Shown: piece after piece, positions 1 to 64,000 of the stretch
Layout of the letters: every line of letters starts with the position of its first letter
How positions within the stretch are numbered: the first letter of the stretch is position 1
Assembly: GCA_950097015.1 (NCBI GenBank)
Contig: CATNEN010000033.1
Coordinates: 3,968,001-4,032,000, forward strand
Reading direction: 5' to 3'
DNA length: 64,000 nucleotides
DNA from: Macrostomum hystrix
Taxonomy: Eukaryota > Animalia > Platyhelminthes
Translations under genes and position numbers: made by a program
The notes under the pieces: model-generated
The model's database searches: none
What the model saw: only the letters and a program-made list of their open reading frames with translations
What the model was told of the DNA's origin: nothing

Positions 1-135
1 AAAGTTCAGGTTGTGTAAAACTTCAGGTTAAGTAGAACTTCAGGTTGGTTTGGTGTAAGTTCAGGTTGGGTGAAACTTCAGGTTGGGTGAAACTTCAGGT
101 TGGGTAACAACTCAGGATTGGACTTTAAAACTTCA
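1..135. repeat. Degenerate minisatellite (AAACTTCAGGTTGGGTG-like), truncated by window edge
   Basis: Repeated ACTTCAGGTT core. Confidence 0.7.
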
Positions 136-1185
136 GATCGGACCATATTTTGTTTCTAAGTCGATGGAAAGTTAAAAAAATTTCACTGAAGGTATCCCTC
201 ACGAAGATTGGTGAGACTGCGCCGCGATTGAGTCTATTACCGCGGTGTTGGAAATGATTTGAGTTTAATCGCCAAAATTAGGTCATTATTGAGGACAGCT
301 TAAAATTGGTGACAAAATAAGCTAGTCTGTGTTCAGCGAAAGCGACCACTTCCCCAATTAAGTTTATTGCAATTTAGTGAGGGGACACTTTTGTTTCGCA
401 GTTGAACACAATGGAAACAATCAAGATGATGATCCAAATCAAAGCCTTTAATTGCTCCAGTTTGCTGTAGATGTGAGTAGGGAGCTGAGGTGTTGGATCT
501 CTGAGTTGTCAATTCCCCGGGGGGGCAAAGTTGTGCAATTATCTGGGAGTTGGCGAACATTCGAGTACAGATTTGGGATACGCATCGAATTCGGATTTTT
601 TCATCTTTAGTTCGAAGTCCAGTGCTACGATGCAGTGCACAAAGACTTGGAGAGCTGAGGCTGTGACAAAGACAGTGTAGGAATTTCTCTTATCTTGGTG
701 TATTTCAAAGCAAAATTAAAAGCGTAATGGCGAGACCTCTTTGCTTTGAGCTCCGCCCACCGATTGCTGTTTGTCTTTGCGTGCCTTTCTTAGAAATTGC
801 TTCTAATAGCAACCTTTGAAGCGGCCCTTCTGCTTAGCAAAACACACACTGGTTAATATTATAGCCCGGCCTTTTAATTTTGGGAGTCCCGCAAGAAAAT
901 CTTATAAGGGAAACGGAGACAACCAGACAGATGGGACATGAGACATCGCAACATCAGGTGTGTGATTAATTCACATCTGCACAACAGCTACCAGATATGT
1001 TTTACTGGTGCCAATATCTGTCGCACCCGATAATGTGATTCTGCAGCTAGATAAATTGAATGGCATGACACTGGCTGCAACATTCAACTCTTGTCTACAG
1101 GCATCATCCAACTCTTGCTCAGAATCTCATTTGAGCATAGACTCATAGTCTACTTCCAATCCTACTCCAATTTAGTTAATACTTC

Positions 1186-1625
1186 CTTTCTACTTCCACT
1201 CTACTTCCACTCTACTTCCACTCTACTTCCACTCTACTTCCACTCTACTTCCACTCTACTTCCACTCTACTTCCACTCTACTTCCACTCTACTTCCACTC
1301 TACTTCCACTCTACTTCCACTCTATTTCCACTCTACTTCCACTCTACATCCACTCTACTTATTATCTGCATCACACTATTTCTACTCTACTTCCACTCTA
1401 CTTCCACTCTACTTCCACTCTACTTCCACTCTACTTCCACTCTACTTCCACTCTACTTCCACTCTACTTCCACTCTACTTCCACTCTACTTCCACTCTAC
1501 ATCCACTCTACTTCCACTCTACATCCACTCTACTTCTTATCTGCATCACACTATTTCTACTCTACTTCCACTCTACTTCCACTCTACTTCCACTCTACAT
1601 CCACTCTCCTTTCTCCACTCTACTT
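1186..1625 (+). repeat. 11-bp minisatellite (CTCTACTTCCA)n
   Basis: Direct reading; interrupted by TTATCTGCATCACACTATTT. Confidence 0.95.
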
Positions 1626-2174
1626 ATTCTCTACCATCTCTAACAATCTCTATCGATTGTATCCATCTCTCCTATGAGTAAAGCGATAAGCCAATCCGGG
1701 TTCCAATGTGACTGCCCCTCGCCAAAGCCCACCAAGACAAAAGTTATAGATTTTATTTACCGCACACAATGAGATTCAAGATTAACACCTGCTGAGATTG
1801 TCAATACTCGGAGCCCCGTGGACGCTCCATTTACTGATCTATAAGGACAAATGGGTCTGGGCTTACACTGTGTGACACAGCAGACACTGCCAAAGCAGAT
1901 ACAGGAACTACGAGCTTGCGGGAAGAACAGCTGTGTTGACAAACCTCACTGGGCATGAATTCCGACCTTCTCTCTGAAGCACTAAGACCTATTGGTATTT
2001 GGAGCTTTTTGTCGATAACTAAACTAAGAAAGCTTAGTTCCTGTCTTTACTAAAAATATCCGTAACTGGTTGATTCTAAGAATTTAAGTTGTACTTTTGG
2101 CTATATATATGATCATGAAGCATAAAACAAGCAGCTGAAGATGTAACGTAATCTACTCTACTTCCACTGCTTCC

Positions 2175-2620
2175 AATGGAAGTAGAGTTGGAGTAGAGTC
2201 GAATTAGATTGGATGTAGTGTTGGAGTAGAGTGGAAGTAGAGTTGAAGAAGAGTAGAGATAGAGTGGATATAGAGTGGAAGTAGAGTGGAAGTAGAGTGG
2301 AAGTAGAGTGGAAGTAGAGTGGAAGTAGAGTGGAAGTAGAGTGGAAGTAGAGTGGAAGTAGAGTGGAAGTAGAGTTGAAGAAGAGTAGAGATAGAGTGGA
2401 TATAGAGTGGAAGTAGAGTGGAAGTAGAGTGGAAGTAGAGTGGAAGTAGAGTGGAAGTAGAGTGGAAGTAGAGTGGATGTAGAGTGGAAGTAGAGTAGAA
2501 ATTGTGTGGATGTAGTGTATAAATAGTGTGATGCAGATAAGAAGTTGTGTGGATGTAGAGTGGAAGTAGAGTGGAAGTAGAGTGGAAGTAGAGTGGAAGT
2601 AGAGTGAATGTAGAGTGAAG
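2175..2620 (-). repeat. Inverted copy of the same 11-bp minisatellite
   Basis: (TGGAAGTAGAG)n with the same interruption in reverse complement. Confidence 0.95.
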
Positions 2621-3270
2621 CAGACAAATACGCTCCTACTGAATGCTCTGGGGATAGCGAAGGTGGTCCACAACGATGCGTAAACTATTAGTTATAGCGA
2701 TTCGTCTATCCGTTCGAGAAATTTTCCGACACTAATTTGAATTATCAAGATTGTCAATATTATATTGTAACATTAACATTTTAGATATTTTCATGAATCA
2801 AATAACTGATGTCGGCAATCTTGCCAAAAGCGACGACGATATGTTCAACGGAAAAGCCCGTGATTACTGGTCTGGTGTAATAGATCTCACGTTCTAGACA
2901 TACAGAGTGCACCGCGCCAGAGGGTTTATATATGAACCGTAATTCAAAGCCAAAATAAAAGTTCAGCTTTTTGTAGGTGTAATTCACCGCGTGGAAAGTT
3001 TTGTTGCAGACATGCTATAACATGAATAAGCACTACTTTCAGCTCCTCCCCTTGCTACTGATAGCAGGCACGTACGCAAAATACTGAAAGACCCTTTTTA
3101 AATCTTTTTGGTGGGAGTTTTCTGCCTTGGGAGAGCCCTAAGCTATCTTTACCATGTATATTATATATGGATAGATATTGGACCAACGACAAAAGGCTCT
3201 TTGGCGACCTACTTGTCGTATCTGTTGGCTAAAGACTTAAAGCACAAAAACACACAATTTACCAGAAATA

Positions 3271-3444
3271 CAGGGGCGTAGCCAGGATTTTTTTTGGGGG
3301 ATATCGGTTTTGGTTCTATCCAGCGTATCCAGAATAAAAAACAATTAATTCATTTCTTTCGAAGAAACGGAATGCGAAAAAGTTTGAGACATCAAATTTT
3401 GGGGGTATCGGCCGATACACCGATACCCCCTCGCTACGCCACTG
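3271..3444. mobile_element. Non-autonomous hAT-type MITE, 174 bp
   Basis: TIRs CAGGGGCGTAGC / GCTACGCCACTG; perfect 8-bp TSD CAGAAATA on both sides. Confidence 0.9.
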
Positions 3445-3535
3445 CAGAAATACACTCCGATTTCGAAAGTATTCACGTAACTCGTACTATGGACGTCTGT
3501 ACGCAAAATTAAATTCATTGAAACTAACTAAGCCA

Positions 3536-3602
3536 CAAAGACCACTAGGAGTAGACCACTCCTAGTCTACTAGTACAAGTGGTCTACTCCTAGTGGTCTT
3601 TG
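3536..3602. repeat. 25-bp perfect inverted repeat with 17-nt loop
   Basis: CAAAGACCACTAGGAGTAGACCACT ... AGTGGTCTACTCCTAGTGGTCTTTG. Confidence 0.9.
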
Positions 3603-5428
3603 CAAAACAATTGGAAGGGATTGCTATATACCATCCCTGTTTTAACACATAGTTTTTAGAGTCTAGTTTTTAGATTTTAAACTTAATTTTATTCATTTTA
3701 AATTGCCCTGTTAGATTTTGCAGTAGATCGGTACATTATAGGCATTGGATGCTCTGAATTATTCTATGTTGTAATAAACAAATAGTTTTACTCACGAAAA
3801 TAAACGCGTCTTATACGCTCGTAGTTCAAATAAATATTTAAAATCCAGCACGTGAGACCTGGCGATTTCAAATGTTCGTGCGCTTAGTTAAAAGAGGCTG
3901 TTTTGTGCTTACATTTTTTGAGTCATCATCTAAATTACTATTTGAACATATAGCTGACCAATAAATCACCTAGTGTAATATCTAGTAGAACGGTTGGCAA
4001 GAGCGCAAATAAATATGCAACCTATAAACACAGCATTGGCAATGAGTGATGTCAGTGAGTTCACTCACGACATGTCTTAATTTTCATACATATATAGTGA
4101 TTATGATTAGGCTAAGAAGCATTTTTAATTTTTAAGTGCATCGTTTTCGCAACATAATAGTAGAATTACAGATATTTTCATAACTACTTATCCTCCTTAT
4201 CCTATTAATGAGGAAAGCATTACTTCTAAAGCAATTAAACATACTAGCTACCTATTAAGTATCAATAAGCTGTTTCTTCTTTACTTAGGGCCTAAGTAGG
4301 TATTAGAAATCAAATTTAGCGAGTTTTTAATGGTTTGATTTTATTTAACTATATATATTAAGGTAGTAGATAGTGAAAAGATTGTAAAAGATTTACTCAA
4401 GGAGTCAAACAACATCATTCACAATCTACTAATTAACTTTATTAGCTTGCGGATCAACTGCTTGTTAATTATATATTTGGTACTCGAAGCTAAAAGTTAA
4501 AAGTAGCTAGCTAGTTTAAAATATACAATATTATAATGTATGTTTTAACACAATACTTAAGATGATGATGATATATAATACAAGTAATCTTTTAATATAT
4601 ACTAATCTATATGATTATAGCAGCCTGATACCAATAATAGCTATATGTCATTACAATTTTAAATCAATTTTTAGACATTTTCTGTCTTTTAAAATATATA
4701 ATTATACTATAGCCATAGCAACTTTGTTAGTAGTGTATCAGTCTTCTGAGTTTTTTTCATATTATACCTATCATTTGTAGCAAAAAATGAAGACTAGAAT
4801 TTTATTAGAAACATAGTTTTTAATCAATAATAAATCTTTATCTATTTTCTAGTAGTCCTAGTTAGCCTAGCTCTTCCACCTATACTAAATCTCCAAAGTC
4901 TATGGAATATAGTTCCACAGGCTGAATGCCTCAACTATCATTGTTTTAATGCTGTTGGTACTTCAAAGTCTTGACTTCTGGTCACTAATTGTTGAACCAT
5001 TTTTGCTGTCTTATCCAACAATAGCTAGTTAACCTCCCAACTGATATATAAAAAGTTACATATAATTTATAATATTTTTAAAAGTATTATGTACAATATA
5101 TCTAGCAAATTGTTGAAGGCTTTATTGTGAATGTAATTACTTAATTAAATTGAAAATTGTAAAATGAACTACAAAAATTTGCATAATGTCTGTATAATAC
5201 TGCATTAAGTTGCTTTAATGTGCTACTAGCATAGTTTTGAAATAAATTGCAAATACATGCAGATTTATACTTGAATGATGTTTAATTGAAGGATTAGTTG
5301 TCTGCAAAAGACACTACTTAGAGTACTACAATGAGATTTCTTAAAATTGCTTCAACTAGCAATCTAATTTTCACAACTTAAAATTACTAAAAAACATGCT
5401 TACTCAACCCAAACTAATTTTCAGCCTA

Positions 5429-5585
5429 ATGGCTTCAACTATCCCCAAAACTGGGGAACTTGTATCTATCTGCATTCAAATCCTCACTGACAATGTCGAC
5501 TTTTGTGACTTGGACGAGTCCAAAAGCCTTGACCAGGTGTTCAAGAGAATTGAAAGATTCTGTCAAAATATTCAAATTGATTGCC
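5429..5585 (+). CDS. ATR: ATR exon 1 ([12 protein letters not shown]...QIDC)
   Basis: ATG just after a CTAAT..TTTCAG acceptor; donor C|GTAAGT, phase 1, matches next exon. Confidence 0.65.
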
Positions 5586-8500
5586 GTAAGTATATTTTTC
5601 TGGCAAAAATATATTTTTAGGGTTTCCTCGGATTCTCTACAATACTATGTTAAAAGGGTTTCCCCAGGATTCTCTTCTAAAATAATCTCATTGGAGTTTC
5701 CCCAGGATTCTCTTCTAAAATAGTCTCACTGGGGTTTCCCCAGGATTCTCTTCTAAAATAATCTCATTGGAGTTTCCCCAGGATTCTCTTCTAAAATAGT
5801 CTCACTGGGGTTTCCCCAGGATTCTCTTCTAAAATAGTCTCACTGGGGTTTCCCCAGGATTCTCTTCTAAAATAGTCTCACTGGGGTTTCTCCAGGATTC
5901 TCTTCTAAAATAGTCTCACTGGGGTTTCTCCAGGATTCCCTTCTAAAATAATCTCACTATGGATTCCCCATGATTCTCTTCTAAAATAATCGCAGAGTTC
6001 TTCACCTGGTGCGCTCAGCGGGTCCTGTTCCTGTGCCGAAACCGTCTAGTTGTTCTGGACATCGATCGGGTGGCCAGCCTCCTGTGCTCCATCGTTGCCA
6101 GGCTCAGCGACTGCGCCGACTATGCCGTGCACGAGCTGCTGCGGGACTTCTACAGCTGCCTGCTGGGTGAGGATCGATTGGCGACTTTGCATTGGAAATC
6201 CGACTGGGATCTAGAGATGGGATTAGATTAGAATTATAATATGATTATAATCCCATTAGATTCTAGATAATGTGAATATTCTAGGAAATCCAAATTAGAT
6301 TTAGATTTTAGAAAATGGGGACAATCTAAAAAAATCCCATACAAGATCCTATCCAGATCCTATAATCCTACAGCAGGTGATTATCTTAGGGGGTCAGAAA
6401 ATGATGAGGCCATTTTTCTAATTTGCAGACATCGGACCGAAGTCGCACACCGTCTCACCTGAGCTTCCGATCTCCTACAAATTCAAGATGTACTCCGGAA
6501 CCGTAAGATTTTTCATTTTGTTCATTCAATTGATTTTGACTTCATTTCTACTTTCAGTAGCGTGTGACGAATTAAAATAATACAAAATAAGCAGGGCACA
6601 TATCAGGGCAAGGAGTTCTCATTTCAACCGATCGAATTTGAGTCCGTGGCGCAAGCTCGTCGCGTCGCCTCGGTCATCATGTGAGACTTTGGAGCCAGTT
6701 TTTTAGATTATCTTGCCTCTCAGAATAGCACAGGCAGGTCTCAGAATGCCTCAACTGCAATCTCATTGCGCAGGACCTTTCTGTCGCAGTTGCCAATAAA
6801 AAGTTTGGCATGGCTGGAACCATTGTGGAGCAGCGAGGCGCTTAAAAGTGCAACCCACCTACTGGAGGTTGGCGCTGGCAATGAGAAACTGGTTCGTACT
6901 TTTGCATGCTTGCTTATTGAGCTGTAGGATTATTTAGGGCTGACCAACAAACTGCAGATTCTGAGGAGCTACTCTACTAGATCCTGAGTTTGAGCAGTCT
7001 TCCTCCCAGATCCTCAGGTTGGGCTGCCACTCCCCCAGATCCCCAGATTGGGCTGCCACTCCCAGATCCTCAGGTTGAGCTGCCACTCCCAGATCCTCAG
7101 GTTGAGCTGCCACTCCCCCAGATCCTCAGGTTGAGCTGCCACTCCCCAGATCCTCAGGTTGGGCTGCCACTCCCCCAGATCCCCAGATTGGGCTGCCACT
7201 CCCAGATCCTCAGGTTGAGCTGCCACTCCCAGATCCTCAGGTTGAGCTGCCACTCCCAGATCCTCAGGTTGGGCTGCCACTCCCCCAGATCCTCAGGTTG
7301 AGCTGCCACTCCCCCAGATCCTCAGGTTGAGCTGCCACTCCCACAGATCCCCAGGTTGGGCTGCCACTCCCAGATCCTCAGGCTGGGCTGCCACTCCCCC
7401 AGATCCTCAAGTTGGGCTGCCACTCACCCAGATCCCCAGGTTGGGCTGCCACACTCCCAGATGCCCAGGTCGCATCCCTATTGTTCCCGCTGTTTCGCCA
7501 CACACCGCAGGGCGCCCTCAAGCTGATTCACCGCTGCCTAGCCGCCTTCGGTATTGGCGACGTGCCGGCGGACAATTTCTACCTGACAGACATTGTCTGC
7601 TGTCTCTGCCAGGACCTGGTACACCCCAGCAAGTTACGGAATCTCAAGTGAGCACCTTGTCTTGGCGCAAATAAATGTTAGATAGCGCAGGTAGGTGTTA
7701 GATAGCACAGGTAGGTGTTAGATAGCACAGGTAGGTGTTAGATAGCGCAGGTAGGTGTTAGATAGCACAGGTAGGTGTTAGATAGCGCAGGTAGGTGTTA
7801 GATAGCGCAGGTAGGTGTTAGATAGCGCAGGTAGGTGTTAGATAGCGCAGGTAGGTGTTAGATAGCGCAGGTAGGTGTTAGATAGCGCAGGTAGGTGTTA
7901 GATAGCGCAGGTAGGTGTTAGATAGCGCAGGTAGGTGTTAGATAGCGCAGGTAGGTGTTTACAGCTAGTTGAACTGAGGTAACAGTTAATCTAGGGTCTT
8001 GAGTCAAAAGACAAATAGTTTCCCGTGGACTCAGACTCGAACTCGTGACTCTCAAATCGCATCAGTGAGGAAAGGCCTCGCCCTCCCACGCAGGACGAGC
8101 TTCCTTGCCGACATCGCCGAGCTGCTGACCTCAGTGGCCCTCTCGCTGGCCAACTTTGCCTTTCCCGACACTGTCGGTGGTCGCCGGCTCGATTCCGGCA
8201 CAGCCTGCATCCTACGCGAAGCCTGCCTGGACTGCCTCCAGCGCGCCCGCCGCTCCTGCATGCCAGTCGGCGTCGTCAGCCAGCTGGTGGACCGGCTGCG
8301 CTGCTGCCTGGCCCGCCTCTGGTGCTGCGCCCCGGCCTGCCTCACCGACGGTCGCGGGGACGCCTTCCTCGCCCTGCGGCACATCCTGACGCACGACGCC
8401 GTGTCGGTGCGGCCCGGCCCCGCCATGCGCCTTCTGGCCGCCGCTCTGGCAGCCGAGTTCCGAGCCGCCCTGACCGCCGCCGAGGTGTCCGCCGCCGCGT

Positions 8501-11500
8501 CGACAGCTTCGGCGACGTCAATTACGACAATGGCCTCATCGGCCACCTCTTCAGGGACGATCTCCGCGTCGTCCGACGAGACGGCCGGCATCCAGCAGCT
8601 GGAGTTCCCGCCGGTGGCCAAGCGGTCCGCCTTCCTGCGCCACTGCATGTCCGAGGTGCTGGAATTCTCGGCCGAGCTGCGCCGGCATGCCGGACGCCTG
8701 GACGAGGCGAGTCTTTGCTCAGCTGCTGTTTCAGTCATTTTGAATTTTTTACAGTCTGTCCTGTCCCTTTCTTTAAGCTCGATCATTTCCCTTTCTTTGA
8801 AATCTTTTTTTACCCTTGCTTTAGAGTTGGTCATTACCCTTGCTTTAGAGTTGGTCATTACCTTTAATTCGTATTTAAGCTATTCATTACCCATTTGTGT
8901 TCACGTCTTCATCCCATGCTCAAATTGGTGTATTGGGTCATTTCTCAGTGCTAAAAGTTCATACTCGTTCATTTCTCGCCCAGCAGACATTTGTGGAGAA
9001 GGTGCGCTACTTCAGCATCGTGTGGAACGCCTGGGTGGTGGCCTGCTTCGAAGTGGAACAGCTGCCGAAGCTCGATGGCAGCTCCTTCCTGGCCAGGTGA
9101 GTTCCGGCTTGGATTCAGTGTCTCGGTTACATTGCTGGGATTTCAGTGTCTCAGTTTCATTGTTGGGATTTCAGTGTCTCAGTTACATTGTTGGGATTTC
9201 AGTGTCTCAGTTACATTGTTGGGATTTCAGTGTCTCGGTTACATTGTTGGGATTTCAGTGTCTCGGATACATTGCTGGGATTTCAGTGTCTCAGTTTCAT
9301 TGTTGGGATTTCAGTGTCTCAGTTTCATTGTTGGGATTTCAGTGTCTCAGTTTCATTGTTGGGATTTCAGTGTCTCAGTTTCATTGTTGGGATTTCAGTG
9401 TCTCAGTTACATTGTTGGGATGTAAATCAGAATTTTCTTGTATTCGGCATTCGAATTTCCATTGATTTGTTCGTACTCGTAAAATATCCTTTTAGTCTAC
9501 TGACAGTAGTAGCCTGTAATTCACCACATTCAATTGTTAGCGCCACAGCGGGTTGCTGCGACTGCAGCTTCAATGAGGCGGCCAATCTGGCTGCCTATTT
9601 CAGCCGCGGTCTGCTGACTGCGGTGCTGGAAGGCCTCCTGTGCGCCGGCTGCGCCCTGGCCGCCTGGGAGCCACCGCCGTCAACTGGAGCAGCGGCGGCA
9701 GCCGGGACAGCCGAAGCCGGCGCGGCCGACAGTGCCAGCGCTGAGCTGCTGGACGCTCTGGTGCATGACATGAGCCACAGCGTTTTTGCCTTTCTGTACA
9801 CTGTCTGTGAGTCTTTTAATACTGCTAGTGTGGTCGGGGGTTCGAATCCCCGAACTTAAAAGTAACAAGCTTTTTTTCCTACCAAATGTCTTTACAGACT
9901 GAATGCTCAATAATCACAAGACTCAGTACTGTACAGACTCAGTACTGTACAGACTCAGTACTTTACAGACTTAGTACTTTACAGAGTGATATTCATTTTA
10001 GGCCAGCGCAATTTGGAAGGCCTCATTATGGATTCAAAGCTGCACCATCTGCTCTGTCTCATGACTGCGCCATTTATCTACAAATCGGTGAGTTTAAAAT
10101 GGGTAGTGATAATAACCAGAAAATGCTGACACAGGCTATGCTTTCAACTAATGAGATCCAATATTTTACAATTCAATGATCAAAATTATGAAATGTTTTT
10201 TGACCGATCATAATTAACTCGGAAGAAATGGGGTAATGACCGATCATTAGCGCTTCGTTAGTCATCACGCTGACGCACCTTCTTCGTGCTCGCAGAGCTC
10301 AGCCAAGCCGTCCAACATTCGAGATCTGGTGCTGATGCGCAGCGAGGAGGCCACGGTTCGCGGCCTCGCCTGCCTTCTCCAGCCGGGTTCTGCCGGTGGC
10401 GTTATCCGCTGTCCGCGGACGCCTAGGCGGACATTTTTCAGCGGCCTGGCCGACTGCGTGGCCCACCTGCCAGCCAGCTTCTGTCCGATCTGGCGGGCCG
10501 CCATTCTGAATGCCGTCCTGCTGTCCAGCAACGGCGGCACTGTCGGCCAGGAGGCGTCGGGCATGTCGGCGGAGGATGTGGACTATCTGCGCCATTGCCT
10601 GGCTGTCCGCCTGCCGCACGCCGCTTATCGGCTTGGCCGCGGCCGCACCGGCGGAGCGCACCGGATGTTCCAGTGGGTGCAGTTTTAGTGCAACCTGTTT
10701 GACAAATTCAACTCAAACAATCACAAATGAGAGCAATGACCGTCCATTGTGACCGTCCATTGTGACCGTCCATTGTGACCATCCATTATGACCATTCATT
10801 GTGACCGTCCATTGTGACCATCAATTGTCACCATCGATTGTGACCGTCCATTGTGACCATCCATTGTCACCATTCATTGTGACCGTCCATTGTGACCGTC
10901 CAATGTGACCATCAATTGTGACCGTCCATTGTGACCATCAATTGTGACCGTCCATTGTGACCGTCCAATGTGACCATCAATTGTGACTGTCCATTGTGAC
11001 CGTCCATTGTGACCATCAATTGTGACCATCCATGGTGACCATCCATTGTGACCATCAATTGTGACCGTCCATTGTGACCATTCATTGTGACCGTCCAATG
11101 TGACCATCAATTGTGACTGTCCATTGTGACCGTCCATTGTGACCATCAATTGTGACCATTCATTGTGACCATTCATTTTGACCATTCATTGTGACCGTCC
11201 ATTGTGACTGTCCATTGTGACTGTCGATTGTGGCCCTTCATTGTTACCATAGTGATCTCGTTGAAGTCACTTTCAGAAGGCCTTCATGAGCAAATCAGTT
11301 TCCTGAATCCGAGCCATTCCAAATCTGCATTTGAGACCCGCCACCCGCAACATTCCAGAGGCCTGCTGTCCCAAGACTCCACTCTCTGCCACCTGCAGTC
11401 ATCCGCCAATCTTATCTGTGTTGAATGCGGCAGTGCTGAGCTGTGCTACAACTTCTCAGCCTCTACTGCTCATCGTCCGTCGGAATCTTCTGTCGCCCAT

Positions 11501-14500
11501 CAGTCTTCGGTCTCCGCTAATCTGGCTTCCAGTCCCGCGTTTGGCCTGGTTGCCTGTCTGCAGCTGCGCTGTCAAAGCTGCCGGCTTGACAAAGGTGCGA
11601 AAAGTGCCTACTACTCTACTGCTCACAATGTTAGTAGTCTGATGCGAATATTTTGTCTTTTTATGTACTTTAGTTGCAGATAAAGAATTGGTTCTTAGCG
11701 AAGATCAGCAGCATCAGCATCAGACGCAGCAGCAGCAGCCAATCGCGTCAACAGGCGTCGAAACTGAGCCGTTGGAGGCCGCAGTCGCTGCCTCCCTGGC
11801 CCAGTGCCAGGACCTGCTGATCCCCGTGACCAAGCGCTGCCGGGCCAGGCCCGCAGTTCGCCTTGGCTCCCTCGCCTGCCTTCGCGCCCTGGCCGGCCAT
11901 CCGGGACCCCGGCCGGACTCGGCCAGGCTGTCCGAGCTGGCCAGCTGCCTGCTGGGCCTCATGAAGGAGGACGACAACTTCCAGGTTCAGCTGGAGGCGT
12001 CGGCGGCATTTGCAGCGCTGGCTAGGAGGCACGATGGCAGCCAGCAATGGGAGGCGGTGTTCTCAGGTGTGCTGGACCAGTTGGAGATCACGGACAACAG
12101 GATGCAGAGAACCGACGGCCTCATCTTCGCCTGCTACCAGCTCGGCCTGTGAGTTGCTTATGGGATCTGAGACGGAAAATGTACAATTGTTCAATTTACG
12201 CGATTCCTGTACTGTACAATTGACCCCCGTGCATCCGATTCCTGCTCTGTGCAATTGACCCCATGCATCTGATTCCTGCTCTGTGCAATTGACCCCGTGC
12301 ATCTGATTCCTGTGCTGTGCAATTGCCCCCTTGTCTCGCGCAGCTCCGTGCCCGCCTCGCAAGTGCCCCGCGTCCTGCTGCTGCTTGCGCAGCTGTCCAT
12401 GGTCAGCCTGGAGCCGCAGCGGGCGCTGGCTCTGGCGCGCCACTTCGGGCGCGACCTGCTGCGCAGACGCGACCTGTCAGGCGAGGCGGCCCTGGCGGCG
12501 GTTCGCTGGCCGCTGGCCAAGCAGTTTCTGCGCGCTCTGCTTCCGTCGCAGCGCTCGATCATCACTCCGTCGTCCGGAGTGTCGATGTTGTCAACTTCGG
12601 CAACGCCGGCGCCGGCGTCGGCGACAACATCGGCTGAAGCGATCGGCGATGGCGTCAGCCAGCTGCCCAGGTTCTGCTCGGCCCTGTCCGTGTTTAGCCT
12701 GAGCCTGCGGGCTACCCTGCTGCGCCTGGCCGAGCCCGCCCTCTGCCTGGCCCTGTTCTGCGAGTGCTCCGACTTCAGGGCGGTGACGCTGGAACTGTTG
12801 GGCGTTGAGGATAAGCCCGGCATTGTTGCGCAATTGCGGTCTAGGTGAGAATCTGCGAACAGAACACAGGTGTGGAAGTTCAGGAGGTGTGGAAGTTCAG
12901 GAGGAGGTGTGGAAGTTCAGGAGGAGGAGTGGAAGTTCAGGAGGAGGTGTGGAAGTTCAGCAGGAGGAGTGGAAGTTCAGGAGGAGTAGTGGAAGTTCAT
13001 TAGGAGGTGTGGAAGTTCAGCAGGAGGAGTGGAAGTTCAGGAGGAGGTGTGGAAGTTCAGGAGGAGGAGTGGAAATTCAGGATGAGGTGTGGAAGTTCAG
13101 GAGGAGGTGTGGGAGTTAAGGAGGTGTGGAAGTTCAGGCGTGGAAACTCAGTGTGAGGTGTACATAATGTTGAGATTATAAAACCTACCCGCAGAGGGAT
13201 GGTGCCGCACATATTCCTGCACCTGTTGCACCTGCGAGCCCTGCACGGTGAAGCCAAATGGGATGAGGGAGTGTGCCAGCTGTACGACCTGACAGGAGCC
13301 AGCCTCCACAGCCAGCTGGCCAGCGTTGACTCAGTCCGCATCGTGCAGCTGCTGGCTGTCCGCCTGTGGCACCGTCAGCCAGGCGGCCTGCTCTACGGCT
13401 TCCGCTACCTGCTAAGCCATCGGGTGGTGCAGCCGGCGCCTGCTGCTGCCGGAGGATTCGACGCCAGCGACGAGAGGCCGCCGTTCGAGGACTGCACGGA
13501 CGAGGAGCTGGCAGTGAGCAGCCGCACTCGAGCACTCAACCCATCTCTTCCATTTCTTCCCTATTTTCATTTTGTTTTGTCTCACCTCCTCCTGCTCCAC
13601 CCATAGCCTTCGTTTTCCCGTTCTCTCTCCATATCCCTCTTCCATCGCTCCAGCTCTTTCGCTTTTCTCCCTCTCCTTTCTTACCCGTCCCTATTTATCT
13701 CCCGTACCCATTTAACTTCCTCCCATCTATCTCCCCTCTCCCTTCTATCCTTATCTTCCCTTCTTTCTTCCCCTCCGCTTCTATCTCCCTATTCCCTTCC
13801 ATCTTCCTCTTCCCTTCCATCTTCCTCTTCCCTTCCATCTTCCTCTTCCCTTCTCTCTTCGTCTTCCCTTCCATCTTCGTCTTCCCTTCCATCTTCCTCT
13901 TCCCTTCCATCTTCGTCTTCCCTTCCATCTTCCTCTTCCCTTCCATCTTCCTCTTCCCTTCCATCTTCCTCTTCCCTTCCATCTTCCTCTCCCCTTCCAT
14001 CTTCCTCTTCCCTTCCATCTTCATCTTACCTTCCATCTTCCTCTCCCATTCCATCTTCTTCCCTTCCATCTTCCTCTTCCCTTCCATCTTCCTCTCCCCT
14101 TCCATCTTCCTCTCCCCTTCCATCTTCCTCTTCCCTTCCATCTTCCTCTTCCCTTCCATCTTCCCCTTCCCTTCCATCTTCCTCTTCCCTTCCATCTTCC
14201 TCTTCCCTTCCATCTTCCTCTTCCCTTCCATCTTCCTCTTCCCTTCCATCTTCCTCTTCCCTTCCATCTTCCTCTCCCCTTCCATCTTCCTCTTCCCTTC
14301 CATCTTCCTCTTCCCTTCCATCTTCCTCTTCCCTTCCATCTTCCTCTTCCCTTCCATCTTCCTCTTACCTTCCATCTTCATCTTACCTTCCATCTTCCTT
14401 TTCCCTTCCATCTTCCTCTCCCCTTCCATCTTCCTCTTCCCTTCCATCTTCCTCTTCCCTTCCATCTTCCTCTTCCCTTCCATCTTCCTCTTCCCTTCCA

Positions 14501-17500
14501 TCTTCCTCTTCCCTTCCATCTTCCTCTTCCCTTCCATCTTCCTCTCCCCTTCCATCTTCCTCTTCCCTTCCATCTTCCTCTTCCCTTCCATCTTCCTCTT
14601 CCCTTCCATCTTCCTCTTCCCTTCCATCTTCCTCTCCCCTTCCATCTTCCTCTTCCCTTCCATCTTCCTCTTCCCTTCCATCTTCCTCTTCCCTTCCATC
14701 TTTCTCTTCCCTTCCATCTTCCTCTTCACTTCCATCTTCCTCTTCCCTTCCTTCTTCCTCTTCCCTTCCATCTTCCTCTTCCCTTCCATCTTCCTCTTCC
14801 CTTCCATCTTCATCTTACCTTCCATCTTCCTCTTCCCATCTTTCTTCCTCTCCCCCCGCATCCTACTTCCCTACATCTTTGCTGACAAACGTTTCTTTTT
14901 CCATTTATAAATTGAATTTTCATCCTTTATTCACACTGTGTCCCATTATTCTTGCTCCTTCCCAGAGTGAAGTGCTCCAGGGCACCTACCTGTTCCCCGC
15001 TCTGGCCTACTTTGACACCCACCTGCACTGCGGCCTGCTCACCAACGAGGAACGCCGCGAGGCCCTGCTGAGCATGCAGATATTCCTGCGGCTCATCGGC
15101 TCCCGCAAAGTCAACCGGCTGCGAGTCAAGATTCTGTCCACCGTCAAGTGAGTCAGTTAAGCTCGGCTGTCTGATATTTTTATGGCTTTTTCGATACATA
15201 TCGGCTAGGATGCTCCTATATTTCTTGCCAGAATCGGCCTGACGTTTCAGCCGCGGCACTACTATCTGGAAGCCAACGCCCAGCTGTGGCTGACCTACGT
15301 TACTCTGTAAGAATTGCTTATTAACTTTGTTGCAATGCATACTACAGATTTTTTCGTTAGTAGTATGCTTGTTTCAAGAATATAAGTAATAAGTTAAAAA
15401 TCGTTTTTACACTTTTTTGTAGCATCGATGATCAGGACCTGTGCCCAATGCTCACAGACATTGTAGCCAATCTGCTGCCAGTGCTGACTGACCACACTGA
15501 AGCCTTCCTGCCCGTGCTGGAGCACCTGGTGTTCAAGAAGCGGTAAGAGGACATTGCAGGTGCACTTCCAGGGGTTCCGCAGCCCATCACCCTAAACAAA
15601 CCCTGGTTCCTCGGAGCTTGCAACTCAATGGTTAGAGCTTCGAGCAGATACCTCCAACCTGGTTCCACAGACCTTCAACCTGGTTCCACAGACCTTCAAC
15701 CTGGTTCCACAGACCTTCAACCTGGTTTCACAGACCTTCAACCTGGTTCCACAGACCTTCAACCTGGTTCCACAGACCTCCAAACTGGTTCCACAGACCT
15801 CCAAACTGGTTCTACAGTACTCCAAACCCTCAAACCTGGTTCCACAGACCTTCAACCTGGTTCCACAGACCTTCAACCTGGTTCCACAGACCTTCAACCT
15901 GGTTCCACAGACCTCCAACCTGGTTCCACAGACCTTCAACCTGGTTCCACAGACCTCAAATCTGGTTCCACAGACCTTCAACCTGGTTTCACAGACCTTC
16001 AACCTGGTTCCACAGACCTTCAACCTGGTTCCACAGACCTTCAACCTGGTTCCACAGACCTTCAACCTGGTTTCACAGACCTCCAACCTATTTTCACAAT
16101 CCAATTTCTCACTTTTCAGCGCGGTAACCAAGGACTCTATCGCGTGTCTGCATTTTTTGGACTCAATCAGTTCGCATTGTCCCAGATTTCAACGAATCCG
16201 AGCAGAAATTGAAAGGGCCACGCCTAGGTGAGCGACTTCAATCCGCTATCTTTGCGGCATAATTTGTCATTCAAATATGCGTTTTCTTGTGATTTAACGA
16301 TTTCAATAAAATTAGACTCATTGTTTCAAACTCAAACAAATTTCATTGTTTGTTTTACTACTCTACTGATAGTAGTAAAGTAGTAATAAAAATGCACTTC
16401 TTTGCTCGCGGAACTGTCTAAATCCCTCTACTAAAAGAATTATATTTCTCCCTCCCAACCCCGAACTTCAGCGATCTGGAGGGCCGCCTGCGCAACGCTT
16501 TGAACAGCGTCGCTCACGAGAACAAAGACCTGCGCCAGCTGGCCCTGTCCAAGCTGCACCGAATTCTTCTGTCTAGCGCCGATCTACTCTACGAGCAGGC
16601 GGCCAATGGAGGCGGCCTGCTGCCTGTCCTGTCCTGCCTGCTGGGCCGCCTGGTGGCGTTGGCGCCTCGCGTCTGCACCGACGTCAGGCTGTCACGCGCC
16701 CTGGCCGCCTGCCTCGGCGTTGTAGGCGCGGTGGACCCTGCAAGGTGCCCGCTGAGTCCCCCAGTTCACTTCTGATCCCCTCAGCTCCCTTCTGATCCCA
16801 TCGGTTCCCTTCTAATCCCCCAGCTCCCTTCTAATCCCATCAGTTCCCTTCTAATCCCATCAGTTCCCTTCTAATCCCATCAGTTTCCTTCTAATCCCAT
16901 CAGTTCCCTTCTAATCCCATCAGTTCCCTTCTGATCCCCCCAGTTCCCTTCTAATCCTATCAGTTCCCTTCTAATCCCATCTGTTCCCGTCTAATCCCAT
17001 CAGTTCCCTTCTGATCCCCCCAGTTCCCTTCTAATCCCATCTGTTCCCTTCTAATCCTATCAGTTTCCTTCTAATCCCATCAGTTCCCTTCTAATCCCAT
17101 CAGTTCCCTTCTAATCCCATCAGTTCCCTTCTAATCCCATCTGTTCCCTTCTAATCCTATCAGTTTCCTTCTAATCCCATCAGTTCCCTTCTAATCCCAT
17201 CAGTTCCCTTCTAATCCCATCAGTTTCCTTCTAATCCCATCAGTTCCCTTCTAATCCCATCTGTTCCCTTCTAATCCTATCAGTTTCCTTCTAATCCCAT
17301 CAGTTCCCTTCTAATCCCATCAGTTCCCTTCTAATCCCATCAGTTTCCTTCTAATCCCATCAGTTCCCTTCTAATCCCATCAGTTCCCTTCTAATCCTAT
17401 CAGTTCCCTTCTAATCCCATCTGTTCCCGTCTAATCCCATCAGTTCCCTTCTGATCCCCTCAGTTCCCTTCCAATCCTCTCGATTTTCCCTATGATCACC

Positions 17501-19736
17501 CTGATCCCCTCATTTCTCATCTGATCTCCCATTCCCCCGCACCCTCCATTGTCTCCCACCCGCAGGCTGTGCCCGAAGGAGCTGCAAGCTGAGGAGGCTG
17601 GCAGTCACGAGCACTCGCACGTGTTCGTCAACTCACCCGACTTTCCTGTGGTGCTGATGAAGGAGCTGGCCAAGCTGTACATGTTCGCGGACACCACCAA
17701 GGATGAGGTGAGCTGGCTGCTGTTAAGGCTTCTAAAACGAGCCTTCAAAGCTTCACAAGCCTGAATATTCACAATCCCGAATCTTCACAAACCCGAATCT
17801 TCACAAACCTGAATATTCACAATCCCGAATCTTCACAATCCCGAATCTTCACAAACCCGAAACGTCCCAAACCGAAACGTCCCAAACCGAAACGTCCCAA
17901 ACCCGAAACTTCACAAACCCGAATCTTCACAAACCCGAATCTTCACAAACCCGAATCTTCACAAACCCGAAACGTCCCAAACCGAAACGTCCCAAACCCG
18001 AAACTTCACATAACGAAATCTACCAAATCTGAATTTTTAAATTTAAGTCTTCCCAAAGGAAAAGCTTTCTCGAATGATTTGATTCAAAGCAAAATATTGA
18101 AGTTTGTTTTGCAGATAAACAAAGAAATCCAATTGATTTTTTTGCCTGTAATGTATTAGATTTTTTTGTAATTGCTTTTTTCAATCATGCACTGAAGTCG
18201 CCCAGTTAGATTTTATGCGCGTGATTTACTACTCATGCAGTAAGTAGCTAGTATGTATGCGTGCGTATGTACAGCAGTGAGGTTGGTGCAGGCAGTCAAT
18301 GCTCATCCATTATTCAACGGTTGGTACAGAGTAGAGGAAACAGAAACAGAAGAAATTTTTAAGAAAAACATTAGCGAAATTTGAACATAAAAAATGGTTC
18401 GTATTTTCTTTACATGGTAAAAGTGTACCATCGCTAAGCCAACACAAAGTTCATACTATGGAGACACTTTTCTTAAATGTCATTGAAATGTCAATCAGGT
18501 GAGTTCGGTCCTGCTGAGGTCCTTCGCATGGTGCGGGAGGGCAATCACAAAATGAATAATCTCTACAGGTGTTAAACAGTGCTTTCTGCTGCTGTTGCTT
18601 TGAGAAGAGAAGCTCCCTGCTTGGCTCGGGTTGACGGACTCAGCCGCTGAAGCTGTCCTGCACCGGCGCCTCCTGTCGGCCCATCCAGTAGGCGTACATG
18701 TCGCTGCAGTGACGGAGGTTAGGGGTCAAGAGGCTTGAGGCGGTCATTGGTTAGGGGTCATGAGACTTGAGGCGGTCATGGGTTAGTGGTCATGAGGCTT
18801 AAAGCGGTCATTGGTTAGGGGTCATGAGGCTTAAAGCGGTCATTGGTTAGGGGTCATGTGGCTTGAGGCGGTCATTGGTAAGGGATCATGAGGCTTGAAG
18901 CGGTCATGGGTTAGGGGTCATGAGGTTTGAAGCGGTCATGGGTTAGGGGTCATGAGGCTTGAGGCGGTCATGGGTTAGGGGTCATGAGGCTTGAGGCGGT
19001 CATGGGTTAGGGGTCATGAGGCTTGAGGCGGTCATTGGTAAGGGATCATGAGGCTTGAAGCGGTCATGGGTTAGGGGTCATGAGGTTTGTAGCGGTCATG
19101 GGTTAGGGGTCATGAGGTTTGTAGCGGTCATGGGTTAGGGGTCATGAGGTTTCAAGCGGTCATGGGTTAGGGGTCATGAGGTTTCAAGCGGTCATGGGTT
19201 AGGGGTCATGAGGTTTGAAGCGGTCATGGGTTAGGGGTCATGAGGTTTGAAGCGGTCATGGGTTAGGGGTCATGAGGTTTGAAGCGGTCATGGGTTAGGG
19301 GTCATGTGGCTTGAGGCGGTCATGGGTTAGGGGTCATGAGGCTTGAAGCGGTAATCAGTGAAAGGCCTTGAAGCCTGGCGGGTCGTTAATTATATATAAT
19401 ATTTTAGACCGTCTGTATTTTAAGAGTCGTTATGCATGAAAAGGTCACACACGGGTGGTAATTATCGTCAAGGTGACTCACCGGAATGGCGCCCCGGATC
19501 CGCCATCTTCGCTGCTGCTGCCGGCAGCTATGGAATAGCCGTCATCCTTTGTCAACTGTTGGGACCAGGCGGACGCTGCTGCTGCTGCTTGCTGCGTGTG
19601 CTGCTGCTGCTGCTGCTGCTGCTGGAGGAGAATTGCGGAAGCTGGTGATGAGGCTGCCTGAGGCGTCACGTGGCAGTTGCTGCTGCTGTCGCCGCTTGGT
19701 GTATCCACGCTAGCAGCTGGCGACGGCAGGCTGAGA

Positions 19737-19768
<32 letters not shown>

Positions 19769-19907
19769 GTAAGGGGAGATTTCAAGCTGCTGCGAGTAGC
19801 TGTGCTGCTGATGCTGCGGATGAAGCTGCTGCAGATGCTGCTGCTGCTGGTGCATGTGATGCGGCAGCTGGGCAGTGCCGGGATAGCAGTGACCGCCAGT
19901 TGAGAAG

Positions 19908-19966
<59 letters not shown>

Positions 19967-20265
19967 CATCTCGTCAGCGCTCTGTGGAGCAAAAGTTAAA
20001 TTAGTTTAAATATGAAATGCGATTCAACTTATTATTGAATCTTCTAAGGTTTTGGCCAGGTCGCTCACCATCATGCAGGAGCCTGTGTCCAACGGACTAG
20101 AATTAGGATTCGCGTAGTACATCATGGCATGATGGTGCATGTGCTGCTGCTGATGCTGCACAGCCTGCTGCTGAAGATGGTGCTGCTGCTGATGCTGCAC
20201 AAGCTGGTGATGATGATAATAGTTGCTGTGGTGTTGCGGTTGTTGTTGGGCCGGCTGGTGCTGTG

Positions 20266-20312
<47 letters not shown>

Positions 20313-23300
20313 TGCTGGTAGTAGAGATGTCTTTGGGTCATTCCTTGTTGCTGGTAGTATCCCAAGTCAATGTAGGTTGTAGCATTGCCATAGCCAATTG
20401 GTGTTTCCTGAAATTAGTTGCCAATTTTGGAATTTTTTACATGCGCATTGTTAATTTGTTGCACAAGATCCCTCCTGGGACTAAACCCAACGCCAGTTCT
20501 TACCATAGACACCAGGCGAGCCTTGTAGGCGGCCAGCTTGCGCAGGTACTCCTTCTTGGCGGTCTCTGTGCGCTTCTTGTAGTCCTGGCAACGAATTGTT
20601 TTTGTGAATCAGAATTATTAACAAAAATGTGGGATTCCCTATGTTAATTAAGGCGCGTAGAAGCCATATCGCATATCGAGAAACTTTCTCACTAAAAATA
20701 ATGTTCACAAATGTATTATTGTTATTGGCTTGGCTGTAATTTAAGTGGCCGTGTGAATCGACCCGCATTTCGAAGCAGATTTTTCATTTTATGGGAGAAT
20801 TTTTCGTGTCAAACCACTTAACTCGACCTGCATTTGTGCGTGTGAAGTGACTCAGCTGGTGTATCTATTAGTGACAATGTATGTATATATTTCTAATTTA
20901 ATACTTGCCCACAGTGGACGGGGACCCAGAGCAGTGTAGATAAAGACAATTCATTCAATTGTTCCTAAAAAAACAATGTAAAATATGCAGGGCCAGTGTT
21001 GCATTATTGTTTTGCCACTGAATTTTATTTTGACAAAAGCAGAAGAAGTTGCTTGAAAAAAGCTCTGGGAATCTGAACTGAAAGACGGGCCGCGGACAAG
21101 AGGGAGACACTGCGGTTGGGATTTTTTGTGTCCGTCCAGTTTCATTGTCTGCTGCCAAGCCCGCAGCCACCCGCAGCCACCCCGCTGAGTCCGCCAAATC
21201 CTTCTAAATAGTTTGTCCAGTTGCTAAAGAAAATACAATGCCAGGACAAGAACAATGTCATGAAATTATATCTGACAGGATTTGGGATTCTGATTCTGCC
21301 TAAATCCTTTGTAGAATTCTTTAACCCTTGAATTCACTTCCAGATCCTGCTCTGGGATATTGCTGGGATATTGTGACTTGCTCTCAACCATCAACCCACC
21401 CTCCGCTCGCTGTCTCTTCTTTTCAATAGTTTCGGAGTCTTGCCGCTTGCCACCTGGCCTTGGCTAATTACTTATTCACACTTTCTCTCCCTTGCCACTA
21501 TGCATTGCTGCTGCTGCTGCTGCTGCTTCTCTGGCCTGAATTCATGTATAATCCTCTTAACTATAATATTTATGTTAATATTAGGCTAGTAAATGAAGTA
21601 GATTTTACTGACTTGTGGAATCTTGGGCTGTGAGTTTTCCTAGACCTAGAGAATTGTCTCTATCAATTTTGCACAATAATAAAAGCAAGGAATGGATTTG
21701 CTTTAGCTCTAAACTATGTCACTAACGTGTGCACCAGCTTATAAATTAATCAGCAGTAATGGTATAAATTGTATTTTTATATTCATTTTTATCTATATAT
21801 TCTGTTCGTTTCTTTTTCCACAGGGATAGACTAGCAATCAATTCTATTCATTCATCCACAGGGATAGACTAGCAATCAATTCTATTCATTCATCCACATG
21901 GATAGGCTAGCAATCAATTCTATTCATTCATCCACAGGGATAGACTAGCAATCCATTCTATTCATCCATCCACAGGGATAGATTAGCAATCCATTCTATT
22001 CATTCATCCACATGGATAGACTAGCAATCAATTCTATTCATTCATCCACATGGATAGATTAGCAATCTATTCTATTCATTCATCCACAGGGATAGACTAG
22101 CAATCAATTCTATTCATTCATCCACATGGATAGATTAGCAATCCATTTTATTCATTCATCCACAGGGATAGATTAGCAATCCATTCTATTCATTCATCCA
22201 CATGGATAAACTAGCAATCCATTCTATTCATTCATCCACATGGATAAACTAGCAATCCATTCTATTCATTCATCCACATGGATAGATTAGCAATCCATTC
22301 TATTCATTCATCCACATGGATAAACTAGCAATCCATTCTATTCATTCATCCACATGGATAAACTAGCAATCCATTCTATTCATTCATCCACATGGATAAA
22401 CTAGCAATCCATTCTATTCATTCATCCACATAGATAAACTAGCAATCCATTCTATTCATTCATCCACTATGGCTAGTCTAGCGATCAATTCAGTACCTGT
22501 TGTTGCAGGTTGTACTAAAAGGTAAAAAAAATTCCGACCAGAGCTCCATTTGATCAGGCACACTTTAAATGGTTCATTTTTACAAAGCAATCGAGCCAGC
22601 CAGCCCCCTCTTAGACGCCACCATTTTTGCTATATTTTTTAAATAATTGAATGAGTTTCCACAAAAAAGTTGGACCTGTCCGTCATGTCATTCATTGCAG
22701 CTCCAAATTTGCTTAACTTTTTTGCTTTATTTGCTTCTGTGTGCACTATGCAAGGGCCACTTTCCCCTTAATGTTTTTTCCTATTCCCCTTCCCACTATT
22801 CACAATGGGCCACTTGTGAAATCCTCAGTTTTTAACATCATCTCCGTGTTGCAGCTTTGTAGCAAATAGAAATTTCTCCACCACATTTTTGTATTTATTG
22901 AATGAAAAGTTTGTCAGCAGAAGCAGTTGCTGGATAGACAGGTTTGAAATCCATCATTTTTCTGCTCTGACTGCTTTGGGATTTCTTACATTTCTGATCT
23001 TTAAGTTAAATATCTTTGTAAATGGGTCTTTTTGCATCTAATAGAAAACTTAAGATGTGTACTAAGATCACCTTGGGATCTATCTAACTATTCATGAAAT
23101 TCAATTCCATGGCCATCTTGATGGTCCTCTACCGTTACCACCAGTTATGCATTGTGGACAGGTAGATGCCAGTTAATAATTAACTATTTATAAGTTAGTA
23201 AGGCATTGTGGACAGAACAGAATAGTGCTCCCATGAGACATGCCTGCAGATGCGCCAGTGTGTCCCATGCAGGTGTCAAGGCTATGCTTGTAATATCCTG

Positions 23301-26300
23301 CATTATAAATGCCTTCTTTTGTGACCAAGTTTTAGATTGATTTTGCGGACAAATTTCGTGTTGTGCCCAGCTTGCCGTGTTTACTGGCTTTTCTGTCGGG
23401 ATTTTAACATCAACATGCAATCTGTGCATGCTCCGATTCCATCCCAAATTATTCTAGTGGTCACCTGAGTTTCGGCTTCCCCCAAAAGATCCCCTCTCTC
23501 TAGCTTACAATGAAAGTTTGAAATGCCATTGTTCGGACTGAGTCGAGCTGTGGTCCCTGGGACAAATTTTCCAAGCAATAAACAGCGCCAGCCTTTACGA
23601 TGCAGCCAAGCCGCTCATTACTGCCAGGATGTCTGGAGCCGGCGGGACCTGAGCTTGTCTGAGAAGATCCCATTGCTTTTAATCTGATGTCTAGATCAGC
23701 CTGCTAGATTCCCTCTTTGCCAGTTTCTGGCCAGACCTGGCTGTCTGCTGCCCCCTGTTCCCTTCTCATGTTTTTATTGGCTTTGAGCTTTGAGCTGCCG
23801 TGGAACAGGTCGAGACACGTGCTCTGCAGGCCCGGGATGCCATTGTCCGGGCCTCTGCTTTTGCCTATCTACTAAATTCATCTGCTAGGGATATGTCTTA
23901 TCTTAAAGAGGTTCTGCCTGCGCTTCTGAAATTAATGCCCATTCCAAATCTGCTTCGCAGTTATTAGCTAATAAAAAGTCTGGAAAGATATTGTGCTTGT
24001 CCTTATGTTGTTAAATTGCAATTGCCCATGCTATTCAATTAAACTCTAATTCAAATGAGAAATTTCGCATTCCTTGTGTGGCTTCATTTTTAATACTCGT
24101 ATATTCTAGGTTAACTCGGCCTATAATATCTGAATAGACCACTGTAATATCGGGTCTGAGCTATAGGGTGTCATTTTTATGTAACGTTATACTCGTATTA
24201 TTAACTATTTTTTTAAATACTACGCAAATTATACTTAAGCAGTATCTTCCTAGATTGACAAAAGATGTTAAAGGCCCATTCTTATTTCTTAGAAATCTAG
24301 CCTTAAACCCGGAGAATAATGATAATCAAGGGACATTAGTCTAGGGCGAGTCAATTGTGTTTCGAATTTTAATCCACTGCTAGATCAGTAACAATTTTGC
24401 TTGAATCATTCGACACACAATACACACAAATCCATGGCTATTTCAATAATGTGTGCTCATTTGGACTGCACATTGTGGCCCTTCTATGCCCCGTTTTTTA
24501 TGGCCAACCCATTCACTCGGCCTATCTTATCAGCCGACTCAATCTGAGGATTTCATCTCGCGATTCAGTTTTTTAAGCCGATAGGAAACGGCCCCACTTG
24601 TATCGTGTTCCACTCGCTTTACGCTAGAGCCAGGTTTTTGTTCAATTTAAGCCCAAGACTCCGCGCTGTCAATTCTGAGACTAGTTTTTTAGATATTTGA
24701 GAACTGAGGAAGCGGCTTATCTTGATGAGGCAGAAGTGACAAATTTGGCTCCATTGCCATCCGGGACTGGCACTCACATTCTTATCCTCTTGGTCGAGAT
24801 TGTCCCACATAGACGCCACCAGTTTGCTGATCTCGCCGAAGCTGGCGTCCGGCTTCTTGGCCTTGATCTTGGACTGCGTGTCGCGGAAGAACATGGCGTA
24901 GGCGGACACCGGCTTCTGCGGTTCGTGCGGGTCCCTCTTCTTCTTCTTCTTCGGCTTCTTCAGCTTGGCCGCCGCGCCTCCGCTGGCGATGGGAGCCGCC
25001 ATGCCCGAGCTGCCGAGGCCGTGCTGGCGCAGCAGGTGCTGCTGCTGCTGCTGCTGGTGATGTTGATGCAGCTGATGGAGCTGGTGCTGCTGTTTCATGC
25101 AGGCAGCTTCGTCCATGACTCGTCCGGTGTCAACACCGACAGCCCGGAGCTCCTCGGAGCCGCAGGTGGCTCCGATGTCGGGCAGGTCAACGATGGTACC
25201 AACCGGCGGGAACTGGGGTATCCCGGCCTGCTGACCCGGATACGGGGTCTGTTGCTGGTACTGTTGGTGATGATGCTGCTGCTGCTGCTGGTCTCGCTGG
25301 TAGGCGCCGGCTGGATAGTTGCCGCCACCCCAGGCCTGCTCGATGGGTTTGTTTACGGTTATTCGTTAATAACTCACTTGCAAGTGAATATTTCGGCTAT
25401 GTGGATTGGACATTAGAGCATTCGTCAATTTCGCATTCCGTGTTTCAGCTGTTGGGTAGGCAAACTGCGGCCCGGAAAGCTCGCGAATCTACGTCTCTCC
25501 CCTGTCTCATCTCTCCCCTGTCTCATCTCTCCCCTGTCTCATCTCTCCCCTGTCTCATCTCTCCACTGTCTCATCTCTCCCCTGTCTCATGTCTCCCCTG
25601 TCTCATCTCTCCCCTGTCTTATCTCTCCCCTGTCTCATCTCTCCCCTGTCTCATCTCTCCCCTGTCTCATCTCTCCCCTGTCTCATCTCTCCCCTGTCTC
25701 ATCTCTCCCCTGTCTCATCTCTCCCCTGTCTCATCTCTCCCCTGTCTCGTCTCTCCCCTGTCTCATCTCTCCCCTGTCTCATCTCTCCCCTGTCTCATCT
25801 CTCCCCTGTCTCATCTCTCCCCTGTCTTATCTCTCCCCTGTCTCATCTCTCCCCTGTCTCATCTCTCCCCTGTCTCATCTCTCCCCTGTCTCATCTCTCC
25901 CCTGTCTCGTCTCTCCCCTGTCTCAACTCTCCCCTGTCTCATCTCTCCCCTGTCTCATCTCTCCCCTGTCTCAACTCTCCCCTGTCTCGTCTCTCCCCTG
26001 TCTCATCTCTCCCCTGTCTCGTCTCTCCCCTGTCTCATCTCTCCCCTGTCTCATCTCTCCCCTGTCTCATCTCTCCCCTGTCTCATCTCTCCCCTGTAGT
26101 ATCTCTCCCATGAATTATCTCTTCGGCCTGCGGTATGTTTAAGGTTCGCTGATCATTGATTTAAAAAAGTCGTGCTGAAAATTGGTGATCAGTGAATTGA
26201 CTGGGAAAAGCATTCAATCAAGTTGTTTCAATTAGCCCAGCAAAGAATCACAGGTAAGCACATTTTGTCTGTCACAATTTCTATCATATGCTAATCAGGT

Positions 26301-29300
26301 CAGGCTTGGGTCAGCACTTGAGTTCGTTATTCACTCGACTGATAAGCACAGTTGCGTGTGCGGCAATGAAAAATACTTTTGAGTACTGAACATGATTGAT
26401 GTATGTGATTAATGTGGATAATTAATTAGTGTGCGAGTGACAGGTCAGCTCGTAGTTAATCAAACAACACTTCCCTTTCCTTCCGTTATCAAGAAATGGA
26501 AATTGAACTGTTTAACTCCCATAGCCAGTCAACAAGTCTATTCGTTTAAGAAGCTACGGATCGCTTATGAAAGCTTCTCATCGGCCACCATGGCAACAAG
26601 GAAGTTGCGGATTTCAAATAAAAAGCAGGAAAATAAATAAATGAGAAGCAGTGAGAGTGTGAGAGGCACTCGAGCCTGGGCTGGTGCCATTGCTAATAAC
26701 TCAAGAATGAGTCCCGTTTATAAGAAAAATCACTTCAACACTGGAAGTGGCGGGCCTACGAAAATTAACAGATTCCCTTTCTTAAAGGGGGGCTGCTTGA
26801 GAGCTGAATAGAGGGAATAGCTCAAGACTGAGCTAACTGCCCGGCTGGCAACACCGTTTGCGAAACTGAAGTGAGGATAAAAAGTGTCAGCAATAAGTGT
26901 GATTCCTTTTTCCCATAAGATTTCACTGGGTAAAATATCAAATATCAAAATAGTTCATGGGATTATTTTTTTATTCGCCCCGTCTACGAGAAGCAGTTAT
27001 TCACTTTATATTTTGCTGGCACTGGGCATGGTAACAAGGGATTTCATTCCTCAAAAATCAACACCATTATATTTGCGAGTTTGTCTCGTTCTAATCACTA
27101 TTATAGTTCCATTTTTCCAATATATATTCATCTCAACTATGCCGTATATGTGAGTCCAATATCTCCCATATGAGTTTGAGTCCACTATCTCCCATGTGCG
27201 TTTGAGTCCACTATCTCCCATGTGCGTTTGAGTCCAATATCTCCCATTGTGCGTTACAGTCCACTATCTTCCATTCGAGTTTGAGTCTACTATCTCCAAT
27301 TATAGCTTGAGTCCACTATCTAACATATGAGTTTGAGTCCACTATCTAACATATGAGTTTGAGTCCACTATCTAACATATGAGTTTGAGTCCACTATCTC
27401 CGATGTGCGTTTGAGTCCACTATCTCCGATTTGCGTTTGAGTCCACTATCTTCCATTCGTGTTTGAGTCTACTATTTCCAATTATAGCTTGAGTCCACTA
27501 TCTAACATATGAGTTTGAGTCCACTATCTAACATATGAGTTTGAGTCCACTATCTAACATATGAGTTTGAGTCCACTATCTCCCATGTGCGTTTGAGTCC
27601 ACTATCTCCCATGTGCGTTTGAGTCCACTATCTTCCATTCGTGTTTGAGTCTACTATCTTCAATTATTGCTTGAGTCCACTATCTAACATATGAGTTTGA
27701 GTCCAATATCTCCCATTGTGCGTTAGAGTCCACTATCTTCCATTCGAGTTTAAGTCCACTATCTTCCATAGCTGAAGTTTGAGTCCGCAGCTTTACTCAC
27801 CAGTTGTTGTCCACGTGCGTAAGCGCTGTAGTACTCCATGTGGGCTGCTTCGCTATTGCTGCTGCTGCTGTTGCTGCTGCTATTGCTGATGCTAATGTGA
27901 TTGTTACTGTTGCACTCAGATTTCAATGCTGCAGTGAGCATGAAGTATCTAACTTAGTGAGGCTATTACCTATATTGTATTGCTTATGACTTGACAATTA
28001 ATCTAAGTTAAGCCTGATCTAGTTGAGCAGTTTTTGAGCGAGTTTGAGTCGTCTGTCAGATTCCTTGCGTTTTGAGTAATTATTCTCGTTTGCACGTGGA
28101 GTGGGGCGGTGGCACTGTGGCGAGCCCGGATTGGCTGCGGGGCTGATGAAGCCCACTGAGAGCCTGCGCGCGGACTCCGTGCTCAGAGACTCGCACCAAT
28201 TGGCTGAGAGCTTCTTTGAGGAGCAGAAGAAATGGAGAAGGGTGGAAAAGTTAAAAATTCCCAAACCCGATCGCGCAAGCTGACCCGATCCCACACGGCC
28301 CATTTGCGGGGCGGCAAATCGATGGATGGGGAGGGGATTGTGTCACGCCGCTGGTTGCTGTGCCCACAGGCAGTGCAAACATCTTCCCGTGGCGTGTCAT
28401 TCATAGCCATAACTCCATAGCAATAGTGCTCAGTTTTATTGGCAGTCTTCAAGCATTAATATCTTAAAATGCGATGACAACACACTAAAAAAACATGCTT
28501 TGGCTTCTTATTAGTTGTTTTGTTTGCCAAGCAAACTCGTGGACTCAGTGAGGCTATTAGACTCGTTGACTTTAGAGATTTTTTAAAGCACCCGATGCGC
28601 ACCTGAGAAGGTCGCCAGGTGCGATTTGAGGATCCGCGGCGCTTGAGCACAGGCGGGCTTGTTTGCTGGTGCCAACCGAGTTATTAGTTTGTTCTTTTCT
28701 CGGCTCTTGTTTTCGCCGTTTGGTGCCCTGCTTTAGAGACTTGCTTTACTTAAGTCTCCGCTTTGCATAATTCGTTTGAGTCTTGGTTACTGGTCAACTC
28801 TACTTATATTTCATTCATGGTCCGTTTCTATTTTTCCAATTAAAATACAGCACAACCTCCTCGTGTCTTTCAACTGCTTCCTTTCATTCGTTCTGATCTT
28901 ATCTGTCTCTTTTCTCTACTGTGCATCTACACCGATCCGCTCTTACCTGCCCCCCATCCGCTCCTATCCAACCTCTGTCCGCTACCATCCGCCCTCTATC
29001 TGCTACTATCTGCCCTCTATCTGCATCTATCCGCCCTCTATCTGCTACTATCCGCCCTCTGTCTGCTACTATCTGCCCTCTTCCTGCTACTATCCGCCCT
29101 CTGTCCGCTACTATCTGCCCTCTATCTGCATCTATCCGCCCTCTATCAGCATCTATCCGCCCTCTATCTGCTACTATCCGCCCTCTGTCTGCTACTATCC
29201 GCCCTCTTCCTGCTACTATCCGCCCTCTGTCCGCTACTATCCGCCCTCTATCCGCTACTCCGCTTCTCTATTCGCTCTCTCTCCGCTCCATTATCCGCTC

Positions 29301-32300
29301 CATTATCCGCTGCCTTTCCGCTCCTCTTTCCGCTCCCTCTCCGCTCCCTCTCCGCTCCTTTCTTTCCCTACCTGTCTTTATCCACTCCCTACCCCATTGC
29401 TATATTTCATGCCAAGCTGGTGTTTCTATAGGGGCAGAAAATGTTTAAAGTATCAAGCCCTTTACAAGAACATCTGTTGAATTGTTTGACATCAGCCTCC
29501 GAAATTCATATGCGCACCAGGATACACGAAGTTCGCTCTGTTAGTGGAATCATTTAACTGTCGAAAGAGAGCACAACATTCGCTGATAAAGGAGCCTAAA
29601 AGAAGCATGCAGTTTTTTTAATGTTTATCGGCATCTCTAGAAAAAAACGAAACACGTGATAAGGAGCGGCCTCGATTTTGTAAAAAAATATGATTTATGC
29701 CTTTAAAAAAACATTTATATTACTGGTTGGTAGCTTGCTTACTTTACATGGCTAGTTTTTTTAATGCTCTTTCTCTTAGTATGGCTACTGATTGCTGAGC
29801 AAAGCTCAGGGACGACTGCGAGTAGAAGGACGTTTCTTAGAAAGCGTTTAAAAAGCTATTTTCGACGAAAATACACTACGGAGATGAGACATTTTTCCAA
29901 TCTACGCAGTGTGTTTTTCGGCAAAAACCATGGCCTCCTAAACTGTTTCTAAGAAACGTAGTTTATCATCCTTTTACTCCTCTTTCTACATCTCCCTCTA
30001 TTTCTCCTTTCTTTTTTCTGTCAATTTCTGCCCCTTTCTCCTCTCCCCTCTCCTCTTTCCTCTTTTTGTCTTCCCTTTTCCTTCTTCGCCTATCGTTGTC
30101 TTCCTTCATCCAAATCTAACCAGTTAATTTCTGGCGGTGCCCCTACCAAAGAGCGGCTAATAGTTGAAGTTGACTGCGCCCAGGCACTTCTTCATCCCTT
30201 TCTCTTTTCTATTTACTCGTGTGATGACAGCCTGACAGTGAAATAGTTCTATATAGCCTTAGCAACTATTTATGCAATGTGTGTTTATGCTCGGCTCGGC
30301 TCTGCGTGCCTGCGTGTGTGAGGCAATGAGCTGCGGTCATCACTCATGGAGTTCTTGCGTGCCTGTTTCATAACCACAGGGTCTCATTTCATCAATCTCT
30401 CTGACTATTCTAGGAGCAGAGGACGAAATTCTCCCAGCTCGCCCACCTTTGACATTTCTTTGGGGCTTTTAGTGCCGAGGTTTTCTGCATTGTTTTTTTT
30501 CCATAATTTTAAGTTGCGCAACGCACACACAGTGTCCACAGACACTGAGACAGAAGGGGCACAAATAGATTAGAGAGCAAATGGATTGATTAGACATTTT
30601 AGAAACTAGGCAACATGTGTGTTTGACTTTTGCTCTGCCCCTCCTGCCTGCCTCTATATTTGTAATTCGGCGTCTTGATGGCTACATGTTTTTCACAGAG
30701 GGTTCGGCCTATCTGCTAGATTTCTACTCAGTGTAAAATTATAAAAAATGACCAGATTTTGAGTAAGAAGCCGGTCTGTTTCCGTATTTCAGTTTTTTAT
30801 ATGGTCTTCAAATCTCTTATCGATCTGCTCGCAGAGCAGAGATACCAGTGAAGGAACGAAGGTATCGAAGGCCAGAGAGTGAGACAACGGGGTAGGAGAG
30901 TGAGACACCGGGGTTAGAAGAGTGAGACACTGAGGGTAGGAAAGTACGACACAGGGGTAGGAGAGTGAGACACCGGGGTAGGATAGTGGGACACCGGGGT
31001 AGGAGAGTGAGACACCGGGGTAGGATAGTGAGACACCGGGGTAGGAGAGTGAGACACCGGGGTAGGAGACTGAGACACCGGGGTAGGAAAATAAGACACT
31101 GGGGTTGGAGAGTGAGACACGGGGGTAGGAGACTGAGACACCGGGGTAGGAGACTGAGACACCGGGGTAGGAAAATAAGACACTGGGGTTGGAGAGTGAG
31201 ACACCGGGGTAGGAAAATAAGACTGGGGTAGGAGAGTGAGACACCGGGGTAGGAAAATAAGACTGGGGTAGGAGAGTGAGACACCGTGGTAGGTGACTGA
31301 GACGCCGGGGTAGGAGAGTGAGACACTGGGGTAGGAGAGTGAGACACAGGTAGTAGAGTGTTTTCAATTGAAAATTCCATACGGTTTTTACCAAGCAGAC
31401 CGCAATGTCTTTTGTAGACTGCACCTATTTGATTGTCGCGGAAGCAAGCAATAGCAGACATGCTTTGGTTGTAAGTTCGCATCGTCAAAAGCAGTGAGTG
31501 ATCTGAGATCGTGGGCCTGATTAACGGGCCAGTCAGGTTGGGAGAGCATTGGGAAGTAGGATTTTTTAATCGCCGATTCAGATCTGCAGACACAAAAGGC
31601 CCTCCAGCCGCGTATGCTACAAACACGGATGGCCGTGTGTTTCCAAATGATCGCTTCGCTGACTTAAAGCTCACAGCCTAGATGGCGAGATTTTATAGGA
31701 CTCCAAAGTTCGCAGAACAAGCCCGCTCGAGCGAATCCACTGACGGAGCATTTTAAGAATTGAAATTCTATAAAAAATAATGTCCCATCACAGAGTTTCA
31801 ATTGAGAAACACAGACATGAGCGAAAAGTTTGATTGTAAAAACGGGGAATTATACTACACTTTTATATGGACTCAAGATAGACAGGACCGCAATCAAAAC
31901 ATAATCATTAACTTGTAACCCTTTTCACGGATGATATGTATATTGAAAACCAAGACTGTGTATGATCAGGCGAAATCTTTCACAACCATCTGGATTTTTT
32001 GTGTTGACTTTGCTTTTACATCCGGCATTTCACTGCCTCACTCCCCTCTCTCCCCTGCCTCACTTCCCCTCTCTCCCCTGTATCACTTCCCCTCTCCCCT
32101 GCCTCACTTCCCCTCTCTCCCCTACCTCACTTCCCCTCTCTCCCCTACCTCACTTCCCCTCTCTCCCCTGTATCACTTCCCCTCTCCCCTGCCTCACTTC
32201 CCCTCTCTCCCCTGTATCACTTCCCCTCTCCCCTGCCTCACTTCCCCTCTCTCCCCTGCCTCACTTCCCCTCTCTCCCCTGCCTCACTTCCCCTCTCTCC

Positions 32301-35300
32301 CCTGTATCACTTCCCCTCTCCCCTGCCTCACTTCCCCTCTCTCCCCTGTATCACTTCCCCTCTCCCCTGCCTCACTTCCCCTCTCTCCCCTGTATCACTT
32401 CCCCTCTCCCCTGCCTCACTTCCCCTCTTTCCCCTGTATCACTTCCCCTCTCCCCTGCCTCACTTCCCCTCTCTCCCCTGTATCACTTCCCCTCTCCCCT
32501 GCCTCACTTCCCCTCTCTCCCCTGTATCACTTCCCCTCTCCCCTGCCTCACTTCCCCTCTCTCCCCTGCCTCACTTCCCCTCTCTCCCCTGCCTCACTTC
32601 CCCTCTCTCCCCTGTATCACTTCCCCTCTCCCCTGCCTCACTTCCCCTCTCTCCCCTGTATCAATTTCCCTTTCCCCTGCCTCAATTCCCCTCTCTCCCC
32701 TACCTCACTTCCCCTCTCTCCCCTACCTCACTTCCCCTCTCTCCCCTGTCTCACTTCCCCTCTCCCCTGCCTCACTTCCCCTCTCTCCCTTGTCTCACTT
32801 CCCCTCTCTCCCCTGCCTCACTTCCCCTCTCCCCTGCCTCACTTCCCCTCTCTCCCCTGCCTCACTTCCCCTCTCTCCCCTGCCTCACTTCCCCTCTCCC
32901 CTGCCTCACTTCCCCTCTCTCCCCTGCCTCACTTCCCCTCTCCCCTGCCTCACTTCCCCTCTCTCCCCTGCCTCACTTCCCCTCTCTCCCCTGCCTCACT
33001 TCCCCTCTCCCCTGCCTCACTTCCCCTCTCTCCCCTGCCTCACTTCCCCTCTCTCCCCTGCCTCACTTCCCCTCTCCCCTGCCTCACTTCCCCTCTCTCC
33101 CCTGTCTCACTTCCCCTCTCCCCTGCCTCACTTCCCCTCTCTCCCCTGTTTCTGTTCCCCTCTCTCCCCTGTCTCACTTCCCCTCTCTCCCCTGTATGAA
33201 GTCGCACTTCTGAGAACATTCCTCCAAGTCTTAGTCAGTTCCTACCTAGTCAGTGGCAAACAGCTGAACTGTTAGCAAGTATTTCAGTTATCATTAGCTA
33301 TTTAAAAGTTGTCGAATGCAACGAGTATTGCATGGGACAGTCAGTCCCCTGGCTACATTTTCGCTTCACTGGCCCAGCAAGTGGAGACAGGCAATCACTG
33401 TGTGTGTGTTATTGTTAAACTGGTCTCAACACAATTGAACTTCATTCTTAACAAGTTCTTGGCCTGCTCCTCCGTATAGCAAGTTAGCAGAGGTGATTAA
33501 TTCTCAGTTTCCAAGTTGCCCAACCAGCCACTTCACTCCGCCGCGGGTTCAGCTAGCTCACAGTTGTAGAGCTGGGAACCGGTAGAGTTTATTAAAAAAC
33601 GCACTTCAACGCACCACCCCGAAATCTCTTTAGGTGGCAACCAGATCTGACCGTGCATTCTCGTGCCGCCTCAATTCCCATTCACACCTTGAAATATTGA
33701 ATATCCCCTTTCACTAGTCTAGTTGGTTAGGAACAAATTACAGAACACACACACCTACCCTAGGCAGGGCAAAACTCTGGGCAATGATCCGTGACAGCTC
33801 GTGGCAACGCCTCAAAAAGATGATTTCCTTAGCGCAGCTCTGTCACGCTGTGTATTTGTGTCACCTTGGCATCCCTATGAAGGTTGCATCATGACATTTT
33901 AATAACTGAGGGGTGATGAAACCTGTGCCCACCTGTTACAATGCGCGCCAAGCAGAACTCATAAATAGTTGCGCAATGAAAAATTATATTTTCTTCTCCT
34001 GCTTTGGTCACAGACAGGGAGGTGCGCAAAGATTTCGTCTCTAATTACAATTACCTGGCCTGTCACGTGTTGCTGGCCCCACGGGTTCGATTGAATTTCC
34101 AAGCTTTCGGATGGCTAAGCTTTGCCCCTCGCTAATAATCTGAAAGCGCAAGAAAAAATGTCTAGCCAGCCTCCCTTCTCGTGTTTTGTTGCCAAGCGTT
34201 TCCTTGGTTGCGTCTGATGCTCTGCTCAAGCCTGTCTGTTGAGGATAAACATGGATTGGTATTCAGAGGCTCAAGCCTGTCTGCTGAGGATAAACATGGA
34301 TTGGTATTCAGAGGCTCAAGCCTGTCTGCTGAGGATAAACATGGATTGATATTCAGAGGCTCAAGCCTGTCTGCTAAGGATAAACACGGATTGATATTCA
34401 GAAGCTCAAGCCTGTCTGTTGAGGATAAACATGGATTGGTATTCAGAGGCTCAAGCCTGTCTGCTGAGGATAAACATGGATTGATATTCAGAGGCTCAAG
34501 CCTGTCTGCTGAGGATAAACACGGATTGATATTCAGAAGCTCAAGCCTGTCTGCTGAGGATAAACATGGATTGATATTCAGAGGCTCAAGCCTGTCTGCT
34601 GAGGATAAACATGGATTGATATTCAGAGGCTCAAGCCTGTCTGCTGAGGATAAACATGGATTGATATTCAGAGGCTCAAGCCTGTCTGTTGAGGATAAAC
34701 ACGGATTGATATTCAGAGGCTCAAGCCTGTCTACTGAGGATAAACATGGATTGATATTCAGAGGCTCAAGCCTGTCTGCTGAGGATAAACATGGATTGAT
34801 ATTCAGAGGCTCAAGCCTGTCTGTTGAGGATAAACACGGATTGATATTCAGAGGCTCAAGCCTGTCTGCTGAGGATAAACACGGATTGATATTCAGAGGC
34901 TCAAGCCTGTCTGCTGAGGATAAACATGGATTGATATTCAGAGGCTCAAGCCTGTCTGTTGAGGATAAACACGGATTGATATTCAGAGGCTCAAGCCTGT
35001 CTGCTGAGGATAAACATGGATTGATATTCAGAGGCTCAAGCCTGTCTGTTGAGGATAAACATGGATTGATATTCAGAGGCTCAAGCCTGTCTGCTGAGGA
35101 TAAACATGGATTGATATTCAGAGGCTCAAGCCTGTCTGTTGAGGATAAACATGGATTGATATTCAGAGGCTCAAGCCTGTCTGCTGAGGATAAACATGGA
35201 TTGATATTCAGAGGCTCAAGCCTGTCTGCTGAGGATAAACATGGATTGATATTCAGAGGCTTCAGGGCGCCACAAAATTTGTGTTTTCCCGTCTGGGATT

Positions 35301-35482
35301 TCGAGTTTGCTACATCAAGCCGGCTTAATTCCGAGAGGGACGCGTGAAATTCCAGGAATAGCGCAAACTCCCACCACTAACGAGTTCATTGTGCTACTCA
35401 TTTGAGCAGATAAAAGATCCACTTTGCCTAATATTTTTCCGTGTTTCCCTCCCATCGAGTGCTAAAAAGAGGATTAACATTC

Positions 35483-35516
<34 letters not shown>

Positions 35517-38500
35517 ACTCCTGGCCTCTCTGGGATTCGAAAGAGTGGACTAGACTGATCCCAGTGTAAAATATCCCCCCAGCCATTGGCAAATCAGTCG
35601 GCAGAAATCATGCAAATTTGCCTTAATTGTCTTAACTGCCTGCCGCTGCCGTCCACTCTGCTTGACTGCCCCTCGCCCTCCCCTACTCTATCCCGTGTAG
35701 TGAAAGTGGGAAAGTTAATTTTCTGCGTCACAGATGATGAGTGAGGCAGTGTTTTGGCATTGTGCCGCTATCAATTCGTTCCTCATGGGACTGGGTTTGG
35801 ATAGCCGTCATTGCGTTTCTCATTTATAATATTTTATTTGTGCCAACTGTGCGCTATAGTGGAGGCTGTGGGTCTTGGTGCTGCAAACTCATTTTTCAGT
35901 TTTTTTCTTGCCTAAGAAACATTTCAGACTTTATAATGCAAAAAAGTAATTTGTTATCTGCTAATTAGCTACTTTGGTGCCTGTTGATTATAAATAAACA
36001 TAATTTAACAAATAATAGTAAAGTGAGAAAATACTCGTACATAAACTGTTCTACGGCAGTAATCATTGAAAAGCAGTTTTAGACCGATAAATATTAATCC
36101 TCACATTGGTTACATAATCGAATAATTATTCTAACTGTCCTTACCGAACAAACAATTTCAACAGTAAATCAACTTCTTAGCTATTACCTGGTGACAGTTC
36201 TTAACAATGAAACTAGCTTTTTGTCTGCTTTTGCAACACATTTATTGTCACTGTCGAGAGGTCGTGACAACCCAGCCTGTTTACAATGCCTTGACACGTG
36301 TGTCAGAAGTGTGTCCCGTGGCATTTATTTGCTCAATTTGACTATAGTTGCCAATTGTATAGTTTCTTTATGAGGCTGACAATTCAACAGTAAAAAGCTT
36401 TTATATTGCTTGTAAATAATCTATTTTGTTTCTTATTTAAAGTCATTCTGTTTTACAATATCACAAGTTTTCGCAACCTATTTACCTACGAGAAAAATTT
36501 TAGCTTTTACGTTGACAACCCCACGTTCGATAAGCAGCTGGATGTCTTTTCTCTCTTTGTCATCAAAGTTAACTTCCGGATTCTTACACCACAGGATTCT
36601 GACTAGAGACAATACAGTCAGATTACAGGTAGCTTTACCAGGTGAACTGCCTGGTGACATTGCAGTCAGATTACAGGTAGCTTTACCAGGTGAACTGACT
36701 GGTGACATTGCAGTCAGATTACAGGTAGCTTTACCAGGTGAACTGACTGGTGACATTGCAGTCAGATTACAGGTAGCTTTAACAGGTGAACTGCCTGGTG
36801 ACATTGCAGTCAGATTACAGGTAGCTTTACCAGGTGAACTGACTGGTGACATTGCAGTCAGATTACAGGTAGGTTTATCAGGTGAACTGCCTGGTGACAT
36901 TGCAGTCAGATTACAGGTAGCTTTACCAGGTGAACTGACTGGTGACATTGCAGTCAGATTACAGGTAGCTTTACCAGGTGAACTGACTGGTGACATTGCA
37001 GTCAGATTACAGGTAGCTTTACCAAGTGAACTGACTGGTGACATTGCAGTCAGATTACAGGTAGCTTTACCAGGTGAACTGACTGGTGACATTGCAGTCA
37101 GATTACAGGTAGCTTTACCAGGTGAACTGACTGGTGACATTGCAGTCAGATTACAGGTAGCTTTACCAGGTGAACTGACTGGTGACATTGCAGTCAGATT
37201 ACAGGTAGCTTTAACAGGTGAACTGCCTGGTGACATTGCAGTCAGATTACAGGTAGCTTTACCAGGTGAACTGACTGGTGACATTGCAGTCAGATTACAG
37301 GTAGGTTTATCAGGTGAACTGCCTGGTGACATTGCAGTCAGATTACAGGTAGCTTTACCAGGTGAACTGACTGGTGACATTGCAGTCAGATTACAGGTAG
37401 CTTTACCAGGTGAACTGACTGGTGACATTGCAGTCAGATTACAGGTAGCTTTACCAAGTGAACTGACTGGTGACATTGCAGTCAGATTACAGGTAGCTTT
37501 ACCAGGTGAACTGCCTGGTGACATTGCAGTCAGATTACAGGTAGCTTTACCAGGTGAACTGACTGGTGACATTGCAGTCAGATTACAGGTAGCTTTACCA
37601 GGTGAACTGACTGGTGACATTGCAGTCAGATTACAGGTAGATTTACCAGGTGAACTGACTGGTGACATTGCAGTCAGATTACAGGTAGCTTTACCAGGTG
37701 AACTGACTGGTGACATTGCAGTCAGATTACAGGTAGCTTTACCAGGTGAACTGACTGGTGACATTGCAGTCAGATTACAGGTAGCTTTACCAGGTGAACT
37801 GCCTGGTGACATTGCAGTCAGATTACAGGTAGCTTTACCAGGTGAACTGACTGGTGACATTGCAGTCAGATTACAGGTAGCTTTACCAGGTGAACTGCCT
37901 GGTGACATTGCAGTCAGATTACAGGTAGCTTTACCAGGTAAACTGCCTGGTGACATTGCAGTCAGATTACAGGTAGCTTTACCAGGTGAACTGACTGGTG
38001 ACATTGCAGTCAGATTACAGGTAGCTTTACCAGGTGAACTGACTGGTGACATTGCAGTCAGATTACAGGTAGCTTTACCAGGTGAACTGACTGGTGACAT
38101 TGCAGTCAGATTACAGGTAGCTTTACCAGGTGAACTGACTGGAGACAATACAGTCAGATTACAGGTAGCTTTACCAGGTGAACTGACTGGTGACATTGCA
38201 GTCAGATTACAGGTAGGTTTATCAGGTGAACTGACTGGTGACATTGCAGTCAGATTACAGGTAGCTTTACCAGGTGAACTGACTGGTGACATTGCAGTCA
38301 GATTACAGGTAGCTTTACCAGGTGAACTGACTGGTGACATTGCAGTCAGATTACAGGTAGCTTTACCAGGTGAACTGACTGGTGACATTGCAGTCAGATT
38401 ACAGGTAGCTTTACCAGGTGAACTGACTGGTGACATTGCAGTCAGATTACAGGTAGCTTTACCAGGTGAACTGACTGGAGACATTGCAGTCAGATTACAG

Positions 38501-41500
38501 GTAGCTTTACCAGGTGAACTGACTGGAGACAATACAGACAGATTACAGGTAGGTTTATCAGGTGAACTGCCTGGTGACATTGCAGTCAGATTACAGGTAG
38601 CTTTACCAGGTGAACTGACTGGTGACATTGCAGTCAGATTACAGGTAGCTTTACCAGGTGAACTGACTGGTGACATTGCAGTCAGATTACAGGTAGCTTT
38701 AACAGGTGAACTGACTGGTGACATTGCAGTCAGATTACAGGTAGCTTTACCAGGTGAACTGACTGGTGACATTGCAGTCAGATTACAGGTAGCTTTACCA
38801 GGTGAACTGACTGGTGACATTGCAGTCAGATTACAGGTAGCTTTACCAGGTGAACTGACTGGAGACAATACAGTCAGATTACAGGTAGCTTTACCAGGTG
38901 AACTGCCTGGTGACATTGCAGTCAGATTACAGGTAGCTTTACAAGGTGAACTGCCTGGTGACATTGCAGTCAGATTACAGGTAGCTTTACAAGGTGAACT
39001 GCCTGGTGACATTGCAGTCAGATTACAGGTAGCTTTACAAGGTGAACTGCCTGGTGACATTGCAGTCAGATTACAGGTAGCTTTACCAGGTGAGTCAGAT
39101 TACAGTCAGTCAGATTACAGGTAGGTTTATCAGGTGAGTCAGATTACCTGCAGTCAGATTACAGGTAGGTTCAAGTAGTATATCCTAATAAATCTGTGAG
39201 CACACAGAATCTTTGCCCTTCGCCCGAGGCGCAAATCGCTGATTTGAGTCCCCGCTGAGATTTCGCAAAATCTGCTAGTTTGAGCAGTTGCGCAATTCGT
39301 TGATGGAATATTTCACCCTGCCAGCGAATGCACAGGCCACAGATTTAACTGCTACACAATGAGCGTGCGCCTGTGTTTCCATTCTCCTGGTCTGCAGTAT
39401 GGGAGAATTATCCCCCCTTAGGGCGTTGCGAGGCTCATTCTGAAGAGTTTGGCCCCGCACTGATAATGATTTGTCAAATTTCGCCGACAATCACACGACA
39501 GTTGGAATAGCAGAAATCATTCGCCTCATTCGAAAACACCCTTCTCACAATCGGAATATAAATTGGCGAATCTATGAAAGACATGACAAATATCCCATGT
39601 TGGGATGCATGAAGTTTTTGAGTAAAAAATGATTTTGGGAAAACTTCTCCTAATCGACGCGTGGCCCAGGCGCGGTTGCTGGGCTGTAATGAAAGCCCAA
39701 CTCGCATTTCTTATTGTCCCGGCTATTACGTGACAATTGGAATTGAAATGATGATGAAGAATGCCATTGCGGCCTGCCCGCCCACCCAGCTTTTCAATCC
39801 TGACCTTTGCCACGCCCCCCTCAACTCTCTCGCCCTGGATGGGGCGGGGCTACGTCTACTCCCGATTGAGTGAGTGCTCTGTGCGTGGCAATAGGCTGAT
39901 CATTTAAAATCAGTGTCAACGTTTAGTTTTTCAAAAGCATTTATTTCCATAGATATAATCAGCAGTTTCTATGAAGCTTGTCATTGTCATCGACAGACAT
40001 CATCTAGTTGTCAATACGGGCATTGTCTTTTTGTTAAAAAAGAAAATACAATTTTACACCGCTATCTCACCTGTTGCCTGATGGTGCTGTCGAGTAGGCT
40101 GAGCGTTGCTATGACAAAATCCGTGGCTGGGCCGCCCTGGGAGCACTGCTCCAACTGTTGTTAGTGTTTTTCTGGCTTGTTACACGGTTGCTGCTGCTGG
40201 CTGGCTGGCTGTCTGTATTTCACATTCAATTTGTGTTCCCGCTCTTGCCACAATAGCAGCCAGTAATATCTTCTCTCGGTTTTTTTTCTCCCTAACTGAA
40301 TTGGCAGCGCAAGTGTCAGCCAGCTGTTTGGGACTTATCTGTAGCTTTGTCCCAGCTCTCACTCCTCACTCACTCTCTCCTAGTCTCTCTTTTTATTTAT
40401 TCTTATAAGTCGTTCTAACTTAACTCGACAAGCAGCTAGTTTTTTAGTTTTATTTCTTTCAATATATTTCATGCGAATAGCCAAAGTTACCGCAATGTAG
40501 CGCATCGTGATCCCTTAACTCCTGATATTATCCTCGCCGTTGCACAAGGTCTTCCCTTCGTTCTCTTCCCGCTCCAGAGTTCTGAGTTAAAAATTTGCAA
40601 TTCTGCACAATTTTTTTTCTGCGTCAAATTAAGAATTACTTTCTTTTCATTTTCTGGATTCTTCAATTTAATCGAAAATGGAGAATGCTAAATGTGACAA
40701 AAAATTGTTGGCAGTGAATAGAACTTTTTGCCTTGCAATTCTTATTTTTTTGCAAGTGACTTAATTTGCGGCGATTATATCAAGTTCCAGTTTTCAAAAT
40801 ATTGATTTACTTCTTTTAACAGAAGCTTCAGGTTTTTTAAGTGAAGCGTCAGCGTTTTCAAAGGAAGCTTCAGGGTTTTCAATTGAAGCTTCAGGGTTTT
40901 CAAAGGAAGCTTCAGAGTTTTCAACTGAAGCTTCAGCGTTTTCAAAGGAAGCTTCATAGATTTAAAATGAAGCTTCAGGGTTTTCAATTGAAGCTTCAGG
41001 GTTTTCAATTTGAAGCTTCAGGTTTCTAACTGTAGCTTCAGGGTTTTCAACTGAAGCTTCAGGTATTTTAAGTGAAGCTTTCATAGTCTAAAAATGCTCC
41101 AGGTTTTAAGAAAAAATATTTGTGTCAGGGTCTTGAAATGGAGTTTTAGCTTTTTAAAAAGCCACTTTGTGATTTTGAATTCCTTCCACTAATATTCCCG
41201 CTAGTACGGTCTCCATATTTCAGTGTCCACAGGAAGCTAACTGGTCACAACATTCACACATTCTGACAGTCACAGTTTAGCCTCACAGCTTGCGTATCAG
41301 AAATCGGATACCTTCACCGCCGTAAAACCTGCGACCCCTCACAATTAGGATTAAATAACTCGGGGTGGCGAGTCCTGGCTCACTGTGGCATGGCTGGCAT
41401 ATGGTTAGCGACATCTATAGTAAGCCGCATTGCGGTTAGCCATTCGCCCGCATCCCACACCCTTCAGTTCGTCCCGCATCCGAAACATAGATTACAACGG

Positions 41501-44500
41501 ACAAGATGTCCAACTAGGGTCAATTGGTTTTGATGTGAGGAGGGATTTAGTTTTGTTTTTCATAGCTGGCTCCATAATGGATGTGGTTACATCAGCAGCA
41601 GCAGCAGCAGCAGCAGTAGTAGCAGTCTTAGCCCTGCGGGTTCGCCGTGATGAACTGATGAAGCTGGGAATTAGAGTCATGAAACTGAGAGTGAGAATGC
41701 TGTTGCATCAGCTCCTTCGAGCCCCGAAGCGATGGGAAAGAGCTTTGAGTAGCGCGAGGCACCGCGGGATAATAGTCTCACTAATTAGCAGCGTGTGGGC
41801 CTGCCCTGCCTCAGTCTTGTCGCTCCGCATCTGCCCTTTCAAATGCGGATTTGAAATCCATTTCCTCAGCAGCTCTCAGACTTTAATCTCCCTTACCCCC
41901 AGCACAGAAAATATTTCCCAGTCGAGACTTCTTTAGAGATTTCTTAGAAAGCTAAATTGCCACCTGCCTCATACCTGTTTCAACCCCACCGCCAAGTCGT
42001 TAATGATACCATTCAATTATTACAACTTTCTGTCTGCTGATAGATGACTGCAGACCTCTTTCCCAAACCCCAAGAAGCTGGGACTCTCCGGCTAGGATAG
42101 ATTTTTTACGCTTCTATAAATGCATAGGTAATTAGACAGCGCTTTCATTTTTAATGGCATGTTCAGCTAATTATTGAGATGAGCCCGATTAGGGGATGAG
42201 CTGCTCTCAGTGAGCACTCACTTGAGTCTAATTGACTCTCCTTGGCCTTTGCTCTGTCGAGCGGTAAATTGCACCCCTCAACCCTTCTGAGGGCTTCTCT
42301 ACCTGCTTCTCTACCTGCTTCTCTACCTGCTTCTCTACCTGCTTCTCTACCTGCTTCTCTACCTGCTTCTCTACCTGCTTGTCTCTCTGCTTCCCTCCCT
42401 GCTTCTCTACCTGCTTCTCTACCTGCTTCTCTACCTGCTTCTCTACCTGCTTCTCTACCTGCTTGTCTCTCTGCTTCCCTCCCTGCTTCTCTACATGCTT
42501 CTCTACCTGCTTCTCTACCTGCTTGTCTCTCTGCTTCCCTCCCTGCTTCTCTACATGCTTCTCTACCTGCTTCTCTACCTGCTTGTCTCTCTGCTTCCCT
42601 CCCTGCTTCTCTACCTGCTTCTCTACCTGCTTCTCTCCCTGCTTGTCTCTGCTTCTCTACCTGCTTCTCTCCCTGCTTCTCTACTTGCTTCTTTTCAAAA
42701 TATTTTTGTTACTACAATTGTACTCATAGCTCGATGCAGACAAAAATTTTCCTAGAAACTGTTGTCACCAAGTAGAGTAGATTGTTTAGTTATTTGTAGA
42801 ATTTACCACTTTCCTAGCTACAAAAGAGTACTCAAACTATTACGGTACCAAGAAAGTTTCACGAATTCTAAAAAAATAGTTTCGCAAAAAAGTCCAACTG
42901 CAAAAATTCGCGACATTTAATAAAAATATCGAAAAACGCTTGTCGCCTACTTCGAGTACTTAAAGTAGTTAACTGTATAAGCAATTCAATAATTCCAGGA
43001 GGCCATTGCCTACGCCGCTCAGGAGAATCTGCGTCTAGCAGAAACACCCGAAGCTGCAGCGGTTGTTGCCATGGCAACCCAGGCTGCGCCGGAGAATCCA
43101 CTGCTCAGGCGACTCCCGGATCCCGTTCGCGAGGCCTTCGCGCCGCTGCGTCGCTCGCGCTACCAAGTGGTCGCCTTCATCGACTGGAGCGGCATCGCCC
43201 ACCCCATCTTCACGGCGGCCAGCGGGCCCGCCTGCGCCTTCTCGAACTGGCTGCACCTGTGGTGCCGGTTTCTTATCACGCAGGTAAGTTCAAAAGGTGT
43301 TCAAAAGGGGGCCGGTGGCAGAGCGGTTAACGCGTTTACCTCTTGCACCAATGTCCCTAAGCTCGATTCCGCGGCGAGGCCACATTCATTTGGGGCGCAG
43401 CCGCAAAGGGTGGACTTAGGGGCTTGTCGTGCAATATACGCCCTTAAGGGCCAAGCTCCTTGGCTTAGTGAAATGTACACTGCCTGACGATGAGATGAAG
43501 AGTTTTGCGTGTTGATCAGACACACGAAACTCCCACTTCTAGACAATGGGGAACAATTGCCTAGGAATTTATAACAGTCACGTGACACTTACTGCAGTTT
43601 CTTCTTCTTCCTTGATAGTGAGTTGTTTGTAGTCTTTGTCTTCTTTGTCTTCCTGGTAGCTGCTTGAGTTTGTCTGTTGGCCAATAAATGACGAGAGCGA
43701 ATCAGATTACTTTTCGGTTTCCTCGAGCTCGGAATTCACAATAGAAACGTGCGCCCTAGTGAACAATTGAAATCTCTCTTGTATATCTCTAATAGGTCCT
43801 CCTGGAGGGCGTCTTCTTCGTTACCTCCGAAAGATAACGGATAACTCAAATCAAATCAATCAATAATCCTCTAGGAATGTATCCTAGGAAACAAGGAGGC
43901 CTTTCTCAAATGTATCGACGATATGTGGCTCTCGTAAACTTAGTTCAATTCAACAACTATTGCTAGCAATAAATTACTCTGTCTAGTAAAGCGCTTACCA
44001 CTTGTCTTTCCCTCAGAGATGAGTCCTCTTCTTCGTAAGGTGTTTTGAAGTCCGGTGGACCGCTCCGAGTCTGAATTTTTAGCTCGGATTTTCGCTTGTA
44101 TTTATAGTAAAATTTTGGGGAAAAACCGGTTCTACTACCGGGTGTTTACATTGGGCATACATGTTTGCACAGTGAGGTCAGACTTGTTTGATCAGCTGCG
44201 TTTTGGGGGGTTTTCAGGTGAACATTACCATATTTGGAATATTGTGTAAATACAGGTGCAGAAACCGATGAGTCATGTTTGCTTCAAGTAAATACAGCTG
44301 TCGAGAACCAGTTCTCCGATTTCATGTCACATGACTTGTTTCTAAAAATAGCGCATGACTCATTCCTAAAAATAGATTAAACATTATAGCTAAGGTTTCC
44401 TTGTGACATTACTTTAAGTAGCGCGTTAAGTAAAAACGTATTTTACAACTCTCTACAATATCTCCCTTTTTTACGAAAAATTCGTCCCGAATTTATTCTT

Positions 44501-47500
44501 GAGAGGAAAAGAAAATGACTTAGCTTAACAATAATAAGATAACATCACGTATTGACAGTATTGTACAGTTCGCCATGAGTTACATATCATACATTGGCGG
44601 AGATTTCCACGGCACAAAGGACAGTTTTTTAATGGTTTTTTGTAGTGTGCGAGGCTTAAGCAAGAACCGCAAACATGGTGTTTATTGACACATATACATG
44701 GTAGTTTACATGAGAATTCTTCAAGACAGACAGGACAGTCCATGGTAGTGTTCGCGAAAATTGTGTGGGCGTTTGCAGAGAACAGAGGTTTTAGTCGCCT
44801 TTTACGACAAGCTTGAGAAGCTGTAGTGCTATTCTTAATCCCGGTCACTACACGGGTAACAATAAACGAGTAATTTAACGCGGGCGTAGGTTATACGTAT
44901 GAGTATTTGGTGGTGTGTTTGTGGTTTGTGTCTCGGCATGTGCTGTTGCAATGTGCTTGTTTGTTGTTTTTGTGTGGTCTGGATTCTGTAACGTTGGAAG
45001 GAATGTAGTGTCGTTAGTGATGCGTTTTAAACGTTGAATGTGAACGTAGAACTGAGGTTGATGTGGATCCTGGATATTTGCAAGGCGTGCTGTTGTCGCG
45101 GATATCAGTCCTGTTACACGGAAAGGTCCTTTGTATTTGAAAGCATGCTTGTGCGTATGCTGTGCCGGGTAGTGTAGGTAGACGATATCTCCTACTTGTA
45201 AGGTAGAAGCATGATTACTTGTTGTAGGTACGGTAGATTGGTTGTCGAGATTATGTTTTGCAATTTGCCATGCTAGGTGTAATTGAGAAGTGAACTTTTG
45301 TAGCGTCGTCGGCGTGTCAACATATTGAGATGGCAGTAATTTCTGAACTAATAGATTCGGTGGTTGAAAGTCTCGAGAGAACATCAGAAAGAATGGTGTG
45401 TTCTCTGTTGAACGATGAACTGCGCTATTGTAGGCCATTGTCACGGATTGTATGTAAATAATCCAATCTTCAGGTTGTTTGTAAACAAAGTGTGTCAGCA
45501 TTTCATGTAGATTTCTGTGAAATCTTTCGACGAGGTTTGCTTTTGGATTATATGTCGAAGTGAATATTTGTTGAATATTCAGTAGTTTGGCGGCCTGTTG
45601 AAATAATTGCGATGTGAACTGTGTACCATTGTCAGATGTTAGCGTCTTAGGAGTTCCGAATTTGCAGATAATTTCATTATAGAAGGCCATTGCAACTGTT
45701 GTCGCTGTGATGTCAGGTATCGGAATGGCAACGGCGAATTTCGAAAAAACATCCAAGGCTGTAAGAATGTAGTTGTAGTCGATAGAGTGTTGTCGAGCCG
45801 GTGGTAGTGGTCCGGTAATGTCAATTGACACTGTGTCCCATGTAGTTGTCTTCGGCACTGATTGGAATTCAGGTTTTTGTCGTCTTCCGATTTTTGTTGA
45901 AGCACATGAGTGACATTGTGTGCAGTACTTGCGAATGTCTAAATTCATTGTTGGCCAAAAATAGAACTGGGCGACTCTCTGGATTGTTTTCTTGGCGGAT
46001 AAGTGTCCTGCTAATGGACTATCATGGAGTTCGTGTAGGATCGCTGAACGGAATGTGTAGGGTAGGTACAGTCGCGGAATATTGTTGTACACCCAGTAGA
46101 GTGCGAGTTCTCTGAAAACTAGACTATTTTTGTGTTTTCGTAAGAATTGTTTTTCGATTTTTGTAAGTTCATTTTCCGTTTCTTCTGTATCTTCTTGTAT
46201 GGCTTTGTAAAAGGAATCGTCTTGTTGTGCTTTCAACAAGTCTTTTATGGTTGGAATTGGATGAACTGCATTGATCTCGTATGTTCTGGACAGTGCATCA
46301 GCGGCTTTATTCATTGGCCCTGGTTTGTAAACCAGGTGAAAGTTGTAGTCCTGTATTTTGAGGACCATTCGGATGAGTCTATTGTTCGTCTGTCCTTTTG
46401 TTTTAACAACGTGAGTCAGCGGTGCATAATCTGTGCGAATGATAGTTGGCAGTGGTGATCCATAGATGTAGTAATGGAATTGTCGAAGAGCAAACAGAAC
46501 AGCTAGTAGTTCTCGTTCAGTGGCTGACCATTTTGTTTCGTTTGGTCTTAGCGCTCTGCTGATGTAAGCAATCGGTTTTTCTTTCTTTGGTTCCATTTCC
46601 TGAAGTAGTACGGCTCCTAATCCGCTTCCTGATGCGTCTGTTTCTATGATAAAAGGTTTGTGGAAGTTCGGGTGTTTGAGAAGAGCATCACTAGTTAGTT
46701 GCTGTTTGATTCTATCGAAACTTTCCTGTTGTTCCGCTTTCCAGTTGTCTTCTTTCCACTTTGGAATTTTTAGTAGTTCGTACAATGGTTTAGCCGTTTG
46801 TGCAAAGTTAGGTAGGAATTTTCGGAAATATTGTGCTAGTCCAAGGAATGACTGCAGTTTGGTAATTGACGTAGGTTTCGGGAACTTCTTGACCTTGTCG
46901 ACGTTATTTGGGTCAGGTGATATGCCTCGTGATGAGACGTGATGTCCAAGATATCGGACCGAATCTCTGCAGAATTTACATTTTGTTGGTTGCAGTTTTA
47001 GACCTTGTTGTCGGAGTAAGAAGAGAGCTTGTTCCATGACTTTTACTAGTTGTTCAAAGTTATTTCCAAAGGCAAGAATATCATCAACATAGTGAAGCAG
47101 ATTTGTACATCCGGCTAGCATATAGGCTGTAAGACGGCTCATTGTTGCTGGTGAGTTGGAGATTCCCATTGGACTTCTCTGATACGCGAAAACTTCTCCT
47201 TTGTAAGTTTTGAAGGCAGTGTATTGTTTTGATTCTTCTTCAAGTTCGATTTGCCAGAATCCATGTCGTAGGTCAAATACGGTGAAGAGTGTCGCCGTAT
47301 TGAGTCGTGCTAGCAGTTCTGAGATTTTTGGTAGACTTTGTTGATCGGTGGGAATGTACTTATTTAGGACTCGGAAATCACAGACGAGTCGTCTTTCGTT
47401 TGTTTCTTTCTTTTCGACAAGAAGGCAAGGTGAAGAATAAGCTGAGACGGTACGTTTTATGATTCCTGCTTTAAGCATTTTTTCTATGATTTCATCGAAG

Positions 47501-50500
47501 TGTTGCTGTAGGTGTTTAGCGACTGGATATGGTTTACATTGGATTGGTTCTTGATGAGGTAGCAGTTCAATTTTTTGCTTGATATCTCGAGCACATCCGA
47601 TGTCGTAATCGTGATGACAGAAGACGTCGTTATACTTCCACAATAGATCTTTAACTTGTGTTTTTTGTCCTTCAGTGATTGGACTTTGAGAAAGATCAAT
47701 TTGTTGTAGGAATTTTTGTTTAGACATTTTTGTTGTTGTGTCTGGTTGGATGAGCATTACCGAAGCTTGTGTGTTGAGATGTCCCATGCATGTTCCTGCA
47801 TAAATTTTTACTGGATGTTGATTTGGATTTATAATTTGTACTGGGATGTTTCTTTCCTTTGTGATAAGGACTAGAGCCGTTGGTATTAAAACTTCTTTTG
47901 TTGTGAGGATCTTCTTTCTTGGTTCAAATATCATAGCTTCTTCGACATCGTCATGATTGGCGAGATATGCTTTAACCCAACATGTACTTTCCGGCTGTAT
48001 GAAGACATCTTGTTTAATATGTACTTTTGGTTGAAGGTGAACTTGGCTGACTAAAGGATGTTCCACATTGTCCAGTTTGAATGTTTGTTTGTTAAAATCA
48101 AATGTTAATGGTAGATTCATCTGCCGAAATGTGTCGATTCCAATAATAACATCTTGGCTTGGAAGATGGTCAATAACAAATGCTTGTACCAGAAGTTGCT
48201 TGTTTGCAAGTTTAAGTGATATATTCACTTGTCCTAGGATATTAAGTGCATGTCCTCCGGCTCCAGCGACAGCGATTGAAGAAGGTCGCATATGAAGTTG
48301 CAATTTGTCGTAGAGTCTTTTTGTGATGACTGTGATTGAACTTCCTGAGTCGAGAAGTGCTTTACTGGGCATGTTGTTTATAAATACTTGAGCCATCGCT
48401 CTACCCATATTGGCTTGCAAGGTGCAAATGTAATTTGCTGGCCATTTTGGATCCGTTGGTAGAGGAGGAGATTTCGGCGGTGGTCTCGCTGTTCTGATTT
48501 CAATTTTTGGGTAAATATTTGATGCTTCTGGTTCTGGTGCTGTTGGCAATAATTGTTTTCTTTGATCTTGTAGTAGAGTTTCTTCAATTTTTTCGTTGAG
48601 TGTAGTAGTTTCTTGTTGTTTGTCAATTTGGAAAATCCGTTGTTTTGCTGGATAGGCTCGTGCTACACATCGTACTACTGTGATAAAGATCATTAGTGCA
48701 AGGTGAATCCATACAATGCATGCACTGGAGAAGATGAATCCCTGATAGTAACTTCCTTTTCCTTGGAGTAAATCGAGAAAGCTATTCGACCAAAAGGATC
48801 CTATTGCGTTATGTATGATGAATCCTGTCGAAAAGGATTGTTCTTTGTCCTGCTGGTTGTGTTGGGTAAAGAGCTTGTTCATCATCTGTCGTTGGGCGAT
48901 AAAAACTTGAAGAAAATCATTAATTGTCCATCCTGGTGTAATTTCGTCAAGTTTGATGTCACCAAATGGTTTATAGGTGGTCTTATTTATCTTGAGCTGT
49001 AGGTCCGATAGTTCGTATGTTTCGTCGATAATAGCTTGCATACCAGTGATGTTTGTAATGTGCCCAGTTGTTGAGACCTTGTGTAGTTTATTATTAATGT
49101 TGAAATAGTTGGCTGCGTCAGTGCAGGGTCTCGGGATTGCAGTTCCAACAATTATATTGTGCACAGTATCTAGAAATCCTTGAATTCGTTTCCCATTGTA
49201 GTAAGCTTCGATTCTGGGTTTATCGTAGCACGTAGTTGATGTGTTTGATGGCAAGATATTAAAATGATGCAGTGGCACACATTTGTAAATCAACAGATGG
49301 CCAGAGATGGGGATAGCTAAAGCATCTTGAATCCCTGTGATTTTTCTGAATGTAGACGTTGGATTGACATAATAGTTTTGTCGTGCATAGTTAAGTGCAG
49401 TTTCGTGCATTCTACAAGTCAGTTGGATCAGTGATTTGTGCAAGTAGTTTAGTTCTTTATGTAGGTTATGTTCCATTGCTGCGAGTTTTGCCGCTAGTAG
49501 TCGTGCAGAAACCATTGATGGTCTTTGTAGTTCTCTCTTTTTCCGAGCTGTGTTGGTTCTTGTTGAATAAGTACCATTGACCAGTCTCATAAAGGTATCC
49601 TCATCCATATCACGTAATTCGAGCGGTATCTCTTGTTCAGACACTAGAAGTTTTTTAGAGTTCTCCTTGCAGTTAATTTGGAGATACTTGGCTTTTTTTG
49701 GAAAAGTTAGGGCAAAATCCGACGTACTCGCAAGGAAGGTATTTGACAGTAGACTTCCTTTTATTGTATGGTACTTCTGGAATTTACAATCAATATTCGG
49801 TTCAACTTTCCATGCAACGAAGTACTGTCGTTGGTATTCTGTAATCTCATAGTATGGGCTGTGTCGATGTTCAATTTGCCATCTGTAATTTTGATGATAT
49901 GTTGGAGCCAGCGGTACTTGCCATACTGCTTCGTTCCAGAGTTTTGCTGTTTCGCAGAACCCTGTGTTGTACTTGCAATCTTCCATTGATAATTGTAGAG
50001 ATTCCATGTTTTCAAATGGATTGTGGTAAAACAAGACTTTCCGGATCAAGTAACTGTTTGTCGTGGTGTAACGTGGCCATATGTATTCGTTCCAATGGAC
50101 ATATCTACCGCTCGCACTGTTCTTGGTTCTGAAGAGTTGAGAGTTTCCAATTTTTTCATCGGCATGAAGTTCTCCATCTTTAGAAAATAATGTTTGGTTC
50201 CACTGAAGGCATTCTTCTTGTGTGACAGGCAGTGCTGTTTGCCAGAATCGGATGCGATTCCATTGGATGTACCAAACCTTTTCTAGTTCATGTTTATCTC
50301 GGAAACAGATAATACCATATTGTCTATGTTTCTTTGTGTTTGCTTTGTAGACATCGATCGTTAATGGAATAGGTTTTGTTTGATTAGTTTTAAAGTAACT
50401 GCACTTGATTTCCGTTGGTATTTTGTAGATGACTGGTTGGATGTTGGCATCAGTAGGACATATCATGGGCACTGAAGATGGTACAACTGTCGGGAGAAGT

Positions 50501-53500
50501 AACATCACGATGGCTGAAAACAACCATCTTATCAGTATGTGCCGTTTCTTTTTCTTCACTTTGGTTGGTGTTGTCGGTTTATTGGTGTTTATTGAGTATC
50601 GTTGGTCTTCTGTCTCTCCAATTGGTGGAGTAAGGCGCATAGAAAAGTGCCATGGGTTGTTGCATCCTGATGGTCTGGTTTGTTGGTTATACCAGGTTGG
50701 TTGTTTCATATTGAATGTTAATGGTGTATTGAGAGTTTGCAGTACGGTACTTGTAGTATCCGTTCTCATGTCGATCCACGTTGTTGGTTCATCATAGATA
50801 TGATCATCATCATTTTCCATCGACGTATTGTAGTCACTTTTAGTCTGAGAAGATCTATCGTGCTTCGAGTAGTATGATTCGGTATTCACTGCTTTATCGT
50901 GTCCATTCTGTCCTTCAGATGAATTGACATGGGTTATGTTTTCGTATTCGGGATCAGGTTTGTACTTGGGTGTCGAAGGCGGTGTCTCTGTCAAGTCGAT
51001 GTCATCGACTAAAATTTGTAACATGCTGATGTTTTCTTCAGACGTGTTGTGTGAATTTTTCGCACTGTGTTCCTCATTATTCCTTTCTGTGGATGTGGAC
51101 AATTCATCTATGCCTTCTTTGTTTTGCAGAATTTTTGAAAGATCACTCATCGTTGGAATTTTGAATAATCCTTTGATTTGTTGTTGTAATTGTTTTCGTT
51201 CAATGTGTTGACAGGTGTTGAAGGCAACACTTTCTCTTGGCGAGGGAATCGATAATTCTTCAAACAATGAACCCATTATGCAGCTGCTGTCGTTGCTTGT
51301 GTTGTCGTTCTGTATTTCCTGTGTTGACTCATTGTTGTAGTAAAAATTGTTTTCTTCTGTATCCTCTGTTTCCTTTTGTGGCATGGGCGGCTCTTTCGAA
51401 TGGTCGCTTTCGATTATAGTAATATAGGCTGCACCATCGTTGTCCAGATGAAGGTCATTGATTTCTTGCTCCTTCTTTTGTTTCTCAAGTTCATCAAGAA
51501 CATTGACAGAAAAGTCTGGCATAAGATCTTCAATCTTGAACTTTGGTTCAATAGTTTGAGTGTATTCAGGCTCAATAGCTTGAGTGTATTGTCGACGGAC
51601 TTGCGTTGGTTGTCTTGGAGGTGGAGGATTTCTTTGTTGACGATAAGGTACGATGGCATTAGATGGTCTGCTATCTTGTTGTCGACTATTTGTCCAATTA
51701 CGGTTTGAAGGCTGTCTTGGAGGATGAGTCCAATTGGTCTGTCTATTGTCATTGTACGAACGTGGGTTGCCACGTGATCTGCAGTCTCTAGCATAATGAC
51801 CGATCCTTCCACAGGTATAGCAAGTTGATGTGTGCAAGTATCTCTGTTGTGGTTGTGGATAGGAATATCTCTGCTGTTGTGGTACAATAGCAGAAGTTTG
51901 GTGTTGCTGCATGAGTTTGCTTAATTGTTCTGCCAGTTGTGTCGTGTCACTATTATGAGTAGTCATAAGAGGTGCGCTAGCTTCCCATTGCATTCCACAA
52001 CGGAGCAATTGTTCCTCTGTGTTAATAGTTTCTCTCAGCAGTCTATCTCGCAAAGTAGGCTGTGCGTTGTTAATCACATGAAGTATTAAACTTTGTTCCC
52101 GGTCTTCAAGACGTTGTCTTTCTCGTGCAGCTGATTCGGCAGGTCCTATAGGTTGCGCTCCTTGATCCAATGGTGGAGGCTGATGTAATGCTTTGATGAT
52201 CTTACGGATGTCATCAACAAAGGTGAGAAAACTCTCAGTGGGACTCATTTTTCGATTATGAAGTTTATGAAGGAGTACCGATCTGTTTGTTCCACATCGT
52301 GCGAATTGTGCTCTCAGTTGGGTAACTAGAGCTTGATAATCTTGTTGTACTGCAGCTGTCAATTTTCCATAGATTTCTCGAGCTGTTCCTTGTAACAGTG
52401 GAGGTAGGAGGAGTGCTTTCTCTGCATTCTGTAATCCATATTCGCGTGAGACCAAATCAAAGTGATCAATGAATGTGTTGAAATCTTTATCCATTGTATA
52501 CATTCCGACCGTTTCCTTAATGTCACGATGGACCTGATAGTTTCTTCGTGCCATATTCGCAACTGGGAACGGAAATAATTCAAGTTCTGGATCGATGTTC
52601 AAGGGTTCGTCCAGATTGACTTCTCTGACAAGATTTAGTGTGAATAAAAAGTGTGTGTGTGTGCGTGTGCGTGTGTATCAGCAAATTGAAAATGGTTTAC
52701 ACAGAGGAATTATTTACTCAGGACAAGGGAGAAAAATTTATACAAAGCAGGGAACGTATGCCGCTTTTAACGCTGAAAAGGGGTTATTGAAATGTGAGCC
52801 GGTGAGTTCAGTCGCGCGATTCCCAGATGTGCAAACAATAGAGCGAAGTGACGCGTGTGGCTTATGTGCAAACAATATCCGGTAGGGACAGCAAAAATTT
52901 TTCAGAGGTATGACGCAACAAAATTTTTATGAAACGGTGGATCAAGGGCAATAATGATGAGTTGCAAAAAATGGTTTCTTTTTACTTTTTTGTTAAAACG
53001 ATTCGAAAGTTGTAACGCAAAAAATTTTAGTATCTCGGCCTGGGCTTGATTGCAGGGCCTGGGCTTGATTGCAGGGCCTGGGCGAGATCACCAGTTGAAG
53101 AGTTTTGCGTGTTGATCAGACACACGAAACTCCCACTTCTAGACAATGGGGAACAATTGCCTAGGAATTTATAACAGTCACGTGACACTTACTGCAGTTT
53201 CTTCTTCTTCCTTGATAGTGAGTTGTTTGTAGTCTTTGTCTTCTTTGTCTTCCTGGTAGCTGCTTGAGTTTGTCTGTTGGCCAATAAATGACGAGAGCGA
53301 ATCAGATTACTTTTCGGTTTCCTCGAGCTCGGAATTCACAATAGAAACGTGCGCCCTAGTGAACAATTGAAATCTCTCTTGTATATCTCTAATAGGTCCT
53401 CCTGGAGGGCGTCTTCTTCGTTACCTCCGAAAGATAACGGATAACTCAAATCAAATCAATCAATAATCCTCTAGGAATGTATCCTAGGAAACAAGGAGGC

Positions 53501-56500
53501 CTTTCTCAAATGTATCGACGATATGTGGCTCTCGTAAACTTAGTTCAATTCAACAACTATTGCTAGCAATAAATTACTCTGTCTAGTAAAGCGCTTACCA
53601 CTTGTCTTTCCCTCAGAGATGAGTCCTCTTCTTCGTAAGGTGTTTTGAAGTCCGGTGGACCGCTCCGAGTCTGAATTTTTAGCTCGGATTTTCGCTTGTA
53701 TTTATAGTAAAATTTTGGGGAAAAACCGGTTCTACTACCGGGTGTTTACATTGGGCATACATGTTTGCACAGTGAGGTCAGACTTGTTTGATCAGCTGCG
53801 TTTTGGGGGGTTTTCAGGTGAACATTACCATATTTGGAATATTGTGTAAATACAGGTGCAGAAACCGATGAGTCATGTTTGCTTCAAGTAAATACAGCTG
53901 TCGAGAACCAGTTCTCCGATTTCATGTCACATGACTTGTTTCTAAAAATAGCGCATGACTCATTCCTAAAAATAGATTAAACATTATAGCTAAGGTTTCC
54001 TTGTGACATTACTTTAAGTAGCGCGTTAAGTAAAAACGTATTTTACAACTCTCTACAGAGAAAGTCAGGGCTGATGTACACACCTGTGTGAGCGTGTGCC
54101 TGCGTACAGTATCTGTGTGCGTGTGTGCTCAGGAGTCAGCGAAATGGGTAGAATTGCCTCCTCGCTGGCTGCGGGTCTAGTGTCACCAAATGATGTGCCA
54201 TTGCCCACAGCCCTCCTGCGATTATTATTTGATATAATTATAATTTTTATTATTATTATCAATTTTATTATTAATATTACAGAGAGTTCTAATTTTAGCT
54301 CAAGGGAAGCTAGTTGTGTCTTTGGACAAGAAAATGACCCATTGCTTGCTCTCACCCAGCTGTAAAATGTGTACCAGCATCAGCTGGGGAAGAAATTTAG
54401 GTCCACGTACTGGACAGCTGTACACAGCCTTTTGGTGTGGGATTTCAAGGAAATCTTCAAGCTTGCTGCGCTTCTCCCCTCAGATCGAGGATTGCCGCAT
54501 CTCGGCCATGGTGAAGCCATGCGAGGCTCTGCTTCACGAGGACCGGGCCGACACCGCCTTCGCAGCCTTCCTGCTGCCGCAGCTCATTCTGCAGCTTGTC
54601 ATGGAGGGCCGGCCAGAGAAGTGCCGCCTGGTGAGTCGCCCCTCTGGCCTGACCCCACTGACTCCCACCGACAGTAGCCCGTTTCCTGCCGGTCTTAATC
54701 TTCGTCCGTTTCCTCAATGGTCTCTTCGTCCGTTTCCTCAATGGTCTCTTCGTCCGTTTCCTCAATGGTCTCTTCGTCCGTTTCCTCAATGGTCTCTTCG
54801 TCCGTTTCCTCAATGGTCTCTTCGTCCGTTTCCTCAATGGTCTCTTCGTCCGTTTCCTCAATGGTCTCTTCGTCCGTTTCCTCAATGGTCTCTTCGTCCG
54901 TTTCCTCAATGGTCTCTTCGTCCGTTTCCTCAATGGTCTCTTCGTCCGTTTCCTCAATGGTCTCTTCGTCCGTTTCCTCAATGGTCTCTTCGTCCGTTTC
55001 CTTAATGGTCTCTTCGTCCGTTTCCTCAATGGTCTCTTCGTCCGTTTCCTCAATGGTCTCTTCGTCCGTTTCCTCAATGGTCTCTTCGTCCGTTTCCTCA
55101 ATGGTCTCTTCGTCCGTTTCCTCAATGGTCTCTTCGTCCGTTTCCTCAATGGTCTCTTCGTCCGTTTCCTCAATGGTCTCTTCGTCCGTTTCCTCAATTG
55201 TCTCTTTGAAGGGTTTTTTAGTCCGGTTCCCTCATTGCTTCACCTATTCTCCAGATCAAGGAGGAGATGCTGGCGGTGCTGAACTCGGTGGTGTCGGACC
55301 GGCCGGACGGCCTTCTGTCGGACAATCAGCTCTCCAAACAGACCGGGTCGGCGGGAGAGCAGCCGCAGCTGGACCGGGCCAACCTGTTCGCCCAGACTGT
55401 CTTCTCTATTATCGACTTCTTCTACGGCTGGACTCGGCAGCATTTGAACCAGCTGAAGGCGGCTGCGGCTGCGGCGGCTTCGTCCGCAGCAGCGACAACA
55501 GCGACTGCGGCCAAGGGCGAGGCCAACCATGAGAGCTACAGGCGGGCCTGCCAGTTCCTGGCCGACGTGCCGCAGACTCTGCTGGCAAGGGCGGCGTACA
55601 GCTGCCGGGCGGACACCAGGGCGCTGCGGCACTGGGAGCTGGCGCATCGGGAGCAGCCGCCCGAGCTGCGCAGGGCCTCGCTCAGGACAATGGCTCAGGT
55701 TTGGGCGCCTTGATAATCCACGGTGTGGGATAATTCAAGGTGTGAGATAATCCAAGCTGTGGGATAATCCAAGCTGTGGGATAATCCAAGCTGTGGGATA
55801 ATCCAAGCTGTGGGATAATCCAAGCTGCGGGATAATCCAAGCTGTGGGATAATCCAAGGTGTCGGATAATCCAAGCTGTGGGATAATCCATGGTGAGGGA
55901 TAATCCAAGATGTGGGATAATCCAAGGTGAGGGATAATCCAAGATGTAGGATTATCCAAGGCGTGGGATAACCCAAGGTGAGGGATAATCCTGGGATAAT
56001 GGTGTCAGAGCAGTTTATGCTGTGTAAACTTGCATCACATTCTCACCATGACTGCCCGTCCCAACCCGCCGGCCCGCAGGTGTACACCTCCTTGGGCGAA
56101 TCGGATGCCGTTGCCGGCGTCTTCGCCTGCCTGTCCGGCCGGGACCTGGATATCCGATCCCGCATCCTGCGGCTGGAGAACTCCGGCCAGCTGCCGCAGG
56201 CTCTGGTTGCCTACGACGTGGCGATTCGTTCCGAGGCCGGCAGAGACGACCTGGCGCTGCACCTGGGCCTGCTCCGCTGTGAGCTGGACAGCGCCAGCCT
56301 GCTCAATGCCGTCCAGAAGGCCGACTGGTTCCTCAGGCGCCGGCCGGACTGGGCGCCGCAGTTGAACTCCGTGCGGGCCGAGGCGCTGTGCAAGCTGGGA
56401 CAGTGGCAGCAGCTGCGGTCCGTTGTGCCCTGCGACAGCTGGGAAACCGACAGGGGTCAGGCTGGACACGTGAGACTGCCTTTCATACCTGTTGGTCATT

Positions 56501-59500
56501 CTCATACCTCTTGGTCATTCTCATACCTCTTGGTCATTCTCATACCTGTTGGTAATTCTCATACCTGTTGGTCATTCTCATACCTGTTAGTCATTCTCAT
56601 ACCTGTTGGTCATTCTCATACCTGTTGGTCATTCTCATACCTGTTGATCCTTCTCACTACTATTAGATACACTATCAGACCTGTCAATACACTCTCACAC
56701 CTGTCAGTCAATCATCTCCATTCCCCAACAGCCGGGCGCCAGCTGGCAAATCGGTGTTGGCCGCATCTTCAGCTCGCTGCACGAACGCAACGTCGCCAGC
56801 AGTCGCCGGGCCCTCGTTGACCTGGCCGCAGCCCAGGTGCCAGCGCTGGCCGCCGCAGCCATGGAGCCCGGCTGCTACGAGCGGGCCTACCCCACCCTGT
56901 GCCGCCTGCACGCCCTGGCTGAGCTTCAGGCCGGCCTCGACTGGATCGACAGCGCTGGCAGCGACTCCGCGGCTGCCACCACCGACCGCCTGCTGATGGC
57001 CTGGGACCAGCGGCTCAGCCTGCTAGCGCCCAGCTTCTCGGCGCAGGACACCGTGCTGTCCTGCCGACTGGGCTTCGCCAGGCTGGCAGCCGATGCTGCC
57101 GCAGCCGCTGGCGGGGTGAGAAACTGCCAATCAACTGAGGGATTTTTTAATAGCAGGAGAAGGAGTCAAGGTGTGTCAGGAGGAGTCAATGTATGTCAGG
57201 AGGAGTCAAGGTGTGTCAGGAGGAGTCAAGGTGTGTCAGGAGGAGTCAAGGTTTGTCAGGAGGAGTCAAGGTGTGTCAGGAGGAGTCAAGGTGTGTCAGG
57301 AGGAGTCAAGGTGTGTCAGGAGGAGTCAAGGTGTGTCAGGAGGAGTCAAGGTGTGTCAGGAGGAGTCAAGGTGTGTCAGGAGGAGTCAAGGTGTGTCAGG
57401 AGGAGTCAGGGTTGTCAGGTTGAGCAAAAATTCACCGCAAAAGCGCATGGCTGCTTACGTCCCCTGACGGGGTCGGTGGCAGAGTGGTTAACGCGTTTGC
57501 CTCTCGCACCAATGTCCCTAAGTTCGATTCCGCGGCGAGGCCACATTTATTCGGGGCGCAGCCGCTGAGAGAAGGCTTCGGGGCTTGTCGTGCAATTTAC
57601 GCCCTTGAGGGCCAACCTCCAAGGCACAGTGAGAGTGTACACTGCCTGAAGTCAGAAACCTGCGTACGGTATCTGTGTGCGTGTGTGCTCAGGAGTCAGC
57701 GAAATGGGAGGAATTGTCTCCTCGCTTTAAGTGTCACCAAATGATGTGCCAGCAGCCCTCCTGAAATTGCTGTTATTTTTATTACCTGTCCTCCCCCATC
57801 CTTCACAGCTTTCATCGTCGACTTCTTCGACATCTTCCGCCACCGCGGCCGCTACCGCTGCCGCTGCCGCCGCCGCCACCGCCGCCGCTTCGGACGCACT
57901 TCGCCGCGACTGGCGCCGCGCCGTCCAGGCGCACCTGCTGCGCCGCATCCGCTCAGCCCGACTCTGCGGTCGACTGGCCGCCGCTCAGGCGGCCCTACTG
58001 GAGGCCGAGCAGCTGCAGCCGCTGCCCGATGTAGGCGGTGGCAGCGGCGTAGCGGGCGGTGGCGGCGGCGGCAGCGGTGCTGGCAGCATTCTCGATTTGA
58101 CCGCCCGACTGACCGCCGAGTCCGCTAAACTGCAGTGGGAGCTGGGCCGACGGGACCAGGTGAGGCGCTGGGACTTCAAATAGGGATGGAATCTGGCATC
58201 TGATTCCCCCATTTAATCGGATATCTGATAGGGAGCAGAATGAAAAAAATGAAGATCGGATCTGAGAATCCAAGATGGGATTTGAGAATCCAAGATGGGA
58301 TTTGAGAATCCAAGATGGGATTTGAGAATCCATGATGGGGTGTCAGAATCCATGATGGGATTTGAGAATCCAAGATGGGATTTGAGAATCCAAGATGGGA
58401 TTTGAGAATCCATGATGGGATTTAAGAATCCATGATGGGATGTCAGAATCCATGATGCGATCAGAAAATCCAAGATGGGATTTGAGAATCCACGATGGGA
58501 TTTAAGAATCCATGATGGGATGTCAGAATCCATGATGCGATCAGAAAATCCAAGATGGGGTTTTTTAGAATTTTGTCTGCATCGGGGCGGAAACGAGCCA
58601 CACAGAACTGCCCTGCCCACGCATCAGGCTCTCGCAACTCTCGAGGCCCACGCCCGGTTGATCGGCGACGGCGCCTCAGGCGGCCAGTCCGCGGCCAGCT
58701 TCCGCCGGCTCCAGCTGCTCCGGGCCAAGTATTCGTACACCGCGGGCCGGCTGCACAATCACGACCTGTCGCGCCTGTTCCAGCAGGCCATCTCGGCCGG
58801 CAGGGCGCACGAGGCCTGCCACTTTCACTACGCCCAGTTCCTGGACGAAGCCACGCAGAAGGAGCTGGGCGCTGAGCACATGGCGCTGATGCTGCGCACT
58901 GTGGAGCAGTACAGTCGGGCGCTGCAGTGCGGCAGCAAGTACGTCTACCACAGCGCCTCCCGCATGCTGTCACTCTGGCTGGAGCTGGCCGCCCAGGTGG
59001 CCGCCAATCCGAACGGCTCCGCAGCGGACTCGATGTCGCAGCGAAATAGCCAGGTCAGGAAGCGCAACCTGGACAAGCTGAACGCCAACCTCACCGTGCA
59101 GCTGGCCCGGGTGCCCAGCTACCAGTTCTATGCCGTGTTCTCCCAGCTGGTGTCCCGCTTGGCCCACTCGCACAAGGAGACCGTAGCCATACTGCAGGAC
59201 CTCATTGCCTCCGTGGTTGCGGCCTACCCGCATCAAAGCCTCTGGTGGCTGCTGCCTGCAGCCAGGGCTGCCGACTCGCAGGTCAGGCGCCAGCGGTGCC
59301 AGGCCATCTTCGCGTCCGCCTCCAAGAAGACCGCAAACTCACATATGGTAGGACTGCCGTGGGATTAGGGTGGGATCTGTGTGGATTGGGATGGGAACTA
59401 TGGGGATTGGGATGGGATCTATGGGGATTGGGATGGGATCTATGGGGATTGGGATGGGATCTATGGGGATTGAGGTGGGATCTGTGGGGATTGGGGTGGG

Positions 59501-62500
59501 ATCTATGGGGATTGGGATGGGATCTGTGGGGATTGGGGTGGGATCTATGGGGATTGGGATGGGATCTGTGGGGATTGGGGTGGGATCTGTGGGGATTGGG
59601 GTGGGATCTATGGCATTAGGCTGGGATTTGTGGGGATTGGGATGGGATCTATGTGGATTGGGGATGGGTATTGGGATGGGATCTTTGGTGTTGAGGTGGG
59701 ATCTGTTGTGCTAAGTTGTGATCTTGGGTGCTGGGCTAGGATCGAGATTAGTAGGGTGGGATCTCATTTTTGGGATGGGATCTTATTCGTGGCTTGGGAT
59801 CTGTGGTGTTTAGGAATGAAAATGGGATCTTTTGTGATCGGAAGCTTCAGTAATTTGGGTCCTCTGTGGGAGGTGATGTTGTTTGATTGGGTTAATCTCC
59901 AATTGGGCTAATCCGCATCCTCACCTGTCCGCATCCTCACCTGTCCGCATCCTCACCTGTCCGCATCCCGCCAGCTCCGCCGCCTAATCCAGGACATGCA
60001 GTCGCTGGCTGAGCAGCTGGTGTCCCTGTGCTGCGCCAAGCCCTCCACAGCCGTGATGTCGCTGGCCGCCTGCTGCCCGAACCTGTCCGCCTTTTTCGCC
60101 AGCGGCGGCCCCGCAGCGTCGCAGATCCTGCTGCCCACCCAGCGCTTCCTCTGCGCCACCCTGCCCAGCGGCCCCCTGCCGCCCGCCGACCAATCGGGCG
60201 CCGGCCTGGGCGGCGACGCCGGCTTCAATGCCTTCCCGGCGCGCCGTGTTTGCATCCAACGACTGGATGACCGCGTGATCGTGCTCAACTCGCTCGTGCT
60301 GCCAAAGAAAGTCACCTTCGTGGGCAGCGACGGCTGCGGCTACGTGTTCCTGTGCAAGCCGGAGGACGACCTGCGCAAGGACTGTCGGTGAGAATCTGGA
60401 ACTTGATGCTGGCTTGGTTCCCGAGCTGGGATGGATTGGTTAATTGGTTCCATTTCCAGGTTAATTGGTTCCATTCCCAGGTTAATTGGTTCCATTTCCA
60501 GGTTAATTGGTTCCATTCCCAGGTTAGTTGGTTCCATATCCGTGTTAATTGGTTCCATTCCCAGGTTAATTGGTTCCAGTCCCAGGTTAATTGATTCCAT
60601 TCCCAGGTTGATTGGTTCCATTTCCGTGTTAATTGGTTCCAGTGCCAGGTTAATTGGTTCCAATCACAGGTTAATTGATTCCATTCCCAGGTTAATTGGT
60701 TCCATTTCCAGGTTAATTGGTTCCATTCCCAGGTTAATTGGTTCCATTTCCAGGTTGATTGGTTCCATTTCCAGGTTAATTGGTTCCATATCCGTGTTAA
60801 TTGGTTCCAGAAGTACCGAACAGTCCCAGGTTAATTGGGACCCAGGTTAGTCCTAAACAGTCCCAGGTTAATTGGTTCGAGTCCCAGGTTAATTGGTTCC
60901 AGTCCCAGGTTAATTGGTTCCAGTCCCAGGTTAGTTGGTTCCATTCCCAGGTTAATTGGTTCCAGTCCCAGGTTAATTGGTTCCAGTCCCAGGTTAATTG
61001 GTTCCATTTCCAGGTTAATTGGTTCCATTCCCAGGTTAATTAGTTCCATTTCCAGGTTAATTGGTTCCATTCCCAGGTTAGTTGGTTCCATTCCCAGGTT
61101 AATTGGTTCCAGTCCCAGGTTAGTTGGTTCCATTCCCAGGTTAATTGGTTCCAGTCCCAGGTTAATTGGTTCCAGTCCCAGGTTAATTGGTTCCATTTCC
61201 AGGTTAATTGGTTCCATTCCCAGGTTAATTAGTTCCATTTCCAGGTTAGTTGGTTCCATTCCCAGGTTAATTGGTTCCAGTCCCAGGTTAGTTGGTTTCA
61301 CTTGTCAGTAGTTTCATCATTCATCAAACATCAAGGCCTCTCCTACGCCCTCAGCTTCGTGGAGCTGTGCAACTTCCTGAACCGCGCCCTGCTGAAGGAC
61401 CCGGAGTCGGCCAACAAGCAGCTGAGAATTCGCACCTACGCCGTGGTGCCCCTGTCCGAGCGCAGCGGCCTGATCGAGTGGGTACCCCACACCCAGGCCT
61501 ACCGCCGGCTTCTCGACAAGCTCTACGCCGAGAAGGGCGCCGTCCTGCCCACCGCCGAGATTCAGGCGGCCTACAAGAAGTTCCAGGATCCCACTGTCGA
61601 CATCCAGGTTCGGGCAGCCAGATTCGCTGAATTCCGCGACACCCACTTCAAGCCGGTGTTCTCTGAGTGGTTTCTGGCCGCCTTCCCTGACCCCGGCTCC
61701 TGGCTGCGGGCAAGGCTCACCTACGCCAGGTCTGCCGCTGTCATGAGCATCATCGGCTTCGTCATGGGCCTGGGCGACCGGCACTGCGAGAACCTCCTGC
61801 TGGATGCCACCAGCGGCCACCTGGTGCACTGCGACTTTAACTGCCTGTTCAACATGGTGCGTCTGGAAACCCCTTCTGATCTACTTCTCACCTTCTGATC
61901 CACTTCTCACATTCTGATCTACTTCTCACCTTCTGATCCACTTCTCACCTTCTGATCCACTTCTCACGTTCTGATCTACTTCTCACCTTCTGATCCACTT
62001 CTCACGTTCTGATCTACTTCTCACCTTCTGATCCACTTCTCACCTTCTGATCCACTTCTCACGTTCTGATCTACTTCTCACCTTCTGATCCACTTCTCAC
62101 CTTCTGATCCACTTCTCACCTGATCTACTTCTCACCTTCTGATCTACTTCTCACCTTCTGATCTACTTCTCACCTTCTGATCCACTTCTCACCTTCTGAT
62201 CTACTTCTGCTTCTCCCTCAGGGCCTGCTGTTCCCCGTGCCGGAGGTCGTGCCATTCCGGCTCACGCACAACATGATCGACGCCATGGGCGCCACCGGGG
62301 TCGAGGGCGTCTTCCGGCGGGCCTGCGAGGCCACCCTCGGCCTCATGCGCCGCGAGGCCCGGCCTCTGGTGGCCGTCCTGAGGCCTCTGGCCTTCGACCC
62401 CATCGTCGACTGGATGAAGCCGCGCCACCAGAACCTGGCCGGCGCCGAGCTGTCCTACCTGGATGGCCCGGCTGCTGCCGGAGCTGCCGGCGGATCTGCC

Positions 62501-62746
62501 GAGGCCTCCAGCGAGGCGGCTGCGGCCGAGAAGCGCGCCTTGGAGAAGCTGCGCCGCATCGAGGAGCGGCTGGCGGGCGTGATGCGAACCCGGGACCTAC
62601 TGCCGCACCAGGAGCTGCGCGCGGCCGGTCAGGAATTCACGCAGGCCTCGCTGTCCGTGCAGGGCCAGGTTGACTTCCTCATTAGGGAGGCCTGCAGCGT
62701 CGAGCGTCTCTGCAGGATGTACATCGGCTGGCTGGCGTACTTGTAG
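5429..62746 (+). CDS. ATR: Serine/threonine-protein kinase ATR (PIKK family), 31 coding exons, about 8,796 nt joined / about 2,930 aa
   Basis: Phase-consistent exon chain with GT-AG borders (one GC-AG). Protein shows HEAT/UME region ([23 protein letters not shown]), FAT ([27 protein letters not shown]), kinase motifs [54 protein letters not shown] and FATC ending [12 protein letters not shown]. All are recognisably ATR rather than ATM/TOR/DNA-PK. N-terminal exons are less certain than C-terminal ones. Confidence 0.96.
5655..5990. repeat. about 39-bp minisatellite, ATR intron 1
   Basis: GGGGTTTCCCCAGGATTCTCTTCTAAAATAGTCTCACT units. Confidence 0.9.
5996..6166 (+). CDS. ATR: ATR exon 2 ([14 protein letters not shown]...)
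   Basis: CGCAG acceptor, G|GTGAG donor, phase 1-1, GC-rich. Confidence 0.75.
6429..6502 (+). CDS. ATR: ATR exon 3
   Basis: TTGCAG / GTAAG, phase 1-0. Confidence 0.7.
6595..6680 (+). CDS. ATR: ATR exon 4 (alternative in-frame acceptor at 6607)
   Basis: CAG / GTGAG, phase 0-2. Confidence 0.65.
6774..6891 (+). CDS. ATR: ATR exon 5
   Basis: GCGCAG / GTTCGT, phase 2-0, open frame. Confidence 0.65.
6995..7468. repeat. 26-28-bp minisatellite, ATR intron 5
   Basis: CCCAGATCCTCAGGTTGGGCTGCCACT units. Confidence 0.9.
7469..7647 (+). CDS. ATR: ATR exon 6 ([11 protein letters not shown]...)
   Basis: CCCAG / GTGAG, phase 0-2. Confidence 0.8.
7676..7959. repeat. 20-bp minisatellite x about 14, ATR intron 6
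   Basis: TGTTAGATAGCGCAGGTAGG units. Confidence 0.95.
8094..8706 (+). CDS. ATR: ATR exon 7, ends at a GC donor
   Basis: CGCAG acceptor phase 2; GAG|GCGAGT donor phase 0; composition switches to intronic right after. Confidence 0.8.
8984..9096 (+). CDS. ATR: ATR exon 8 (NAGNAG acceptor 8984/8987)
   Basis: CAGCAG / GTGAG, phase 0-2. Confidence 0.8.
9112..9420. repeat. 28-bp minisatellite, intron 8
   Basis: TGGGATTTCAGTGTCTCAGTTACATTGT units. Confidence 0.9.
9541..9806 (+). CDS. ATR: ATR exon 9
   Basis: TTAG / GTGAGT, phase 2-1. Confidence 0.75.
10002..10087 (+). CDS. ATR: ATR exon 10
   Basis: TTTTAG / GTGAGT, phase 1-0. Confidence 0.75.
10296..10676 (+). CDS. ATR: ATR exon 11
   Basis: CGCAG / GTGCAG, phase 0-0. 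Confidence 0.75.
10739..11225. repeat. 13-bp minisatellite, intron 11
   Basis: CCATTGTGACCGT units. Confidence 0.9.
11399..11594 (+). CDS. ATR: ATR exon 12 ([16 protein letters not shown]...)
   Basis: CTGCAG / G|GTGCGA, phase 0-1; frame fixed by the phase-1 acceptor of exon 13. Confidence 0.65.
11674..12148 (+). CDS. ATR: ATR exon 13 (alternative acceptor 11680)
   Basis: TTTAG / GTGAGT, phase 1-2, HEAT-like. Confidence 0.85.
12344..12844 (+). CDS. ATR: ATR exon 14
   Basis: GCGCAG / GTGAG, phase 2-2. Confidence 0.85.
12868..13140. repeat. 18-21-bp G/A-rich minisatellite, intron 14
   Basis: GTGGAAGTTCAGGAGGAG units. Confidence 0.9.
13195..13513 (+). CDS. ATR: ATR exon 15
   Basis: CCGCAG / GTGAG, phase 2-0. 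Confidence 0.85.
13790..14835. repeat. 18-bp polypyrimidine minisatellite, intron 15
   Basis: CCCTTCCATCTTCCTCTT units. Confidence 0.95.
14966..15147 (+). CDS. ATR: ATR exon 16 (UME domain start)
   Basis: CCCAG / GTGAGT; [20 protein letters not shown] resembles human LMGPKHVSSVRVKMMTTLR. Confidence 0.9.
15232..15306 (+). CDS. ATR: ATR exon 17
   Basis: GCCAG / GTAAG, phase 2-2. Confidence 0.85.
15423..15542 (+). CDS. ATR: ATR exon 18
   Basis: TGTAG / GTAAG, phase 2-2; IVANLLPV motif. Confidence 0.88.
15650..16088. repeat. 21-bp minisatellite, intron 18
   Basis: CCTGGTTCCACAGACCTTCAA units. Confidence 0.95.
16120..16227 (+). CDS. ATR: ATR exon 19
   Basis: TTTCAG / GTGAG, phase 2-2. Confidence 0.85.
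16472..16744 (+). CDS. ATR: ATR exon 20 (HENKDLR...GAVDPAR)
   Basis: Resembles human HENVDVR...GAIDPGR; phase 2-2. Confidence 0.92.
16770..17470. repeat. 20-bp minisatellite, intron 20
   Basis: CCCTTCTAATCCCATCAGTT units. Confidence 0.95.
17566..17707 (+). CDS. ATR: ATR exon 21
   Basis: CGCAG / GTGAG; LMKELAKLY resembles human LLMELTRAY. Confidence 0.9.
17758..18005. repeat. 18-19-bp minisatellite
   Basis: CCCGAATCTTCACAAA units. Confidence 0.85.
18640..18703 (-). CDS. TOX: TOX last coding exon ([20 protein letters not shown])
   Basis: CTGCAG acceptor, phase 2 matches, TGA stop. Confidence 0.7.
18640..27941 (-). CDS. TOX: TOX-family HMG-box transcription factor, 6 coding exons, about 560 aa, polyQ/H-rich, nested antisense in ATR intron 21
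   Basis: [30 protein letters not shown]...[17 protein letters not shown] joined in phase to [26 protein letters not shown], the diagnostic TOX HMG box; all introns GT-AG. Confidence 0.92.
18716..19350. repeat. 32-bp minisatellite in last TOX intron
   Basis: CATGGGTTAGGGGTCATGAGGCTTGAGGCGGT units. Confidence 0.9.
19482..19981 (-). CDS. TOX: TOX polyQ/S exon
   Basis: CACAG / GTGAGT, phase 0-2. Confidence 0.8.
20069..20407 (-). CDS. TOX: TOX polyQ/H exon
   Basis: TTTCAG / GTGAGC, 339 nt, phase 0-0. Confidence 0.8.
20504..20584 (-). CDS. TOX: TOX exon with HMG helix 3
   Basis: [27 protein letters not shown]; CCAG / GTAAG. Confidence 0.93.
21818..22470. repeat. 38-bp minisatellite
   Basis: CACATGGATAGACTAGCAATCCATTCTATTCATTCATC units. 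Confidence 0.95.
24778..25335 (-). CDS. TOX: TOX exon with NLS and HMG helices 1-2
   Basis: GCAG acceptor, AAT|GTGAGT donor, 558 nt phase 0-0. Confidence 0.92.
25495..26110. repeat. 16-bp minisatellite
   Basis: TCTCCCCTGTCTCATC units. Confidence 0.95.
27150..27785. repeat. about 26-bp minisatellite
   Basis: GAGTTTGAGTCCACTATCTAACATAT units. Confidence 0.9.
27801..27941 (-). CDS. TOX: TOX putative first coding exon (MLTAALKSE...GQQL)
   Basis: ATG with upstream in-frame stop; CTG|GTGAGT donor, phase 0. Confidence 0.55.
28965..29260. repeat. 21-bp minisatellite
   Basis: TCCGCCCTCTATCTGCTACTA units. Confidence 0.9.
30875..31350. repeat. 22-bp minisatellite
   Basis: GGTAGGAGAGTGAGACACCGGG units. 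Confidence 0.9.
32040..33195. repeat. 21/23-bp pyrimidine-rich minisatellite
   Basis: TCACTTCCCCTCTCTCCCCTGCC units. Confidence 0.95.
34222..35262. repeat. 45-bp minisatellite x about 23
   Basis: CTCAAGCCTGTCTGCTGAGGATAAACATGGATTGATATTCAGAGG units. Confidence 0.97.
36613..39165. repeat. 48-bp minisatellite x about 52
   Basis: CAGTCAGATTACAGGTAGCTTTACCAGGTGAACTGACTGGTGACATTG units. Confidence 0.97.
40820..41075. repeat. 21-bp minisatellite
   Basis: TGAAGCTTCAGGGTTTTCAA core. Confidence 0.85.
42295..42690. repeat. 12-bp minisatellite
   Basis: CTCTACCTGCTT units. Confidence 0.95.
42999..43283 (+). CDS. ATR: ATR exon 22 (EAIAYAAQE...[12 protein letters not shown])
   Basis: TTCCAG / GTAAGT; continues exon 21 exactly as in human DSAAYAIQE...FPEHVREILEP, across a 25.3-kb intron. 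Confidence 0.92.
43307..43495 (+). mobile_element. tRNA-derived SINE copy 1, 5' part (split by the LTR element)
   Basis: A box TGGCAGAGCGG, B box GCTCGATTCC; colinear with 57469-57650. Confidence 0.8.
43496..44457 (-). repeat. 3' LTR (962 bp)
   Basis: Preceded on - strand by the polypurine tract. Confidence 0.97.
44461..44472 (-). promoter_or_regulatory. Polypurine tract
   Basis: AAAAAAGGGAGA 3 nt before the 3' LTR on - strand. Confidence 0.9.
44525..44743 (-). CDS. Accessory 72-aa RING-HC finger protein (putative E3 ligase) between integrase and PPT
   Basis: MDCPVC-x11-C-x3-H-x2-C-x2-C-x12-CPLCR matches C3HC4 spacing; Kozak ACTACC-ATG-G; frame open from 44848. Confidence 0.8.
   Translation of the reverse strand: MDCPVCLEEFSCKLPCICVNKHHVCGSCLSLAHYKKPLKNCPLCRGNLRQCMICNSWRTVQYCQYVMLSYYC
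44875..52554 (-). CDS. Single Gag-Env-Pol polyprotein, 2,559 aa from first ATG (frame open from 52602)
   Basis: Gag capsid-like region; CCHC knuckle [14 protein letters not shown] (51781-51822); protease LLDSGS (D at about 48350); RT LHYVDD (47080-47091); RNase H ETDAS/ERELLA/RTDY/ADALSR; integrase H-x6-H...CxxC plus D-D-E (SIDITG, SDNGTQF, VERFHR). No stop or frameshift in the ORF. Confidence 0.96.
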   Translation of the reverse strand: MARRNYQVHRDIKETVGMYTMDKDFNTFIDHFDLVSREYGLQNAEKALLLPPLLQGTAREIYGKLTAAVQQDYQALVTQLRAQFARCGTNRSVLLHKLHNRKMSPTESFLTFVDDIRKIIKALHQPPPLDQGAQPIGPAESAARERQRLEDREQSLILHVINNAQPTLRDRLLRETINTEEQLLRCGMQWEASAPLMTTHNSDTTQLAEQLSKLMQQHQTSAIVPQQQRYSYPQPQQRYLHTSTCYTCGRIGHYARDCRSRGNPRSYNDNRQTNWTHPPRQPSNRNWTNSRQQDSRPSNAIVPYRQQRNPPPPRQPTQVRRQYTQAIEPEYTQTIEPKFKIEDLMPDFSVNVLDELEKQKKEQEINDLHLDNDGAAYITIIESDHSKEPPMPQKETEDTEENNFYYNNESTQEIQNDNTSNDSSCIMGSLFEELSIPSPRESVAFNTCQHIERKQLQQQIKGLFKIPTMSDLSKILQNKEGIDELSTSTERNNEEHSAKNSHNTSEENISMLQILVDDIDLTETPPSTPKYKPDPEYENITHVNSSEGQNGHDKAVNTESYYSKHDRSSQTKSDYNTSMENDDDHIYDEPTTWIDMRTDTTSTVLQTLNTPLTFNMKQPTWYNQQTRPSGCNNPWHFSMRLTPPIGETEDQRYSINTNKPTTPTKVKKKKRHILIRWLFSAIVMLLLPTVVPSSVPMICPTDANIQPVIYKIPTEIKCSYFKTNQTKPIPLTIDVYKANTKKHRQYGIICFRDKHELEKVWYIQWNRIRFWQTALPVTQEECLQWNQTLFSKDGELHADEKIGNSQLFRTKNSASGRYVHWNEYIWPRYTTTNSYLIRKVLFYHNPFENMESLQLSMEDCKYNTGFCETAKLWNEAVWQVPLAPTYHQNYRWQIEHRHSPYYEITEYQRQYFVAWKVEPNIDCKFQKYHTIKGSLLSNTFLASTSDFALTFPKKAKYLQINCKENSKKLLVSEQEIPLELRDMDEDTFMRLVNGTYSTRTNTARKKRELQRPSMVSARLLAAKLAAMEHNLHKELNYLHKSLIQLTCRMHETALNYARQNYYVNPTSTFRKITGIQDALAIPISGHLLIYKCVPLHHFNILPSNTSTTCYDKPRIEAYYNGKRIQGFLDTVHNIIVGTAIPRPCTDAANYFNINNKLHKVSTTGHITNITGMQAIIDETYELSDLQLKINKTTYKPFGDIKLDEITPGWTINDFLQVFIAQRQMMNKLFTQHNQQDKEQSFSTGFIIHNAIGSFWSNSFLDLLQGKGSYYQGFIFSSACIVWIHLALMIFITVVRCVARAYPAKQRIFQIDKQQETTTLNEKIEETLLQDQRKQLLPTAPEPEASNIYPKIEIRTARPPPKSPPLPTDPKWPANYICTLQANMGRAMAQVFINNMPSKALLDSGSSITVITKRLYDKLQLHMRPSSIAVAGAGGHALNILGQVNISLKLANKQLLVQAFVIDHLPSQDVIIGIDTFRQMNLPLTFDFNKQTFKLDNVEHPLVSQVHLQPKVHIKQDVFIQPESTCWVKAYLANHDDVEEAMIFEPRKKILTTKEVLIPTALVLITKERNIPVQIINPNQHPVKIYAGTCMGHLNTQASVMLIQPDTTTKMSKQKFLQQIDLSQSPITEGQKTQVKDLLWKYNDVFCHHDYDIGCARDIKQKIELLPHQEPIQCKPYPVAKHLQQHFDEIIEKMLKAGIIKRTVSAYSSPCLLVEKKETNERRLVCDFRVLNKYIPTDQQSLPKISELLARLNTATLFTVFDLRHGFWQIELEEESKQYTAFKTYKGEVFAYQRSPMGISNSPATMSRLTAYMLAGCTNLLHYVDDILAFGNNFEQLVKVMEQALFLLRQQGLKLQPTKCKFCRDSVRYLGHHVSSRGISPDPNNVDKVKKFPKPTSITKLQSFLGLAQYFRKFLPNFAQTAKPLYELLKIPKWKEDNWKAEQQESFDRIKQQLTSDALLKHPNFHKPFIIETDASGSGLGAVLLQEMEPKKEKPIAYISRALRPNETKWSATERELLAVLFALRQFHYYIYGSPLPTIIRTDYAPLTHVVKTKGQTNNRLIRMVLKIQDYNFHLVYKPGPMNKAADALSRTYEINAVHPIPTIKDLLKAQQDDSFYKAIQEDTEETENELTKIEKQFLRKHKNSLVFRELALYWVYNNIPRLYLPYTFRSAILHELHDSPLAGHLSAKKTIQRVAQFYFWPTMNLDIRKYCTQCHSCASTKIGRRQKPEFQSVPKTTTWDTVSIDITGPLPPARQHSIDYNYILTALDVFSKFAVAIPIPDITATTVAMAFYNEIICKFGTPKTLTSDNGTQFTSQLFQQAAKLLNIQQIFTSTYNPKANLVERFHRNLHEMLTHFVYKQPEDWIIYIQSVTMAYNSAVHRSTENTPFFLMFSRDFQPPNLLVQKLLPSQYVDTPTTLQKFTSQLHLAWQIAKHNLDNQSTVPTTSNHASTLQVGDIVYLHYPAQHTHKHAFKYKGPFRVTGLISATTARLANIQDPHQPQFYVHIQRLKRITNDTTFLPTLQNPDHTKTTNKHIATAHAETQTTNTPPNTHTYNLRPR
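48670..50545 (-). other. Env-like class III fusion glycoprotein domain embedded in the polyprotein
   Basis: Basic-then-hydrophobic signal segment [27 protein letters not shown]; 12 ectodomain Cys; 6 N-glycan sequons; furin site RKKR (49534-49545) before a long amphipathic helix; NPT...G..D..A...G.LLIYKC and CYDKP.I...G.L...PC motifs; C-terminal [24 protein letters not shown]. Confidence 0.85.
53076..53093 (-). promoter_or_regulatory. Primer-binding site, probably tRNA-Val
   Basis: TGGTGATCTCGCCCAGGC 2 nt after the 5' LTR; its complement CCTGGGCGAGATCACCA differs by one base from the yeast tRNA-Val(AAC) 3' end as I recall it (CCTGGGCGAAATCACCA). Confidence 0.75.
53096..54057 (-). repeat. 5' LTR (962 bp)
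   Basis: Direct repeat of 43496-44457, offset exactly 9,600 bp, no differences seen by eye; followed by PBS. Confidence 0.97.
54058..54285 (+). mobile_element. tRNA-derived SINE copy 1, 3' part with (ATT)n tail
   Basis: Colinear with 57650-57785 (TCTGTGTGCGTGTGTGCTCAGGAGTCAGCGAAATGGG...GTGTCACCAAATGATGTGCC). Confidence 0.75.
54484..54630 (+). CDS. ATR: ATR exon 23
   Basis: CTCAG / GTGAGT; [11 protein letters not shown] resembles human YLLPHILVYV. Confidence 0.9.
54700..55200. repeat. 24-bp near-perfect minisatellite, intron 23
   Basis: TCGTCCGTTTCCTCAATGGTCTCT units. Confidence 0.97.
55255..55698 (+). CDS. ATR: ATR exon 24 (FAT domain start)
   Basis: [31 protein letters not shown]. Confidence 0.92.
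55712..55992. repeat. 17-bp minisatellite, intron 24
   Basis: CCAAGCTGTGGGATAAT units. Confidence 0.9.
56080..56469 (+). CDS. ATR: ATR exon 25
   Basis: CGCAG / GTGAG; [11 protein letters not shown]. Confidence 0.9.
56485..56645. repeat. Short minisatellite, intron 25
   Basis: TTGGTCATTCTCATACCT core. Confidence 0.85.
56732..57115 (+). CDS. ATR: ATR exon 26
   Basis: ACAG / GTGAG; [17 protein letters not shown]. Confidence 0.9.
57160..57410. repeat. 20-bp minisatellite, intron 26
   Basis: GTGTCAGGAGGAGTCAAGGT units. Confidence 0.95.
57469..57785 (+). mobile_element. tRNA-derived SINE copy 2 (uninterrupted) in ATR intron 26
   Basis: A box TGGCAGAGTGG, B box GTTCGATTCC, AT-rich tail; homologous to copy 1. 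Confidence 0.8.
57809..58159 (+). CDS. ATR: ATR exon 27
   Basis: CACAG / GTGAG; [10 protein letters not shown]. Confidence 0.85.
58258..58560. repeat. 20-bp minisatellite, intron 27
   Basis: TTTGAGAATCCAAGATGGGA units. Confidence 0.9.
58628..59347 (+). CDS. ATR: ATR exon 28
   Basis: TCAG / GTAGG; [16 protein letters not shown]. Confidence 0.93.
59365..59720. repeat. 21-bp G-rich minisatellite, intron 28
   Basis: GGGATTGGGATGGGATCTATG units. Confidence 0.9.
59975..60387 (+). CDS. ATR: ATR exon 29 (kinase N-lobe)
   Basis: [15 protein letters not shown]...[11 protein letters not shown]. Confidence 0.95.
60430..61300. repeat. 21-bp minisatellite, intron 29
   Basis: CAGGTTAATTGGTTCCATTCC units. 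Confidence 0.95.
61355..61856 (+). CDS. ATR: ATR exon 30 (catalytic loop)
   Basis: [19 protein letters not shown]. Confidence 0.96.
61870..62210. repeat. 19-bp minisatellite, intron 30
   Basis: CTTCTGATCCACTTCTCAC units. Confidence 0.95.
62222..62746 (+). CDS. ATR: ATR exon 31 (kinase C-lobe, FATC, stop TAG)
   Basis: [13 protein letters not shown] ... MYIGWLAYL*. Confidence 0.96.
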   Translation, partial: GLLFPVPEVVPFRLTHNMIDAMGATGVEGVFRRACEATLGLMRREARPLVAVLRPLAFDPIVDWMKPRHQNLAGAELSYLDGPAAAGAAGGSAEASSEAAAAEKRALEKLRRIEERLAGVMRTRDLLPHQELRAAGQEFTQASLSVQGQVDFLIREACSVERLCRMYIGWLAYL

Positions 62747-62849
62747 CTGCTGACTGAGTCTGGTTGTCAGATCCCAATGCCTTGCGTTTTTATATCCCAC
62801 TTTTATTTAAATTAATCATCTCCAAACTGTGTTGATCATGATTCCAAAT

Positions 62850-64000
62850 CTTTAAGATCCATTTAGATCAGTTTAGATCCCAATTCCGAATCTTTAAGAT
62901 CCCAATTCCGAATCTTTAAGATCCCAATTCTAAATCTTTTAGATCCCATTCAGATCAGTTTTGATCCCAATTCAAAATCTTTTAGATCCCATTCAGATCC
63001 GTTTAGATCCCAATTCCAGATCTTTAAGATCCCCTTCAGATCAGTTAAGATCCCAATTCTAAATCTTTTAGATCCCATTCAGATCAGTTTTGATCCCAAT
63101 TCAAAATCTTTAAGATCCCAATTCTGAATCTTTTAGATCCCATTCAGATCAGTTTTGATCCCAATTCAAAATCTTTAAGATCCCAATTCTGAATCTTTTA
63201 GATCCCAATTCTGAATCTTTTAGATCCCATTCAGATCAGTTTTGATCCCAATTCAAAATCTTTAAGATCCCAATTCTGAATCTTTTAGATCCCATTCAGA
63301 TCCGTTTAGATCCCAATTCCAGATCTTTAAGATCCCCTTCAGATCAGTTTAGATCCCAATTCTAAATCTTTTAGATCCCATTCAGATCAGTTTTGATCCC
63401 AATTCAAAATCTTTAAGATCCCAATTCTGAATCTTTTAGATCCCATTCAGATCCGTTTAGATCCCAATTCCAGATCTTTAAGATCCCCTTCAGATCAGTT
63501 TAGATCCCAATTCTAAATCTTTAAGATCCCAATTCAAAATCTTTAAGATCCCAATTCCGAATCTTTTAGATCCCATTCAGATCATTTTAGATCCCAATTC
63601 TAATCTTTAAGATCCCATTCAGATCCGTTTAGATCCCAATTCTAATCTTTAAGATCCCATTCAGATCCGTTTAGATCCCAATTCCAGATCTTTAAGATCC
63701 CCTTCAGATCAGTTTAGATCCCAATTCTAAATCTTTAAGATCCCAATTCAAAATCTTTAAGATCCCAATTCCGAATCTTTTAGATCCCATTCAGATCATT
63801 TTAGATCCCAATTCTAATCTTTAAGATCCCATTCAGATCCGTTTAGATCCCAATTCTAATCTTTAAGATCCCATTCAGATCCGTTTAGATCCCAATTCCA
63901 GATCTTTAAGATCCCCTTCAGATCAGTTTAGATCCCAATTCTAAATCTTTAAGATCCCATTCAGATCAGTTTTGATCCCAATTCAAAATCTTTAAGATCC
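62850..64000. repeat. Composite GATCCC-rich satellite 3' of ATR, runs off window
   Basis: GATCCCAATTC / GATCCCATTCAGATC subunits in higher-order repeats. Confidence 0.9.

Follow-up and report, generated by a model that had tools for sequence, protein, structure and literature searches.

The locus raises the question of how a retroelement with its envelope gene in frame between gag and pol would release and use the proteins of one single reading frame. The window, that is, the whole stretch of 64,000 nucleotides of Macrostomum hystrix DNA that was analysed, contains one copy of an intact, young (recently inserted) Ty3/gypsy LTR retroelement of a Macrostomum flatworm, the identity of which as a GAG-ENV-POL gypsy element is almost certain (table 1). 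The LTRs with TG...CA ends, the TSD, the PBS and the PPT are those of Ty3/gypsy elements (Metaviridae). One contig joint, from 43491 to 54058, skips 10566 nt, equal to the element plus one TSD. The stretch is present in 8 sequencing runs of two studies, where contig depth does not equal copy number. No canonical heat-shock element was found in the 5' LTR region and no tRNA gene matching the PBS within the window.

Table 1. Features of the element, in window coordinates (aa, positions in the ORF protein)
Feature	Position	Strand	Basis
TSD (4 bp), upstream copy	54058..54061	.	termini analysis and contig joint
5' LTR, 962 bp, TG...CA, TATA-like TATAAATA at 53706	53096..54057	-	100% identical to 3' LTR
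PBS TGGTGATCTCGC, 2 nt inside 5' LTR end	53082..53093	-	12-mer and offset those of Mlig_errantivirus_2
Single Gag-Env-Pol ORF, 2,559 aa	44875..52554	-	ORF calling
Capsid-like Gag, all-helical (aa 1-220)	51895..52554	-	structure model; alignable to P0013
CCHC zinc knuckle (aa 245-258)	51781..51822	-	motif; Pfam zf-CCHC aa 244-259
Polar linker, T/N/S/E/P-rich (aa 266-666)	50557..51759	-	composition and hydropathy
KKKKR + hydrophobic internal signal (aa 667-695)	50470..50556	-	predicted N-cytosolic/C-luminal
Class III fusion glycoprotein ectodomain, predicted (aa 696-1272)	48739..50469	-	Pfam, profile, AF2 model
TM helix (aa 1273-1294), predicted stop-transfer	48673..48738	-	hydropathy, flank charge
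Predicted cytosolic tail (aa 1295-1375), PTAP 48535-48546, IYPKI (YPKI 48502-48513)	48430..48672	-	motif scan
Aspartyl protease (aa 1385-1483, LLDSG at 1400)	48106..48402	-	Pfam, motif
Conserved PR-RT spacer (aa 1491-1600)	47755..48084	-	54% identical to P0011
RT core (aa 1714-1873, YVDD at 1822)	46936..47415	-	Pfam RVT_1, motif
RNase H (aa 1938-2070)	46345..46743	-	Pfam
Integrase with HHCC zinc finger and rve core; GPF motif at aa 2476	44878..46062	-	Pfam, motif
RING-finger-like accessory ORF, 72 aa, in 3' UTR	44525..44743	-	zf-RING_2 E=0.011, below Pfam cut-off
PPT (polypurine tract)	44462..44472	-	termini analysis
3' LTR, 962 bp	43496..44457	-	LTR comparison
TSD (4 bp), downstream copy	43492..43495	.	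termini analysis

The original prediction claimed one stop-free frame in the order Gag-Env-Pol, and this frame is present, with 2,559 aa from the ATG and 2,600 aa from stop to stop. Its domains follow each other as Gag, CCHC knuckle, linker, signal, ectodomain, TM, tail, protease (PR), RT, RNase H (RH) and integrase (IN). An assembly artefact as the source of the fusion was ruled out because contigs of the sequencing runs cross both borders: X2:14, X4:20 and X6:27, from two studies, span the Gag-linker/Env border, X4:20 and X6:27 of them with 0 gaps, and X1:3 spans TM-tail-PR, again with 0 gaps. The placement of 13 out of 21 ORF differences at third codon positions (p=0.007) was given no weight, since it refers to the best-supported rows listed, besides which there are 180 further rows. 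Slippery-type heptamers number 15 in the ORF, as a raw count uncompared with chance, and no 2A/StopGo motif occurs in the element's protein or in the Macrostomum lignano proteins P0003 and P0011.

The model of Gag has a pLDDT of 84. Its fold matches in the PDB are weak (best E=0.02), and every one of those listed is Arc or a retroviral capsid. A Gly2 myristoylation site is absent from Gag. The linker behind the knuckle, of about 400 aa, is approximately twice as long as that of P0013.

The Env segment is predicted to be a class III (herpes gB/nyamivirus G-like) fusion glycoprotein. A Cys-rich glycoprotein with a furin site and a TM had been foreseen, and the analysis bears this out: the ectodomain holds 12 Cys, six N-glycosylation sequons and a furin-type RKKR (aa 1004-1007, window 49534-49545), and as in HSV/gB-type envelopes it is a gB-like class III domain placed between a signal/TM and a TM. 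Pfam PF24664 (Monjiviricetes_fusion) is matched by aa 696-1270 (27.8 bits and E=8e-7, the cut-off being 27 bits), with no match when the whole ORF was scanned. The AF2 model of the monomer (pLDDT 79, pTM 0.53) retrieves herpesvirus gB from the PDB with E=1.9e-21 and a TM-score of about 0.46. A profile of 40 Env sequences matches EBV gB (3fvc, E=4e-14); the single Env sequence gave zero PDB matches, so that at this level the profile alone succeeded. Nyamivirus G is among the top viral fold matches, and the matches in the ESM Atlas, all under 0.9 and taken as a lead only, are class III glycoprotein clusters. Env homologues include nematode proteins, and nematode endogenous retroviruses reportedly carry a nyamivirus-like glycoprotein within a continuous gag-env-pro-pol ORF.

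Membrane topology was judged by hydropathy in 19-aa windows and by flank charge. KKKKR begins at aa 667, and the hydrophobic segments lie at aa 673-691 and 1273-1294, the second of them (48738-48673) being where a TM had been expected, at about 48670-48740. There is no third strong TM, because the best windows reach 0.38 in the linker, which contains no hydrophobic segment, and 1.21 in the ectodomain. The flank charges fit the anticipated cytosol-lumen-cytosol threading, since the N-side carries the higher positive charge in 31 of 37 homologous signal segments, and the C-side does so in 35 of 40 TM segments. The small-x-small pattern of signal peptidase is found in 34/37 signals and 16/40 TMs of the homologues, but little weight was given to it, as the pattern is permissive and the windows for the two sets are unequal; the element's own site is atypical and fails the pattern.

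Pol is of the Ty3/gypsy type, in the order PR-RT-RH-IN, with an HHCC zinc finger (Pfam span aa 2165-2221), an rve core (2242-2337) and a GPY/F motif in integrase. In a tree restricted to nine Env-bearing proteins, the element groups with P0011 and P0014 of M. lignano (support 100/99). Identity in RT-RNase H is 82% to P0011 and 32% to the nematode protein P0083. The PR-RT spacer gave zero Pfam or PDB sequence matches, and by these searches no dUTPase-like domain was seen at this position, where the planarian element Burro has a dUTPase-like domain according to the text of PMC6431247. All six short motifs that had been listed as putative cleavage sites occur in the protein. As candidates they fared unequally: the contexts of YICTL, SVMLI and INAV are kept in two other families and SVNVL aligns with EINTL of P0013, whereas YITII and ISML fall at gaps of P0013 and so gain no support.

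The in-frame fusion of Env is conserved across families. A CCHC knuckle, Env, TM and PR in one frame were found in nine out of 75 Env homologues. Among 77 proteins (the 75 matches, P0011 and the element's own, which is counted each time), CCHC precedes Env in 26, Env-TM-PR is present in 20 and all three parts in 10. For instance, P0011 (PAA64473) has signal-Env-TM-PR-RT-RH-IN and P0013 has Gag-CCHC-signal-Env, each in one frame, and P0014 (PAA86625, M. lignano, 2,852 aa) shows the full-length layout. Twelve of 40 homologous tails stop within 130 aa after the TM with no PR behind, either at contig ends or at true stops. Word-based protein searches recovered the P0003 cluster only.

The implied novelty of the order did not hold. 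An in-frame env between gag and pol was described in Burro (Arkhipova and Yushenova 2019, PMC6431247), and GAG-ENV-POL gypsy elements are reported from nematodes, bryozoans and flatworms by Chary and Hayashi (2026, PMC13524379); because the gene order is published, the layout is not presented as a discovery. The latter article includes “ancient errantiviruses” with HSV/gB-type ENV, one of which is Platyhelminthes_Rhabditophora_Mlig_errantivirus_2 (M. lignano, 16 copies). The element resembles these in its Ty3/gypsy Pol, its gB-type Env and its Gag, Env and Pol intact in that order. In the tables of the article, Mlig_errantivirus_2 alone has a PBS 12-mer identical to that of the element, likewise 2 nt after the LTR, and its LTR-to-LTR offset is 9,727 against 9,600 in the element, a difference of 127 nt taken from table entries and not from sequence. 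The two may be the same or sister families; supplement 2, in its displayed Platyhelminthes entries, lacks the Env of Mlig_errantivirus_2. The main text of PMC13524379, figures outside, does not contain “single ORF”, “polyprotein”, “fused”, “late domain”, “ESCRT”, “frameshift” or “splic”; in that text the order is reported and not the processing or the tail motifs, and how gB-type errantiviruses enter cells is stated to be unknown.

Other relatives differ more clearly. Burro/GYPSM1 of Schmidtea and Dugesia, as described in PMC6431247, has ORFs of 4,873-5,140 aa with BIR, BCL2, MATH, Ubl and ankyrin cargo and two to three knuckles, whereas the element is compact, with one knuckle; its linker is plain, and its small RING-like ORF stands apart. 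With no ORF of about 5,000 aa and zero BIR, BCL2, MATH or ankyrin Pfam matches, it is Burro-like in layout only. A classical insect errantivirus (gypsy, ZAM, Idefix), with an F-type env ORF 3' of pol, was also rejected: the env of the element is class III and precedes PR, and after pol there is only the 72-aa ORF, for which a homologue search gave none. According to the record of Sacco et al. (2022, pmid 35550022), ENV precedes POL in a metavirus whose glycoprotein was acquired from an RNA virus, but the hosts there are nematodes, and the nematode P0083 is distant in RT-RNase H (see above). The M. lignano proteins P0003/P0012 (ALD16272/3), P0011 and P0014 share the domain order and the in-frame Env-Pol but represent other families (P0003 is 67% identical to the element over 1,497 aa, P0014 29% in Env), and Env is unmentioned in their annotations. 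A word search in the text of a survey of LTR elements in M. lignano, published in 2025 (PMC12801592), gave no “env” or “envelope”, and a literature word search gave no paper joining M. lignano LTR retrotransposons with an envelope.

The layout being already published, the sole new point lies in the Env tail. It measures about 80 aa from the TM to the presumed PR start, somewhat shorter than the 90 or so predicted. PTAP and YPx[LI] occur once each in the 2,559-aa protein, both inside the tail, and the tails of P0003/P0012, P0011 and P0014 contain PTAP/PSAP and LYPx[LI]. Of 38 held-out homologous tails, 11 have a late-domain-like motif where 2.1 would be expected, a number reached by 0 of 3000 shuffles, in a test which takes no account of kinship among homologues; the other 27 tails are without such a motif. 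Reversed motifs, as a control, gave 4 against 2.1 expected. PTAP/PSAP alone occurs in 4/38 tails against 0.31, and the Gag-Env linkers are mildly enriched (4/24 against 0.92; 29 of 3000 shuffles). Apart from the pair of the window and P0011, the bearers share 9-36% identity in the Env C-region. Because of this excess in the tails, the motif data suggest that the Env tail, and not Gag, may recruit ESCRT, but that the motifs act as late domains is slightly less likely than not. YPKI also fits the YxxPhi sorting signal, which many glycoproteins have in their tails. A literature search (subscription journals and figures outside) did not find late-domain motifs in gypsy retrotransposons. The spread of gB-type errantiviruses between cells is an open question according to the text of PMC13524379, on which the tail motifs bear. 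The element is of use here as a compact, intact and young copy showing the minimal parts, in a host genus that is likely tractable in the laboratory.

There is good reason to expect that translation yields, in the main, a single threaded polyprotein. Gag would stay in the cytosol, the ectodomain would enter the ER through the internal signal and Pol would re-emerge behind the TM. Signal peptidase would free Env, and Gag, without a Gly2 myristoylation site, would be left anchored by the signal stub, for which the capsid anchor of flaviviruses is a parallel. Furin would cut Env at RKKR. The protease of the element, acting at conserved sites, would separate Gag from the linker and detach PR, RT and IN from the tail. 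PTAP and YPxI of the tail would recruit TSG101 and ALIX, enveloped particles would bud, and these would spread the genome between cells, with germline or stem cells as the probable targets. The scheme as a whole, from one ORF to the membrane-threaded polyprotein and these steps, is less assured, though still probable. Equimolar Gag and Pol are a poor ratio for capsid assembly, and therefore some correcting step must exist. More doubtful, and offered tentatively, is that budding was rewired around Env, with the signal stub holding Gag, Pol riding on the Env tail without a frameshift, and ESCRT late domains (PTAP/PSAP, LYPxL, PPxY) in the Env tail, arisen repeatedly in flatworm and nematode lineages. 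Retroviruses carry late domains in Gag, which a myristoylated matrix holds at the membrane; if the tail motifs act as late domains, the budding strategy would be distinct from those of retroviruses and insect errantiviruses.

The same polyprotein could be cut earlier. The protease would release both Gag and Pol immediately, still in the cytosol; capsids would be intracellular as in Ty3/Tf1, and any excess of Pol would be degraded. Env would move on its own, guided by YxxPhi, to envelop capsids later or fuse neighbour cells, with no tethering of Pol. Conserved protease-site-like motifs on both cytosolic sides of Env make early release possible, the linker length, which in 25 proteins ranges from 30 to 462 aa, suggests a loose spacer, and in Tf1 a 1:1 ratio of Gag to Pol is said to be corrected by degradation. 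Against this, neither PTAP/PSAP, which is enriched in the tails, nor PPxY is a sorting signal, the signal segment is the sole membrane anchor seen for Gag, and a retroviral-type protease normally needs dimerisation, favoured by concentration at a membrane. Early release is rather unlikely.

Less probable still, the single ORF may be a genomic layout only, with spliced, trans-spliced or early-terminated RNAs giving the Gag or Gag-Pol that drives retrotransposition and the full polyprotein as a minor product. This would resolve the stoichiometry problem, and single-ORF elements of the copia type, BARE and Drosophila copia among them, are known to have subgenomic gag RNAs. However, the annotated proteins P0003/P0012, P0011 and P0014 hold Env joined to Pol (an annotation which may or may not rest on RNA), and the frame is kept over two fast-changing junctions in many lineages, which suggests that read-through translation is used.

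That Env is a captured viral gene tolerated in frame and unused for entry, the element moving inside cells only, is very improbable despite the entry mechanism stated as unknown in the text of PMC13524379, since Env is conserved about as well as PR and integrase between the element and the sister family of P0011 (62-64% identity, where PR and integrase have 70% and 68%), and none of its Cys, its sequons or its furin site is lost. In P0011 these amount to 12/12 ectodomain Cys and 6/6 sequons, the furin site there reads RRRR, and the tail and the signal are less alike, at 25% and 28% identity.

The Gag-Env-Pol fusion of the window element is real and conserved. The single stop-free frame that had been claimed for it is borne out by the 2,559-aa ORF, by its Pfam domains and by contigs across both borders of Env. 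When the whole ORF was scanned, no Pfam domain was found from aa 260 to 1385. The element stretch is present in eight public sequencing runs from two studies, and the contigs of four runs were compared. Contigs X4:20 and X6:27 span the linker-signal-Env border and X1:3 the TM-tail-PR region, each with 0 gaps, and X2:14 covers 49767-52942. None of the indels listed lies inside the ORF, although a few contigs of low depth do contain gaps.

Features of the Gag-Env-Pol element in the window
Feature	Position	Strand	Basis
Single stop-free Gag-Env-Pol ORF, 2,559 aa from ATG	44875-52554	-	ORF call
CCHC knuckle	aa 244-259	-	Pfam
Polar linker, 400 aa	within Pfam-empty gap before KKKKR	-	sequence
KKKKR	aa 667	-	motif
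First hydrophobic segment	aa 673-691	-	sequence
RKKR furin-type site	aa 1004-1007	-	motif
Second hydrophobic segment	aa 1273-1294	-	sequence
Aspartyl protease (PR)	aa 1385-1483	-	Pfam
RT	aa 1714-1873	-	Pfam
RNase H	aa 1938-2070	-	Pfam
Integrase (IN)	aa 2165-2337	-	Pfam
LTR pair, 962 bp each, TG...CA ends	43496-44457 and 53096-54057	-	100% identical to each other
72-aa Cys/His-rich RING-finger-like ORF, 3' UTR	44525-44743	-	zf-RING_2 E=0.011, below cut-off

Relatives share this fusion too. P0011 of Macrostomum lignano (PAA64473) has signal-Env-TM-tail-PR-RT-RNase H-IN in one frame, P0014 of the same species (PAA86625) is a full-length version of 2,852 aa, and the database protein P0013 carries Gag-CCHC-linker-signal-Env in frame until its short contig ends. 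A HMMER search with the window ectodomain (aa 696-1272) as query gave 75 matches at E<=0.001. In the set of 77 proteins, composed of these matches, P0011 and the window protein (P0088 and P0089, near-duplicates of P0014, were removed), a CCHC knuckle lies in frame upstream of Env in 26, Env-TM-PR share one frame in 20, and both features are found together in 10, with the window protein included each time. Many of the remaining matches are fragments. PR was scored by motif, with a Pfam check on 28 of the 75 matches, mostly long ones; 12 of 40 tails stop soon past the TM without PR, either at contig ends or at real stops. Two protease-like motifs are located past Env in P0020 and P0022, and one upstream and one downstream of Env in P0028.

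The Env ectodomain is, as judged from profile matches and a predicted fold, a class III fusogen. Alone, it matches PF24664 Monjiviricetes_fusion in Pfam, barely past the cut-off (E=8e-7), and a 40-sequence Env profile matches EBV gB (E=4e-14). Structure comparison of its AF2 model (pLDDT 79, pTM 0.53) retrieved gB of herpesviruses (E=1.9e-21, TM about 0.46). Nyamivirus glycoproteins, and those of rhabdo-like and chu-like viruses, also match the model. Sequence comparison indicates that Env is under selection, because the ectodomain is 62-64% identical to that of P0011 and the tail (aa 1295-1375) 25%, and because 12/12 Cys, 6/6 sequons and the furin site are kept. In P0014, the central part of Env contains a long, mucin-like insertion rich in Thr, Ser and Pro (aa ~1010-1180), with a furin-type site on either side. 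The Gag model (pLDDT 84) had no structural match at E<=0.001; all rows listed above that value are Arc or retroviral capsids.

The Gag-Env-Pol architecture itself has already been published, three times over. In the Burro elements of planarians, env stands in frame between gag and pol (Arkhipova & Yushenova 2019, PMC6431247). A continuous ORF was reportedly found in nematode elements by Sacco et al. in 2022. The nearest named relatives of the window protein are those of M. lignano, with 82% identity to P0011 in RT-RNase H and 67% over 1,497 aa to P0003 (ALD16272/3); no identical entry was found in the protein collection. The host is thus probably a Macrostomum. GAG-ENV-POL gypsy elements with a gB-type ENV are known in Nematoda, Bryozoa, and Platyhelminthes (Chary & Hayashi 2026, PMC13524379, who cite Sacco et al. 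2022 for the nematode elements), and the 1,512 elements tabulated there include one of M. lignano with 16 copies. The 12-mer of its primer-binding site (PBS) and the 2-nt offset are identical to those of the window element, and this 12-mer is absent from every other row of that table, but its LTR offset is 9,727 against 9,600 in the window element. By these tabulated features, the two would therefore belong to the same or to sister families. Among the flatworm errantiviruses of the GAG-ENV-POL order and gB type, the window element is either a new member or one that has already been listed. The entry mechanism of this type is given as unknown (PMC13524379). Polyprotein processing, splicing and late domains are not addressed in the main text of that paper; its figures may show the ORF structure.

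The threading of the polyprotein from cytosol to lumen and back, as in the original prediction, is plausible. The domain order, the two hydrophobic segments and their conservation can be read from the sequences themselves, and the flanking charges favor the topology; against it, the signal-peptidase site of the window is atypical. The flank with more positive charge is the N-side for the signal (31/37 homologues) and the C-side for the TM (35/40); in the window the values are +7/-1 and 0/+4, respectively. These computed charges support the orientation expected for such threading. Signal peptidase would free Env, with Gag (N-terminus MARR, no Gly2) staying anchored through the signal stub, furin would cleave Env at RKKR, and the element protease would excise Gag, PR, RT, and IN. 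Three of the proposed cleavage sites gain support because the contexts upstream of PR (WPxxY..TL), RT ([AS/AT]V[MN][LT]I) and IN ([IV]N[AT][VIL]HP) recur in P0011 and P0014. As for those proposed in the linker, SVNVL aligns with EINTL of P0013, and YITII and ISML sit in stretches absent from that protein. A single polyprotein would yield Gag and Pol in equal amounts, a difficulty that sequence alone cannot solve; the protease may release Gag and Pol early, with Pol then degraded, or alternative RNAs, rather than one polyprotein, may set the product ratios.

PT/SAP, LYPxL, and PPxY are retroviral late domains, which bind TSG101, ALIX and NEDD4-type ligases. The window protein contains PTAP (aa 1337) and YPx[LI] (aa 1348) once each, both in the tail. 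The P0011 tail has LYPSI, PTAP, and PPNY at differing positions, and that of P0014 PSAP and LYPTL. In 38 tails, the two discovery proteins being excluded, such motifs occur in 11 against 2.1 expected (0/3000 shuffles, which ignore kinship): PT/SAP in 4 against 0.31, YPx[LI] in 7 against 1.1 and, weakly, PPxY in 3 against 0.74 (114/3000). Reversed motifs gave 4 against 2.1 (485/3000). The bearers are mostly 9-36% identical to each other in the Env C-region, and one of ten looked up is from Haemonchus contortus. Against late domains, 27/38 tails lack any such motif, linkers too show a mild enrichment (4/24 against 0.92 expected; 29/3000), and YPKI of the window tail also matches a YxxPhi sorting signal. 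A late-domain role has a little less than an even chance. The tail motifs are the new detail here, and make the question of budding testable.

The insertion is young, since its LTRs are identical and are accompanied by TG...CA ends, a 4-bp target-site duplication (TSD), a PBS and a polypurine tract. It splits a host repeat (flanks at 43308-43495 and 54058-54220), of which an uninterrupted second copy lies near 57469-57760, 3.4 kb away; a contig joint omits 10,566 nt, that is, the element and one TSD. The split repeat is very abundant and, judged by eye, SINE-like, with tRNA-like A-box and B-box motifs.

In the 5' UTR, 19-nt tandem units lie directly inside the PBS (53019-53080); one unit is missing from the contigs of all four runs compared, and the adjoining 52942-53019 differs in three of them. 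The RING-like ORF, for which no homologue was found, could encode an accessory E3-ligase-like protein, to be compared with the ubiquitin-pathway cargo carried by Burro. Several differences in this 3' region are seen in contigs from other samples, so the length of the ORF may vary between copies. Elsewhere, minisatellite arrays of 12-48 nt units are abundant (36416-39124, 42221-42734, 54579-55326 and others) and yield long spurious ORFs.

What the first reader, a model, noticed from the sequence alone, without database searches (positions are those of the whole stretch)
44525..44743. Retrotransposon-borne RING-finger accessory gene in the position normally occupied by env
Seen: 132 nt after the integrase stop, ACTACC-ATG-G opens [45 protein letters not shown]..., an exact C3HC4 spacing with Siah-like C-x3-H, ending about 50 nt before the PPT. 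Established: RING-HC domains are E3 ubiquitin ligases, and DNA viruses use small RING proteins (herpes ICP0, baculovirus IE2/PE38) against host restriction; RING accessory genes are not a standard Ty3/gypsy feature. Inference: a counter-defence factor, perhaps against silencing or restriction proteins. Together with the gB-like env, this gives a retroelement with a herpes-like entry plus ubiquitin toolkit.
Basis: partly seen in the sequence, partly recalled or inferred. Interest (0 to 1): 0.82.

Follow-up and report, generated by a model that had tools for sequence, protein, structure and literature searches.

The report
RING-finger gene in flatworm retroelement
A very young, intact virus-like retroelement, probably of a Macrostomum flatworm, carries a small gene after its polymerase gene for a RING zinc-finger domain of the type ubiquitin ligases use; I found no such gene described for these elements, but this copy is a shortened form and its activity is unproven.

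Summary
A 72-aa ORF (44525-44743) starts 131 nt after the pol stop, in the context ACTACCATGG, and ends 52 nt before the polypurine tract of a 10,562-bp LTR element (43496-54057) with identical 962-bp LTRs and a GAGA target duplication. The C3HC4 pattern is not chance: it occurs once in six frames of the window and in 0 of 200 simulated windows. An exhaustive HMMER search found four unnamed relatives of 130-229 aa. All eight zinc ligands and the E2-contact Pro and Arg are invariant among them. A family profile matches solved RING E3 domains (TRIM21, E = 1.2e-5). The relatives are tandem-RING proteins with a tail, and the window copy is a short form: one full RING and an incomplete second module.

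The element does have an env. It is a class III fusion glycoprotein inside the gag-pol frame, the GAG-ENV-POL order already published for flatworm errantiviruses. No kinship to herpesvirus or baculovirus RING proteins was found. A counter-defence role is untested.

Whether sister elements carry the ORF was not tested. That step, fetching sister proviruses, was left out and referred. Verdict: a real RING gene in an unusual place; function open.

The parts
43496..54057 (-). Whole LTR retroelement, 10,562 bp, Ty3/gypsy type with env (errantivirus-like), order GAG-ENV-POL-RING
   Evidence: Identical LTRs and target duplication; domain content
53096..54057 (-). 5' LTR, 962 bp, TG...CA
   Evidence: 962/962 identical to the 3' LTR
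43496..44457 (-). 3' LTR, 962 bp
54058..54061 (.). Target-site duplication GAGA, upstream copy
43492..43495 (.). Target-site duplication GAGA, downstream copy
53076..53093 (-). Putative primer-binding site, starting TGG 2 nt after the 5' LTR; the tRNA was not identified
   Evidence: Read from the sequence
44875..52602 (-). Single uninterrupted gag-env-pol ORF, 2575 codons, first Met at 52554; 0 stops and 0 frameshifts
51778..51825 (-). Gag zinc knuckle (zf-CCHC)
   Evidence: Pfam E = 1.7e-6
48583..50565 (-). Env-like segment (polyprotein aa 680-1340) with a signal-like and a C-terminal TM-like hydrophobic stretch; class III viral fusion glycoprotein
   Evidence: PF24664 Monjiviricetes_fusion, E = 1e-6, 27.5 bits against cutoff 27; homologous segment upstream of PR in sisters P0029 and P0012; hydrophobic stretches read
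48106..48402 (-). Aspartic protease
46936..47415 (-). Reverse transcriptase
   Evidence: RVT_1, E = 3.6e-28
46345..46743 (-). RNase H
   Evidence: RT_RNaseH and RT_RNaseH_2
45544..46062 (-). Integrase (H2C2 zinc domain plus catalytic core)
44744..44874 (-). 131-nt spacer between the pol stop and the RING ATG; no ATG; the best pyrimidine-preceded AG is at 44849-44848 (candidate acceptor, inferred only)
44525..44743 (-). RING ORF, 72 aa plus stop; short form of a tandem-RING family (one C-terminal shortening relative to its relatives; kind not determinable)
44612..44737 (-). Complete first RING-HC domain (aa 3-44), followed by the linchpin-position Arg45
   Evidence: Eight ligands, Pro42 and Arg45 invariant in alignment A1; RING E3 hits
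44492..44497 (-). AATAAA between the RING stop and the purine tract; none in the LTR
44461..44472 (-). Polypurine tract, 3 nt upstream of the 3' LTR

Best explanation
The 72-aa ORF is a genuine RING-HC (C3HC4) gene. It is carried as a post-pol accessory ORF by a very recently inserted, fully open GAG-ENV-POL errantivirus-like Ty3/gypsy element, whose host is probably a Macrostomum flatworm.

It belongs to a very small, unnamed family of tandem-RING proteins: two C3HC4 modules plus a tail of about 100 aa. The window copy is a short form with one complete RING, an incomplete second module and no tail.

Shown: the coding potential, the homology, the constraint on the zinc ligands and E2-contact positions across the family, and the position inside the element.

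Inferred:
- The protein binds two zinc ions and recruits a ubiquitin-conjugating enzyme through the conserved hydrophobic residue of loop 1 (V/I5), Pro42 and the basic 'linchpin' Arg45.
- It is translated from its own AUG, the first after pol and in a strong context, on a subgenomic RNA. That RNA would be made by cis-splicing or by spliced-leader trans-splicing, which Macrostomum uses, to an acceptor in the 131-nt spacer.
- Lacking the family's tail, this copy would act as a minimal E2-recruiting module, possibly with a partner, rather than as a complete substrate-specific ligase.

A role against host restriction or silencing is possible, but no evidence here bears on it.
For: - ORF, context and position.
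- Pattern is unique in the window and absent from 200 simulations.
- Homologues: P0001 at E = 6.5e-17 and 55-60% identity; P0002, P0007 and P0011 at 31-37%.
- Ligand columns invariant 8/8 against 3/35 non-ligand columns (Fisher p = 1e-6). None of the 24 differences from P0001 falls on the 14 key positions (P = 5e-4).
- Family profile against solved structures: 27 RING E3 domains at E <= 0.01, best TRIM21 at 1.2e-5; the second module matches the MAT1 and BRE1 RINGs.
- The N-terminus of the ORF coincides with the N-termini of its relatives.
- The ORF's composition matches the element (G 0.17, GC 0.38 against 0.40) better than the rest of the window (GC 0.48).
- The element is intact and young: identical LTRs, target duplication, one 2575-codon ORF.
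- SL trans-splicing is documented in M. lignano (PMC8629364, seen).
Against: - The window ORF alone stays below every Pfam RING cutoff.
- AF2 gave pLDDT 51 for it. The fold search with the relative's model gave only weak E-values of 0.02 or worse.
- The copy is much shorter than its relatives (72 against 130-229 aa), with an incomplete second module. The missing part appears nowhere else in the window, in any frame.
- With identical LTRs, the open frame in this copy says nothing about selection since insertion.
- The family has only four other members among 1.84 billion representatives, each on one or two short unnamed contigs. Their genomic context is unknown.
- None of 69 pol relatives lists a RING Pfam domain.
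- No evidence of expression, and no canonical donor motif found in the leader.
Confidence: 0.5

Rival explanations
1. Passenger remnant. The ORF is a truncated piece of a tandem-RING gene, from the host or from an ancestral longer accessory ORF. This element family carries it in its 3' untranslated region, and it is no longer used. It looks intact only because the first RING has not yet decayed and the insertion is very young.
For: The ORF is 72 aa against 130-229 aa in all relatives. The second module is incomplete and the conserved tail is absent. No remaining similarity lies downstream in any frame. Identical LTRs mean no time for decay since insertion. No RING is listed among 69 pol relatives. 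There is no evidence of expression.
Against: All 14 key positions, including the first three cysteines of module 2, are kept despite 24 differences from the nearest relative. The ORF retains the family's own N-terminus, with the first AUG after pol in a strong context and no upstream AUG in 131 nt. Its composition fits the element, which argues against a very recent pick-up.
Confidence: 0.35
2. The RING is expressed as a C-terminal extension of integrase, through a ribosomal frameshift or a splice at the end of pol, rather than as a separate protein.
For: The RING frame is open for 49 codons upstream of the ATG and overlaps the last codons of pol.
Against: The overlap is only about five codons and holds no slippery heptamer. 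The relatives start at the same N-terminus as free-standing proteins. No pol relative carries a RING domain.
Confidence: 0.03
3. Chance ORF: a cysteine-rich reading frame in non-coding 3' sequence that happens to mimic a RING.
For: The Pfam scores for the ORF are below threshold, and the AF2 model is poor.
Against: The pattern appears in 0 of 200 simulated windows. The homologue P0001 scores E = 6.5e-17 against 1.84 billion proteins. Ligand conservation has p = 1e-6. The profile matches solved RING domains.
Confidence: 0.02

Closest known systems
GAG-ENV-POL errantiviruses (env-carrying Ty3/gypsy) of Platyhelminthes, Nematoda and Bryozoa (eLife 2026, PMC13524379)
   Same: It is an LTR element with gag, a class III (HSV/gB-type in that paper) env, and pol, in the order GAG-ENV-POL. 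It is a flatworm-type element: the best pol hit is an M. lignano 'Retrovirus-related polyprotein' at 71% identity. It is young and intact.
   Different: The paper mentions no RING, zinc-finger or accessory ORF after pol. Here gag, env and pol share one uninterrupted frame. Pfam places the env nearest PF24664 (Monjiviricetes fusion glycoprotein), not a herpesvirus gB model.
Cellular RING-HC E3 ligase domains (TRIM21, TRIM5, TRIM25, BRCA1, RING1B/RING2, UHRF1)
   Same: C3HC4 ligand order, a hydrophobic residue in loop 1, Pro after ligand 7, and a basic residue after ligand 8. These are the best hits of the ORF and of the family profile.
   Different: Similarity is generic, with E-values from 1e-5 to 1e-2. 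There is no B-box, coiled coil or other partner domain. The spacing is C-x3-H. The ORF is 72 aa in all. The family architecture is RING-RING-tail.
SIAH/Sina E3 ligases
   Same: C-x3-H spacing. Weak Sina_RING matches: E = 0.38 for the window ORF and 3.6e-4 for relative P0002. An aphid sina-like protein (P0008) is among the weak hits.
   Different: There is no Sina zinc-finger or substrate-binding domain, and all scores are below the cutoff.
Additional ORFs captured by LTR retrotransposons (bdelloid rotifers, PMC5408684; plant aORFs, PMC7264820; abstracts seen)
   Same: An extra ORF inside an LTR element besides gag and pol.
   Different: A RING domain did not turn up among such extra ORFs in the searches I ran. 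I read only the abstracts of these two papers.
   Same: A RING domain encoded by a virus-like genome. Arenavirus Z appears among the weak generic RING fold matches of the relative's model.
   Different: No ICP0-type or IE2/PE38-type protein came back as a named hit in the solved-structure, family or protein searches. There is no evidence of common descent.

Membership tests
RING-HC (C3HC4) zinc finger | Eight zinc ligands in the order C-C-C-H-C-C-C-C, with spacing that allows the cross-brace | tested here: met
   C3, C6, C18, H22, C25, C28, C41 and C44 are all invariant in the five-sequence alignment. The extra cysteines C12 and C16 are not conserved.
RING-HC (C3HC4) zinc finger | Score above the curated cutoff of a Pfam RING model | tested here: not met
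   Window ORF: zf-RING_2 16.5 bits against 27.3. Best relative, P0002: zf-C3HC4_3 26.6 bits against 27.
RING-HC (C3HC4) zinc finger | Significant profile similarity to solved RING domains | tested here: met
   The family profile gives 27 RING E3 chains at E <= 0.01, best TRIM21 at 1.2e-5. The single sequence matches the BRCA1 RING at E = 0.003.
RING-HC (C3HC4) zinc finger | RING cross-brace fold | tested here: inconclusive
   The AF2 model of the window ORF has pLDDT 51. The relative's tandem core is modelled at pLDDT 67-86, but Foldseek hits to RING domains reach only E >= 0.02.
RING-type E3 ubiquitin ligase | E2-contact residues: hydrophobic residue in loop 1, Pro after ligand 7, basic linchpin after ligand 8 | tested here: met
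   V/I at position 5 in all five sequences; Pro42 and Arg45 invariant. The roles of these residues come from established knowledge of RING-E2 complexes.
RING-type E3 ubiquitin ligase | Ubiquitin-transfer activity | not testable with these tools
   No computation here can show activity.
SIAH/Sina family | Sina RING plus Sina zinc fingers and a TRAF-like substrate-binding domain | tested here: not met
   Sina_RING E = 0.38. No Sina_ZnF in the ORF or in relatives P0001, P0002 or P0007.
Env-carrying Ty3/gypsy element (errantivirus-like), GAG-ENV-POL type | LTRs, target duplication, polypurine tract, gag zinc knuckle, PR-RT-RNase H-IN in Ty3/gypsy order | tested here: met
Env-carrying Ty3/gypsy element (errantivirus-like), GAG-ENV-POL type | Viral fusion glycoprotein between gag and pol | tested here: met
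   PF24664 at 27.5 bits against cutoff 27, E = 1e-6, which is only just above threshold. A homologous segment is present in two sister polyproteins. The order matches PMC13524379.
Accessory gene of a retroelement family | Present at the same position, and intact, in sister copies and sister families | not tested
   There is no second copy in the window. Fetching sister elements from public assemblies was left out and referred.
Accessory gene of a retroelement family | Transcribed and translated | not testable with these tools
   Only sequence signals are available: first AUG after pol, strong context, candidate acceptor.
Viral RING regulators (herpesvirus ICP0 family, baculovirus IE2/PE38) | Detectable sequence kinship of the RING and its flanking regions | tested here: not met
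   No such protein is among the hits. All 60 listed structure hits at E <= 10 are cellular.

The most novel reading that the evidence does not exclude
Flatworm GAG-ENV-POL errantiviruses encode their own RING ubiquitin-ligase module after pol. It would be a lineage-specific accessory gene that recruits a host E2 to mark a host restriction or silencing factor, or an element protein, for ubiquitination. That would be the first retrotransposon-encoded E3 of this kind and a parallel to the RING regulators of large DNA viruses. The tandem-RING relatives would be the full-length versions in sister elements.
Probability: 0.12. Interest if true: 0.85.

Novelty: new variant of a known kind. Interest (0 to 1): 0.55.

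Why it matters
LTR retroelements are known to pick up extra ORFs, and env-carrying Ty3/gypsy elements with the GAG-ENV-POL order are now known from flatworms. I found no report of a RING ubiquitin-ligase domain inside such an element.

If the ORF is conserved and expressed in sister elements, endogenous retrovirus-like elements of invertebrates would be manipulating the host ubiquitin system with a gene of their own. That strategy is so far associated with exogenous viruses. It would also give a defined small protein with which to look for the host factors that restrain these elements.

If the ORF is only a decaying passenger, it is still a dated example of gene-fragment carriage by a young element.

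Tried and rejected
- Word-based protein search with the 72-aa ORF found nothing in the 40-126 aa band. The same search with P0001 found only P0001 itself.
- A second copy of the ORF or of the element in the window: none.
- Continuation of the family similarity downstream of the stop, or elsewhere in the window, in another frame or as a further exon: none. All significant similarity lies in one frame within outer bounds 44555-44764.
- Integrase-RING fusion by frameshift: the overlap is too short and has no slippery site.
- AF2 model of the window ORF: pLDDT 51, not used for a fold search.
- Fold search with the relative's model: only weak RING matches.
- Kinship with viral RING proteins: none found.
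- The two 860-870-aa ORFs on opposite strands at 36.5-39.1 kb are artefacts of a 48-bp satellite, and their Pfam hits are spurious.
- Heat-shock elements in the LTR, as in some M. lignano families: none found.
- My first Pfam call on polyprotein pieces failed because my coordinates were out of frame. I repeated it correctly.
Full report
**1. What is there**

The feature is on the minus strand. Read in that direction, an ATG at 44743 opens a 72-codon frame that stops at 44525-44527.
- The ATG sits in the context ACTACCATGG. It is the first ATG after the stop codon of a 2575-codon ORF (44875-52602).
- The 131-nt spacer between that stop and the ATG holds no ATG in any frame.
- The ORF ends 52 nt before a 12-nt purine tract (44461-44472). 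That tract lies 3 nt from the start of the 3' LTR.

**2. The element**

Two 962-bp repeats at 53096-54057 and 43496-44457 are identical at every base. They begin TG and end CA, and are flanked by a 4-bp duplication, GAGA. A TGG-initiated candidate primer-binding site starts 2 nt after the 5' LTR.

The single long ORF carries these Pfam domains:

| Domain | Polyprotein residues |
|---|---|
| Gag zinc knuckle | 260-275 |
| Aspartic protease | 1401-1499 |
| Reverse transcriptase | 1730-1889 |
| RNase H | 1954-2086 |
| Integrase | 2181-2353 |

About 1000 residues lie between gag and protease.
- Residues 680-1340 begin with a signal-like hydrophobic stretch and end with a TM-like one.
- They match PF24664, a viral class III fusion glycoprotein family of the Monjiviricetes, at E = 1e-6. 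The score is 27.5 bits, just above the cutoff of 27.
- Two sister polyproteins have a homologous segment directly upstream of their protease. One is annotated 'Retrovirus-related polyprotein' of Macrostomum lignano and is 71% identical over PR-IN. The other is a 3074-aa protein.

The element is therefore a 10,562-bp, env-carrying Ty3/gypsy element with the order GAG-ENV-POL. Its host is probably a Macrostomum flatworm.

That order, with an HSV/gB-type env, has been published for errantiviruses of Platyhelminthes, Nematoda and Bryozoa (PMC13524379).

Breaks: the gag-env-pol ORF has none (0 stops, 0 frameshifts). The RING ORF has one C-terminal shortening relative to its relatives.

**3. Is the RING real?**

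The ligand pattern is C-x2-C-x11-C-x3-H-x2-C-x2-C-x12-C-x2-C.

Chance is excluded. A stop-free RING-HC pattern occurs once in all six frames of the window, and in none of 200 simulated 64-kb sequences.

By itself the ORF is only a sub-threshold match:
- zf-RING_2: 16.5 bits against a cutoff of 27.3.
- Sina_RING: E = 0.38.
- BRCA1 RING: E = 0.003 among solved structures.

The word-indexed protein search found nothing. I therefore ran the exhaustive HMMER search of 1.84 billion representatives. It found:
- one clear relative, P0001 (206 aa, E = 6.5e-17, 55-60% identity);
- two more distant ones, P0002 (130 aa) and P0007 with its cluster-mate P0011 (214 and 229 aa), at 31-37% identity;
- beyond these, only generic RING proteins.

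In the five-sequence alignment:
- All eight proposed ligands are invariant, whereas the additional cysteines C12 and C16 are not.
- Pro42 and Arg45 are also invariant, and position 5 is V or I throughout. In characterised RING E3s these are the E2-contact positions and the 'linchpin' position (established knowledge).

The constraint can be counted:
- Ligand columns are invariant 8 of 8, against 3 of 35 non-ligand columns (Fisher p = 1e-6).
- None of the 24 differences from P0001 hits any of 14 key positions (P = 5e-4 if differences fell at random).

A profile of the family matches 27 solved RING E3 domains at E <= 0.01. The best is TRIM21 at 1.2e-5, followed by TRIM5, TRIM25, TRIM32, UHRF1, RING1B/RING2 and BRCA1. 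The family's second module matches the MAT1 and BRE1 RINGs.

Structure prediction added little:
- The window ORF was modelled at pLDDT 51.
- The tandem core of P0001 was modelled at pLDDT 67-86 and gave only RING domains as fold matches, at E >= 0.02.

**4. What the relatives show**

P0001, P0002 and P0007 have two C3HC4 modules in tandem. P0001 and P0007 add a tail of about 100 residues with shared motifs.

The window ORF begins at the same N-terminus. It has the whole first RING, but only an incomplete second module and no tail. The missing part is not found anywhere else in the window, in any frame. All significant similarity lies in one frame, within outer bounds 44555-44764.

The window copy is thus a short form. 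I cannot tell whether by loss or by never having had the rest.

The family is very rare. Each relative sits on one or two unnamed Logan contigs of 1.2-2.1 kb, and P0001 has no closer kin in the 5.8-billion-cluster collection. None of 69 pol relatives lists a RING among its Pfam domains.

**5. How it may work**

Shown: a coding sequence for a zinc-ligand-complete RING, with E2-contact residues, inside a young intact element.

Inferred:
- *Product.* A small E2-recruiting ubiquitin-ligase module.
- *Translation.* A 2575-codon ORF lies upstream, so translation from the genomic RNA is unlikely. A subgenomic RNA is needed.
- *Candidate acceptor.* The spacer has an AG at 44849-44848, preceded by a pyrimidine-rich run.
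- *Trans-splicing.* Macrostomum uses spliced-leader trans-splicing (PMC8629364), which could put this AUG first.
- *Poly(A) signal.* An AATAAA lies just after the ORF (44492-44497), and there is none in the LTR.
- *Frameshift fusion.* A fusion to integrase is unlikely: the frames overlap by about five codons, without a slippery site.
- *Composition.* The ORF resembles the element rather than the surrounding DNA. This is weak evidence that it has been in the element for some time.

Without the family's tail, substrate choice is unexplained. The main rival is that this copy is a decaying passenger.

**6. Comparison with the known**

The element belongs with the published flatworm GAG-ENV-POL errantiviruses. 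That paper mentions no RING, zinc-finger or accessory ORF. Nor did searches for RING domains in LTR retrotransposons turn one up.

The RING is closest to cellular RING-HC domains, in a generic way.

They did not come back as hits in any search. Only the arenavirus Z protein appears, among weak generic fold matches. 'Siah-like' amounts to the C-x3-H spacing and weak Sina_RING scores.

**7. Steps left out, and a slip**

These would be env-carrying proviruses of animals, and I could not tell whether the bar on fetching a virus of animals covers them.

**8. Verdict**

The interpretation as an element-borne accessory gene is plausible but unproven. The 'herpes-like toolkit' reading is not supported. 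The interest lies in an apparently undescribed combination: a RING gene after pol in a flatworm GAG-ENV-POL errantivirus. That interest is tempered by the short form of this copy and by the untested conservation.

Noticed in passing
window 44875-52602 (-), env-like part 48583-50565: Gag, a class III fusion glycoprotein and pol lie in one uninterrupted 2575-codon frame. The signal-like segment of the env part is therefore internal to a polyprotein. How the glycoprotein reaches the secretory pathway (a subgenomic RNA or processing) is unexplained. Sisters P0029 and P0012 share the ENV-POL fusion.
   Followed up: partly
window 50566-51585 (-): About 340 residues between the gag zinc knuckle region and the env-like part have no family match. 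They look acidic, Ser/Thr/Asn-rich and low in complexity.
   Followed up: partly
window 44492-44497 (-): The only AATAAA near the 3' end lies between the RING stop and the purine tract. The 962-bp LTR has no AATAAA or ATTAAA.
   Followed up: no
window 36599-39137: A 48-bp satellite of 53 copies at 96% identity creates 860- and 870-aa ORFs on opposite strands. Their Pfam hits (Bactofilin, YTV and others) are spurious.
   Followed up: yes
window 1-64000: The window outside the element is crowded with more than 30 minisatellite arrays, with periods of 11-68 bp. Most of the long ORFs listed there lie on these arrays.
   Followed up: partly
window 58475-59365 (+): An ORF matches ATR-type HEAT repeats (PF23593, E = 5e-23). 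It is probably an exon of a host ATR-like kinase gene, about 4.4 kb from the element and on the opposite strand.
   Followed up: no
window 43308-43487 and 57469-57649: A 180-bp stretch next to the 3' LTR is 87% identical to a stretch 3.4 kb beyond the 5' LTR, so a dispersed repeat lies on both sides of the insertion.
   Followed up: no
proteins P0005 and P0009 (hits): Two unnamed proteins of about 330 aa have an N-terminal signal-like segment and two RING modules of similar pattern. They are only weakly related to the window ORF, and their origin is unknown.
   Followed up: no
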